DNA of 59,544 bases, counting the filler, from Ionaspis alba (Eukaryota): assembly GCA_964255285.1 (NCBI GenBank). It is 4 parts of 4 records of this genome, joined end to end, with 100 filler letters (N's around TTAATTAATTAA, not from the genome) between each part and the next. Parts side by side here need not be neighbours in the genome. Positions count along the whole stretch, not along the records: positions 1 to 14,823 come from CAXUUL010000397.1; 3 more parts are not named here. The stretch is one strand, 5' to 3'. Shown here piece by piece: positions 1-59,544 of this stretch. Below the pieces are notes generated by a model that was not told where the DNA came from, ran no database searches, and saw only the letters and a list, made by a program, of their open reading frames with translations. Made by a program: the position numbers and the translations under genes. Each line of letters starts with the position of its first letter. Position 1 is the first letter of the stretch.

Positions 1-2
1 AG

Positions 3-170
3 AATGCGGATGTCAAGGTGCAGTTGAGACTGACGACGCTGAAAGAGACGAATGAAGGGTTTTGGACTCGGAGGGGCTTTCGGACTACGGTGGTGAAGAG
101 GTTGCCGGAGGGGACTTGGGGGAGTGAGAGTGGATTTTCTGTGTTAGAGATGGTTAAGGATTTGGTGTGA
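3..170 (+). CDS. 3' end of a probable GNAT-family acetyltransferase (5'-truncated at scaffold start)
   Basis: Frame from nt 3 reads NADVKVQLRLTTLKETNEGFWTRRGFRTTVVKRLPEGTWGSESGFSVLEMVKDLV-stop. The L-TT..E.N..FW.RRGF...P.G.WGS..GF....M.K pattern resembles the C-terminus of fungal GNATs. Absent from the ORF track because it lacks a start. Confidence 0.55.
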   Translation, partial: NADVKVQLRLTTLKETNEGFWTRRGFRTTVVKRLPEGTWGSESGFSVLEMVKDLV

Positions 171-590
171 TGAGGAGCTTGAGGACTGTGGATGTAGATG
201 CTGGGAAGATCGAAGGAATGAGACGGTCGGGTGCTGGACGATATATACGAGAAATGACGGATGAGAATCATGGATGATCGATGACACACATGAATGTATT
301 AGATTTGGAGTATGGATATCACTTTTGGACACTGGGATTGCGGAGGATGGAACTCAAGAGTGTTGGTCATGGATTTTGGTTCTGAGCCTGCCTGCTGGTG
401 AAGCATTGTGCACTGGCAGTACTTGCTCACTTTGGCTACAACGTTCACATAGATTTCGTCCTGGACATTGGAATGATGACCGAAGCTCTCTTCATTTTCA
501 TATAAAACGCTCACAGAAACAACTCCCTGGACGCCTTACGAACTTTATGCATAAATTGGAAGGCACAAAACATCAATATGCAACCGCTGC

Positions 591-2814
591 TCAAGCTTCA
601 CCACCTCCCATGAATTTCTGCCCTTTCACACTGACCCACTCCATGCATCCAGAGGCAACGAAGCCTAAGGCGCCACCCGCGGCGGCGACGTACTATGAGA
701 AGAAGACACGTCAGCACAGCTGAGTCATCAAGAGCGGCACAAGAGATAGGTGTGAGAATGTAGTGGGGTGTTCGATCAGGATTAGAATTTCAAAAGTGCA
801 TAGGAACACTTACAAAGGTGGTCGTGATAGCTTTGTTATAAGCTTCCAGTACAGGTTGCAAGATCTCCGGCTTCACAACTTGGCGGACGGCGCCCGCTCC
901 AGCTCGAATAATCAATTGAGCATCAACCCCGGGTATGTGAATCAACTCGTCTGACAAGCGAGAGACGAAGACATTCTGGGCTATGGCGAGGAAGAAAGCC
1001 CCACCGAAGAATTGGAAGAAGACAATGATGGAGGTGCCGGTGGATATTTTGCGGAGAGGAAGGACGGCTTGTACGGCGATGAGAGGCTAGGACATGTTAG
1101 AGAAAGTGATGATCTGTATGTTCTGGTGGGGTAGGACGAACCATTTGCAGAATAGAACCAATACCAGCTCCCGAAATGGCTTGATAGCCAATCCATGCAG
1201 CAGCACCTGAGTCGGTCTTAAATGTTGTGTACAAGCCCGCGCCGATCGAGGTCATTGCAGTGCCGAAAAGAAGCCAAGGATTGTAGTATCCGAGCTTGGT
1301 CACTGTAAAGGAAGGCAAATAAGTTCGTGTTCTTTCGAAGGAATGCATAGGGAGCGATGTGATCTTACCAAGAACGCCTGCAAACAAGGAGAAGAGAACG
1401 TTTCCAACCACCGAAGGGAAGTACATGATACCACTGTCTGTTGGGGTAGAGTTCTTAATCACCTGGAACCAGATTGGCAGATAGTACGTGACAAGCTGAA
1501 GACCGCCCATGGCCAAACAAGAAACGACAGCGCCGAAGAACACACTGCGTTGTGTGAAGACATCCGGTGGAATACTAGCTTCGTCCTTCTTGTACCACTG
1601 CCATGCACCGAAAAGCACCAATACACCAAAAGCGCCCAAGATCAGGCCGATGATCATGGCAGACTTCCATGCATGGAGGTTGCCCCCCCACTGTAAGGCG
1701 AGAAGAAGCATCACCACAGCTGGAGAAAAGAGGAAGAATCCAGGCAGGTCAAGGCGCTTGAGTTTGTCGATAATACTGACACGAGCGACTGCTTGAGCTG
1801 GGGGAAAGAAGAAGAAGAACAGAACGATGGCCGTCACAGCTCCACATGGCAGGTTGATATAGAAGCCTGTTGCGATTAGTCTAAGCTGCCAGGGTTCAAT
1901 GATATGAAGTTGTTCAACGTACACCATCGCCAGGACACATGTTGAGTCAAAGCACCACCAAGAACAGGTCCTACGATGTTTGCGACTCCGAACATAGAGG
2001 CAATGATACCGGTGTACACTGGAGTAGAGATCAGATCGACGTGCACCGGGTGATGGACAGAAGCTACTCACAAGGTCGAAGCCTCAGTGGGATGGAGTGA
2101 GCAATGATCACAAGCGCTCCCGAGAAGAGACCAGTGGCACCAAGGCCTGCAATTGCTCGACCGAGAATGAGGACAACAGAGGATGGTGCGGTTGCGCAGA
2201 CCAAGCTGCCGATCTCGAAGACAAAAAGGAAACATAGGTAGGCCCATTTTAGAGAGAAATGTTGGTAGATCTTGCCCGATAAGGGTTGGCATGCGCATCT
2301 GAAGAACGTCAATTTCATGACCTCCACGACACTGGATCGTGTAACTTACATGGTGATGAGGAACGAGCTTCCATACCACCCTACATCGTCAAGAGAGTTG
2401 AAGTTTGTCGTGATAGTGGGTATGGCCTATGATAAGCGTTAGATCAACCGCTCGATGCTGGCGACTCTGACTCTTTTGATATCTTACCGTGGCAAGAATG
2501 GCATTATCCTAGAACACTGTTAGAATCAACATAGTCAGAGATGGATGAGCAGTGCATACTAGAGCAACGAGTAGCACGGATATTGACAGCCCAAAGACAA
2601 TAATATAAAGCTTGAATCCGGAAAGATAGACTGTCGAATCCTCATCGTTCCTCGCAATGGGGATTTCGAGTAATGAATCTGGTCGATCCCGGACAGACGA
2701 GCTTCTTTCCAGTGAAGACATCCTGTAAACAGGCTCGTTCAAAGCAGTGGTAGAAATGTCTTCGTTTGGGATTTTGGGAAGGACAACGTCCTTCTCCTGC
2801 CATGGTAACTTCAT
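591..2814 (-). CDS. MFS efflux transporter, DHA2/14-TMS family (AflT/GliA/TOXA-like), multi-exon
   Basis: Spliced ORF with LLVAL|DNAILAT|AIP.IT..F, GRAIAGLGATGLFSG, SWRWCFYINLP, LDLPG, YYLPIWFQ, PLIAVQ and AYNKAITTTF motifs; GT-AG introns; stop TGA at 591-593. Confidence 0.93.
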
Positions 2815-3666
2815 CTTGTCGTGAGGATCTGTAGAAACTCGCTGAGGATAAAGACAGGAAGAGAAAACGAAAGAGAGAAGTATTGTAGGTCCTAGATCAC
2901 GATCTAGTCTTTTCGTGCAGATAGGACAATCAAAGAATGTTGACGTGATGACAGTTAAGATAGGAAGAGACGAAGGAGAAGAAGAAGACTACTGTAGCCA
3001 GAGCCCAGTAGATCTGATAGTCGATGACCACGAGGCATGCGGGTCCATGCCTGCTGTTTGACTCTCGATCATGCAACATCGCCACAGTCAGTGAGTGCAG
3101 GCGAATGAATAACCGAAGCTCTGGTTCCGGCCAGCCTTTCCTGCCTCTTTCATGACCTTTTTCTGGCTGTCAGCAAAGGGCTGCCACACCCTTTACCCCG
3201 TAGTAACCCTGTATGGTTGGTACTAGGCGGGCGGCACGCCATGCACCTCATCTCAGCTCGATCACGGTTGCAGGCTTTTCCAAGAAACGTCCATCTGCCT
3301 TTGCTTATCCGGTTCCGTCCAACGGGCCACTGAACATCCGTCGCGGCCCGTCCATAACGCCTGCCGCGCCCTAAATTACTTGGGCTATTTAGGCTGCAGT
3401 AGCCGGTGGAGCCTCCGTCTTACGATACAATACGATGTAAATTACGGTACTGTGTAATCCGGGGTCCAGCATGCATGTGCTCTACTAATATTATTGTTTC
3501 TTGGGCGGTCAGCATCCCCTCAGCCCTCCACTCGTCTGTATCTTCTCAGCTTCTGCACAGGAAAAAAGTTTCTTCTCATACTAAAATAATTGCTGTGCTT
3601 CGTGTATATCCGACACAGCTCCTCACATCATCTTCCCTTTCACTCAAGAATAGCAAAGCCACAGCC
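2815..3666. promoter_or_regulatory. Divergent (bidirectional) promoter region MFS/SDR
   Basis: Head-to-head ATGs at 2814(-) and 3667(+); several CGG/CCG triplets. Position-based inference only. Confidence 0.5.
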
Positions 3667-4731
3667 ATGGACTTCATCAAAGCTCAGCTCTCCAAAATAC
3701 CCGCCATCACTCCAGTGAACCTCTCGGCCTGCACCGTCCTCATCACAGGCTCTAACACTGGTCTGGGTCTGGAGGCCGCCCGTGAATTCCTACCCTCGAA
3801 ACCAAAACGGTTGATTCTAGCTGTCCGAAACATCGAGAAAGGCAATGAAGCCAAAAGGGAGCTCGACAAGTCCAAAGCTGCTTCAACCCAGATCGAAGTC
3901 CGAAAGTTGGATCAAGGCAGCTTTGCTTCAGTCTTGTCGTTTGCAAAAGGTTTAAAGGGTGACCGGGTGGACTTGGCAATTTTGAACGCCGGTGAGTTTC
4001 GACCGTGGTTGCCTGACCAATCCGTCGCGGGAACTTATTTTTGACGTCCGTTCTAACATGTTCTCCACCCACCAGGTGTGTGGAATACCGAATTCAAACC
4101 TACCGAAGATGGTTACGAGTCGGATCTTCAGATCAACACGCTTGCGCCAGCTCTCCTCTCGATCCTACTCCTTCCGAACCTCCGCGCTGCTTCCAAAGCT
4201 CCGACTGAGAACAATGCCCCCCGACCGCATCTTGTCTTCACGACCAGCGGTCTTCACGAAACAGCCAAGTTCCCCGAGCGCAAACTTCCAGAAGGCCAGG
4301 TTTTGGCCGCGCTGAACGACCCCAAGAAGTATACGAAGTCAGATCGCTATGCGACGACCAAGACCATCGGCCTCCTCTGGACTCGTGAGCTTGCGAGCAG
4401 AGTGCCAAGCTCCGAAGTGATCATCAACTCGTCATCTCCTGGCTTCTGCAGCACTGGCATCATGCGAAACACCTCCGGTATGATGGGCTATACTGTCAAG
4501 ATAGCCGAGAAGATGCTCGGAAGATCGCCTCAGGATGGAGCCAAATGCCTGGTCAATGCTGCTGTAGCACAAGGCCCAGAGACACATGGCAAATTCTTGA
4601 GTGAGTGCCAGATCAAGCCTGAGTCTGCTCTCGTCAGAGGCCCGGAGAGTAAGGAGCTCCAGGGTAAGATGTGGAGGGAGATTTCTGGTCTGCTTACCAA
4701 GCATGGGTTGGACTCGAAGGCTGTGCCATAA
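3667..4731 (+). CDS. Short-chain dehydrogenase/reductase (retinol-DH/WWOX-like)
   Basis: TGSNTGLG Rossmann motif, LNAG|V across intron 3992-4075, YATTK catalytic motif, SSPGFC.T. Confidence 0.92.
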
Positions 4732-5440
4732 ATTGGCTTTGCACAGTGATGGTCACGGTCTTTGACATTTAGTACTTTCGAGCTTGTATTTCAGCCAGCC
4801 TTTTCTAGTATGAGCCATCAGGCTTGAGGCTGGAGAAGCTGGGTTCGCAATGGGATTGAAAATCTAGTTACGTTGGATCAATTGCAATAGCCTCTATGAG
4901 AAACCATCGGGTAATCGCCTCAATCCCGCAACTTTTCTTTTTGAGTCCGTGACGTACGTAGCTTCACTAGATGAATTCCTCGATTGTAAGGCACCCATGC
5001 AGCCTATGCGCACGATCCTTCCGCCCCCATTTTCTCATAATCCTTTGTTCTGTTACAGAAATCTTCGCGTGGCCTCCTAGGCCGGAGAAGGGTTCGGCTA
5101 CACCAACATCACAGGCGATTTGCACCATGCACACATCTTCCTTCGGACCCACTTAGCTCTTCGCTCGGCTGGAGGGTTTTGGTCTAGATGCAGAATCATA
5201 ATTCAGGATCAGACAATACAAAGTCCACACTAAAAGTTCGTTGCTGTGCCCACTAGGTACAATCGTAGGGGCCGTTAGCCAAAATCCTCCGCATAATCAA
5301 ATATTTACAGATATCCCAAATATGGAAAATGTGGCGCCAGAAAACGTGTGGTACCATATCCCAACCAGTTCCCACCCCCTGATAATGATCACCCAGCCAA
5401 TCCCGAGACCGTTTGTATACACGCCTGTCTACCATGGAGC

Positions 5441-6942
5441 CTAGACCCTATCTTCTACTCCATAATGCCTATCCGACCCGTAGTGTCTATCCACGTTGTA
5501 GTGCCTCCCTTCTGACACATCAGTCCTTGCCCACGCGGACCCTGGATGCACATTATCTCCAACTCTGGCATTGACATAGTCTTCCGGAGGGGTGTCTGGT
5601 GGCAACTGATGTAATGGTAGTACCATGTCATCCACGGTCGAAAGGCCTGTCATTTTGGATTTGTACCCAGAATCTTCCGATGGGTACTTGTGAGCGGAGA
5701 ACTTTGCACCGTGGGTCTTGCTGTTGCCGTTCGTTTTTCTCGTGCCTGCCGAGCCGCCATTGGAATTGAGGTCCAGTAGCGATTTGAAAGCATTGATCGA
5801 GCCGGCGCTCTTTTCCATTGCGAGCTTGAAAGCGGGCCGAATTGATGGCATGCTTGCGACAATGAGACCAATGTTCTGTTCGAGCCTGATGGTTGTGTTA
5901 GCCAGACTCTCTAATACTTCCATATGAAACAGAAAAGGGGTCATTACACTGTCGCGATCTCCAGTGGAGCAAAAGCATCTAGTAGAGATGAATGTTAGTT
6001 GGATTCTCCGGGTGCAGCGACGGTAGCTGAGGAAAACTCACAAGAAGAGTCCCTGAAGTCTGTGGCTATTCCGTATAGGTACATCCGGGCGACACAGCAT
6101 CCTGTGGTACTGAAGACGAATGAGTGGTGAAGACAAAGTTACTTGGCTGCAGATATCACTTACAATAGGCCTAAGCCGATAAGACCACATATGGCAATTT
6201 TCTGAGATCGACTGATTTTGATGTTCCATAGCACAATGACAGGGAGGGTACAGCAGATCAGATCAGTGATGATGGAGAAGCCTTGCCCACTTGTCAATGT
6301 CGTTCTGGTAGAGCCCGAACGATTGGTAGCACTCACCACCTTGGATCCAAGCAAAGGAGTAAAGGACGTCGTGGCTAAAGCATTGCCCTGGCACCGAGAA
6401 ATCCCAAAAGGACACGATGGGCCGACATTGAGCAAGAAGCTCGATGAAACAAGCTCCATTGACCACAATCAAAGCACCGATCAAGCCATACATGAAGCGA
6501 ATCAAGCGCCTGTTATTTGCGATTCTGATAATCAACAAACAGATAGATATCTTGGTAAGAGTGGTCGAGAAGATGAGGGGCATTTGTGCCAAAGTACTCC
6601 ATTTTTGCTGCTCGGTCGCTCGTTGTCGATCTAGGTAGTAGGCGTGTCTTCCGCCGCCATTTGCCACGTGCAACAGCACAAATGAAGTGTTTATCGCAGC
6701 GAATGCCTTTCACAGAGTCGTCAACACGAGTTGGATTGGCAATAGAGAAGCAAAAGTCTCACAGTAGCTGCGATTATTGTATAGTCATCCCAACCGACCT
6801 GGCGGACGAGGAAGCGCCGACTGTACATACGAAGAACGAGGGCAAGGACGACGAGTGTGAAAGATACAATGGTGACATCGCGCAAAGCGGGACCTCTGTT
6901 CTGATCACCTCCTACGGGAGGAGGACCCATAGGGTACGACAT
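5441..6942 (-). CDS. Pth11-like (non-CFEM) 7-TM integral membrane protein, multi-exon
   Basis: GDQNRGP, LRMYSR...GWDDY, GGGRH, TKISICL, AQCRPIVSFWD, SIITDLICCTLP, EQNIGLIVASMPSIRP motifs typical of the fungal Pth11/rhodopsin-like family, followed by a disordered C-tail. Confidence 0.88.
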
Positions 6943-7833
6943 TGCGATCTATCTCTAGTAAACAATAGAAATCTAGCAATGCTCCAGCTCGGATCAATAA
7001 GAGTGACACGAAGGACGCAGGTCGGAGAATTTGACAGCAGAAGTGCGGTGCGGCAGCAGGTTATCAACCAGTCCAGATCCAATGAACAAATGGCGGAAAT
7101 CCTGCTGCATGGCCATCGAAGATCCAACATGGGATTATGGCCCCCACCTTCCAGCTCTGATACAAGACTCCGCCACCGCTTGGGCTGAGAAGTGGGTGCT
7201 TGGCGAGTCATCTGGACGATGTTCTGTCCATTCATAGACAAGCATTAGAGTTCTGACGAAAGCATTTGTCAGGCAAAAGAAGGCACAGCAACTGGTGCAT
7301 CCGAGTTGATGAGAGTCCGACCGAGGTGTGGACTGAATATTCAGACTATCCGGCATATCTGCAAGCCAGAGTTGAGTGAGGTGCAGTCGTGCCGCTGACC
7401 GGTGCTTGATGCCTCCGGGAAATGAAATCGCCGAATTTCACTGAGGCTGTGATTGAAGCGCAAAGCCCCGGCCCGTTCACTAATCCTGGCGAGGACGAGG
7501 GTGTGCTGAACGAGGAGGGATAAGCTTAAATGCAAAACATGAACAGGGGGTCGAAGCACGCGGCACTGTCGGCGACACGTGGGAAATATGCTGATCTCTG
7601 CCCCATGGATCGGACTTCCCATGATTTCGGCTCGTTTGCAGCATCTGCACAGTGCTGGGATCCTGCCACTTGCATGATAAGAATTATGAAAGAGACTTCC
7701 ATATTCCACTTGTAATTAGCTTACTGGCGACTAATTTCTGCATGTCAGCAATAGGGCATAACACTACCACATGGTTTCTCCCTAGTTGTGTTGGAAACTC
7801 TTACCCTCCTCATCACACAATCATTATCCTACA
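6943..7833. promoter_or_regulatory. Divergent promoter region Pth11-like/GST
   Basis: Head-to-head ATGs at 6942(-) and 7834(+). Confidence 0.5.
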
Positions 7834-8799
7834 ATGGCAGGCACTGAAACCAGTAACGCTGGTCCATGGCGAGGTGTACTGGGTTCCAACACCTTTCCCG
7901 CCGAGCCGAACCGCTATCATCTCTACGTTGGCCTCTTCTGCCCGTTTGCACATAGGGTTCTCTTGGCTTGGCAGATGAAGGGGCTCCAGGATATCCTTCT
8001 GATGTCAATTGTGAGGCCATACCCGAAGGGCGAGGAAGGCTGGCGATTCCCCAAAGATGATTCCGAATACCCTGGAAGTACAGTTGATCACCTATTTCAC
8101 TCCGCCTTTCTTCGTGAGGTCTACTTCAAGTCACCGCCCTCTTATGGCGAGTACTCGGGCAGATACTCAGTGCCGGTTCTATGGGACAAGCAGACGAATC
8201 AGATTGTGAATAACGAATCTGAAGATATCATGCGACAGCTGAACAGCGCATTCAATGACCTTTTACCAGAAGGTCCAACGCGCTCGCTCAATCTCTACCC
8301 AGAAGAGCTCAAGGACGACATCGATTCGATCAACACCTGGCTTCCCCGCGACTTGAACGCAGGTGTATATATGGCTGGATTTGCTCCTACTCAGGAAGGT
8401 TACGAGAAAGGATGTCGAAACCTCTTCGCGACACTTGATAAACTTGAGGCGCTTCTCAAATCGCACGACGCACCTTATATTCTAAACCAGCATCTAACTG
8501 AGCTGGATCTGAAAGCCTACGCCACATTGGTGCGCTTCGACACCATCTATGTGCAGCACTTCAAGCTGAACATTGGCACCATCCGACACAATTTCCCATG
8601 CCTGCACCGTTACCTGAAGAATCTCTATTGGAACGTGCCTGGTTTCAAAGAAACGACGAACTTCATCCACATCAAAGAAGGCTACAGCAAGTGCCATGGG
8701 GATATCAATCCGAAAGGAATCACTCCGATTGGGCCTGTGCCAGATGTTGAGTTTTGGACTGCCGAGGATGAAGCTTGGAAGCAAAAGCGGTCGAGTTAA
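7834..8799 (+). CDS. Glutathionyl-hydroquinone reductase / Xi(omega-like)-class glutathione transferase (ECM4/YqjG family), intronless
   Basis: RYHLYVGLFCPFAHR active site (CPWAHR-like), YSVPVLWDK, IVNNESEDI, LVRFD.IY.QHFK.N, TTNF.HIK..Y, INPKGITPIGP. Confidence 0.92.
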   Translation: MAGTETSNAGPWRGVLGSNTFPAEPNRYHLYVGLFCPFAHRVLLAWQMKGLQDILLMSIVRPYPKGEEGWRFPKDDSEYPGSTVDHLFHSAFLREVYFKSPPSYGEYSGRYSVPVLWDKQTNQIVNNESEDIMRQLNSAFNDLLPEGPTRSLNLYPEELKDDIDSINTWLPRDLNAGVYMAGFAPTQEGYEKGCRNLFATLDKLEALLKSHDAPYILNQHLTELDLKAYATLVRFDTIYVQHFKLNIGTIRHNFPCLHRYLKNLYWNVPGFKETTNFIHIKEGYSKCHGDINPKGITPIGPVPDVEFWTAEDEAWKQKRSS

Positions 8800-8979
8800 G
8801 CATGACATTGGTAGAATTGATAGCAATAGAATAGAAACTATCTATTTGTACTATCCTAACAACATAAGATCACTCAGAATCCATAACGCCATCAGTCCTC
8901 ATCTATATAAAACTTTTCTCCGTTGCTCCAGCAATGAAATCGCTTGACACCAGAACGTGCATACTTTCCCGGGCTTGGA

Positions 8980-9842
8980 TCAGAGCTTCTTGCCACCCTT
9001 TCCCTTGTTCTCCAAACCCTCCACATACTTGAAGACAAAGACATAGGCGAATTCCGCCAGCTCAGCTGCAACGAACAGGAAAGTGGCAATTGGCGTGCGG
9101 ACATAGGCGTAGTCAGCTGGGTAGTTGACGTATCGGTACTGGAAGACGGCGATGGCCACGAGCGTGCCCACGAATCGAAGGAACCTATTGTAAAAAGATT
9201 GAGTTAGTAATCGTGACTCCGAGACATACTGGAGTAGGGGACTGTTCAGAAACATGACTAACCATATGGTCATAGAATGTCCCCTGGTGTGCCCTCTTGA
9301 TAGAAGATGTGCAATGCTGCTATAGCTGATCATGGTCTGGCAGACAAATCCACCCCAGAACCCAGCTTCACAGAGGTCTGTGAACGTCTTCGCTACGGCA
9401 AAATGGCAGGCCAACATGAATATGAGGCCAATTGCCGTGATGGAGTACATGTTTTTGGCAACAAGTGGGGAATGTGACCATTCCCTTGGCCCAAAGGCCA
9501 CAGTTGTGTAAAGAATGTAGATGTCAATCACCAAGAAAGGAAAGAAAGCCACGAATTCGGCGGTTGCGGGAGGATATACGAGGCCGTAAATCGTCTCCCA
9601 TCCGATGTTTGCCCATCTGAAGCATGGAGTTAGATCTTGGGGATCAAATAAATTGCAGTCTGCACAACTCACAGTGCAAACAAGGGCATGCCGTAGGATT
9701 TGTCTCGATATGCCTGTACGATATAGAGGACATAGGCAGAACCCCATAGAACACCGCAGAAGAGAGTGAGGCCATCTTGAATCCAGAGATAGCTCTCCGG
9801 AGGATTGTTGGCGGCGTCGATGGGGGAAAGAGGAAGATGCAT
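8980..9842 (-). CDS. Pyr4/PaxB(IdtB)-family integral membrane terpene cyclase
   Basis: Three exons (introns 9617-9672 and 9185-9262) give ...RDKSYGMPLFALWANIGWETIY...RGHTRGHSMTIWFLRFVGT...AAELAEFAY. SYGMP, N..WE and RGHS..IW..R..GT are family hallmarks; about 7 hydrophobic segments. Confidence 0.9.
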
Positions 9843-10564
9843 TATGAAGGACAGGTGGAAATTATCTCCGAAGATACCGATCAATTGGGTCGATCAGAAC
9901 GAGGTGGGGAATATACACTGGATGCAATATTCGACTTTAATAGAGGGGAAGACACGAGGGAAAGATCCAGCAGAGAGGGAGGGGCCCACACAAAATGAAA
10001 AATTGATATGAATCCAAGACCCAGCGTAAGGGTCCGATGCACACCCAGCTGCATCGCCCACGAGGTCGACAGGCAATGTAACCTCAAAATGACGAGAGAT
10101 TAGAAAATTACAGCAATCAGCATGCACATGTAATATACGAAACCGGGGACTCCATACTGCTTACGCGTGTCAGGCTAGCTGACGGCACACTATTGAGGCT
10201 CGTTCCCAAAACAAGAAACAGGCCGGCAAAAGCGACCGTGCCAGCGGGATTGCCTGCATCGCCAAATGGCATGCGACGTGGATGCAACGTGGTCGGGCAA
10301 GGATCATTCCGATATACCGGGACTCCCCGGCGGGACTTTTGGGCCGGTCAGCCAAGCCATTCCCTTCCGGGCATCCAACAACACCATAGCGCAAATTCCG
10401 TTGGGCTATTGAAATTGTGCATTTGTTTGATTGCTAAACTAGCGCTAAGTAACTAACTGAAATACGAGGAAGAGAGCATGGAAAACCAAAGAGATAGCCC
10501 CCAAAGTAACATGTGAATCCTTTCATCCTTCCGGAGACTCCATCCGCTGACTATCCTTGCTGCT

Positions 10565-11800
10565 CTAACGACCATCGCTGGAATCCTTGAGAGTCATAGT
10601 CTCCTGGCGGCCCCAAATCGCTGCAAATTGCGGGACCTGACGCTTCAGAGAATCCAGCTCCTTCATGCACACATCCTTGACCTCCTTGGCCTGGAGTACT
10701 GCCAATGCAGCCTGATGCCGCTGGTCCAGCAACGCTGGGTCCACCTCTCCCTTTTCGCCCAGTGCCTGCTGGACCACCACCCTCTCAGGTAGCGAAGAGT
10801 GAAGAGCAACGATGACTGGAAAGGAGTATTCGCCGTTGACGAGATCTTCGGCAAGCGCGCCTTTAGCCTTGATCACATCCGAGGAGTAGACATTCTTGCA
10901 ATCGTTCTGCAGATGGCAGTACCAACTATCCACTTCGGTTAGCGACCAGACATCCAATGAGAAGTGCTTCGTAGCGAGAACTTACCCAACGGCGCTCATG
11001 ACTTCGTCTTGATCGTGGTTTCCGAAGACCAACTGCCCCACAAGTCTGAATAGCGCTCCGGTCTTGAGGTAGGCAGAGTGTCTGTAGAGCTTGAGGGCCG
11101 ATTCTTGGTCTGGCATCTGCTGAAACCCATCTCGACGCCAAACAAGAGAGATGTCTTGACCTGCGAGTTCATGTATCAGCATCCATAGACAGATGTAGCC
11201 ATACAGGAATTACTGACCTTCGTGGATTTCCGTCAGATTTTGGAGAATGAATGGGATCATGGCCGGTCTTTGCCTTCGGATGTTCTCAATGACCTCAAAA
11301 ATGCGGAGATAAGCCCGGTTGATCGTCTCGCTGGATCCATAGACTTTGTGTGCTGCGAGCTTTCCTTTTCTGAGAACGCTGTTATCGGCAACATCGTCCA
11401 CCAAGATGGCGCCGAAGTGCACAGCATCCATGATATCCAGTATCAGCTGGTATTGAATGGGATCCTGGGTCTTGAGCTGGGAGTTGAGAACATTGACGAG
11501 CGTGGTGAAGTGGTGTTTGCCGTAGACTTGTAGGATGTATTCGTAAGGACAGTCACAGTCGCCCCGGGCGACCTCCACTGCCAACTGCTCCTTCTCTGAG
11601 CTAGTACGTTCGCGGACAGCTTTGCTGCTGCTCTTCGAAATAGCGGATCCCCATCTCCACGAAAAGCTCAACTTGGGGTTCAGCATGAACGTGGGGAGGG
11701 TGATACCGAGTACGGCCAGGGCGGCGGCGATGGGTACGAGAACAATAGATGGAATAAGATGTACGGAAGTAAACACCGATGAAGCAACGGGGAAGATCAT
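10565..11800 (-). CDS. PaxC/LtmC(IdtC)-type indole prenyltransferase (isoprenyl diphosphate synthase fold) with N-terminal hydrophobic anchor
   Basis: Three exons (introns 11161-11217 and 10926-10985). Motifs CPYEY...[20 protein letters not shown]...[62 protein letters not shown] match IdtC rather than ordinary GGPP synthases. Confidence 0.92.
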
Positions 11801-12819
11801 GATAGCGATGGGAGTCTTGTGGATTCTATGAAGAATAAACCTCTGGATACACGACTTTGTCTTGGTACAACGATTTTGAGCTATCGATAAACGACAAAGG
11901 TTCAACAGATATTATATAGAAAAATGACTATCCACATCAGGCTTACTCTTCCAGCTTGACCAACACGGCTTCTCGGAAACGGAAAAAGGCCCAAGCTGCT
12001 ACTACTGAATCCCCCAGGTCTTATCACACTGTTGCAACGGTTTCGTCAGATATTGTCTAGGCTGTTCAGAGTCATCTGGAGGAGGCGAGGCAGCCATATC
12101 GACGGTGCCTAGACGCCCCCAAAAATGATTCCTTGGCCAGGGGTAAAGAGTAATATTTTGAGCCGTCTCAGTCTGTCCCGCACGCGAGGCTCTGGGATGG
12201 ATGGGTGGAGGCTGATGGTGTGATTATCATTGCCACGAGGAATGTCAGCCAGTCGACCAATACAATCTGACCATTCTTCCTCCATCGTGTTGGTGCCTTT
12301 GCAAAAATAGTGAACGAAGGCCAGGGGAGGGGAGAAGTTGTGGTCAGATCGTGGTCTAGCTGTGTAACGCATGGCAGCTTACAACCATACTAGCCTCTGA
12401 ATCCCTCACCGACAAGCGCCGAATTGATTACAGAACGCAGCCAGCCTTCTTACGCGATCCCATCCCGTCCCCATCAACGGAGGATGCTCCAGCCCACCAA
12501 GTCACATTGGTTGCAGGCATTGTTTGCAGGCCACTGTTGGTTATCTCAATAATGGCTGCATATGATTTGGCTAGCTGTAACCAGCTGCTGACGTCGATAA
12601 GGGCTAAGTTTTGGAATTGGTAAGATAGTACGACCCTGGCCTGGCTGTGCCGAGTCATCTTTTTTTGCTTGCCATGTGCTATCATGCAGGAAGAATTTTA
12701 GTATTATTGTGCGCTGTATCTCCGGGGTTGAGGGAAATTGGAGAAGCCGAAGAAAGATTAGGGAAATCTTGTTTGCGAAACAAAAATAATTGTTGTGATT
12801 CTTTGTCTGAAGACTCAAG
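11801..12819. promoter_or_regulatory. Divergent promoter region IdtC-like/FMO
   Basis: Head-to-head ATGs at 11800(-) and 12820(+). Confidence 0.5.
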
Positions 12820-14823
12820 ATGACTCGTGATAATGTTGCTGAACGGGGTGATACAAGGAGGAATAAAGATGTTCTGGTTATTGGAGCAGGTGAGTCTTGA
12901 TATGGGCTCTTCGTTGGCACAATATCTCTCTAACAACGTCAAGGTCTTCATGGCTTAGTGACAGCCAAAGCTTTGCTCCACGACTCCAATGACTTTTTTG
13001 ATTCCGTCACGATATATGAGAAGAACAACCGCCTCGGAGGCGTCTGGTCTGAAGACCGTATCTACGAAGGCTTGACGACCAACTCTCCTCTGCTCACCTA
13101 CGAAATCCCCGAATTCCCCTATCCCGAGAAGCTTCGATCCGCCGGCGGCCATGTCGCAGCTCAAGATGTCAATCGATACTTCCATGCCTATGCGGAACAA
13201 TTCGGTATTTCAAAGCACGTACAATATCAGACTCTCGTCGAAGCCCTGGAGTGGGAACCAGAGTCTTCAGCGTGGGTCGTGCAGGGCAAAACTCCACGGG
13301 GAGGCTTTCAGAGACATTTTGGCTACATAGTTGTATGTGTGGGTCTGTACCATACTGGTCTCATCCCTCTGGCAGGGTCCCAAACCTCAAGTTATGCCGG
13401 GAACATCTGGCATTCTTCTGAGATGGGTAACAACGACGTGAAGAATACCCTCGCGAACTCTCAGGAGGTGATAGTATCAGGCGCTGGGAAATCTGCCCTT
13501 GATATCTCGACTCTACTGGCGCAGGGGAAGTGGACAAAGCCCAACTGTGATCCTCCGAATGTGACCTTGGTCTACAGGAGACCGCATTGGCTCTCCCCAC
13601 GGAAAATTGTACGCGGAACTGTAGCGTTTGAGAAGCTGCTATTCTCCCGTTTTGTCGTCAGTGCCCTACCACCTTTCTCATGATCGTCCTGCGCTGATGC
13701 CCGTGATTCTTTACAGTCTGCATGGCTACCCTTCGTCCGACATCCCGATGCTTTCCATCGATTGATCGCAGACACATGGTTCGGCAGATGGTCCACGAAC
13801 CAGATCTTCGATGTCATTGCGGATGACTTTGTCAAGTCTCTCAATCAGCAAGATTTACCACAAACTATCCCTAAGCATTCTTTGGCAGTGGCTCTATCCG
13901 GAGCTTTGCACGTGGAGCCTCCAGGGTTTATTGATTGTGTACGTGACGGGCGGATCAAGATCGTTGAAGGCAGCATCGTAGACCTCGAAGGAAAGGTCAT
14001 GAATGTCAAAGGAATTGAAGGAAGTTCAATCACTGTTGAAGCAGACAATATTTTGATGGCCACGGGCTACAAGCTGGTAAGATGCTAGATAATCCGGGTA
14101 TTTTCGTATCTGTGCTTAATGCTTACTCCCCGCTCCAGGCTCTGCCTTTCTTCTCGGACACGACACTTCGAGACTTGGGCCTCCTCAGACCCGAAGAAAA
14201 GATCTCAGACAACACGGATCTGCCCTACATCAGACTCTATCGCGTGATCGCTCCCCCGAGCACAGTCAATCCGTCTGCCAAAGGACCCTATCGCAATATC
14301 GCCTTCAATGGCTTTGCTTATTCCCTTCTTAACCCCACAGTGGCTCATGTTACTGCCAACTGGATATGTGACTACTTCGCCGGGGTCATCGCTAGTCCGG
14401 ATGCAACGCACGTTGAACAAGGTAAGAGTTTATTATCGGAATACTGAGGACCTCGAGCTCGCTAACGATAATTGCAGAAATCAACGATTTTCATGCATGG
14501 CAAGCCAAGTCCTTCGGCCCCCACGGCGCCAAAGGGGTCCATATTGGCCCACATGCCACCTTGTACAGCGATGTGTTACTTGCAGACATGGGTTTACAGT
14601 CCGGTCACGTCCAGGGGAATGTGCTGAATCCTCTTCGATTTTTTTGGGAATGGTTTCGGCCAATGTACCCCAGTGTTTACTCTGGTGTGGCTGCTGATCG
14701 CAGGATTCGAGGTAATGACGAAATCAAGATGTTGAATATGGATGGTTGGGATAGTACCACATTATTGGCGGCCGTGTTTGTTTCCGTGCTATTAGCGATA
14801 CTATTGGGATATTTGTACCTAGG
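12820..14823 (+). CDS. Class B flavin-containing monooxygenase (FMO-like) with C-terminal transmembrane segment; stop codon lost at scaffold end
   Basis: Exons 12820-12889, 12944-13656, 13717-14076, 14139-14421, 14478-14823. VLVIGAG|LHG FAD motif, EK...LGGVW, YAGNIWHSSE (FxGxxxHSxxY-like fingerprint), SGAGKSALD NADPH motif, DNILMATGY, terminal TTLLAAVFVSVLLAILLGYLYL. Confidence 0.9.
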
Positions 14824-14923
14824 NNNNNNNNNNNNNNNNNNNNNNNNNNNNNNNNNNNNNNNNNNNNTTAATTAATTAANNNNNNNNNNNNNNNNNNNNN
14901 NNNNNNNNNNNNNNNNNNNNNNN
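14824..14923. other. Artificial scaffold-joining spacer N44-TTAATTAATTAA-N44
   Basis: Exactly 100 nt with a six-frame-stop 12-mer at 14868-14879; identical to the two other spacers. Confidence 0.97.
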
Positions 14924-15306
14924 CGTAGACCGGACTTGCTACTGGCGCATACGCTCACTGATAGACCAAAGATAGAAATTGGAGTCAGAGCAGGCAACAT
15001 GAACTTGAACAGAGGAAAAGAGTAGTCACATAGTCAAGGCAAAGCAATTCATTGGTCGTAGGATTGTTCTCCAGATCGTAAAGTATCTGTGTATGCAACG
15101 ACACGTATTAGGGTATTCATGAGCGGAAGCAAGCAAAACGCATGAAACTTGTGAGATTGCGTAGCAGGTTTCCAAGATATCTTTGGTGTTACAGCTGAAT
15201 TCTCTATCAGCCCCTAAAGCTAGTATCACAAATCTTAGAAACTACACCCAAAGACCATATCGCCTTGAATATGCAGAATCGAACGCAGTAACCATTACCG
15301 GATCAT

Positions 15307-16347
15307 CTAAACCAGCTCCGACGTAACATTTGAGAATTCGCCTTTCTCGAGCTTCGTCTTCCAGAATATCGGATTCGTATCCTATCATCGACATTAGTAC
15401 AGCAACCAGACTTGGGAAGACAATGCCAAAGCTCACATTGAAACCATGCTTCACCCATCCATCCTCTTTCACGTGGTAGAGGTTGATAAACCCTCCAGAG
15501 TAGGCATCTCTGTGCGTAGCAGCAAGAATACTTCTTCGGCCCAACTCTAATGCAGCCTCCTCGGAAAGATCGTAGTGATATTCTGCATCCAATACACCAT
15601 AGGCGAACGTTTGTCCAGATCCAACACAGAAGAGGTTGCCCGCTAATCTCGTCCCGTCGGAGTCGATGTAGTAGAGCGCCGGACCCTCTTGTGGAGTCAC
15701 TCCTGCGCACATGGTTCCCATGCTCAATCCCATTCCTTTGTATGAGTAGACAAGGTTCGATAGGATCTTAGAGGCCGCCGCGACTGATATCCGGCGCTTA
15801 TGCCTCAACTCGTGTAACCGACATTGCATTCCGAGGTAAGCGAGCCAGTATTGACAGTCCTATCACAGGATATTATCAGCACGGCAAAATGAGGCCGAAG
15901 CAGGGTCAAAGCATCCTACCGCCGCTCCTCCTGCCATGGTTCCCAATAGGCAGTTATTGATTTCGATCACTTTCTTGACTGTCTGACTTGCTATCCAGTT
16001 TCCTGCAGTGGCTCTCGAGTCCGTAGCAACTATAATTCCTCCTTGGAACCGGAATGCCAACGTGGTAGTGCCATGAGCGAGCTTTATGGGACAATTTGGG
16101 TTGGCATGGTCATCTGTAGTGGCTCTGAGAAAGGCGGAAGGCTAGAGTAATAGGTCAGTATTTTTGTACGAGAGCATCTTGAGTTCTGCGATTGGGGTGA
16201 AGTTGAACTAACGCTGGCCAGTGGAGGTAAAGCAAACTTCAAAGAAAGAGGAGGCGTTGCCTGCGATAGCTCTTGTTGCTCATCCCAGGAGTATCCTTCA
16301 TTCTGGAAAGCAGGCCGACTATATTGGGTGACGAGGGAGTTCATCAT
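15307..16347 (-). CDS. PRE2: 20S proteasome subunit beta5 (chymotrypsin-like)
   Basis: Propeptide then [62 protein letters not shown]; last exon [28 protein letters not shown]. Confidence 0.97.
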
Positions 16348-16790
16348 GGAAGGTACAGGTTCGAAGGAGTGACGAGGGCTGGAAGAAAGATTAAGAAGGA
16401 GATGAACTTCTTGGATTCAAAGGATGGTGAGAAGGCACAGTGATTTGATAGAGCTACAAGACGAAGCCTTCGCCAGGTAGCTTCGAGGTGACGCGCCAAC
16501 ACCACAAGGCTGAGAATAAAGCTTACCTAATTCCCGTTAGCGTAGTCCAGTTCGCAATGATGGCGAGAATGATCTTGAGCTTAGTCGTGGACTGTAGTTC
16601 ACTCTTGTCTAGCTCAGTCTTCCACATTCACGATAGACTACTCTATCTTCCAAATACCTCAATACTGATCACTCTACTTACACTCCTTCTAAATTACATT
16701 TGAAGGTTTCTCACAACATCACCAGGTTGACAGGCTGCGCCGTCCCGTATCCAACTCCATATCTTCTCCACGGTTGGACTCTGCACCACG

Positions 16791-18445
16791 ATGCCAGTAT
16801 CAGTGGCGCTGAATACACCGCTCGCTGAACAATTGAGCAATGTCGTACAACCAAAGCTCGTGGAGGTTGGGTGGAGCACTGGTGGCTTGGACGACTCTGC
16901 ACTCGCGGAATACATCATCCTGATGCTCGTGAATGGCAAGACTCAGGACCAAATCGCCTCGGAGTTATCACACGACTTGCTCAATCTCGGTCCAGATGAC
17001 TCTGGAGCAACAGATTTTGCTCGGTGGCTCTTCGAACAAGTAGAGACTCTGAGCAACACCGCATCGGATCATGTACCTGTCGCTCCACAAGCTCAACAGC
17101 CAGAAAATTCGGATCAAAATTCACGAAGAGAACGCAAGCAGTCGAGCGGATCAGGTAGTCAGGATGCAGATATGGGCGAAGCTATGGAAGTCGTGCAGGA
17201 TGGTGTCATGTAAGTATTATGTGCCGACGTGCAAATGATCACAGCGGGCTTATAAATTCTAGTCCAACCGGGCCGAAGTCAATGCGGAACGGAGGTCGCC
17301 CGGCAAACAGAAGAATGATGGGGCAGCTGTCGAAAGCTATGGATCGATCTCAAGACTCAGTACTTCATCGCGTACGGCCTCAGCAGGGTACCGAGCGCAT
17401 CAATATGCACAACAGACAACCACCGAAGGGCCCACGCGGAGATCTATCCCGAGGGAGAATGCCGAATGGCGGGATACCTTCAGGTCCTGCCAACGGAGGT
17501 CCCATGAATAGGGGTCCAGCTGCTGCCATGACGCAGATGACCGCTCAGCAGCAGATGCAATTGCTGGCGATGTACGAACAACAGGCTCGAATCATGTCAG
17601 AGATACTGGGACCACAAGGACAGCAGATGTTTATGCCTGGAATGAATGTTCCTGCGGTCAACCCAGCTTTCCGTAACGGCGTTCCAAACCAGCCTCAGCA
17701 ACAGGGCCGATCGTTATTCGAGCGCACCGAGGTACGACCCCAACGACCGAACCTCAACGGCAACAATCGACGACCGCAACAAAATGGTAATCGGGTCCAC
17801 ACCACTGTCCAAACTGACACGGACATGGGGAACAACGACGTAACCTCCTCTATGGAAGTCGAGAGCTCGCAAGACGCTTCCACAAAACCCCCCTCAGAGA
17901 CTATGTGCAAGTTCAATCTCAAATGCACAAAAGCGGACTGCCCATTCGCCCACCAGTCTCCCGCTGCGCCACCAGGAACAACCATCGATTTCAGTGACCA
18001 CTGTCCCTTTGGTGCTGCTTGTCAGAATAGGAAATGTGTTGCAAGTCATCCATCACCGGGGCAAAAGCAAACGCATCAGTCCGAACAAGACTGCAAGTTC
18101 TTCCCAAACTGCACCAATCCCAAATGTCCATTTCGACATCCCACTATGCCAATGTGTCGGGATGGCGCCGATTGCAAGCGTGAAGGCTGCAAATTCACGC
18201 ATGTCAAGACCAAATGCAAGTTCAATCCCTGTTTGAATCCAAGCTGTCCCTACAAGCATGAAGATGGGCAGAAGAGGGGCGCGTTCACCGATAAGGTCTG
18301 GATTGCTGAAGGTAGTCAAGAGAGGGAGCATGTTAGTGAAAGGAAGTTCGTGGCTGGGGCGGGAGGAGACGAGGAGCTTATCGTGCCAGAGGCACAGGGT
18401 ATGGGCGGTAGTCAATCGAGTATGGGAGCGGAGGTTGTGACATGA
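16791..18445 (+). CDS. NAB2: Nuclear polyadenylated RNA-binding protein Nab2 (PWI-like N-terminus, tandem CCCH zinc fingers)
   Basis: VQPKLVEVGWS...LAEYIILMLVNGK N-terminus; repeated C..CPF.H CCCH fingers; EHVSERKF; intron 17210-17262. Confidence 0.88.
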
Positions 18446-18907
18446 AGAACGGTGCGTTGGTGGAACTGGATCTGTGTTCGCTGGCGGATCCTCTGCGCTG
18501 GTCGGGTATGCGGGGGTTTTACCGATTTTTGGTGTCAGGTCGGGATATGATACCAGATACATTGTATAACATGTCAACGGGAGGGGCATCACAAGGGCGT
18601 TTTGAGTGCTCATATTGCCTGCTGGATGGCACTGGAGGTCATTGATAGGTAGAATAGTTATGGAACTTGGACGTTTGAGCTACGGACTTTACGGCTGTGC
18701 ACATATCCAAGTTCCTGTGGCAGCGTGGGCCCTAGTAGCTGTTTTCCCATCTTCTTATCAGGTTCATAGTATATGTCTCCTATGGTTTGTGACTGCGTAC
18801 AACTTTTCGCTATTATTTGCAATAGATAATTTACGTCAGCGTTCTACCGACTTCCAACCACACCCAGAGCTTCTTGGGTAGCAATATTCTGCCACATCAT
18901 AAAGATA

Positions 18908-20788
18908 ATGAACTTGAAGTGCCAAGCTAGTGTACTGGACAACCTATTGAGGATATGCTACACCCGCCAACATCGCTTCTGTGAATTCCAGAAAAGGACA
19001 TACGCCGCTGTGCCGGTCCCGTCAAAAACAACACACGAGATCAAGGATGTTGCCATCCTCGGCGGTGGGATCACAGGACTAGCAAGTGCATACTACCTCA
19101 GCAATGTGCTCCCAAAGATCAAGATCACGCTCTACGAGAGTGCTCCGCGGTTGGGAGGCTGGCTGCGTTCGACATCAGTTGATGTTGGCAGCGGTAAAGT
19201 AGTCTTTGAGCAAGGCCCTAGGAATCTACGGCCCAGTGTCCCCAATGGAATGGTTACTTTAGAGCTTGTAAGTTCGAGCGCTGCTAGTAATGACGAATTG
19301 CTCATATGAAGTCGTAGTTAAGGCTGTTGGGAATGCAGGCAGAGATATTGATGACCTCTAAAAACTCTGTCGCTGCTCAAAATCGATTTGTCTACTATCC
19401 TGATCATCTAGTTTGCATGCCAGGGCCAAACCGGGCCTGGGAAAACATTAAGACCATTTTGACAGAGCCTGTGCTCAATGGATTTGTTTCTGGTCTCCTG
19501 ATGGAACCTTTCAAGAGCAAGCCTGCAAATCTCCTTGATGAGTCTGTTGGCGATTTCGTCACTCGTCGCTTTGGAGCCTCTTTGGCAGACAATGTTGTAT
19601 CTGCTGTTATGCACGGTATCTACGCAGGCGACATCTATCAATTGAGTGCTAGATCGATACTACCGAGACTGTGGTTGTACGAATCCGTGCATGATTCAGT
19701 AATCGTCGGAGCTTTGTCTGAAACTATGCACGAAGACCCCTTAGAGCCTGCCAAAGATCCAGCTCTGGTGGCCGGGCTAAAATCTCTGATGGCCACCAGC
19801 GAAGGAAAGCCACGCCCTGGATTTGAAATCATCAACGAAGCTTCGAAGTCCAGCGTCTTTACTTTCAAAAAGGGTATTGGAGCGCTCGCTGAAAGGCTCG
19901 AGGAAGCACTAGAACTCAAGCCCAATGTAACTATCAAGAAGAGTACTCCCGTTGAATCATTGAAGCTGGTCTCACGAGGAGAAACATCAAAGGTATGTGT
20001 GGAAAGGATTCTTAAAGTGCCAGAATGCGCTCACGCACTGGTGTCCATAGATTCAAATCAATCCCTCGGAGAAGAATAAGTTCAGTCCTGGCTACCAAGA
20101 ACTACTCTACACGCACGTCATCTCCACCATATCTGGCAAAACCCTAAACAATTTGACACTGCCGGCTCAGAGTCTGGCTCCATTAGCCGTGACACCCTCA
20201 GTCTCAGTCATGGTCGTCAACCTCTACTATAAAAATCCGGATCTCCTCCCAGTCCATGGATTTGGCTATCTCCTTCCCCGCTCTCTCCCGTTAGAGCAGA
20301 ATCCGGAACGAGCCCTCGGCGTTGTGTTTGACTCTGATGCTACTATCGGCCAAGACAACATTCCAGGCACGAAGTTGACCGTCATGCTCGGAGGGCACTG
20401 GTGGGATGGCTGGGACTCCTATCCAGATGAAGATGAGGGCGCTTTCATGGCTCGATCGATCCTGGCACGTCATTTGAAGATCATAGACGAACCGCAGGCG
20501 GTAAGGGTGAGTTTGCAGAAGGAATGTATACCACAATACACAGTCGGTCATACGCAAAGGATGGAGGCAGCCAGCGCTATGTTAGAGGAGCGATTTAATG
20601 GGAGGCTGAGGGTTGCTGGGAACAGTTATACGGGTGTGGGTTTAAACGACTGCATACGAGCTGCCAGGGACGTTGTTGAGGGCCTTCTGACTGGGGTTGG
20701 TAGTACTGGACTGGAGGATTTCGTAGGCGGGGAGAGGTGGATTCGGAATAAGAAGGGGGTCGGTGTGGGAATTAGAAATTCCTTTTAG
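18908..20788 (+). CDS. HEM14: Protoporphyrinogen oxidase (mitochondrial), 3 exons
   Basis: AILGGGITGL, RLGGW, FEQGPRNLR, DESVGDF..RRFG, HGIYAGD...LS, GFGYLLP, CIPQYTVGH, GVGLNDCI. Confidence 0.95.
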
Positions 20789-21143
20789 GCTTGAGTCTGA
20801 CGGATCTAAAATAATACCAATATTTCTGCCACGTCAGAAAGGACAACACCAAGGTTTAAAAATCTTGTGGAAATTATATAAGCAACCATCCTGAGTTGTG
20901 GACGCAAGCCGTCTTTATTGGCTCAGAGTACGTGCCATTGTTGCATTCCCTGATAGAGCTCCGAAAAAATCGTCGTTGCACGTCTACTTCATCCCTCATC
21001 GGAGCCATCATAAACGCCCATAAAATGAATCTATGGTGTCCCTTGGCGCCGCACCGGAGCATCAATGCAGCCCATAGCATCCCTTTCTATTATTCACGTT
21101 GCGCCAAAGAGCCCAAGCACTTTCTCAAACACTCGGACCTTGT

Positions 21144-21788
21144 CTATGTCTCTTTCTCCTTCGGCTCTCCATCTGCATTGAACCCTAGGCTATCCAGTTG
21201 CCGTATGAGCTCATTCATCTTGATGACTTTCTCGAATTGTTCCGGCAGCAGACTATCGCCCTTGTCCTTCTTGTCTCTCAGCTCTCGTGCCTGTCGTAAC
21301 TTCTTTTTCAAATTCCGTGCCATTTTTTCTTTCTCAGCCTCGGGATCCAGCTCCTTCTCTCCGTCTTTAGGAGGATTCCGCCAAGAACCCGTTTCAAGCG
21401 GTCTGGAGACCTCTTTCACTTCCTTTGAGCCGTTGGCAATTGCAACCTCCCCGTCCGTCGGTGGCTTCTCTTCCTCCGCTGCTTTCGCCTTTTTGCGGGC
21501 TTCTCTCCGCTTGGCGTTCTTGTTGTTGGCTTTGCTGTCTCCGTTGGCAGCATCGTCGGTTAGCGATTCCGCACCGGGGACACCACCTGAGCCTCTATTC
21601 TTCCATGACTCGGCGGTGCGGTTCTTGTAGACTTCGACATCCTCTGGTGGTTTGTAGCCTGGCCGAATGCGTATTTCTTTGCGCTTTGTACCATCGGGGC
21701 GGAGAGACGAGGGGATATGTCGTTCGCCGGTGTCTGAGATTATTATTCCGGATTTGGTGCCTTGCGCAGGGACAGGAACTGAGGGCAT
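21144..21788 (-). CDS. Partner of Y14 and Mago (PYM/WIBG, Mago-binding) protein
   Basis: GERHIPSSLRPDGTKRKEIRIRPGYKPPEDVEVYK Mago-bind motif; C-terminal ARNLKKKLRQ...LLPEQFEKV. Confidence 0.9.
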   Translation of the reverse strand: MPSVPVPAQGTKSGIIISDTGERHIPSSLRPDGTKRKEIRIRPGYKPPEDVEVYKNRTAESWKNRGSGGVPGAESLTDDAANGDSKANNKNAKRREARKKAKAAEEEKPPTDGEVAIANGSKEVKEVSRPLETGSWRNPPKDGEKELDPEAEKEKMARNLKKKLRQARELRDKKDKGDSLLPEQFEKVIKMNELIRQLDSLGFNADGEPKEKET

Positions 21789-22138
21789 GGTGAATCGTTG
21801 ATTGATTTTGACTATTCGTTTGCTGGGACGCGAAGAGAGCTTCCTGCCATAGATAGAAATATACAACGACTGTGCCGATCTGGCTTTTCAACTGTAGCGA
21901 TCAATCATCAGATATAGGGCCAAAGCGTGGGAAGACGCTGTTGGTGTTGATATTTTTGACTCAATCCAAATAATGGATCACCATTTAGCGGCGGAAGTTC
22001 GCCCGGACGCACTGACCAATCAACAGTGAGCGTCGGTCAGAAGCTTCAAACAGACCTCCAAATTCCAATCCCCCCTCTTTGAACCACAGTCGTCTTAACC
22101 CTAATTACTCTCTGCGCGCTCTTCTACTATTCGTAAAA

Positions 22139-22553
22139 ATGGCCGGCGTATGCTCTCATCTGCCCTTCGCGATTGAACACGCTAATTTGGACTTGTCTAG
22201 TTCGCGTCCGGAGTCTACAAGTGATTCTTCAACAAACCCTTTATTCTCGAGACCTCGGGCTCACAGCATACCAGCTTTGTGTTTCGAAAGAACCCCGTCT
22301 TCCTTGCCGTTGTATTCTCGGGTGCATTTGTGTTCGAGGTGTAAGAGAACAGCTGAATTGCTATTCAAGGACTACAGAGAAAACTTACCAATGTGCTGTA
22401 GGGCTTTCGACCGGGGGATCGACAGATTCTGGGATGCTCACAACAGAGGCGTATGTATCAGAGTCACATACGAAGGAAAATCCGTATCGGCTAATGCGGA
22501 GAAAGCGCCAATGGAAGGACATCCGGCACAAGTATATCGAGAGTGACGAATGA
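22139..22553 (+). CDS. QCR9: Cytochrome b-c1 complex subunit 9, five short exons
   Basis: Splicing gives MAG|FASGVYN|FVFRKNPVFLAVVFSGAFVFEV|AFDRGIDRFWDAHNRG|RQWKDIRHKYIESDE-stop, with the UCR10/QCR9 signature N.GRQWKDI. Confidence 0.9.
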
Positions 22554-23306
22554 GGCGGCATAGAAAGGGAATGGGTGACAGATTACAGCGATTAGCGGAC
22601 GAGATCATGCATGCAGCACCATCTACTCATTCCAAAGCCCGTGTATAAGCAAAGTGTTGCACGTCTAGGAAATTGATACGTGGTGCACATTCTGCATTCT
22701 GACCTTGGATATGGTTCACACCACTACCCGGCCACCTATGACTTGAAAGAAATTTCTCATGGCTGTTACGTAGAAGGCCTGCATCTCCGAGTGAGGATCG
22801 AAGGATAAGATCTGTAGATGCTGCAGCTTTAGCAATACAACAACCATATTGCCTGATTTATGTGAGGCAGCGAGGTGGTCCTACAAAGCTGCCGTCAGTC
22901 CTCCATCGCATCGCCGAACTAAGCCTCTATGGAAAGTTACCCGCAAAAAGTTCTTTCAATATTAATAGGCGTCAAATTTGTGGTTACACGCGTCGTACAT
23001 GCGCTCTCAGACTCGCTTGAAACTCGACCCTTCCTCGATATCAGCCCGAAGGTCTCCCCGCCATTCTCAAACTCAGCACAAAACTTCAGTCACAGGAATG
23101 TCGATTCTCATCCGGATCAAGATGAGTCATCTTTGACAGAGAACGACCACATCTACTGAGACCCGTGAGTTGAGTTTTCCAAAAGCTCTGCCTTAAATCT
23201 TGCCATCGAGGAATCGCAAGGACCGCCCCGCCGCCTATCCGTATGTTGGTAACATATCTACGAGGATGAACTTCTCGACGGCCCCAACCTAGCACACTAC
23301 AGCAAG

Positions 23307-26300
23307 ATGATCATTTCAACACAAGAAAGGCAGCTGTGTCGCAGTCTGCGAGACCTACCTAAATACTTCAATAACCGTTTCGAGAGTAACGCAAACCGAG
23401 CTCTGCAACAAATATTGTTCAGGTCATTGGTCAACGACAACGATGACTATCTTGATGTTCTTTTCAAGGGCAAGGTGCCTCGAGAGGACACGGACTGGAG
23501 TTTAAAAAAGGCACAGGGTGCTGTGGAAGGTTCAGAATACACAGAGGCTGCTAGGGGGAAGCGATGTGGACATATCTTCAAAGGCGGAGAGGCAACATAT
23601 CGATGTAGAACCTGTACGGCTGATGACACCTGCGTCCTCTGCAGCAAATGCTTCGAGGCTTCGGATCACGCCGGACATATGGTCTATGTCAGCATCAGTC
23701 CTGGAAACAGCGGTTGTTGTGACTGTGGAGATGCGGAAGCCTGGTTATTACCTGTGAACTGTGCCATACATACCGCAGAACACCCAAGTGATTGCGAAGG
23801 AGGTGGCGAGACTTCGAAACTGCCAGAGAACCTTGTGGAGAGCATCCGCATGACAGTTGGTCGGGCTTTGGATTACTTGTGTGATGTTATATCCTGTTCA
23901 CCAGAGCAACTACGACTTCACAAGTCCGAGGAAACGATAAAAGAGGATGAGCGAACTTCAAGGCTCACGTCGAAGTGGTACGAAGACGGCGATGAAATAG
24001 AGACCAACCCTGAATATGCCTTGATCCTATGGAACGACGAGAAGCACACGGTGCATGAAGTTCAGAACCAGGTCGCTCGTGCTTGCAAGAAGGAAATGGC
24101 CTTTGGGTTCCGGAAAGCCAGAGAGACGGACGATATCGGTCGAAGCGTCGTCACATACTCGCGAAATTCTAAAGAGCTGCTACGTGTAGCAAACATTATT
24201 GAAAATATCAGAATTACGGTTACCATTCGCTCCGCAAGGGACACTTTTCGAGAGCAGATGTGCAGCACCATCATCGAATGGCTCTTGGACATCTCGGGAT
24301 GCAGCGTAGGCTATGACCACCATATCCTAAAGCAGACTGTCTGTAAGGAAATGCTCAAAGTTTGGCGAACGGGGAGTGAGGCAACCAATGCAGAGGTGGG
24401 AAGAGATGGTATCGATGATCACGAGATTGAGGATGCAGACGAGAGGCGAAACATAATAGTGCGAGGAATGGTACACCACGCCAATGGGAATGGCACTCGA
24501 ATAATCGCAGTCAATATACCGCCAACTGCAGGCAATGCAACGGGCGCTATCGTCAATGCCGTAGCTGAGAACGAAGACAATGACGACGGCGATGACGAGG
24601 CAGAGAGCCAAACCCTTGATGGCGATACGGAGGACCTCATGGAGCTTGATCTGGACCTCGATGCATCTGATCCCGATGGAGACCTTGACATGCGTGCTGT
24701 GGGCGAGCCTGAAGATAATCTCGAGGTTTCCGAGGCCACACTTGCCGGTTATCCGCCGCCTCCTCCCCCACCTCCACCACAACCTGCTGCTTTGCGAACG
24801 CATCATCATTTGATCTCTGGTTCAGACAGCGAAGATACTTTCCTGTCTCCACAAACAACACCTCGAGCAAGCATGCCTATACCTAGAACTCCGCACAGGC
24901 CTGCAAGACCAGTCTGGAAAAGGCCTCCCGACCACTGGCTTGAAGGACCCAATCTGAAGTCTGGCGAGATTCCTCTTACTGAGGACATCCGGCAGCGTGT
25001 GCGGTTGGACTGGATGATTCTCTTTGACCTAAGACTCTGGAAGAAAGCTCGCGTTGATCTTCGAGATCTCTATATCAGCACAGTTGTGACGGTTCCTGAG
25101 TTCAAACGTGTTCTAGGCATACGGTTTGCTGGGCTCTACACTGTGCTTGCTCAGCTCTATTTGATTGCAGATCGAGAGCCCGACCATTCGATCATCTATT
25201 TGTCTCTCCAAATGCTCACAACGCCCTCCATTACCGAAGAAATTGTCGAGAAGGGCAATTTTTTGACCAATCTCATTGCGATTCTCTATACCTTTCTCAC
25301 CACACGGCAAGTCGGTCATCCATGGGAGGTTTCGAATGTTACAACGTTGGCCTTCGATTCCGGATCTGTGACAAATCGACGAATGTATCATTTCTTCATG
25401 GACCTGAAACATCTTTTTGCTTCCGAATATGTGCAGAAGAAACTTCGTCACGAAGAACGATATGTGCTCCAATTCCTTGATTTGATAAAACTACCCCAGG
25501 GGATCTGTCCGAATGTAAGGGCAGTAGGAGAACACGTCGAATACGAGACCGACGCTTGGATAAGTGCCTCTCTCCTTACACGAGAGATCAACAAATTGTG
25601 CCGCCAATTTGCAGAATCTTTTAAGTGGCGGCGAGGAGAAGACATGACAACTCTATCGAAAGTCTTGAGAATCATCGGGAGGGCCACAATAGCGAATTCT
25701 ATTGGCGCTGAGCGCAAGCGCTTTGATCAAGCAGAAGTGAAAGGTGAAATGCGTTTCAAAGACATGACAGACTTCGAGCTCGAGATGGACAATACTGGAG
25801 TCGATGTACCAGGCTACAAGCCTACTCGAGTGGTTGATTTTGTTGTCGAAAAGGAACCCATTAGTTTCCATCACGCTTTGCATTACACGCTTTCATGGTT
25901 GATCGATGGAGCAAAAAGCATGTCTGCTCCACAACTCCGTCGTCTTCTGGAATTCCGAATCACGGATCTTCAGAATCTATCAACTCACCAAGCTTCGATC
26001 CCTGACATGGACTCCGAGACATATCTAATTGCTTTATTCGATTATCCCCTTAGAGTCTGTGCTTGGCTGGCTCAGGAAAAAGCAAGAATGTGGGTGCGCA
26101 ACGGACTTAGTCTTCGTCACCAGATGGGCACATATCGAGGTGTCTCTCAACGTGACCTAGGTCATCACCGAGACATATTCCTTTTACAAGCCGCTATGGT
26201 CATCGTCAACCCCAACCGAATACTGTTATCCATGATTGATAGGTTTGGGATGAACGATTGGATGAAGGGAAACTACACTTTACGGGAGGGCTTCGAGGAT

Positions 26301-29300
26301 ACCCAGCTTCTGGACGTTGCGGAAGACTTCGTTCATTTGATGATTGTTCTGCTTAGCGACCGTACATCGCTTCAGCCTCTAGAAGACGAACCTTGCCCTC
26401 AGTCACTCGCGATCCGTCGAGACATTACCCACATCCTATGCTTCAAACCTTTGTCGTTCTCAGACTTGTGCAGCCGTTTGGCGGACAAGTTTCAGGATCT
26501 AGAAGAATTCCAGGATATTCTTACAGAAATGACAAACTTCAGAGCTCCTGAGGGCCTCTCAGACACCGGGACCTTCGAGCTCAAACAAGACTACCTGGCA
26601 GAGATTGATCCTTACATTGCTCATTACACCAAGAACCAACGTGATGAGGCGGAGACTGCCTATCGGACTTGGGTCTCCAAGAAGACTGGAAAACCCGTTG
26701 CCGAAGTCGTCTTTGAGCCCAGATATCGAGAGATCAATTCTGGCATCTTTGAAGACCTTTCAGGCTTCACGCGGACTCCCCTCTTCTGTCAAATAATATA
26801 TTATTCCCTGAATTATGCCTTGGTTGCCCAAAGCGCCATGCCAAACATACCCACCACTAGGGTAGAAGCATTCCTCCAAGTAGTGCTCCACCTAATACTG
26901 GCAGCGGTCCTCGAAGACCACACAGAAGAGGATGACATGACTGAAGAATCTTTCCAATCCTTCGGCTATAGATTATTATACAGAAACGTCCAGCCTGGCG
27001 TGACAGTATTAGCCCTCTTGCAGAGGCTGTCCGACAAGGACGAATTCAAGTTATGCCATGCGAAGATTCGGCAGATTCTCATTCGCATCAAGCAAAAGCG
27101 CCCACGATCATACGCTACTCTCACTGCTGCATTGGGAATCCCTATGGACAGAATTGGCTCCGACTCGCCAATGGCGCTTCCCAACGAGAATTTGGAGGTA
27201 AAGAAGAAGCAGGCTCTCGATAGGCAGGCCAAAGTCATGGCTCAATTCCAAAAGCAGCAACAGGAATTCTTGACGAGCCAAGGCAATTTCGACTGGGGCG
27301 GAGAAGACTACGATGACAATGAGTCAGTTGCAACTGGTTTTACGGACGAACATAAGCAGACATGGAAATACCCCAGTGGAAACTGTATCCTTTGCCAGGA
27401 GGAAACAAGCGACAATCGACTGTTCGGGACATTCGCTCTGATGATGCCGAGTGGTATACTACGACAGACCGACCTGGAGGACTCCAATTACGTTGAGGAG
27501 GTTCTGACCACCCCAGCATCTTTGGACAGGTCAGCGGAGGAAATCCGTCCATTCGGTATCGGGGGTAAGAACCGGACGAACATACGAAAACTGGCATCAG
27601 ACGGGCGTGAGGTTATTAGTGAGCGCCAAGGCCTTGGGAAAGGATTCAATGCATCACAATGCCTCCGGGGACCGATTTCAACTGGCTGTGGTCACATAAT
27701 GCACTACTCGTGCTTCGAGCTCTATTGTGGCGCCACACAGCGCCGACAAAACCATCAGATTGCCCGTAACCACCCCGAGCGACTCGAGTACAAGGAATTT
27801 GTATGTCCACTGTGCAAAGCGTTGGGCAATACATTCCTGCCCATCATCTGGAGAGGCAAAGAGGAGGTATATCCTGGAGTCTTACAAGTCGAGCAAAGTT
27901 GGGACGAGTGGCTCCACCAAACATTACCCCTGATTGTGACACGCTACCACAAGCATGTTATCGGCGACGACAAGAAACCGACAAGCATCCGTCAGCATGA
28001 GCGCTTCATGGGCTATGCCTCAAAAACCATGATCGCTCCGTTGGCCACTAATTTGCCACACCTAGTAATATCTGATCACAGCAGTCCAAACTCTCCTCCG
28101 CACTCCAGTAGAGCCCGCATAGCTGGCCTCTTCTCAGACGACGAAGCAACTCCATTCGCATTTCCTCAACATCCTGTGGATACTAGTGTCGCTATGGACG
28201 AGCTCATGTATATCTACAACCGCATACGTGAAACGATTGTCAAAAATGGCTTGTACGGATTTGCGTATCCCATGACCAGCTCGGGTGGGCTCGAAGAGCT
28301 TAGCTATACCGATGCTCTCGCGAGGACATGCGCTTTCTCGATCGCAGCCACGGAGATAGCGCAAAGGGGTGTCAAATCAGAGCCAGGGTCGTTGTTGCTC
28401 GACAAGATCTCGCCTCTCACTCTGACACATCTGAAAATATTGTCAGAAACAGTGTCCTCCTACATTGCCATCGGTGGCCTACGCAACGGAGCTAATAACA
28501 AGGCAAATAATGAGTTTGCCTTCACTCACAAGAAGCAATTGGTGCAGCTATTCTGCGGTCATTCTGAAATTGTTGGCCCCGATGACTGCCCGTGGGCCAG
28601 AATGGCTTCGCCGGTTCCCGCCGCTTTGGCAGAAGACTCTTTTGTGTTACTCGCAGAATGTTCCGTCTACCTTGCCCCTGCGTTGAATCTCGATATCCAT
28701 CACGTGCTACATGCTTGCTACCTCCTAGAGCTTGTCAAGGTCACTTTCGCCATACAGTGCAACGGGCATCTGTCGAGGCCTCCATGCAACATCCCAGTCC
28801 CAGCTCACAAGTCCAAGATCTCTCCTGAAGCGCTCAGAGCTCTTTCGCGATTCATGAGCCGAGTCTGGGAAGCTACTAATCCACAATCACCACCCATGGA
28901 TCCCAATGCGATTGCCCAAGATGTAGTACCTCGGCTGTACGCTGCTTTATCCACATATGCTCTGGCGTTCCTTCGCAAAGCCGTCATTCTGCTGCACGTC
29001 CGCTACGGTGTCGACTTTCCTAACACAGGATTCTCGGATATGGATGAGCCGGAGCTTGATCGATTGACCAAGGCACTTCGCCTTCCTACACTTGCCGAGA
29101 TGTTTGACTCGACAGCCAGGGTTGATGATCCGACCAAGTTGAATCATAACTTTACGATGATGACAGGCTGGATCCATCATTGGCTGTGGATGCATGGAAT
29201 GGAGCCGAACGGCAGGACTGCCTTAGCAGGTATCAGACCGAGCCATCCGGCTATCTTCGAGCTCATCGGACTTCCGAAGTACTACGATACGCTGCTCGAC

Positions 29301-29745
29301 GAAATGATGAGACGACGGTGTCCGAGTACAGGCAAGGAACTGACAGAGCCGGCGTTGTGTCTCTTCTGCGGTGAGATCTTCTGCAGTCAGGCAGTCTGTT
29401 GTAGTAGAGATGGATTGGGAGGTTGCAATCAACATCTTAAGAAGTAAGAATATTTCTTGAATCCACAGCTGTTTGAGCCACTCACTAATATTCTCCTCTA
29501 CCTAGATGCAACCAGGACGTCGGTCTTTTCATCAACATCCGCAAGTGTACTGTCCTCTACCTTCACGCCCGTAACGGCTCCTGGACCAATGCTCCCTATC
29601 TCGATAAGCACGGAGAGGTCGATCCCGGGCTAAGACGTAGTCGACAACTGATTCTAAACCAGAAGCGTTATGATGCTTTGCTGAGGAATGTTTGGTTACA
29701 GCACGGTATTCCTACTACTATTTCTAGGAAGCTGGAGGCGGATAT
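23307..29745 (+). CDS. UBR1: N-end rule E3 ubiquitin ligase Ubr1 (UBR box, ClpS-like, RING-H2), last few codons lost at scaffold end
   Basis: CGHIFK.GE..YRC.TC..DDTCVLC UBR box, LWNDEKH, CILCQE...CGH.MH..C...EF.CPLCK RING. Final exon after the ~29444-29505 intron reads APYLDKHGEVDPGLRR...ISRKLEAD. Confidence 0.97.
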
Positions 29746-29845
29746 NNNNNNNNNNNNNNNNNNNNNNNNNNNNNNNNNNNNNNNNNNNNTTAATTAATTA
29801 ANNNNNNNNNNNNNNNNNNNNNNNNNNNNNNNNNNNNNNNNNNNN
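29746..29845. other. Artificial scaffold-joining spacer N44-TTAATTAATTAA-N44
   Basis: 12-mer at 29790-29801 flanked by 44 N on each side; genes on both sides are cut. Confidence 0.97.
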
Positions 29846-30670
29846 TCGAACTTGATCCTTTTCCCTCTAAAAACGTACTCTCCCGCCAACTTCCCAACCA
29901 CACACCCAATATACGCACCCGTAACAATCGTAATCGGCCAAGTCTGCCAGTCCCGATCCCTGAAAGCCCATACAAATCAGCAAAGGCCAAGCCAGCGCGT
30001 ATTTCCCCACCCCCATCATCCCTCATCGAAGAAGTTTGACTCACCAGTCCAGCGGAATCGGCACAGTACCCAACCACGCCCCCAAAACCGTCCCCACAGC
30101 ACCTCCCCAGAGTCCATCAAATGGTAACAACGCGCCTCCAACCTCTCGCCACGACGACTCTGCCACGCCATGTACGTAGAAAAGTGGAAAAGCACCTAGC
30201 AGCGCTACATGGCACGCGCAGAGATATGTCTGCGCGTGATGCGTTGTCAGAGGCGCGCCGAAGAGCACCATCATGACCGCGAGGAAGGGGGTGCTGGCGA
30301 GGGCAGTGAGACCGAGGGCGAGAAGCGACGTCGTTATCTTCGTCGACAGGGAGGGTTGCCGGACCTTCGAGTCTGACGAGCGGGTCGATTTAGGCGGCTT
30401 GGATTTCCGTGGAGCAGTCGAGGGGGTGCTCTGGGCTGGTGGAAGACATGTCGTGGCATATGCTGTTTGGATAATGGCGAGAGGCACGAGATCAGTAAAG
30501 AGAGTTGGGATTGGGGAGGCGACGAGAGTGGGGAAGCGGATAGTGTAGTAGGTTAGGAGGAGGATGGGGTGGATGTGGGTGAAGGTTGCTGATGCGGTGC
30601 CTGGGAGGACGGAGATGGGGAGCGAGGTTGACGGCATTGTGCGAGATTTGGTTTGTGTTTCGGTTGCCAT
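29846..30670 (-). CDS. GPI11: GPI-anchor biosynthesis protein PIG-F/Gpi11 (stop lost at scaffold edge)
   Basis: VLFGAP, GAWLG.VPIPLDW|DRDWQTWPITIVTGAYIG signature; second exon runs to ...RGKRIKF at the spacer. Confidence 0.93.
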
Positions 30671-31887
30671 GATTGCGGGTCTGAGTGGGAGGTTCGCTCG
30701 GCAAGGAGATGCTAGGTGATTGAGCGCGAGAAGGATGGTGATAGAAGTAATTATTCTCTATCATGCACCTATAGATAATCTAAGGCTCGAAGTCGGTGGA
30801 CTGTCCGGTCCGTGTCACCTCCGAGTCTAGCCCCATCGGCATGTTTTACCCTTTGGCAAGAATTCACGTGACGCTCGTTGCATCATGCTCTGGTTTGATT
30901 TTCGATCCACGCTTCGACTTAAACTATCGTCGTCGTATCTGCGGTGTGATAAGACATCAAGATGGTGATGCCCTTGTGCTTCACTTCTACATCGAAGACA
31001 CAACATCTCGACGGGTCTCCTTCCATATTTCCGAGCATAATCAAAGCATCGCGATCGAAGAATTGACGAAGATCCAGGCGCATCGGTTGCCTTTGCTTTG
31101 CAATGATCATGCTGGTCGCGCAGTATATCCTGTGTTGAGTAAGATCCAGGTCTCACCAGGATATCCAAAGCCTCGACCCGATGGACAGGAATCACAATAT
31201 GACATGGGCAAACCTTCCAACCAGCCAAGCGATTCTATGAAATCCCGTCTCAGGAATAAAGCCCGATACCAAGGCCCTTGCATTACCGTGGTGGTTCACA
31301 AAGGCACCATAGCGATCGCTTCTGGCGGCATCATCCCTCGATCCCACCGGAACAGGGAATTTTCGATGGCTTCCTTCGAGGGCAAGCCACCCTCCCACGC
31401 CTAAGTTTCTCACTAAGTTCTAGGCGGCGGTTGGCCACCTAAGCCCCCGGCGCATGCAGGAGAGCCTTTGGAGATGAAAGCCCATCATCCCCCGAACATG
31501 CTTGCTGCTGATGCCGTGGTCATCGACCTGTGCTTTGTGACCAACCGTTTGTCGCTCTCAATCTCCCGTCATCTCTTCCTCGAGTTTCTTACATCGCCAG
31601 TTCAAACCTACATCGATAGAAGCATTTAATTTATTTCCTCTGAGTCGCTTACCATAATTCACAAGCTTGGCAACTCTCTTACTCATACTCGATCTACTAT
31701 TCTTCATCTATAAAATCTCGATCTCTCTCTCCTTTGTTATTCCTTTTCCCTCCATTCAAAGCAACAACACCTTCCATAAATCTCATAGATCTCGCGTCCC
31801 AAGTCATCACTACATCATCCCAAGCCAAATCCAGCACCCTTCCAACTCCGTACAACGCCAACAACCCAGCACATAAAACTTGCCACC

Positions 31888-32490
31888 ATGCGCTCCTTAC
31901 GATCCTCCTCCATCACCTCCTCCACCTCTTCTACTTCCGACTCCGAAGAGACTCTCCAGATCTTCGTCAAGCTCCTAAACGGCGAAAGTACTTCACTCCT
32001 TTCCACATTTCCTCCTCCACCTTCAAGCTAACTATCTCCAGCAATCCCCCTCAACCTCCCTCCCTCGACGACCGTCAGCACCCTTCACCACCTTCTCTCC
32101 CTGCGCACCTCCCTCCCCACCAGCTCCCTCCGCCTTACCCACGCCGGCAGGCACCTACTTCCCTCACCATCCCCAACCACATCCAGCACTCCCCTACCTT
32201 CGCCCACACTCTCCAGTCTCAATCTTACCCCCAACACCCTCCTCACACTCTCGCTCCCCATCCGCGGCGGCATGCCCCCCAAGAAAATCCGCTGCACCTT
32301 CAAAGACTGCAAAGACTCCGCCCAACGCATTGTCGGGGACTGCGGATTCTGCTCTGGTCATTTCTGTGCCAAGCATCGCATGCTGGAGGACCATAAGTGC
32401 AGTGGCTTGGAGAACTGCAAGAAGGAGAGTCATGAGCGGAATGCGAGCAAGTTGAATAGTGAGCGGACGATGGTTGTTAAGGGTATATGA
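31888..32490 (+). CDS. Ubiquitin-like domain fused through ...IRGG to an AN1-type zinc finger
   Basis: Exon 1 ...TLQIFVKLLNGE, intron 31988-32041, exon 2 TIPLNLP...LRLTHAGR.L...TLLTLSLPIRGG-MPPKKIRCTFKDCK...GDCGFCSGHFCAKHRMLEDHKC. Confidence 0.85.
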
Positions 32491-32600
32491 GGTGTTGGAG
32501 AGGGATGATAGGAACAGTGGAGTAGAGAGGAGAGGATTAGGGGGAATTTTGGACTGCTTGCCGGATTAGCGGGCTTGCGGGTGTTTTGAAGTGTTGCTTT

Positions 32601-32700
32601 NNNNNNNNNNNNNNNNNNNNNNNNNNNNNNNNNNNNNNNNNNNNNNNNNNNNNNNNNNNNNNNNNNNNNNNNNNNNNNNNNNNNNNNNNNNNNNNNNNNN
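32601..32700. other. Intra-scaffold assembly gap (100 N, no spacer 12-mer)
   Basis: Plain run of 100 N. Confidence 0.95.
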
Positions 32701-33258
32701 AGCACATCTCAATGTGCATTTTATCCACAGTATTGTTGAAGACGAAAATATCCCCCATCGTTCATCATCCGACTCAAGGTCATACAACAAGTCCCATCTT
32801 ATGCTTAACCACCACAACAAGCTCACTCTAGAGAAATTCTTGTCAAACAGCTCTCAGAAGTGACCATAGCTGAAAGGCCCTTCCTAAGTAACGTCCCCTT
32901 CCAGAACCATCATCAATATCAGAGGCAATTTCCTAACAACCCCAAAGCACACACACATCCACCCATCATCTTTCGCCATCACATTGAGAAGGAAATTAAA
33001 AAAACCATCATCCGTAATTAGAGCTCTTTCATCCTGAAAAAAAGAAAAAGAAAAACCATCCGCAGTATATCTTTCAGCCCGGGGGGTATCTGACCAGTTC
33101 TCCATCATTCCCTTTGAATATAAAAAAAAGAGACAAACACCAGCACTTGGTATACAATTTGTGGCAACAAAGTGATTGACATAACATTTGACCTTTCACA
33201 GTGAAAGCAGCTAGTACGCACCCCACGTTCTGGTGAACTGAGCATCCAGCTGTCCAGC

Positions 33259-35925
33259 TCACGGTGGACCAGTAACAGGCACAGCCGTAAGCGGAGGCGA
33301 GAACGGATCATCGGCAGACTTAGCAGACTGAGGTTCCTCGCGCTTGGCTTCCATCGAGCGACCACGAGTAGGTAGCGCTTCCTGCTGCGCAAGAGCATTG
33401 AGACTGTGCTTGCTGCCCGCACGATCAGCACTACTCCTTGACGGACTCTTCGCACTTTCTTTCTCAGCATCACGCTCCTTCTTATCTTCTTTCGCTTGGG
33501 CGACCTTGGCCTTGAGCCATGAGAGCGGTCCTTTCTTTTCTGCAGTATCCTGCGAGCCGTCTTTCTCCTTCTCCTTTTCCTTGTCTTTGGAAGTGAGAGT
33601 AGGCGTAGAGATAGCGTTTTCGTTGGCTAGCGTTTGCTGAGCAGAATGAAGGGATGGAAACCCAGTACTGGAAGGTTCAGTGCCGAGTTGGTGCGAGTCG
33701 TTGGTCTCGGATCTGCGGGAGCGGCTCCAGCTACCGATAGAGCTGGTGCTGGTTTCGGCAATGGCGTTAGAGCCAATCTGTGGAGGTGCTGAGGCGGCTA
33801 AGCCAGCAGTCTGGCCATTCTTCTTAGCCGAGGAGGAGAAGCGCCAGCGGTGTTTCTTGACGGGCTTCTCCTCATGACCGGCTCCAGCTTCGTTGTGGTC
33901 GAGTTCTGAATGGTCGGTAACGGAAGACTTTTTCGAGTTGATGGATTGAGGAGGAGATTTGTTTGGTTTCAGAGTCGACTCGGACTCTTCTCTAGGCAAT
34001 ACTGGGTCGTGCGAGCCGTCGCCGAAGTGCGGAGGATCGATCTCTGATTGAGGTGTAGCTGCGGTATTTGAGAAGACAGGCGTAGTAGAGGCGAGCGGGT
34101 CTGACTTCATGGCTGATGAAACTCCAGGAGTCGGCATAGGAGTATAGAACGCAAGGTTGTTAGGAGAATCGGGTGCACCAGGTAATGAGTGGGTAGAACT
34201 GTGCGCGCTTGGGTTCGTGCTGCTTGGGATACGTTTCTTCTTGAGCTTGTTGGGCTGACGACCGTCCTTGCGTTCTGCGTCATTCGAGGGAGATCCCATC
34301 AGAAGGTTAGAAACCTTTCGTACAGCTGATGGCCGTTGCGTAGAGCTTTGTACCGACTCGCCAGCAGAAGCACCTTGAAGGTTTGAGATATCAGGCTGCA
34401 GAAGCTGTTCTTTGCTTTGGCCATGAACAGCAGAATCTTTACCCGGTTGAAGACTCATAGGTTTTTCGGCGGTGGGTGTGGTAGATGACGCAACTGATAC
34501 GGTACGATTCTCGGATAGAGTAGGGGTCAATCGCGAGCCTGGCGAAGCTGCGCGAGCAGAGGGTAGTATGACGGTAACAGGCGAGAGATTGGCAGAAGGT
34601 GTTGTAGGAGAATCAAGACCCCTATTGAAACGGCCTGTTGAGAGTGCCGGTGACTTTTTGGAAGGGAGAGTATTGCTTCGATAAACTCCGCTACCAGTGT
34701 TGTTGCTCGCAAATGCAGTTCCGGAAGAGGGTGTAAGCGGGCTTGGTATGTGGGTCGAACTCTTAGAGTTCTTCGATGAGACGGACACATTTCTTCGAAG
34801 ACCACCATGCTTACGTAGACTGTCCGCTCCTGCACTTGCGTTTGAGGCTGATCGGCCCAGCCCTGCCTGTGATGCTCGTGTACTGGTGGGGGTACTTGGC
34901 TGAAGCGACTGGGGACCGTTCTGAACATCGCGAACTGTCTTCTCGTCGGCAGCTGTTCCACTCATGCCAATCAAGAAGCTATCTTGGTTGTCAACCAAGA
35001 AGATGAGAACGTCTTGGCTTAGGCGGTATTCTTGAGGACTCATATCATGAGTAGGGTGGGATAATAGACCTGGCTGAAAGATAGCTGCAAGGTTGGCAGA
35101 AGTCATCAAATTGATATCCGACTTGGAGGCAAAGACAGCGAGGAGGTCGAGGATGTAGAGAAGTAATTGACGGTTGAGAGGAGGAAGCTCTGTGATCAAC
35201 TGTTGGTACGTTGTGATAGCCTTGTTCTGATCAAAGTCCCCGATGTCTTGCTGTTGAGCTTCCATGTCTCCGACCGCTTGCGTCTGATGACTTCTCAGTG
35301 GATCTCGGAATTTTTCATAGAAATCCAATGGAACGATAGGTTGAGGCAGTTGATTCAGGTAGCGCCGTAAAATGTTGGCTGCATCGTGGACTGTATAGCC
35401 TGTCCAATCAAGTCCTTTCCCATACCGATCTGGCGAATCAAAGATGGCCTGTAGCTCTTTGATTCGTTTTGCAGATCCGCTAAGACGGAAGATTCCCTCA
35501 ACATCCGTAGCTGTATGAGGTCAGTACAGCTGTCATCAGCAATTTCCAGTTTTGTGGGATATATACCTTTCTCTTTCAAGAACACCCCACATTTGGCCAC
35601 TACAATGGGGACATAGCCGTAGATAAAGCTCTCGCCTTGTTCGTTCATCAGTGAAATTGCGACGTTCGCATATTTGATGCTGATATTCAGCGGTACGCCA
35701 AAAATGCCAGTGGGGACTTCAGGTACAGGAACTATGGAAGTCAGTACAGGATCAGATGGAATAAAGCACCTGATGTGACGTACCTGGAGCTGGATCTCTT
35801 CTAGGTCTCCTTTTGAAAGCAGTCCACCATGTCTTCAACGCTTGTGGGGTTTCTCCATTCTCTGATGGATGTTGACCTTGTGTCTGTTGCGCCGCGGTCG
35901 GGGTGCCAGGATTTCCAGAAGCCAT
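33259..35925 (-). CDS. SAC7: Rho GTPase-activating protein, Sac7/Bag7-like, with long Ser-rich C-terminus
   Basis: Exon 1 MASGNP...LKTWWTAFK; then GIFGVPL.SIKYANVAISL...GYVPIVVAKCGVFLKEK|ATDVEGIFRLSGS.KRIKELQ, LPPLNRQLLLYILDLL, NLM...NLAAIFQPG. Confidence 0.88.
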
Positions 35926-36749
35926 CCTGGTGACCGCAGCGTGCTAGCAAAGCTCCTTTCAATTGTAGTTCCAGAACCTCCAGAATGGAAGCGTATTCTT
36001 TGTTGACTTGAACTGATATGGTTGTAACGATATAAACCAGCTAAGGAGCAAATCAACGACGCTGAAGTGTCTTGCGCAAAAGGCTCCCTTGGTGTCAAAA
36101 AGAAGAGTCGTGCCTGCTTGATGATGATCGTGTCAAGCTAGAAGCAGCTTATCACGCGTGGCGACTGCAGTTGGATTGTTCTTGTTGACAGAGATGCTCA
36201 CTTTCCAATGGTATTGAGCTGTCGACTGATGTCGTTGTGCGATCGGAGACGACAACTGATCGGTCTCAAATGATGCAGTCGAGCTCCCAAGAGGATATGA
36301 TATAGTAGAAAGCTTGAAACTCAGTGTCGAAATGACGATGAAGTTCTTGTAGGGATGATCAGAGGAGGGATCGGCGGCTTTCTAGACACCTGACTGGACT
36401 CGAAATGAGAGTAGTGGTTGGTTGTGCGCCGCTGTGGGATCAACCACGAAAACCCGTCAGATGGTAGAAGTCCTGGTCGCTGGAGATCTGGTACAGGATA
36501 TTGCTGGTTGTCGTCGTAGTATCCTCTCACTGGCAGTGATTAGCCATGATGAGTTGAGATGGGCTTTACGTGAATCCTCATGGCGAATGTGGTCGAGGGG
36601 GTGCCTCCAACACCGCGGCGCGATCAAGGACAAGCCGCTAAAATAGCGGCTAAATATAATCAAGCTCGAACGAGACGCCGTCAACGAATTGATCTTCACC
36701 ACGCTCTCGCAGAAAACTGGAAAATAGTCTGTCGGATTTTTTACCAAAC

Positions 36750-37225
36750 ATGGATGGGTATGTCAAAGCTGGGTTCTATTCCGTTCTGGCCCATTCTGCC
36801 CTGCTGCCTGCTCTTGCTTGGCTACCAGACATGTTGCTGACCCCTTGAAATTAGATTGAATGCCCAGGAACAGCGAGAGCTCCAGTCACGCATAGAAAAG
36901 AAGCAGATGAAAGAGTTCATGAACGTGTGTATTTTCCACATTTCAAGCCATCCACGGACAACACTGGGAGTAACAGGCGTACGGTCTGACAAATATGTCA
37001 TGGCTGACACTCTCTTGACTATAGACATACTCAAATCTCGTGCAAAGGTGCTTCGACGACTGCGTCAACGACTTCACAACCAAGTCGCTGCATTCAAAAG
37101 AGGAGGGATGCGTCATGCGCTGCGTAGATAAGTACATGAAAAGTACGGAAAGGCTGGGACAACGGTTCCAAGAGCAGAATGCTGCCATGATGCAGTCGGG
37201 ACAGATCCCCGGTGCCGGACGATGA
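36750..37225 (+). CDS. TIM9: Mitochondrial intermembrane chaperone Tim9, 3 exons
   Basis: [42 protein letters not shown]...[11 protein letters not shown] twin CX3C. Confidence 0.95.
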
Positions 37226-38142
37226 TGGAGATGGACGATGCTGGGTACATCAGGAAGAGTGTGATGGCTCTTAGCGTCTGGAAACGTCAACAAGATGGCG
37301 GCGCGACTTGTCGACGCCGTGGCCTGCAGATTTGAACCCGGAGGGACTATGACCATATCTTCAAAGGTAGCTATCAAGACTTGTGGTAATCTTGGACTAT
37401 ACTTGAAGTGTACGATAGGGGTTCTGGTTAGTGTGCGGACCGGACGCACAAAAAGCTCTTCTCACCATATGAAGAACTTTGATAGTCCAATTTGATAGCT
37501 ATCTGCTTGCCATTGAATTTCATGTAGCATTTCTGTTTTACTAGGCCTTCCGTTACATGAGCTGATAGCCATTAGGTGATGCTTAGTGCTTGATAGGAAA
37601 TTGGTCTCGTTGTACAGCTTTCTACAAGATTTGCAGGTCTATTCTTCCATACGGTATTACCGATTGAGTCAGGTACCTCGCTGAGAGATTGCCTCAACGG
37701 ATCTCCCAGATCGTAGTAAAATGATTCTTTTCACGAATGAATAGCATGATTTGGATGGCCAGAGCGCTGTTTAAAAACGCTTTCTCTTAAGGGGTCTTTG
37801 TATAGAGAAAGCCCGGTTAGAAGTACATATCACGTGCTCCAAAGGTTTCTTGAACACCTAAATTTAATGCACGTCACTGGGAACTCCTCCCCAGAAGCTT
37901 CACCTTTGTTTCAGGGGCCGCAGCTGGAATTTCACCACGTAAACGGGCTAGTTTCCCTCTCGGTTGCAGGGAGCCATATCGTCCCGGAACTTCCGCAGCC
38001 CCACCTGCCCCTCTTCAATTCTCGAGGTAAAAATTGTCCGTCCGAATGACGGCATTCAGCTATAGCATTATTTCCTATTCTCCATCGCAGCATTTCCATT
38101 CCATTCAGATTGATTACCATAACCTATCGTCATACTGCAAAA

Positions 38143-39557
<1,415 letters not shown>

Positions 39558-41316
39558 CGTTTTAGTACGTTCAGTATTAAAAACGAGATCATAGGATGAA
39601 ATTGGATATCCCATATCATTTGCATACTCCGACCGGTTCTTCTCGGTTTGATATCTCGACGAGAGAGATATGACCCGGAAATACTCAAGCGTTATCACAC
39701 CCGCATAAAACAAAGTTCTGTCGGACATTCCGCAGGACTTGGCAGGAGATCGTCCAAGCAATCAGTATATTCCTATCCAAGTTCTGGTTGTTTCATTATT
39801 CGGCGGCAGATGACGATTTCATTTCAGGCATAGTCATGGACGGAAAACTCCTATTTCCTTGCTTTTTTGACTGCCGTTAGGATACGTGTGTAGTTCACGG
39901 GAGCACTAGATAGTAGAGTAGTAACCACCCAGTTATTTGCATGAGGGGTCAATGTGCAAAAAAGACCCCTGAGTGCTAAAAAGAGATTGACGGGCCATAG
40001 AACTGCTTAGGCGCATTGACTACCCGCCCAAAATGCAGTCTGGGCGTTGTTGTGCACCCCGGAAGAAGTCGAGATCCTGGTTGCTGATCACTGTGCGGGC
40101 CTTGAATGCTGCTGCTGCTAAATTACGGCAGCTTGCCTGCATGCAATTCCACCGAATCAATGGCTGACTGGTTGTCGTGGTACCCGTTGAGATTGGGTGA
40201 AGAAATGAAAAGACTCTGCTTCGGAATGAACCATGATTGGATCATGTGGCCGTGGCGATCTCCTCGTGGGAGATTTTCCACCGGAACAAGAGGGGGATGA
40301 AGGCGGGATGTCGGTGGAACGGCGAGCGAAGAAATGAAGGAGGAAGTATGAAAGATGACGGTCTGTGAGTGCATACAGTACTACCACCACTGAAGCTTTT
40401 CAAGGGTGGAGTCAGTCGCGTAGTGCAAGATGCAGTGGTACATCGGAGGGACATCGACCGTGTGGAGAAGAGAGACGGAGAAAATGGAAATCTGTACTGA
40501 ATCTCTGCCTCTGATCTCCTTCTCTTCCATTGCTGTGCTCCTGCTAGGCCGGCATGATCCTCCCGACAGGATACAGTGAAGTGGGAAGAGTGGGAAAGAG
40601 TGGAAGGATGACACGATTGCTGGCCTGCTAGTTATCTCCCACCAACCAATTTCAGCGAAATTGAGATCAGCTGAAGGCCTCCACCAATGCAAGGTCAGGG
40701 CTCTAGTCCCCAAACCAGTAAAGCCTCCAGCCATGGACCCCCCATTGCCCCGTTGAACCCCCAGCTAATCTCGCTAATGCCTGCACGCTTCGGCGGTCAC
40801 GTATCTCGTTCCAAACCGACGCTGTCAACACCACAGAAGAAACCTTCTCATCCTTCCACTCCTTCCCATACCCGCCCCTCATTGCTCTTGTCTGCAACTC
40901 TCCTTTGGGCTTCAATGCTAGCAGATCGTTCCATCTGCTCAGTATCGTCGCCGTCCATTCCTTTGAAGATTCTTCAGCATTACAGCACTGCTTTCTCTGC
41001 ATGGTCGGTCATTTCGAAGGTAGCTAAAATCCTTTCGACCTCCAGGCATCTTCTCGAACGATGTTTCGCGGTCACAAATATTTGGAGAAATTGGTCGAAT
41101 TGATGCTAACATTGAGATAAGCTACAGCGTTGCATATCCACTCGTACCTAACTTACCTCCTCGTACACGGAGAGCTCAGGAGCTCTTCATACAGCTTGTC
41201 CTTGATCGAATCATCGTCCAGCCGGTTTCTCCATCGAAACATCAGTCAAGAGTAAATGAGAACAATCATACCATCCACCTTGAAAGCCTCCGATCGAGGG
41301 GTCCTGGACACGAAAC

Positions 41317-44085
41317 ATGGCAGAGGTGTCACTACCTCAGCATCCATATGCCATGTCTTCACGCTCCGTGGATTCCATGGGAACCGATGTCTTCTTGTCA
41401 CCGTCACAACCACCCAGTGCACCAGAACCTAATCCACCCTTCGTCTTCCCTATGCGGTCCTCCCAATATGACAGTCCCGGCGCTCCAGTAGAGATACCGC
41501 AAATCGAAGGGGCTACAATCAGCAGTCGACGCTCCGGTAATCGATCAAGACCACAGCGGATATCTCTCAACAGCCTCCCAGCCTTCGAATTTCACCCTTC
41601 CACCGCCAACAGTTCTTCTACCACCAGCGGAAGTTCTACGAGCTCGCCAACGAGAAGCATACCAATTTCGGGTCGCTCGAGTGGACATCGAAGAGGTGGA
41701 AGCGAGTTTATTGGTGGTGATGGGACCGCTGATGGACCTGGCTTGATGAGCACTAGTCCCACGAAAGGCGAAGGTGTACTGCCATCGCCAGCTGGTGCTC
41801 GTCATGGACCACCTGGAGGAAGACGAGGTCATGCTCACCGACGTTCCGGGGCAATATCACATCACGACCTGTCAGCGATACTCAAGCCTGCTCACGAAGC
41901 CAATCCTCGTTCTGGAAGTGCTCCGACGACTCCGTCCGATCCGAATGGGAATGAGCAATTTTTCCCAAACTCTGACAAATCTGCCTCTCAACCATCTCTT
42001 ATACCCTCAGGATCTCCTTCGCTGACATCTACTATCCGCCGGGAAAGCTCAACCAGCACCGGACAGCCTCGACCACGTGTGGGCTTTTCCGAGACTGTGG
42101 AATTCATTCCTCGCCCATTGTCAACGATCTCCTCGGAAACCTCCAGTTCTATGTCGACTATCCGCGCTGCTCACTCTGTGACCAACAGTATCTCTTCGGT
42201 AGTGAGTGCTGGGACCTATAGTCCACCCTCTGCAAAGAAGCCTGTTGCGATATTTGAGGCTCCATTTGAGGAAGAGGCATCAACAGGCAGACCGAGATCT
42301 GCTGGCGAGGTCTCAAGAAGCTTCAGCGACAGGAAGACTCCAAGACAGCACAGATCCCTAGATATGGGCCGATCACGTTCAGGCGAGTCGTGTTACATCC
42401 CGATTGATTCGAATATCTCTTCCTTTGAGAAAGACCAGGATCTATGGCTCCAACACGAGCCTCCACCAGATGATGATGACGTTTCTCCTTTCACGACCAC
42501 ACCTCAAGAACCAGTAACCGCATATGACTTCCCGCAGCTCGCTAGCACTGTCCAGCGAGCAGGTGCGGCGTCTACTGCATACAGACCCTCACCATGTGCT
42601 CGTCCGAGGTCCTCACCAGAGCCCAAGATCACGAAACGGCAAAGAAAAACCAGATCCTGGGGTTCGTTGTTGTCCAAGAAAGCGAAAGCACACTCGTTTG
42701 GTGATACGATTGAGACTCGCCCTTCCCCGTCATCACCACTGCGCGAGTTCGCACCGTCAGACGAATCTACCATTGATGACAGTATCACCGATGAGGCTGC
42801 TCGCGGCATGTATGATCGTAGCGAATCTCAAACACAACAGCCCAGGATCGACTTCTCAAACTGGAAACCACGAGAACTGGCATCGTCGTACCGAAGCAAC
42901 AACGACGAAACCGAACCAGACGGCTCAATCCTTGACCTCGATGCAGCCTTTGCCTCGCCCACTTCCACAAACAGTGGTACGGGCTTCGACCCTTCATCTG
43001 GTTTCTCCTCCGCAAAGCGTCGGATGCACAGTGGCGGCAATACTGGCGCCTTTGTGGGTCCCGGAATGCATTACCATCGTCGTGCGGAAAGCGCCCCTGA
43101 AATGGCTCCGGTTGATTACTCGTCCTTTGGAATACATCGCTTGGGTAGCAATCCTGCTATGGCGGATGTATTCGAAGAGGATGAGGAGGATGACACTGCA
43201 GAGAAGCAGGGCAATACTCAAACGAAGTCAAAGGCCATTGCTAATAGAACGGACTTGCAGGGTCTTGGTGTGCAAATTATGGATTTTGACGACAGTCAGA
43301 ACCGCCAGTTGCGACGGCGACCTCAAATACCATTATCTAGACCCGAAGGTACTCCAAGCAGTGAATCGACAGCATTAGAACGATCTGGCAACAACCTAGG
43401 AAATGAAGTTGGTGTGGGAGACGGCACTGTGGTAGAGATCGTCGACTCAACTGAAGAGCCTCGCTTCTCTGTTGTCACCAAGTCTTCAGACGAGTCCACC
43501 ATTACTCCGACTCTTTCCGATGACGCACTGTCGAGTGGACAGCTGCCTAATCCAATGGACTTTGCCTTTCCTGCACCTAATCTCCATTTCGAAACTCCGG
43601 AGACTATATCATCCGTGTCATCTCCTGACATGATCAATACCTCTTTCGACGTTCCACGATTGAACACAGCCACTTCCTCCATCACAGACAGGACGAACTG
43701 GAGCTCCCCACGACCAGGAGAGCGTGGTCATAACTCGACTTACTCGACCGAGGACGTGCCATCCCTCACCAGCAGTGCCTCTACCATGATCAGCGGGCAC
43801 CCATCACGGTTTTCCAGCAGTGCCGAAACTCGATCATCTGCAGAAAGATCATTTTCTGTTTCTGGAGCCGTACCCCCAAGAACAAGACCTGTGAGCGCAT
43901 ACAAGAGATCCAGCCTTGCAAGTCTCTCTCGTTTGGTAGGCAGCTCTTACGGCGAGAAGAGCAAGTTGTCGATCGCGTCTACTGCTCAATCGGACGAAGT
44001 GGAGAAAAAGGATAAGAAAAAGGGGAACAGGATCAGTCGGTTGATGCGGTTCTGGAAGTCCAAGGAGAAGCTAAATTCGGGTTAG
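41317..44085 (+). CDS. Conserved-type Ser/Pro-rich disordered fungal protein (922 aa) with HRRxxS and FxFP motifs
   Basis: Long uninterrupted ORF; motifs HRRGGSEFIGGD, HAHRRSGAIS, RVGFS..VEFIPRPLST, HRRAESAP, KRSSLASLSRLV, RLMRFW. Confidence 0.85.
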   Translation: MAEVSLPQHPYAMSSRSVDSMGTDVFLSPSQPPSAPEPNPPFVFPMRSSQYDSPGAPVEIPQIEGATISSRRSGNRSRPQRISLNSLPAFEFHPSTANSSSTTSGSSTSSPTRSIPISGRSSGHRRGGSEFIGGDGTADGPGLMSTSPTKGEGVLPSPAGARHGPPGGRRGHAHRRSGAISHHDLSAILKPAHEANPRSGSAPTTPSDPNGNEQFFPNSDKSASQPSLIPSGSPSLTSTIRRESSTSTGQPRPRVGFSETVEFIPRPLSTISSETSSSMSTIRAAHSVTNSISSVVSAGTYSPPSAKKPVAIFEAPFEEEASTGRPRSAGEVSRSFSDRKTPRQHRSLDMGRSRSGESCYIPIDSNISSFEKDQDLWLQHEPPPDDDDVSPFTTTPQEPVTAYDFPQLASTVQRAGAASTAYRPSPCARPRSSPEPKITKRQRKTRSWGSLLSKKAKAHSFGDTIETRPSPSSPLREFAPSDESTIDDSITDEAARGMYDRSESQTQQPRIDFSNWKPRELASSYRSNNDETEPDGSILDLDAAFASPTSTNSGTGFDPSSGFSSAKRRMHSGGNTGAFVGPGMHYHRRAESAPEMAPVDYSSFGIHRLGSNPAMADVFEEDEEDDTAEKQGNTQTKSKAIANRTDLQGLGVQIMDFDDSQNRQLRRRPQIPLSRPEGTPSSESTALERSGNNLGNEVGVGDGTVVEIVDSTEEPRFSVVTKSSDESTITPTLSDDALSSGQLPNPMDFAFPAPNLHFETPETISSVSSPDMINTSFDVPRLNTATSSITDRTNWSSPRPGERGHNSTYSTEDVPSLTSSASTMISGHPSRFSSSAETRSSAERSFSVSGAVPPRTRPVSAYKRSSLASLSRLVGSSYGEKSKLSIASTAQSDEVEKKDKKKGNRISRLMRFWKSKEKLNSG

Positions 44086-44653
44086 AGCACGTCCAATTTA
44101 CGACACAGGGTCAAAATGTGGTTTTCAGTTTTCTTTTCTCAACGGATAGCTTGCATCATCTTCACGTTTGCATGGATGGCTTTCTCAAACAAAAGTTACG
44201 AATGGACGAACGGAAATCAATCGGCTCAAGGATTTTATTTCGATACAGATACTTGGGCTCTGCCCATATCCTCACATCTTGAACGACTCTTACACCTCTC
44301 AATCGAATGATATCTGGCCTTGCTTCTCAGCATGCCCGCTTTAATACTCTAGCACCCACCACACTCACTCAATCACCCTTACTTCTGGAGGAATGGTTCA
44401 TCTCTCACAATGAGGCAACCCCTGGCAACACGTTTCAAAATCTCAACGAACGTGTGAAGATGTTATGGCTCTTTTTTTGATCCTTTTGTGGTCACACCAC
44501 CTCCACCATTTTTGTGCAGCGAATTTAGCAAGCGTGCTTTTTACATAGGATATTGGAAGAGGTATTGCTGCTGAAAGGGCTGAGATGAATCGATTGCTAT
44601 GTAGCTTGAATGATACTAGCTACATATGATGATCTCACTGGGGGTTCAAGTGA

Positions 44654-44753
44654 NNNNNNNNNNNNNNNNNNNNNNNNNNNNNNNNNNNNNNNNNNNNTTA
44701 ATTAATTAANNNNNNNNNNNNNNNNNNNNNNNNNNNNNNNNNNNNNNNNNNNN
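44654..44753. other. Artificial scaffold-joining spacer N44-TTAATTAATTAA-N44
   Basis: 12-mer at 44698-44709 flanked by 44 N on each side. Confidence 0.97.
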
Positions 44754-44962
44754 ACCACCTCCTGGTACGACTTTTTTCCACTTACAGTCGATGATCTAGC
44801 TATCGGCGTAACGTAACTCTGGGCATATCTCTATTGCAGAATCGAGCTGCATATGCTAGTAAATTATGCTTTCATTTAGCTCACCCTTCTGTACCCAAGA
44901 GCAAGAGCCCTCCGAAACTTGAATCGTGTCCTGCTCGCGACAGGGTGTACAAGTATCAAGAC

Positions 44963-46073
44963 ATGGATGGCCTTCTGTCACTTCCAAACGAGGTGAGCAC
45001 CTAGAGAGCCAATGCTTCTGGCTATTAAGAAATTGACTTGAATAGCTGCTGATCCAAATCTTGAGCGCGTTCTCAACTCAGCTCCTGCTGCCCATCACCG
45101 CAGTTTCTCACCGTTTCCATGATCTAGTCCTGGGCATTGTCCACCGTCGATTGCTTGTCGCAGCTGCATTCAAGGACCGCAAACTACTTCTCGAATGCTA
45201 CCATCCGTCCTCCAGGAACACTGAGCCTTACCTCTTCTGTGACTATCTTGGCACCCCAGGATTGAGCAGTGAAAAGGACGGCGAGGGGTCTGCCTATCAT
45301 GCCAGTCAGCCGATTGGTCGACTTGGCAAGCTGAGTAGACTATACTCGCGGTTTAGACCGGTTCGACATGAGGCTGAGCAGAGACTGTTCCGGCCTCACC
45401 CAGCAGGAGACGTGCCTGGTAATCCGGGTACAAGTACATATTTTCCGGCTCGGCCACCATCACGCGAGGAAACCGTCGAGCCTTTCGTTTCGCATACGGT
45501 CAATTTGGAATCTCACGAACTCTTCTCCCAATTGATGGTCGTTACGAACCTCGTACAGCTTGGACCTCGAAGAGGTGTTTTCTATAGCTTCGTTAATATA
45601 GCCGATGGAGTCGTGAGAGTCTGGAGGGCTTGGCTAGCAGAAAGGGCAAGCAGTCTATTCTATCCCGCAGTGGACGAAGACGAAACAGAGCAAACACGGA
45701 CCATGGATGAGAAACATACTGATATGGAGAGTCGCATGCTCTGGGTAGGGAATAGCAAAAATGTTGGGATTCGGGTTCGAGTATGTGAAAAAACATGGAG
45801 ACGGAATGAGCCAATACTGCTCCTCCATGACGAAGACCCCGCAGTAAGCTACGGAATAGAATATGAAGGTGAGTCATCTCTGTGACCGGCACTGGTCCTA
45901 GATCTGAATTCATCTTGGAACCCGAAACTTACAGACTCTTTTCAGAGCTCTTGATCAAAACAACGCATCTTCTCCTCGCGGTCGAGAGAACTCTGATTGA
46001 GCAGAGCAACAGCACAGGTGGTAAGGCGATGATCTTTGGATCGTTCGTCGAGCGCAACATTCCCAATACGTAG
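44963..46073 (+). CDS. F-box domain protein, 3 exons
   Basis: MDGLLSLPNE|LLIQILS.FST..LL....VS.RF F-box N-terminus (intron 44993-45045); LLECYHPS; last exon ELLIKTTHLLLAVE...KAMIFGS. Confidence 0.8.
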
Positions 46074-46261
46074 CTCAAGCCTGTCGCGAGCACGTACAGC
46101 TCAAACCAAAAATCGCAGAGAATATGAACCCACATTTCTTACAGTACGGCGAAAGCCTCACCAAGTAGGAAACCCCGAACCATGTGCCACCGAGTATCTT
46201 ATGCACCAGAAGAGACGGTTTTATATAAAAACATTAAGAGAGGTCTAAAGCGTTACCGGCT

Positions 46262-46904
46262 TTATAGCATCCCTTTGACAATTCGAGCTACCTCAGCCTT
46301 CTCAACCGGCTTGCCTTCGAGTTCGCCTCCCGGCCCGAAGATTACCTTGAGTACAGAGCCAGCGTTGACTGTCTGACCATCCGTCCTCATCTGGCCAATG
46401 ACCCGGGCTGCCGCCTCAGCCATCTCCTCCTCTCCCATTGTATCGACTCCAGAAGCATACTCTTCCAGTACGGCGACTTGAGCATCCTCTTTCTCGCGCA
46501 AATCATCCCTCTTTGCAGCGCTGAACTCTAGAGATGCGGACCTGGAGGCTGCTGCACGCTTCCGCAGTAAGGAAAGCAGCTGGATATCGGTCTTGAATGG
46601 CGAAGAGGTCTTGGATGCATTAGTCGTTTCTGCAAGAATAGCTCGGAGGACATTGAGGCTTCAGCAGGTTGACATTTAGCGGATTTACAGATCATGGAGT
46701 TCCTAAATTTGATATAGATAGTTTGGCGTACCGGTTCGTGTCCTTGGCCTTCATGGAAGCTTTCAAATCCGATCTCAGCTTTAGAAGTAGAGGTGGTGCG
46801 GAGTTGTCTGAGGTGTAGGTGGAATATAAACATCGCCAAGTCGCTCTCTCATGTCCAGCTATTCGCGACATATTTCTCATGGGCACCATCTTGAATGCTG
46901 TCAT
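46262..46904 (-). CDS. AIM41: Mitochondrial GatB/YqeY-domain protein Aim41
   Basis: Presequence-like N-terminus, PPLLLKLRSDLKASMKAKDTNR|LNVLRAILAE, EF..AKRDDL.EKEDAQVAVLEEY. Confidence 0.85.
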
Positions 46905-47326
46905 CGCAGAGTGAAGAATATAAGCCTCCTAAGGGAAGAATTAGAAGGTTTTCCTGGAACTTCGTGGAAAACGATGGATATGTCTCCAAAACTCCAGAGC
47001 TCTCTGTATGACACTGGTTTGAGTTGAGACTTGATCAATTAAGGTTAGAGCTGCACGAGTATGTTCAAATCAAGCGCCGGGGTCACTATTCACCGACAAG
47101 CTTTCTCGAAGAGCTCCCAAAATATTGGGACGCGCTCTACACCATCACTCATCTCTACCTTCCTTTTCACAGCTCGGTGTACCATCTGGCTGACGGCGCT
47201 TGCGATTAGGCTTGCTTTTGATTGCCCCACGCGTATGGTACGTCAGAACTTCAGGCAAGCAGGAAATCTCTGGCACTGGTTTCCACTGTCCCGTGTTGAT
47301 TTTCGTGAATGGGGGTTCAGTAAGAG

Positions 47327-50300
47327 ATGTCATATGCTGCGCAAACCCCTCAGCGACCGTTACCTGGCGCATATGTACAGACACCGGGCGTCAGCAGATA
47401 TCAGCCTGGCTTTCAAAGACAATCGTCCTTTCGCGGAAGTGGATCTGCCTCGCAGCTCCAGAATGTGCACCAGCAGGGGCAGGCAGGGCAGCAACAGCTT
47501 CAACGGCAATCTCAGGAAGTGGGAAAACCTGCCACGGAAACACTCAGCCCTATTGATCGGGCGACAAAGACTATCAATGAAACGTTAAATCAAGAGCTTA
47601 GATACGCGGATCTGGATGCCTACGTTGGTCGTAGGTGTGCCCTCGCTTGAGCTAAGGTCTTCGGACAGAACAACTGAGCTGATAATCGCGTAGAAGGCAT
47701 CTCCTCCGAATATGACATGTCCAATGAGCCAGGATGGGCCCCGTTCCAAAAAGTCAAGATATATCCCATTCCAGACCGGATCTTTGATCAATACAACCGC
47801 GCCCAAGTCTCTACTATGATGGGTCTCTTTGCCGAGATCAACCATGCTTGGGTTGCAATCGATAATGCCTGCTACTTATGGGACTACACTCATCCAGATC
47901 CCCCACTTCTTGGGGTTGAAGAACAACACAGCAGTATCACAGCCTTGCGACTTGTGACTCCAAGAGCCGGAGTGTTCATCCCTTCAATATCTCGATTACT
48001 CGTCATTGCTACTACTGCCGAAATCATTCTTGTTGGTCTTTCGCTAAGTAGGGATGCTGCCACTGGACAATCTATCTCCCTGTATCAGACTCGCATGACC
48101 ATACCTATCAAAGGAATGGACGTGAATGTCATTGCTGGATCTCCGAGCACGGGGAGGATATTCTTCTCTGGGAGGGTTGACAATGATGTATATGAAATCA
48201 CTTATCAACAGGAGGAGAAATGGTTTCAAAGTCGCTGCAGCAGAATCAACCATACCAGTAAAGGATTATCCGCGCTGACGCCATCATTCAGTTTTACCCA
48301 AAAGGCGCCCCAGGAACACACCATACAGATGACTGTTGATGATTCAAGAAACCTTCTTTATGCCTTATCCTCAAGCTCCACGATCCGTGTTTTCAACATG
48401 AAAAGCAACGCAGTTCTCGACCTGGTCATCACGCAGCCACTGAACAAGACCCTTACTGAGATTGGGCACATGTCTAACCCCACAGAGCTGATATCCCGTA
48501 ATATGAAGATTGTGTCTATCGTTCCTATTTCCGCTAATGAAGCCTCGAAGTTGCATCTAATGGTTACGACATCAACGGGTTGTCGGGTTTTCATGAGTGC
48601 AACATCTTCTTATGGTTATGTCAGCAGCCCTTCGTCCAATGTACCTACCAGTATGCAAGTTCATCATGTCAAATTTCCCCCTCCGGACCTGACTAGACCC
48701 CCGGCAAGCCAGCAACAGACCTCAACCCAGGTAACGAACTATAGCACTCATCAGGGTATCAATTCATCGTCTCGAGCATTGCTACCCACACGCACTGCGT
48801 CACGATACCCTCCCGGCTATTTCTTCTGCTTCGTGTCTCGAGACGCGCAAGCCCAGATGGATACTCTATTTGTTTCTGCTCCAGACGCAGGTCGGATAGC
48901 ACGTCCACAGGAGCCATCAAACTTGTCAAGGTTCTGCGAACTTGGGTTGTGGATGAGCTTGGGAAGTCGTGCCGAAGATATTGGCCTCATAACAGCTCCG
49001 TTTGCTGCTTCATCGACACCAAATGGCTTTGGCAATGAGCTTGCTGTTCAGTACGACAAGCCGACGGCAGAGGTCGCTATATTGACTAATACTGGCATTC
49101 ACACTCTTCGCCGAAAGCGATTGGTAGACATGTTTGCAGCAGCGATCCAAGCAGGAGGAGGTGACGAGGGCCTCGAGGGGGAGGTCAAGCGATTTATCAG
49201 ACTCTACGGGCGAGGGGAGACCGCCGCAACCGCGTTGGCTGTCGCCTGTGGTCAAGGGCTTGATGTGACATCTGAATCCAGGGTAGCAAGTGTGACCGAC
49301 CCTGAAGTGCTTGAACATGCCCGCAAAGCTTTCATTGACTTTGGGGGTAAGCCTCAGCTCAACGAGAACTCCTTGATGGATCAGTCAACGCCGACAATCG
49401 ATCTGGTAAGGCCGTCGCCTCGGCATGATGGATTAGCTTTGTACATGACCAGACTTGTTCGATCGATTTGGAAAGCCCCAATAGCGCAGGAGTCTGTCAC
49501 GCCAAGTGGTGGACTGTCAGTCCTCCCAGCCGTTAGTCTCCAGAAACTGCGGGATGTTCAACGAGACTTGACCAAGCTGAACGATTTTCTCACTGCGAAC
49601 AAGTCTTTCATCGACGGGCTAGCAGGACCGGAAGCACTTGGAAGGGTGTCCACCAAACAAGAGGAAATATCATTGCAGGCTGAGCATAGGGCGCTGTACT
49701 CTCTCGTCACTCTAATTTCCAACATCATTGAAGGCATATCCTTTGTCCTAACCTTGTTCGATGAACGCATTGAGGAGATCGTGTTATCGCTCTCGAATGA
49801 GACGAGGCAGAAAGTCCGAAATCTCACGTTTCAAGGCCTCTTCTGTACTGCCAATGGCAAGGAGTTGGCGAAGGAGCTAGTGAAGGCTATTGTCAATCGC
49901 AATATCGTCAACGGTTCCAATGTCGAAACCGTAGCTGAGTCGTTGCGAAGAAGGTGTGGCAGCTTCTGCAGCGCCGACGATGTGGTAATCTTCAAGGCCC
50001 AAGAGCAGCTGAAGCGAGCCACGGAAGCAGGTAGCGAAACCGAGCTTGGTCGAAATCTCTTGAACGAGAGCTTGAAACTGTTCAAGCAGGTGGCCGGGAC
50101 CTTGTCCATGGAGCAGTTGCATTGGGCGGTTGATCAATATGTGTCGATGCAATTTTTCGCCGGTGCCATTCAGCTAGCTTTGAGTGTCGCTCAGGAGTCG
50201 GATAGGGGCAACAGAGCGCTGTCTTGGATACAAGATGGACGACCTGAACAGGTGAGGCTTTCCTCGGTGTGCTGCCGTGGCACTACTGACTTCACAATAG

Positions 50301-51691
50301 GATCCTCGTGCTTCAGCTTTTGGATATCGAAAACAATGCTATAACCTGGTTCATCAAGTAATCACATCCTTGGATCAAGCTTCCAACCGTAGTCCAGACC
50401 TTGTGGACGGTCAATATACGCCAGCAGCGAAGCGACGAGGCGAGGCATATGAAGTCATTGACACCTCTGAGGACGAAGCGTTTCAGACGGATCTATACGA
50501 CTGGTATCTTGCCCAAGGTCAGGCGGATCGATTGTTGGAGATTCAATCTCCATATGTAATAACCTACTTGATCAGAAGATCATCCGAAGACATTGCGCAC
50601 GCAGACCTCCTCTGGAAGTTCTATAGCCAATCGAATCGGTCTTACGATGCGGCTGACGTTCAACTGGAACTTGCTAAGAGTGCGTTCGAAATAACACTAG
50701 ATCGACGTATAGAGTACTTGAGTCGAGCAAAAGCAAACGCAGCATTGAATGCGCCTGGTGTTGGGCGGCAGAAACGCCAGACCCTTCTCCATAGGGTGTC
50801 TGACGCGCTCGATGTAGCAAATATCCAGTCTGATCTTCTACAAAAGATCAAGGGTGATCCGAGAGCAACTGGCGATCGCAGAGCTGAGTTGCTCAAAGCA
50901 TTAGATGGTCAGATACTGGATATCAACGTGGTAAGCAACAGTCCAATACCCCAGTGTATATTGTTCTGGCCCAACTACCGCAAGCGACCAGCTTGCCCAG
51001 ATGGCGGCTGTGCGGCGCAACTAGCAAAAAACCACGAGCAAGTACCATTCTCTGTTTCTTCCCAAGCTGATCTTTGGTCTAGCTGTACAACATGTACTGC
51101 GAGCCGGCCGCATATTATGACCTCAGCCTCCTCATCTACCAAGTGGCCGATTACCGTAACCCCACCGACATCCGAGACACCTGGCGTAACCACCTTGAGT
51201 CTATACACGGGAAAGCCATACAAAACAACACCTCTCTCCCGTACGAAGCCGTCGCGGAAGAAGTTCGCACGCTAGGCACCCGCCTCGCGCTCTCCGAAAC
51301 TCATTTCCCTGTTCCTGTGTTGATTCCTCTTCTCGAGCGCTACGCGTTCGAGTTTCAGCGAGACGTTGCGGCCGTTCCGACATGGGTCGTGGACGTTTTC
51401 CTAGACATCGGAGTCCCGGCTGAGACAGTGTTCGCAGTGTTGGAAGAGATGTTATGTGGTGAGGAAGCACCGTTTACCGGAAGAAATAGAGGCTTCATTG
51501 CAGATGATGTACTCTATGTGGCGCAGAGATGGTTCGAGGATACGAGTCGACATGGAGTCATTTTTGGTGGAGAGGAGAATGCGAGGGGTGTCTTGGAGGT
51601 GCTCGGAACGCTAAGTACCCGAGGACTGGGAAGGGAGAAGGCCGTTGTCTGCGAAGAGTTGAGAGCCACAGCTGAGAGACTTCTTCGTTGA
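47327..51691 (+). CDS. NUP170: Nucleoporin Nup170/Nup157 (Nup155 family), multi-exon
   Basis: TPQRPLPGAY N-terminus, MGLFAEINHAW.AIDN..YLWDY, NELAVQY, YGRGET.ATALAVAC, LRRRCGSFCSADDV, DE.FQ..LYDWY, RIEYLSRAK. Confidence 0.95.
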
Positions 51692-52405
51692 AGGGCTCCA
51701 GCAGAACCGATGACTTGGAACTGAGTGGCGACTGAGTTTCTGACAAAAGATGATGCGGGAATGATTTTCGATACAATCGCCGTTGACATTTGAACAGATT
51801 GGCGATCTGCGTGAGAACTGAAAAGCATGTACGCTACACGTATCCAACAATTGGCATTTTCAGCGTGGCGTTTAATGGGGATTATAAAGGACGGCATGAA
51901 GGTGGGCATGGATAGGTCTCGATCTGTTCGCAAGCATTGCGTGAATGCAGAATCTCAAAGCATCTGCAGAGAGTCGTTCTAAAAAAGGCCTTGGCCTACT
52001 TTTGAAACCTTAGTTCTTGCAGCTGTCGCGACGCCCTCTTCATTGCTCTGTTTAATCCCTCGATTCAAGAGCTGGTCTCCCTCGCAGTGCCTCACAGGTT
52101 TTCACACAGTTGGCGACCTACCGCCAGTGATGCTTCAGTCTACCATCCATGAAAAGCCTGACCTCAAACTCGAAATGCGGCCTTACAGAACGTGGCACTA
52201 GAGATAGCCAAAGCTTCTTAAGCTTCACAAAATCTAGTGCTTCAACTAGGGGCGAAACTTGTGGAGTGCGAGCGTTGGTACACGGCTCTTTCTTGGTTAC
52301 TTAGATCCATGAAACGTGTTGTGGACGAAGCTCTTGGTATATATGGTGATGCAGCAACTAGGAGTCATGCATTATCGCTATTGAACATGGTACCGCATTT
52401 GAAAT

Positions 52406-53987
52406 TCATTCCGGATAGACAGTTTCGATATCCTCACGACCAGCTCGGCAAATGTACTCGACCGGGTATCTCCCTTCCGTGCGGCTCGGCTGGTAATACA
52501 CCATGGCAGGGTAAGAGACTTCGATAGAGCGATCTCGGTATACGGTCAATTGGCTTAGTGATTCGCCTGTCTTCCACATCCGAAGAACGTAAAAGAGCTG
52601 CCGGATCGTGGATTCGTTCAGGGGTATCAAATCAGAAGGACCGGTATCATCGAATTGAGTGAAAAGAGTGATTCGTTTGACGGAGGAGTACCGAGCTATA
52701 GTAGTAAGATACGCATAGGGCTATGAGTTCATCAGCGTTTGCACTTAAATCTAAAGGAGGGTAAATGAACCCAGTCCCCATCGCAGTGGATAGTGATCCC
52801 CAAGTCCTGCAGCTGTGGACAAAACCGCTTCAGACGCTCGAGCTCCAGTGTTCTGTCTCGCAAATGTGTTTCATCCCAAAATTTGCTCCAACCGTGGATA
52901 TGTAGAGTCCGTAACGATCGTCCGTAAGTCTTTAGTGACTCGAGTGGGAGGAAGGCATCTTCAGCGATCCATTTGAAGCAATGAATCCCTCTGCTGGAGG
53001 ACAGGAAGCTCGAAAAGGAGTCGGCAATCGTAACGTTACTAAGATTTGGGGTCGCATACTCAATCTGGCGGACGGTCAGACATTCCAAGGACATCTCACA
53101 GCCACGGATATCCTGTAAGCGAGAGAAGCAGTCAACTTCCAGTTTCCGAAGATTGCTCCAGCATCCAGCTTTTGATAGGGCAATCATGTGTTCAGGGAGA
53201 AAGGCACATTTGTCCAAAGACAATGATTCAATCTTGTGAGTCACCTCGTTGGCCGTCAAGGCCATCGACGATACATGCATGGTGGGCGGAACAATTCTGT
53301 CATGACCTGTGACGTTCATCTTCCCTATCAAATGAAGCTTGCGTAGACCCGGCGAAGTTGTCAAGATTTTAAAGAGCTTGGCACGCGAATAAGTACTGCA
53401 TGGCGAGTCTGGGAATCCATCGAACGATCCTTCCAACTCATAAAGAGCGGTGGAGGAGCATAGCGTATCTGGGACCAAGTTCAAGTTTGGGCTACCCGCA
53501 AAGGCACCAGCGCCCCAGTCCGAGACGTGCAAACGAGCGTTCGGCCTGTATTGCTCCAAGCTCTCGACGAGTGCTCGTGGAGCATGCCCTCCAGACCACC
53601 AAAGATCCTGGAGGCGATCGAGCTTGGAAAGGACGCCGGTGAACAGCTTCCACCGGGGAGAGTCCACGTTAGATGAGGTTGCCTTGATATGGAGTTGGTG
53701 TACATAGTGGATCTCAGGATTGTTGGCTGCGTCTAGGCGGGTCAGGAGATCTTTGGAGCGGATATCACAAATAGGTGAAAGGTCAATGCTGACGAATCTC
53801 AGGATCAGAGGGCGTGAAGCATGATGAAAGTCACTAGAGACCAATGCGCAGGAGAGTAAACTTCCGGGAGTGCCATCGTAGACCTGTGGGTTTTAGCGAT
53901 GAAGAAAGCGTCGTTATCATCTGGAAGTTACCTCCTCACCTGCTCGAGTATGTGATACACAACGTCAACGTTCAGGAAGACATTCAT
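52406..53987 (-). CDS. F-box-like / LRR(RNI-like) hypothetical protein, 3 exons
   Basis: MNVFLNVDVVYHILEQ|VYDGTPGSLLSCALVSSDF F-box-like start; repeated L..L.L patterns (LRKLHL, LRKLEV, LRTLHI, CPQLQDLGI); last exon PYAYL...VYPE-stop. Confidence 0.65.
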
Positions 53988-54161
53988 GGTGCTTCAGATA
54001 GTCACGACCTCTCCGTGACTGACAAGCTGCATCACAAAAGCGTATGAGACTTTCCTCCCCCAGATTCAGTCGACACATAACAATTGTAGTCTGTTTTCCT
54101 GAAGACGAGAATGAAGGACCTGTTGAGTGGTGGAGAGCGAGTTGATACAATGTGAGTAATA

Positions 54162-54261
54162 NNNNNNNNNNNNNNNNNNNNNNNNNNNNNNNNNNNNNNN
54201 NNNNNNNNNNNNNNNNNNNNNNNNNNNNNNNNNNNNNNNNNNNNNNNNNNNNNNNNNNNNN
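54162..54261. other. Intra-scaffold assembly gap (100 N)
   Basis: Plain run of 100 N without the spacer 12-mer. Confidence 0.95.
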
Positions 54262-54503
54262 CTACCAGTCAGTCAACTCAGCCATCATGCTGAGGCAACC
54301 ATCCTTCTGCAACTCGACTCAACAAAATATTTTCTCCTTTCTTCTGGATGTGAGGGTAGCTAGACTGCACGCAGTCCACTATCATGGTTCTACGTCGATC
54401 CATTGACGGCTTCATTACCGCTTGTCGCCCAGGTTGATCTGCGCATCCGCGCTTAGCTTCCACGTCCCAGCCTTGTGCCAGATTGTGACTTTATTACTCA
54501 ATC

Positions 54504-56224
54504 ATGTCGGGTGTCGAGGTCATAGCAGTCATAGCCTGTGTCGCCGCCGTCGTATCGGCTTTCAAGGATGGGCACGCCATTGTCGAGTCCATCAAAGAGA
54601 AGCGCAGGGCAAAGAGGGGATATCTACCATCAAGATACCTCGAGGAATCCTTGGCGCGAGGGCCTCCAGCCATCGAGGCCGAGAAAGAGTCGGGGGTGGA
54701 GAGGTTTGGCGCTGCCTTCAGTGTTGGGGATAGTATGTCATCTGGGCTATCTTGCTTTACCATTCCGGTCTTTGTTTACAATTTCTAGGGATTGCTAGCG
54801 ACACACTGAGAAACATCGCTCTTGAGCTTCAGGCCAGTCTTCTGTCCCATCTGCTCCGGGCACAGAATGATGATTCCGTCACCGATTTTCGACTTCTGAT
54901 TCATACCTCCGACATGGGAAGAGTGAAGGCTGTAAGGGCACTGTGCGATCTGCACATGCGACTGGATACTGCAAGACCCATCGACCGGCGACTGGTGGAT
55001 GACTCCTCCCCGTCAGATTTGAACAAGTTGCTCAACATTGTTATGCAGAATCCAGCAGGTAATGCTCAAAGTTATTATATGCCTGCTGTGACTCCTCAAC
55101 GACAGTTGATGGGTGAAACGCAAGACATGACGGACGTGAATCGGGTGTCGACCGTCACAACGCTAGCTGACAATAATGACACTGCAAACCGAGGCGAAAC
55201 TCCGGTCATGGTGAGTTCGGAAAGTCCAAAGCAGAGGTGGAAGCTTCCATTCTTCTCTCCGCGTTCCATTCAACAGCGCCGTCCAAGCGAGGCAAAGGTC
55301 ACCGACTCCTCGTCTCCCACTGCATCGACCACTCAGCCTCCTTCCGTGGTGAAGACGAGCCATCATATCGAAAACTCTGCATGGCCTCTTGGCTCCGACC
55401 CCATTTCTCCAACCGGGAACGGTCAGAAAGCCCAGTCCCGGTCGTCTCTTCCCACTTCGCCGGACTGGGTGGAGGAAAATCCATGGCTTGACTCGACCAG
55501 CGAGCACAACGACGATCAAATTACACTTCACGAAAAGTCAAAAGACAACCCCATATCTCTGTCGCAGTCGACTCCGGTCCCTACGCCCCGAATATATGTC
55601 CCTTCGGCCAGCAATGGGTACGGTGGATTCTGTAAAGGGGCCTTCAACTTTCAAGTAGGCTCAAAGGATGCGATCAAATTACGGAAGGAGCAAGTGATTG
55701 TGCAGGCAATCGTGCATTACTGGGGATGCTCCAGTAGTAAATGCGCCTTTGAAGGGCCAGCGACCAAAGAGGGCGACGAGTGGATTTATGACAATAGTAT
55801 TCGTTCTTGTCACGGAGTTCGGTACCGGTGGTCCTTTCTGGCCAAATCACATGTGACGCTCAAGAAGGTGAAAAACAAGACCTTTCATTACAGATGCATC
55901 TTTTGTGTATTGCATGGCCTTGAGTCACCTGTATACCAGAGCACAGGTAGTCTGATGCAACACATTGCTCAACACCGTGATCAACATTTTGGAGACGCTG
56001 TACTGGACCGGGCGAATTGCATCAATGACAGAGTCGCCGTCGAGGAGGACAACTTCGACGTCAATCTTCCACCGGTTGACCACCACCACCACCATCCAGC
56101 GCACAACACATACCGCGGCACGAACGGTCTCGATCTCATGGCTACGTCGCGACAACCGTCATCAGTATATCCGGCATCTGGGCCAAGCGATTCTGGACGA
56201 ACAGTCTCTTCGTCGGAATCGTAG
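54504..56224 (+). CDS. Uncharacterised protein: amphipathic/helical N-terminal domain, disordered middle, Cys/His-rich C-terminal domain
   Basis: MSGVEVIAVIACVAAVVSAFKDG start; intron near 54734-54788; C-terminal GFCKGA, CSSSKCAFEG, VRYRWSFLAKSHV, YRCIFC...LMQHIAQH. Confidence 0.75.
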
Positions 56225-56810
56225 TCCTCTTCCCAGAAGAAAGGGAGCGCGTTCTAGCTGGACTTTGCGCCTTAAGAGCAGTCCGCAAAGCAGGTTGGTA
56301 GCACGATGTTTCTTATCATGCCAGTCGACTGATTTTCATTAGCTTGAAACGGGACCAGTGATCAGTTGTTTGTCGGAAAGATTCAACGACCTTGTCCCAA
56401 TAGTCTCGTCCTTACGCAATGAGCTCATCAGCCACACCGACCCAAGGACTTGGTTCTTCGTTCGAATATCGAGGAAGCATCTTGGCATAGATGTGCTCGC
56501 GTATTGGCAACGCTCAATGCTGCGGTCATAAGGCCAGGCTTTGTAGCAATTGCTCCTCTAGCAGGGATATGCAACAACATGTTGGTTGGCTGGTGTCGAC
56601 AGAGTGAGGTGAAAGGTCATGAGTGGTAGGCGTGGGGATGAACCAAGAGGATCTAGGATATCCCTTCCTGATGATTAAGCAAGTTTCTGAAGGTCTTCTG
56701 TCGGCCTTTCTTGCGCCGTTTTGTAAGATTAAAAAGGAAATTGAGAGGCTATGCAGATTATGTGGTTAATCGTAATCATCGAGTTGGCCGACTAATTTCT
56801 CCCTTCGTAG

Positions 56811-57338
56811 ATGGCGGAAGCTAGTCCAAATACTCCACCAGTACTCTGTACATACATGGAAATTGATAGCGCTAGACGGGAGAAACTCGCACCGATATCC
56901 GATAGCGCGGTTTCATCATGGCCAGAGCTTTTCCCGATCGAGACGACTCTTGATGTTCCACCAGCTCCAAAGCGGACAGCCGCAGAAATTCGACGTCCAT
57001 ACACACATGGTGGAGATTATTACGGTTACTTTCGTACTCGTACATACCGCTTCATTGCATCCTACTATGGAGTACTCGTGCACATCACCGTTGCTATTGG
57101 TACACATCTCATGATTAATGACGACGACGGCGGAACGATCAAGATAGGATCACTACTAACAATAATAATGATCGAACCGTTCTTAGCCCCTTTCATTTGC
57201 ATCCTCCGATCTCAATTCTCGGCCACCAACATGTCCGCGATGAAGGAGCTTACCCGTCCATCAAGCCAGTTCAACCACCCCCTGAACTATGTACAACCTC
57301 CTCCAGGCCAACCTCATCCCTTAGCCTGGACCCACTGA
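56811..57338 (+). CDS. Possible small orphan membrane protein (175 aa)
   Basis: ATG-initiated ORF in otherwise empty intergenic space with two hydrophobic stretches; no recognised motif. Confidence 0.25.
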   Translation: MAEASPNTPPVLCTYMEIDSARREKLAPISDSAVSSWPELFPIETTLDVPPAPKRTAAEIRRPYTHGGDYYGYFRTRTYRFIASYYGVLVHITVAIGTHLMINDDDGGTIKIGSLLTIIMIEPFLAPFICILRSQFSATNMSAMKELTRPSSQFNHPLNYVQPPPGQPHPLAWTH

Positions 57339-57850
57339 ATGATCCAACCTCCCATTCGTTCAAACCTTCGCATGTCGAGAGGCACGGAGAGTCTGGTTCG
57401 TCTCGCTTTGCCTGCTGCAGATCCATGCTGTCCCACGAGGCTATCGGTCAACTCTTCATGCTTGCAGCCAATATGCCTTCATCACCCAACACGAACACCC
57501 TTCCCAGCTTTCCTCTTTTGGGGGCTTCTGCCCGGAGCTTCCAGTCCCCATGTCCTACCTAATTACAGTACTGTCCAAGCACCCTCGAGCATCTCTTCGC
57601 GTAAGGCAGTGTCGTGCAAGCTGGTGAGAGAAAGATTGCCTGATCCCCCTTCGCGTCAGCCTCAGGCTTGAGGGTCTAAAGCAATACGTTCCACCTCTTT
57701 TCATTATTTTCCCGTTTGCTGTCCGTGATTTTCGCAAACTATCGTATCGGATTCTCGCTCAACCTCTTGCGCACTGGGTCTAATTAGTTGAGATTCCTCG
57801 TCCTGGTAGTCGCAATCGTCTGTCCCATCTTCCTCACAATCGAGTTGACC

Positions 57851-59176
57851 ATGTCGAACCTCCTTGCGCGACAATTTTTCCATCCCTCATGTCCAAGAGG
57901 AGGAGATTTCTATGCTTGCGCCACGGGGTCGAACTTCGTAGGATGCTGCGATAGCGAGCCATGTGCTCATAACTGTGCGGATGGCAATCTTTCACCCGCC
58001 AGTTTCGACCCAGCACTCTACGGCACCTTCGCCGACCAATCGTGCCCGTCAGGTAGCCGCTGGTATACCTGCAAAGCCACGAATCCTCCCTTCATGGGAT
58101 GCTGCAAGTCCAATCCGTGCGCTGCCAATGGATGTCCTGACGGCGATCTGACGGCAGCTTTTCTGTCGTCGAATCCCAAAGCTGCTGCTGCCTTCCTTGG
58201 AAGTACCGTAGCCAGCAGCGCCACGAGTACTGCTTCTACGGCTTCGAGCACTTCTACTATATCCTCGACCACAACACCGACAGGCAATGTTCTACCAGGA
58301 GCGCAACCTGCCGCTACTCCTGTACCAGTCCCCAGTTCTCCACCTACTGGTGCAATAGCTGGAGGTGCAGCTGGTGGAGTAGCCGTCTTAGCCATCCTCA
58401 TTGGCCTTCTCATATATTGTTGCCGTCGCAAAACAGCTGCATCCCGGCGACAGATGAATGAGCGAAATCCCAACTATCACGAAGAAATATCCGCATATTC
58501 AGCCCACAACGCTTACGACAAAGGCGTCCCGGTAGCAGCGGAATTTAAACACAGTCCTTATACAGGTAAGCCTTGACACCGCTCCATCCCACAATCTCCA
58601 CCCTTTCCCGACGACCTATCAATTGGAAAGTGCAACAATTGACTGACATCATGACCAGATTCCGCAAACAATACCCCCCTCCCAACCTACCAACAATATC
58701 ACGCCCATCCCTCGGACATCAAACCGCCCTCGTCCGCTCACCCCTCCATCCACCCCAGTCCCTCCTACGAACTTCCCTCCACAACCACCGTCCCCACAAC
58801 ACACGAACTCCCCCTCACACCCGCCTCCCCAATGAAACAGTCCAACGGCCTCAATATTACAAACGCACAACACCCTGCACCACCAGTCCCCCGCCCCTTC
58901 GCGCCCTACCGCTCCAGTTCCCGCGCCTTGTCTCCAGCGCCCGGCTCGGAGCTAGCGGGTGATGAGGATATCATAAGATCGAGATATGAGCTTGATGGTG
59001 GTAGTACGAATGTGGGGATGGATGGGAGTGCGTTGGGGCCTCAGAGGTGGGGTGAGGGTGGTGTTGCGCTGGGACGGGATGGAAGTGGGAGTGGAGCATT
59101 GGGACAGTCGGATGGGAGGAGGCTTTGGGGGAGTGTTGGGGGTCAGGAGGAGAGACCGGTGCCGGTGTCGAAGTAA
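57851..59176 (+). CDS. Single-pass membrane protein: duplicated Cys-rich ectodomain, Ser/Thr stalk, TM helix, Pro-rich cytoplasmic tail
   Basis: CPRGGDFYAC...FVGCC..EPC and CPSGSRWYTC...FMGCC..NPC repeats, STASTASSTST stalk, GAIAGGAAGGVAVLAILIGLLIYCCRRK TM; intron ~58566-58658 joins to a tail ending at 59176. Confidence 0.8.
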
Positions 59177-59544
59177 GAGGCAGATGGGAGGGTGGGACGA
59201 AGGTTTTGGGGCTGGTGAGGAGTTTGAGAGAGGGGGCATTTGGTGAGGACTGGCGTTCGGTGTTACGTGGTTATAAAAAAGAGATGGGCGGTAGGCAGTG
59301 GTGGGTGGTGGTTTTTGCTTTTTCTTTTCATATTCACTTTGTATATTATGACCGGCTACAACTACTTTTAGATTCTGGTGAACATAATTACTAGCACTTG
59401 GCTTACAGTCTTGGTTCGAATATTCTACATTAGATGAAAAGATCTGTTCTCGCTATTGTGCATGATATGTGACATGTTTGAACCTTGTAGAGCTGGGCAA
59501 TCGCCATAGAGGCCAAAGGCTGGCTGGTTAGCTGAATGCCTCGT

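Follow-up and report, generated by a model that had tools for sequence, protein, structure and literature searches.

The window analyzed here, a stretch of DNA of 59,544 nucleotides, consists of four contigs of ~14.8 kb joined by N spacers. Positions 1-14823 correspond to one whole contig, and both of its termini are true assembly ends, as the earlier note had stated when it described both ends as cut by scaffold limits; the contig is bounded by the artificial spacer at 14824..14923 (N44-TTAATTAATTAA-N44). The source is a lichen-type fungus, and the cluster sits on a small contig. Genes were detected by Pfam searches of stop-to-stop ORFs, the contig having 95 ORFs of at least 70 aa. Seven of the eight genes previously proposed were recovered with Pfam, encoding an MFS transporter, an SDR, a 7TM protein, a GST, a cyclase, a prenyltransferase, and an FMO. 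The eighth, a GNAT acetyltransferase, was not found on the contig: no acetyltransferase domain was detected in the 95 ORFs at E ≤ 0.01, and neither a re-scan of 20 of them at E ≤ 5 nor a scan of 69 ORFs of 30–69 aa from the intergenic stretches at E ≤ 1 gave one. The likeliest source of this assignment, the ORF at 5444-6037 on the minus strand, reads as a C-terminal exon belonging to the Fung_rhodopsin gene and aligns to the same gene in four related loci. The three head-to-head pairs that had been described are real (MFS/SDR, 7TM/GST, and IdtC/FMO), with gaps of 852, 891, and 1019 bp, respectively.

The first pair comprises an MFS efflux transporter, TRI12-like (DHA2 type), on the minus strand (~700..2814; Pfam TRI12, E 2.2e-12, with MFS_1 and Sugar_tr), and a short-chain dehydrogenase/reductase on the plus strand (3667..4731; Pfam adh_short/KR), separated by a divergent intergenic region (2815..3666) in which a k-mer motif search found no shared motif. 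The MFS start codon is at 2814, and its 3' limit, below ~790, is approximate. The SDR gene has two exons (intron ~4000-4065), and its translation shows the TGxxxGxG and YxxxK motifs. In the second pair, a 7TM protein encoded by ~4 exons (5441..6942, minus strand) was previously called Pth11-like. It has a Fung_rhodopsin 7TM domain (PF20684, E 9.8e-19), and the nearest ESM Atlas clusters are all Fung_rhodopsin, but the name fits no more than loosely, since a CFEM domain had no match in any ORF. Its partner is a single-exon Xi-class glutathione transferase of the glutathionyl-hydroquinone reductase type (7834..8799, plus strand; Pfam GST_N_2/GST_C_2), which matches PDB 3PPU (E 1.6e-82, residues 18-306 of 322) and the Trametes GST Xi 6GC9 (E 3.3e-79) and has CPFAH as its N-terminal Cys-Pro motif.

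The claimed adjacency of a PaxC-type prenyltransferase and a Pyr4/PaxB-type cyclase was confirmed by the Pfam domains polyprenyl_synt and Pyr4-TMTC. The Pyr4/PaxB-family transmembrane terpene cyclase (8980..9842, minus strand; exons 9842-9673, 9616-9263, and 9184-8980) is a product of 242 aa that matched PF25129 (Pyr4-TMTC) with E 6.8e-49 and a score of 167 bits, the cut-off being 27, exon 1 adding 50.4 bits. It is divergent, its top database matches being only 45% identical, and carries the WExx(Y/F) motif described for Pyr4/PaxB cyclases (PMC3760044) as WETIY at residues 63-67 of the spliced product. The PaxC/IdtC-family prenyltransferase (10565..11800, minus strand; exons 11800-11218, 11160-10986, and 10925-10565) has 372 aa. 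Its exon 1 matched PF00348 with 50.7 bits (cut-off 27; E 1.9e-13), which indicates a polyprenyl-synthase (trans-IPPS) fold, and GGPP synthases of the PDB also matched (E 4.5e-15). Named matches include Bcpax1, 'prenyl transferase', and janC. The first aspartate-rich motif, DDVAD, keeps DDxxD, and the second is NDCKN within LQNDCKN; both DDVAD and LQNDCKN are common to the contig enzyme and to all 26 full-length relatives, including the one named janC. At the position of the second motif, the human-type GGPP synthase, aligned with the 53%-identical relative P0008, reads IRDDYAN, and NDxxN of the IdtC-type enzymes therefore replaces DDxxN of GGPP synthases (NDCKN vs DDYAN).

Across a divergent intergenic region (11801..12819), the third pair is completed by a class B flavin monooxygenase with five exons on the plus strand (12820..14823; PF00743, FMO-like, E 6.6e-13, and PF13434, Lys_Orn_oxgnase), which is the only flavoenzyme of the contig. 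The contig end removes roughly its last 8 codons, as judged by alignment to a 611-aa Geoglossum orthologue, and its C-terminal tail is hydrophobic. Two dinucleotide-binding motifs are readable in the alignment (VIGAGLHG and SGAGKSALD), and matches to FMO/BVMO structures of the PDB had E values of 2e-8 and weaker. The fingerprint consensus is FxGxxxHxxxY/F for FMOs and FxGxxxHxxxW for BVMOs. In the contig enzyme, the corresponding sequence is YAGNIWHSSEM, whose first seven positions fit the consensus and whose last is M, so that it is neither an FMO nor a BVMO fingerprint exactly.

The conservation of this gene set was analyzed in 27 metagenome loci containing a relative of the prenyltransferase, many of which are repeated samples of the same few organisms from one project, so that they represent perhaps five to eight independent lineages. 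The prenyltransferase relative is accompanied by the cyclase in 18 of the 27 loci, by the FMO in 10, and by the SDR and the MFS in eight each; seven of the nine loci lacking the cyclase have less than 1.4 kb of downstream sequence. Orthologues are 50-62% identical for the FMO, 63-65% for the SDR, and 50-77% for the MFS. In L002-L009, all five genes are 50-77% identical to those of the contig in a changed order, and the divergent MFS/SDR pair is kept, as is the divergent FMO/IdtC pair in L001-L009. Co-occurrence of the accessory genes was thus verified for the FMO, SDR, and MFS, but neither for the GST, present in none of the 27 loci, nor for the 7TM gene, seen in one other lineage only, where a 53%-identical copy adjoins the cyclase (4 of the 27 loci). 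The GST being of an ordinary Xi-class type as well, the claim that no housekeeping gene lies in between is doubtful. The Xi-class GST is probably a bystander or self-protection gene, and neither it nor the 7TM protein is probably a core enzyme.

In one lineage (L013-L024), IdtC and the cyclase are found with a P450 and a 7TM gene, without the FMO, SDR, and MFS, and several copies appear broken; cyclase and prenyltransferase matches are fragmented in L014, L021, and L024. The well-flanked L012 contains IdtC and the FMO in AT-rich DNA (flanks with 29-33% GC), and a cyclase is not detectable in it. Both this locus and the P450-bearing lineage count against the five-gene reading favoured below. 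The fragmented copies and L012, together with the fact that no RNA runs are listed for the source organism, would fit a silent or decaying relic in which neighbours are retained by ancestry and the product is no longer made. However, all seven genes of the contig have open and spliceable frames, with canonical GT-AG introns wherever checked, and the catalytic motifs are intact. Moreover, the retention of five genes in L002-L009 despite rearrangement argues for selection, and we regard a relic as highly improbable.

As the earlier note had reported, domains of G, M, P450, and DMATS genes are missing among the 95 ORFs of at least 70 aa: Pfam detected no GGPP synthase on the contig, the IdtC-like gene being the sole polyprenyl_synt gene there, no P450 or DMATS domain, and no class A FAD_binding_3 (PF01494), which was also absent from the scanned flanks of related loci. 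One alternative is that the assembly truncated an ordinary indole-diterpene cluster, with a GGPP synthase, a PaxM-type epoxidase, a P450, and a DMATS beyond its ends or elsewhere, leading to a paspaline- or emindole-type product. Both ends of the stretch are indeed contig ends, the public run holding this contig has variant contigs at both ends, indicating that the assembly broke there, and out-of-cluster helpers are known for indole-diterpene biosynthesis (PMC10595974). However, the window's three other contigs hold housekeeping genes only, and relatives on contigs of 78-224 kb have no idtG, idtM, or DMATS within ~10 kb of IdtC; Pfam scans of the flanks of L008/L002, L021, and L012 revealed no polyprenyl synthase besides IdtC, no FAD_binding_3, and no DMATS. 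Since C and B are still accompanied by the FMO, SDR, and MFS in relatives whose contigs reach 224 kb, the departure from the G-C-M-B core noticed earlier is not an artefact of a short contig.

Phylogeny and published catalogues lead in the same direction. In a midpoint-rooted tree built without an outgroup and without Eurotiomycete PaxC, the prenyltransferase falls in a sister clade with Bcpax1 and sequences of Elaphomyces, Alectoria, Mycoleptodiscus, and Pleosporales, apart from the Hypocreales/Xylariales IdtC of terpendole-like clusters (support 100/99 and 100/100), and its identity to members of this canonical clade is only 36-42%. The terpendole-like clusters of the latter carry PPPS and DMATS (Tang & Matsuda 2024, Supplementary Data 5). 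In the same table, six named relatives are entered as 'TC (Pyr4), PT (PaxC)' only, with no PPPS or DMATS entries, a similarity to known clusters of 13-16, and no detection by antiSMASH where analyzed, whereas canonical indole-diterpene clusters have PPPS and DMATS entries and similarities of 40-98. Consecutive accessions place the FMO next to IdtC in Amniculicola and Mycoleptodiscus sp. DH-2022a, and Pyr4 next to IdtC in Lentithecium. We consider a truncated ordinary cluster to be quite unlikely.

We favour, with slightly better than even confidence, the reading that the contig is a conserved, uncharacterised variant of fungal indole-terpenoid clusters, making an indole terpenoid by the mechanism proposed below. 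Its five-gene core is best read as an IdtC/PaxC-family prenyltransferase, a divergent Pyr4/PaxB-family cyclase, and a class B FMO anchored in the membrane, together with an SDR and an MFS exporter. The product is probably an unfamiliar prenylated indole compound. We infer both the prenyl chain length and the indole acceptor, the latter from family membership only, and a literature search found no demonstrated substrate for any member of this clade. The enzyme could instead prenylate a different acceptor, aromatic or nucleophilic, whose biosynthetic genes lie elsewhere, the Pyr4-type cyclase closing the product of a non-indole meroterpenoid pathway. No characterised member is present among the clade sequences compared, the surroundings of the first motif resemble those in GGPP synthase (LLIDDIEDNSKLRRG) more closely than does the form of canonical IdtC (LILVDDIxDxSxxRKN), and genes related to tryptophan or indole are missing from the contig cluster. 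However, canonical indole-diterpene clusters equally lack an indole-supplying gene because they draw on the indole-3-glycerol phosphate of primary metabolism (PMC12038925 and PMC9810782), and neither the contig nor the related loci scanned contain a PKS, an NRPS, or any other gene for making an acceptor. Tang & Matsuda, moreover, describe PaxC-like enzymes as specific for sesqui- and diterpenoids of the indole type (PMC11109268). A non-indole acceptor thus appears rather unlikely.

For the favoured indole-terpenoid pathway, the IdtC-like enzyme would first move a prenyl diphosphate of primary metabolism to indole, given as indole-3-glycerol phosphate. The donor would most simply be FPP, in which case no cluster GGPP synthase would be needed; IST clusters are likewise described without a GGPP synthase gene (PMC10595974). 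The Pyr4-type cyclase would then close the chain, most likely via protonation of the terminal olefin, to give a drimane-type indole sesquiterpenoid, and a start by protonation would account for the absence of a PaxM-type epoxidase. The pathway is thus possibly of the farnesyl type (drimane-type, mycoleptodiscin-like), with cyclisation without epoxidation. Oxidation by the class B FMO and by the SDR may follow, the indole ring being one possible site, as in mycoleptodiscin quinones, and the MFS pump would export the product. Alternatively, the class B FMO might stand in for PaxM as a prenyl epoxidase, a role for which we know of no precedent among class B FMOs in fungal meroterpenoid pathways. 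Hydroxylation of indole by a flavoenzyme is reported from a bacterial indolosesquiterpene pathway (PMC5481743).

Among known systems, the canonical indole-diterpene core, exemplified in Penicillium paxilli by the PAX cluster (paxG, paxC, paxM, paxB, and paxA), resembles the contig in its indole prenyltransferase of polyprenyl-synthase fold with an altered second motif, and in the position of this gene beside that of a membrane cyclase of the Pyr4/PaxB type with ~240 aa and the WExx(Y/F) motif. In contrast, no GGPP synthase, class A FAD epoxidase, P450, DMATS, or IdtA/IdtS homologue was recognised on the contig, where genes for a class B FMO, for an SDR, and for an MFS pump stand instead, and the contig prenyltransferase lies in a separate clade. 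The SPD (Cordana terrestris, prelecanindole) and SES (Tolypocladium album, sespendole) indole-sesquiterpene clusters likewise have no GGPP synthase of their own; they form indole terpenoids from FPP, and SPD also includes an oxidoreductase (PMC10595974). However, an FAD-dependent epoxidase (SesM/SpdM) is required there, the class A epoxidase being absent from the contig, and the prenyltransferase of these clusters has two domains, whereas that of the contig is single-domain. MacJ (macrophorin) and MfmH (mfm cluster), likened to the contig cyclase by description, are Pyr4-type cyclases in clusters without an epoxidase gene, in which cyclisation begins at the olefin and yields drimane-type rings with no epoxidation (PMC10882540). 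Their substrates differ, being polyketide-farnesyl hybrids from UbiA- or DMATS-type prenyltransferases and not the product of a PaxC-type enzyme.

Further likenesses are in the prenyltransferase clade itself. In Botrytis cinerea, the Bcpax1 cluster (BCIN_05g05630-05700), like those of the Pleosporales, has a Pyr4-type cyclase inside the cluster, PPPS and DMATS unlisted, and low similarity (13-16) to known clusters, but identity to the contig prenyltransferase is 44-53%. In PMC9920419, the Bcpax1 cluster is catalogued only, its product being an 'unknown indole-diterpene'. For Mycoleptodiscus sp. DH-2022a, GenBank received in 2022 a 'flavin-binding monooxygenase' (UUG60172) and a 'prenyl transferase' (UUG60173), 50% and 46% identical to the contig FMO and prenyltransferase, respectively; their accessions are consecutive, and they are therefore neighbours in one record. 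A literature search returned no paper on the cluster of this strain. Mycoleptodiscus is a genus known for drimane-indole alkaloids, and the deposit may encode mycoleptodiscin-type drimane-indole biosynthesis, going by the genus name and the chemistry of the genus. Mycoleptodiscin A comes from Mycoleptodiscus sp. (PMC8746379) and is treated as a drimane meroterpenoid derived from drimenol without the step of C-3 hydroxylation (PMC11575645). The new prenyl-indole scaffold inferred in the earlier note is thus not supported, and, with a homologous FMO-prenyltransferase pair deposited from this genus, the chemistry of the cluster may already be known.

Seven genes were recognised on the contig at 1-14823 when Pfam was run on stop-to-stop ORFs (117 of at least 70 aa in the first 20 kb of the window, followed by scans at looser thresholds). 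These encode a TRI12-like MFS pump (about 700-2814, minus strand), an SDR (3667-4731, plus strand) with TGxxxGxG and YxxxK readable in its translation, a Fung_rhodopsin 7TM protein (6942-5441, minus strand), a Xi-class GST (7834-8799, plus strand; PDB 3PPU, E 1.6e-82), a Pyr4-TMTC cyclase (9842-8980, minus strand; three exons, 242 aa), a polyprenyl_synt prenyltransferase (11800-10565, minus strand; three exons, 372 aa), and an FMO-like class B flavoprotein (12820 to the contig end, plus strand; five exons). An earlier note had counted eight genes; these seven are present, but the eighth, a GNAT gene, is absent, as no acetyltransferase domain was matched at any threshold used in three Pfam searches of the contig ORFs. 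The 7TM protein, described there as Pth11-like, is indeed a Fung_rhodopsin protein, but no CFEM domain was found by Pfam in the contig ORFs. The ORF at 5444-6037 is the final exon of the 7TM gene.

Gene models were built by alignment with full-length relatives, with GT-AG introns taken from the DNA. They bore out the three head-to-head pairs (MFS/SDR, 7TM/GST, and prenyltransferase/FMO) that had been read from the sequence. Alignment of the FMO with its Geoglossum orthologue of 611 aa runs to residue 603 of the latter, and the contig end thus cuts only about 8 codons of a hydrophobic C-terminal tail. No pseudogene signs were seen among the gene models on the contig, and it is unlikely that our copy of the cluster is a dead relic. 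Searched against the PDB, neither SDR exon 2 nor prenyltransferase exon 3 gave a match.

The best PDB matches of the prenyltransferase (PRENYLTRANSFERASE) were GGPP synthases, with an E-value of only 4.5e-15. In a large protein collection, its relatives included Bcpax1 of Botrytis cinerea, a janC-named Escovopsis protein, proteins annotated as 'prenyl transferase' from Geopyxis, Metarhizium, Tolypocladium, and Mycoleptodiscus, and many unnamed lichen-fungus proteins. DDxxD was kept in all 27 full-length sequences, ours included, and all 27 carried LQNDCKN at the place where a GGPP synthase has IRDDYAN. On these motifs, the enzyme is assigned to the broadly defined IdtC family, and not to the GGPP synthases. 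In both clades of the family described below, a hydrophobic, helix-like N-terminus of about 20-30 residues precedes the catalytic domain (11680-11800 in the window), which suggests, as far as sequence can tell, membrane anchoring near the cyclase.

Two clades, both well supported, were resolved in a maximum-likelihood tree of the family, which was rooted at its midpoint with no outgroup. Clade I comprises prenyltransferases of Hypocreales and Xylariales, and several of its loci are entered in Supplementary Data 5 of Tang & Matsuda (PMC11109268) as terpendole-like clusters 'TC (Pyr4), PT (PaxC), PT (DMATS), PPPS', with a similarity of 50-78. Clade II contains our enzyme, to which its members are 44-53% identical (36-42% for clade I), together with those of Elaphomyces, Alectoria, Mycoleptodiscus, Geopyxis, and five Pleosporales, and Bcpax1. 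The Bcpax1 entry reads 'unknown indole-diterpene' (PMC9920419, PMC11173184), and no known product of any clade II member was found in the literature searched.

The cyclase carries WETIY at residues 63-67 of its product, WExx(Y/F) being given as the motif of PaxB relatives (PMC3760044). It had been called divergent, and its best relatives, from Trematosphaeria and Lentithecium, are indeed only 45% identical; two JGI 'paspaline synthase' entries show 35-37% identity. Only five relatives in total were recovered from the protein collection, a low count that is partly due to the search requiring shared 5-residue words. As for the two genes beyond the cyclase, the GST is classified from its sequence as a plain Xi-class enzyme, and the 7TM protein fell only into generic Fung_rhodopsin clusters of the ESM Atlas. 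PaxA is listed with no InterPro hit in 2013 (PMC3760044), and a role of the 7TM protein as an IdtA/IdtS-type THP cyclase is unsupported. Both genes are probably bystanders. The GST, of the glutathionyl-hydroquinone reductase type, lies inside the cluster only in the Ionaspis alba genome; one may speculate that it could give the producer self-protection if the product is a quinone.

The window is made of four joined contigs (1-14823, 14924-29745, 29846-44653, and 44754-59544, with lengths of 14823, 14822, 14808, and 14791 bases) and not of one piece of chromosome, so that the finding spans one whole contig of 14,823 bases, on both sides of which the assembly ends. The spacers (14824-14923, 29746-29845, and 44654-44753) each read N44-TTAATTAATTAA-N44, two other gaps of 100 N occupy 32601-32700 and 54162-54261, and features are not to be read across the joins. 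The other three contigs hold only housekeeping genes (proteasome subunit, Nab2, amine oxidase, UBR1, PIG-F, RhoGAP, and a Nup133-type nucleoporin). Among these, an uninterrupted ORF of 2064 aa at 23253-29444 (plus strand) encodes a UBR1-type N-recognin E3 ligase (zf-UBR, UBR1-like wing, PRT6_C) and is unusual in being intron-free for 6.2 kb. In public DNA runs, the cluster contig was covered at a word depth of about 116 in X1 and thinly in X2, and comparison of the two extended it by nothing except a 97-letter loose end. In the public run containing the cluster contig, extra contigs with 85-95% likeness stack at both contig ends (1-600 and 14400-14823) and show numerous base differences and short indels at 199-630 and 14406-14473. 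They resemble alleles or copies of a repeat, and their presence may be what caused the assembly to break there.

Conservation of the gene set was analysed in metagenome contigs, which were scanned with an alignment of prenyltransferase exon 1 and gave 27 loci, each with at most 10 kb of flanking sequence per side. By tblastn with exon translations from our cluster, the cyclase was found in 18 of the 27 loci, the FMO in 10, the SDR and the MFS gene in eight each, the 7TM gene in four, and the GST in none, the loci being mostly from one record series with a few organisms repeated and representing perhaps five to eight independent lineages. Among the nine loci lacking a cyclase, seven stop less than 1.4 kb past the prenyltransferase and L026 has 2.3 kb downstream; in L012, no cyclase was found within 9.4 kb downstream, either by tblastn or with an HMM from five cyclase relatives. 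In L012 (Ga0307515_10007989, 9670-16797), the IdtC-like gene and an FMO sharing 75-79% identity with the Geoglossum umbratile FMO form islands of 40-45% GC in DNA of 29-33% GC.

Loci L002-L009, with 50-77% identity to ours, share the order MFS(-) SDR(+) FMO(-) IdtC(+) Pyr4(+), whereas ours, when flipped, reads FMO(-) IdtC(+) Pyr4(+) GST(-) 7TM(+) SDR(-) MFS(+). The five genes thus remain together despite rearrangement, which shifted the divergent MFS/SDR pair as one unit. In L008 and L002, whose flanks reach 2.5 kb past the MFS gene and 7 kb past the cyclase, no relevant domain was detected in the remaining 79 ORFs of at least 75 aa, and no second polyprenyl synthase, FAD_binding_3 enzyme, or DMATS was present in any scanned flank of the related loci. 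It could be argued that our contig is an ordinary indole-diterpene cluster cut off by its ends, but these related loci make this unlikely. Motifs shared between the divergent promoters here and those in L008 were also sought; no 8-mers or 9-mers were shared, and the idea was rejected with four shared 7-mers against 1.86 expected and a maximum of six in shuffles.

A second lineage (L013-L024) has the IdtC, cyclase, and 7TM genes and a P450, with HET, ankyrin, and glycogen-synthase genes upstream, and no FMO, SDR, or MFS gene. The last exon of its IdtC-like gene and its cyclase match only as short broken pieces in several copies (for example 10598-10850 and 11570-12391 in L021; L014 and L024), and these fragmented copies beside the 7TM gene and P450 are possibly decaying cluster copies.

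In named genomes, FMO orthologues with 50-62% identity were found in Geoglossum, Trichoglossum, Amniculicola, and Mycoleptodiscus. Consecutive accessions pair FMO with IdtC in Amniculicola (KAF1996431/2) and in Mycoleptodiscus sp. DH-2022a (UUG60172/3), and Pyr4 with IdtC in Lentithecium (KAF2685264/5). One relative of our cluster is already in GenBank, as a laboratory deposit of 2022. Supplementary Data 5 of Tang & Matsuda (PMC11109268) lists 'TC (Pyr4), PT (PaxC)' clusters in Amniculicola, Lentithecium, Trematosphaeria, B. cinerea (BCIN_05g05630-05700, Bcpax1 included), Lindgomyces, and Lophiotrema, gives all six a similarity of 13-16 to any known cluster, and records five as not detected by antiSMASH, B. 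cinerea not being analysed. A PaxC-like gene is reported there in 131 of 1050 Pyr4-type clusters and left without further study (PMC11109268). The PaxC-like and Pyr4-like pairing is thus already well known and relatives of our cluster are already catalogued, and such clusters are easily overlooked because antiSMASH misses the named relatives where analysed. In a search that mostly left out subscription journals, and is therefore weak evidence, we found no published Mycoleptodiscus cluster, PaxC, Pyr4, and class B FMO pathway, account of the class B FMO-SDR-MFS accessory set or of consistent absence of idtG and idtM, or product.

The conserved set thus consists of an IdtC-family prenyltransferase, a Pyr4-type cyclase, a class B FMO, an SDR, and an MFS pump, without idtG and idtM. 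The prenyltransferase would add a prenyl chain to indole, the acceptor, to our knowledge, of all characterised IdtC-family members; a non-indole acceptor is possible, since clade II is uncharacterised. A farnesyl donor would fit a cluster without a GGPP synthase, as in the SPD/SES indole-sesquiterpene clusters, described as likewise without this gene (PMC10595974), and GGPP could equally come from the GGPP synthase of primary metabolism. Cyclisation through olefin protonation, reported for MacJ and MfmH of the Pyr4 family, which yield drimane-type rings (PMC10882540), would fit the absence of a PaxM-type epoxidase. Alternatively, the class B FMO, predicted to be membrane-anchored, would stand in for PaxM as the epoxidase, the more novel outcome if true. 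Under olefin protonation, tailoring of the product would then fall to the FMO and SDR, and its export to the MFS pump. The deposit from Mycoleptodiscus points to a concrete candidate for this product, which would be mycoleptodiscin-like. The indole ring of mycoleptodiscin A is oxidised to a quinone. Mycoleptodiscins are described from the genus Mycoleptodiscus (PMC8746379), mycoleptodiscin A is reported as a drimane-indole synthesised from drimenol without a C-3 hydroxylation step (PMC11575645), and a bacterial precedent is the flavoenzyme XiaF, which hydroxylates indole within an indolosesquiterpene pathway (PMC5481743).

Tentatively, and with considerable doubt, we propose a widespread unstudied indole-terpenoid branch in lichen-type fungi, Geoglossomycetes, Leotiomycetes, and Pleosporales, which works without GGPP synthase and PaxM, the two helpers regarded as obligatory, and in which either the class B FMO, held in the membrane next to the cyclase, activates the prenyl chain, or the cyclase protonates an olefin and the FMO makes an indole quinone, leading to mycoleptodiscin-like cytotoxic drimanyl-indoles in lichens. 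FMO activation of the prenyl chain, if true, would have no known precedent among fungal meroterpenoids; in the quinone version, the neighbouring Xi-GST may protect Ionaspis alba from its own quinone. The chemistry may also prove to be already known. With the GNAT absent, two genes probable bystanders, and the chemistry possibly known, the finding is less striking than the earlier note held; the cluster is a sound genome-mining lead, with no mechanism-level surprise unless a product is demonstrated.

Tremorgens, insecticides, and anticancer leads are found among the indole terpenoids, of which we know none established in lichen-forming fungi. If our reading is true, the cluster points to such compounds there and offers a defined five-gene set suited to heterologous expression. 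Textbook indole-terpenoid biosynthesis relies on a fixed G-C-M-B core (GGPP synthase, prenyltransferase, epoxidase, and cyclase); this rule would be broadened by a conserved family in which C and B remain but a class B FMO takes the place of the epoxidase and the GGPP synthase is lost.

Follow-up and report, generated by a model that had tools for sequence, protein, structure and literature searches.

A class B flavin monooxygenase linked to an indole prenyltransferase and a Pyr4-family cyclase in Ionaspis alba belongs to a conserved group of putative fungal indole-terpenoid clusters without IdtM

In the standard scheme, fungal indole terpenoids need a prenyltransferase (IdtC), an epoxidase (IdtM) and a membrane terpene cyclase (IdtB), a rule that the gene cassette described here appears to break. 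The PaxM/IdtM epoxidases are class A enzymes with a single Rossmann fold, DG and GD motifs, and the PF01494 domain. Class B flavin monooxygenases (FMOs) oxygenate their substrates by way of a C4a-hydroperoxyflavin. The canonical core (PaxC/PaxM/PaxB, equivalent to IdtC/IdtM/IdtB) occurs in the PAX, EST1/EST2 and DES clusters (PMC9913125), and also in a second cluster of the genome studied here. Every IdtB characterised starts from an epoxide, epoxy-geranylgeranylindole (PMC9913125); the same source contradicts the idea that the aflavinine and anominine cyclases skip epoxidation. Cyclases of another type are described in the accessible part of PMC6173783. There, DmtA1 protonates a plain, unepoxidised alkene and requires an extra aspartate, Asp94 (the D94A mutation abolishes activity), the epoxide-opening enzymes XiaE and XiaH are given as having no Asp94 equivalent, and MacJ is said to carry a similar Asp96. 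According to the accessible text of PMC6173783 and PMC12891896, the pathways of DmtA1 (drimentines), MacJ (macrophorins) and MfmH need no epoxidase.

The window analysed in the current study is a stretch of 59,544 nucleotides from Ionaspis alba, made up of four contigs, each about 14.8 kb long, with three identical linkers between them (nt 14824–14923, 29746–29845 and 44654–44753), and taken from a fragmented assembly (18.3 Mb, 1,282 contigs). Since the linkers join unrelated contigs, gene adjacencies across them are artificial, and the proteasome-subunit gene to the right of nt 14923 is not a neighbour of the FMO. The next contig carries this proteasome beta subunit gene (nt 15242–16416, an NCBIfam match) and, recognised by eye, a zinc-finger-repeat protein (nt 16731–18445); plain 100-N gaps are found at nt 32601 and 54162 of the window. 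The FMO and its neighbours are on the first contig, CAXUUL010000397.1 (C397), and are listed in Table 1.

Table 1. Features of contig C397 and of the second, canonical cluster of the same genome (window coordinates unless a contig is named)
Feature	Position	Strand	Remarks
MFS/TRI12-type efflux transporter	600..2822 (ends approximate)	-	orthologues in related loci
Short-chain dehydrogenase (SDR)	3667..4731	+	orthologues 47–65% identical in related loci
Fungal rhodopsin-domain membrane protein	5441..6900 (ends approximate)	-	PF20684 on 6266–6709; membership uncertain
Glutathione S-transferase-like gene (GST), 321 aa	7834..8799	+	not seen in related loci; membership uncertain
Pyr4/IdtB-family membrane terpene cyclase, 242 aa	8980..9842	-	PF25129, E 6.8e-49
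Cyclase Asp88 codon	9523..9525	-	counted from exon model
PaxC/IdtC-like indole prenyltransferase, 372 aa	10565..11800	-	introns 11217–11161, 10985–10926
Divergent intergenic region, 1,019 bp	11801..12819	.	presumed shared promoter
Class B flavin monooxygenase (FMO), at least 590 aa	12820..14823	+	5 exons; 3' end cut by contig end
Artificial contig-joining linker	14824..14923	.	N44-TTAATTAATTAA-N44; non-biological
Canonical indole-diterpene cluster	G000:C32:930-17230 (L032–L034)		P450, P450-like, idtC, idtB, class A idtM, P450, O-methyltransferase

The FMO exons (nt 12820–12889, 12944–13656, 13717–14076, 14139–14421 and 14478–14823) are separated by four GT-AG introns. The spliced reading frame of 590 codons has no internal stops and lacks a stop codon, nt 14823 being the final base of the contig. 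As the orthologue at metagenome locus L036 aligns up to residue 590, the gene is probably short of only a few codons. Contigs of three public runs were aligned to nt 1–14823 (two of the three gave matches), and none extended the sequence beyond nt 14823; the terminal 424 bases of C397 match that contig alone. In one run, X1, alternative letters at about one third of the depth in nt 60–620, 4849–4901 and 14406–14473 show that the sample contains another allele or another strain.

The encoded protein has an FAD motif, GAGLHG, at residues 22–27 (interrupted by intron 1) and an NADPH motif, GAGKSA, at 203–208, a variant of GxGxxA. These two dinucleotide-binding motifs in one chain, both conserved across the FMO clade, had been reported in the earlier note together with ATGY (at 376) and a C-terminal membrane helix, and all were found, the last as a hydrophobic segment at residues 565–590 (19-residue Kyte-Doolittle mean up to 2.56). 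Exon 2 matches PF00743 above the profile cut-off (E 1.4e-12). The fingerprint consensus of class B FMOs is FxGxxxHxxx(Y/F). The sequence YAGNIWHSSE(M) at residues 174–184, previously read as this fingerprint, is present but degenerate, with G and H kept, Y replacing the first F and M the last residue; in the Pleosporales orthologues only the H is retained. A predicted model of the orthologue P0001 (62% identical on exon 2, 59% overall; pLDDT 90) finds ancestral FMOs and DiatB as its best structural matches (Foldseek E of about 1e-27, TM by target 0.74–0.82 for the best ten matches), and in both structural-relative comparisons of the family Baeyer-Villiger monooxygenases (BVMOs) rank below FMOs. 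Asn70 aligns with the active-site Asn beside the flavin of ancestral FMO3-6 (6se3), and all but one of the 15 rows of the FMO clade have it. The exception, a Tyr, is in Agyrium (P0140, MCJ1314394.1), a short protein of 402 aa that may be degenerate or mis-modelled.

Known class B FMOs (ancestral mammalian FMO2, FMO5 and FMO3-6, DiatB, and the bacterial mFMO/Tmm) share with the window protein the two dinucleotide motifs, ATGY, the active-site Asn, the overall fold and the C-terminal helix. They differ from it in having only 16–23% identity and in the fingerprint, and the window protein belongs to a separate fungal clade without a solved structure; in the FMO tree all 13 orthologue rows form one clade (SH-aLRT 98) against 32 outer rows. 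A search of the ESM Atlas returned generic family names alone. Two other identities were considered and rejected. Type I BVMOs are marked by FxGxxxHxxxW(P/D) and by the Asp closing GxWxxxxYPGxxxD, where the window protein has Met in place of Trp and Asn in place of Asp. A class A IdtM would carry a GADG motif, which is absent; the best blastp alignment to the IdtM of the second cluster has E 2.3, and PF01494 has zero matches on C397. On its PF00743 match, its two motifs and the FMO-like fold predicted for its orthologue, the protein is assigned to the class B flavoprotein monooxygenases, as first proposed; by sequence, both IdtM and type I BVMO are rejected as identities.

The start codons of the prenyltransferase (nt 11800, minus strand) and the FMO face each other head-to-head across 1,019 bp. 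This agrees with the divergent arrangement of about 1 kb described earlier, while the shared promoter claimed with it is presumed from the spacing. The FARM region of the prenyltransferase reads HFGAILVDD (about nt 11422–11396), and the second motif is QND. HFGAILVDD is seen in the FMO-linked prenyltransferase clade (10 of the 20 sequences shown), whereas the IdtCs of the second cluster and of Hypocreales read H(F/L)(C/A)LIL(V/I)DD at this site; it is a possible diagnostic motif of the FMO-linked clade. These residues differ between the clades without fixing chain length, and as a guide to farnesyl versus geranylgeranyl they were uninformative. No GGPP synthase gene was found on C397 or near the second cluster. 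Among solved structures the prenyltransferase has GGPP-synthase-type matches alone, and the cyclase has none at E<=1. The cyclase gene has introns at nt 9672–9617 and 9262–9185, the second of which (78 bases) is in frame and free of stops, so that naive ORF calls read through it.

Ten named fungi were found to carry an orthologue of the FMO, and in seven a prenyltransferase or cyclase gene is adjacent to it or shares its contig. FMO and prenyltransferase have consecutive accessions in five of them: Mycoleptodiscus (UUG60172/UUG60173), Lophiotrema (KAF2108455/456), Amniculicola (KAF1996431/432), Lindgomyces (KAF2462743/742) and Lentithecium (KAF2685266/265), the last with the cyclase next (264). 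The Trematosphaeria FMO is two accessions from the cyclase, and in Agyrium the FMO and prenyltransferase are probably on one contig, judging by equal contig size. The Lentithecium cluster is listed as three genes only, mid-scaffold, in the accessible part of the PMC11109268 supplement. For Geoglossum and Trichoglossum no FMO linkage was found and the searches returned no prenyltransferase; the same part of that supplement lists their Pyr4 loci without PaxC.

Metagenome loci with FMO relatives numbered 29, comprising 12 close orthologues and 17 distant ones (23–35% identity), and the distant loci gave zero prenyltransferase or cyclase matches. The close loci represent three lineages (nine loci 94–100% alike, two 92% alike, one alone). 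A prenyltransferase is upstream of the FMO in ten of these 12, the other two having no upstream DNA, and a cyclase is present in seven, with two more stopping short of its position. At L036 the prenyltransferase shares the strand of the FMO and sits 4 kb upstream of it, and no cyclase occurs in 16 kb. Directly downstream of the FMO, nine of the 12 have an SDR orthologous to that of the window, followed in eight by an orthologue of the window MFS transporter; these two genes, which the earlier note had overlooked, belong to the cluster. Six close loci, all of one lineage, span 10 kb downstream and hold the SDR, the MFS gene, in five cases a P450, and no IdtM. In the related lineage of L039 (17700–21650) a rhodopsin-like fragment (by eye, with no Pfam match) and a P450 come after the MFS gene, whereas C397 carries a rhodopsin-domain gene but no P450. 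In a tree of 32 prenyltransferases, all six rows marked as FMO-linked fall within one 16-row clade (98/96), separate from the IdtCs of the second cluster and of Hypocreales; the other ten rows of this clade are unmarked for FMO linkage, and Agyrium among them is probably linked.

The genomic co-occurrence with idtC and idtB that had been suggested as a check was observed. With its class B FMO, prenyltransferase and Pyr4 cyclase, the window cluster is one of a conserved subfamily of fungal indole-terpenoid clusters that lack IdtM, have these three genes as their core and often include an SDR and MFS transporter. It is extremely unlikely that the FMO is a bystander or detoxification gene, or that a true idtM lies just past the contig end. 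The contig does end within the last codons of the FMO, and the GST and MFS genes suggest detoxification, but against this stand the linkage in seven of ten named fungi and ten of 12 close loci, the 10 kb without IdtM downstream of the FMO in six loci, and the detection of only one IdtM-like gene in the assembly.

That gene is part of the canonical cluster on contig C32, where idtC is divergent from idtB, the class A idtM is next, and one intact idtM is present. Three genes there are P450-like, two by Pfam and a third as read from the sequence, and a Cirrosporium protein has 66% identity to the IdtC. The window cluster shares clustered idtC and idtB with the canonical core, but has the class B FMO, a conserved SDR and MFS transporter, and a prenyltransferase of the separate HFGAILVDD clade (52% identical to the C32 IdtC). 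Its cyclase is 33% identical to the C32 IdtB and has Asp88 where the latter has Asn. Without a clustered IdtM, it falls outside the canonical idt type. The earlier note had placed the FMO where an IdtM is expected; this has no positional basis, since the C32 idtC is divergent from idtB and not from idtM. It had also missed both the C32 cluster with its true IdtM and the truncation of the FMO by the contig end.

Its statement that no IdtM is clustered with the FMO was borne out. The C32 IdtM used as a query found nothing at E<=1 on C397 or in any of the 12 close metagenome loci, while the same query detects class A relatives of 22–32% identity elsewhere in the source genome. Pfam analysis of 11 ORFs flanking L039, L036 and L045 (among 29 analysed, chosen from 67 listed) gave P450 and MFS matches and none of class A; one further L036 flanking ORF had no Pfam match. 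The genome has 15 PF01494 matches, of which only that in C32 is IdtM-like, and two exon searches for a second idtM in this fragmented assembly returned C32 alone. The C32 IdtM could nevertheless act in trans, a counterpoint to the reading preferred below. An ordinary epoxide-derived core would then be made with the borrowed epoxidase, leaving the FMO to late tailoring, including Baeyer-Villiger oxidation of an SDR-made ketone. The intact C32 gene, the existence of unclustered IdtBs (PMC9913125) and the conserved SDR next to the FMO are consistent with this arrangement, which we nonetheless consider very unlikely, as distant fungi conserve the cassette as a whole with no IdtM in it, the cyclase has Asp88, and the FMO has neither the fingerprint nor the Asp of BVMOs.

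Since the characterised IdtBs use an epoxide, the absence of a clustered IdtM needs explaining, whether by replacement with the FMO, by an IdtM in trans or by a cyclase that requires no epoxide. Residues of the window cyclase were compared with DmtA1, for which the reference was a Streptomyces youssoufiensis cyclase found by the motif of the quoted positions (ten of ten checked positions match), from another strain than that in the accessible text of PMC6173783. The two proteins are 28% identical. DmtA1 W29, Y33, N56, W59, E60, D94 and Y217 align with W33, Y37, N60, W63, E64, D88 and Y222 of the window cyclase, D214 is represented by Glu219, and E133 aligned to no fungal residue. In all three alignment modes D94 falls on Asp in four of four FMO-linked cyclases (Asp88 of the window and three others), whereas the C32 cyclase, which is linked to an IdtM, has Asn there, a contrast with a single epoxide-type fungal control and, in the L039 and C32 cyclase models, approximate junction residues. 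Two further cyclases (P0121 and P0122), outside known cluster context, also have Asp at this position.

Because Asp88 aligns with DmtA1 Asp94, epoxide-free cyclisation is favoured, which would leave the FMO free for another job; by this comparison it is probably no substitute for IdtM. From the alignment to DmtA1 only, we infer that the window cluster would combine an IdtC core with acid cyclisation of the DmtA1/MacJ type. The substrates of DmtA1, MacJ and MfmH are diketopiperazines or polyketide-type rings, whereas that predicted for the window cluster is a plain prenyl-indole.

The enzyme had previously been offered as either a convergent epoxidase or an indole oxidase. The second fits better, and the first is weakened because Asp88 means that no epoxide may be needed. 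In the first, the FMO would epoxidise the prenyl chain in place of IdtM, with the cyclase opening the epoxide as usual; PsoF is a class B-type alkene epoxidase. A three-gene cassette with exactly one oxygenase, as in Lentithecium, mirrors the C, M and B genes, the FMO is membrane-anchored, and all characterised IdtBs use epoxides (PMC9913125). Such a replacement is still unlikely given the DmtA1-type Asp of the cyclase, the lack of sequence likeness between the FMO and the C32 IdtM, and the structure of mycoleptodiscin, a product without terpene oxygen from a genus with the orthologous gene pair.

The best explanation, to which we assign a probability of roughly 0.55, is an epoxide-free cyclisation of a prenyl-indole in which the FMO would oxidise the indole, possibly towards drimanyl-indoles of the mycoleptodiscin type. 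As the family would suggest, the prenyltransferase would make a 3-prenylindole (farnesyl or geranylgeranyl). Glu64 and Asp88 of the cyclase, judging from the residue alignment, would protonate the terminal alkene as in DmtA1/MacJ, with no epoxide. The membrane-anchored FMO, with its NADPH-stabilised C4a-hydroperoxyflavin, would then oxidise the indole, which is electron-rich, either hydroxylating the ring or oxygenating the nitrogen. A mycoleptodiscin-like drimanyl-indole would be the likeliest product type, in which a benzene-ring hydroxyl would activate the ring for the final closure and then lead to the quinone. The SDR would adjust the redox state, the MFS transporter would export the product, and the GST may detoxify.

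Mycoleptodiscin A has an ortho-quinone on its indole, with the junctions at C3 and C4, a structure that requires ring oxidation and no epoxide. Mycoleptodiscin A is described in the accessible parts of PMC11575645 and PMC12282579 as a drimane meroterpenoid, synthesised from drimenol by hydroarylation; because this drimenol is unoxygenated, the drimane is taken to be without epoxide-derived oxygen. It is an alkaloid of Mycoleptodiscus sp. F0194. Mycoleptodiscus sp. DH-2022a has a 'flavin-binding monooxygenase' (UUG60172.1) orthologous to the window FMO (49%) and a 'prenyl transferase' (UUG60173.1) orthologous to the window prenyltransferase (56%), each in the same clade as its window counterpart. 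With F0194 as the producer strain, this deposit appears to be tied to mycoleptodiscin by genus name alone, and the genus was polyphyletic according to the accessible text of PMC6712544.

A more specific form of the preferred reading is put forward tentatively. The three-gene cassette would be old and widespread and would use no epoxide, and the FMO would hydroxylate the benzene ring and so steer an acid-type IdtB into a Friedel-Crafts closure, giving mycoleptodiscin-like indole-quinones. The range of the cassette would then take in Dothideomycetes, Geoglossomycetes-like fungi and Agyrium, and probably Botrytis Bcpax1 and a chytrid. Alternatively, oxidation at indole C2/C3 or N1 could be an obligatory trigger (through a 3-hydroxyindolenine or N-oxide, on which the alkene or terpene cation would next act), leading to an indoline or carbazole-like scaffold and no benzene-ring quinone. 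The nearest folds are indeed N-oxygenating FMOs, there is a crystal structure of a bacterial FMO with indole (2xvj), an imine would be a possible substrate for reduction by the conserved SDR, and indole N-hydroxylases occur in indole-terpenoid pathways (XiaK, of class A, in the accessible part of PMC5613243). A C3-prenylated indole is, however, unlike free indole, no fungal precedent was found in the literature searched, and a cyclase that supplies a strong acid itself can do without an oxidative trigger, all of which makes this route decidedly unlikely.

The benzene-ring route, if true, would bring a new cyclisation logic to IdtBs and a reaction new to class B FMOs, and the FMO cassette would be a candidate pathway to mycoleptodiscin; mycoleptodiscin B is reported as cytotoxic at 0.4–0.8 uM in the accessible text of PMC8746379. 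The Asp88 position could serve as a marker, a single residue in size, that tells Pyr4 cyclases of different mechanism apart, with one negative control so far. No description of the FMO cassette or of mycoleptodiscin biosynthesis was found in the literature searched, which covered few subscription journals, and Mycoleptodiscus does not occur in FunBGCs (about 700 curated clusters), which matched these clusters weakly (13–16) to other pathways. The stand-alone Mycoleptodiscus deposit carries functional names, which suggests that the cluster may already be under study; the value of the present observation would be lower if it has been published.

The FMO cassette also allows the class of product to be predicted for several orphan Pyr4/PaxC clusters. 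Bcpax1 of Botrytis cinerea, for which no product was detected according to the accessible part of PMC11173184, is probably one of them. FMO fragments (the P0146 and P0041 clusters) are on contigs equal in size (40,160 and 11,907) to those of the Bcpax1 members, which suggests that this orphan cluster is of the FMO-linked type. The deepest-branching orthologue of the FMO (P0141, KAJ3038911.1; 38%) is from the chytrid Rhizophlyctis rosea, and a Pyr4+PaxC cluster in a Rhizophlyctis genome is reported in the accessible part of PMC11109268.
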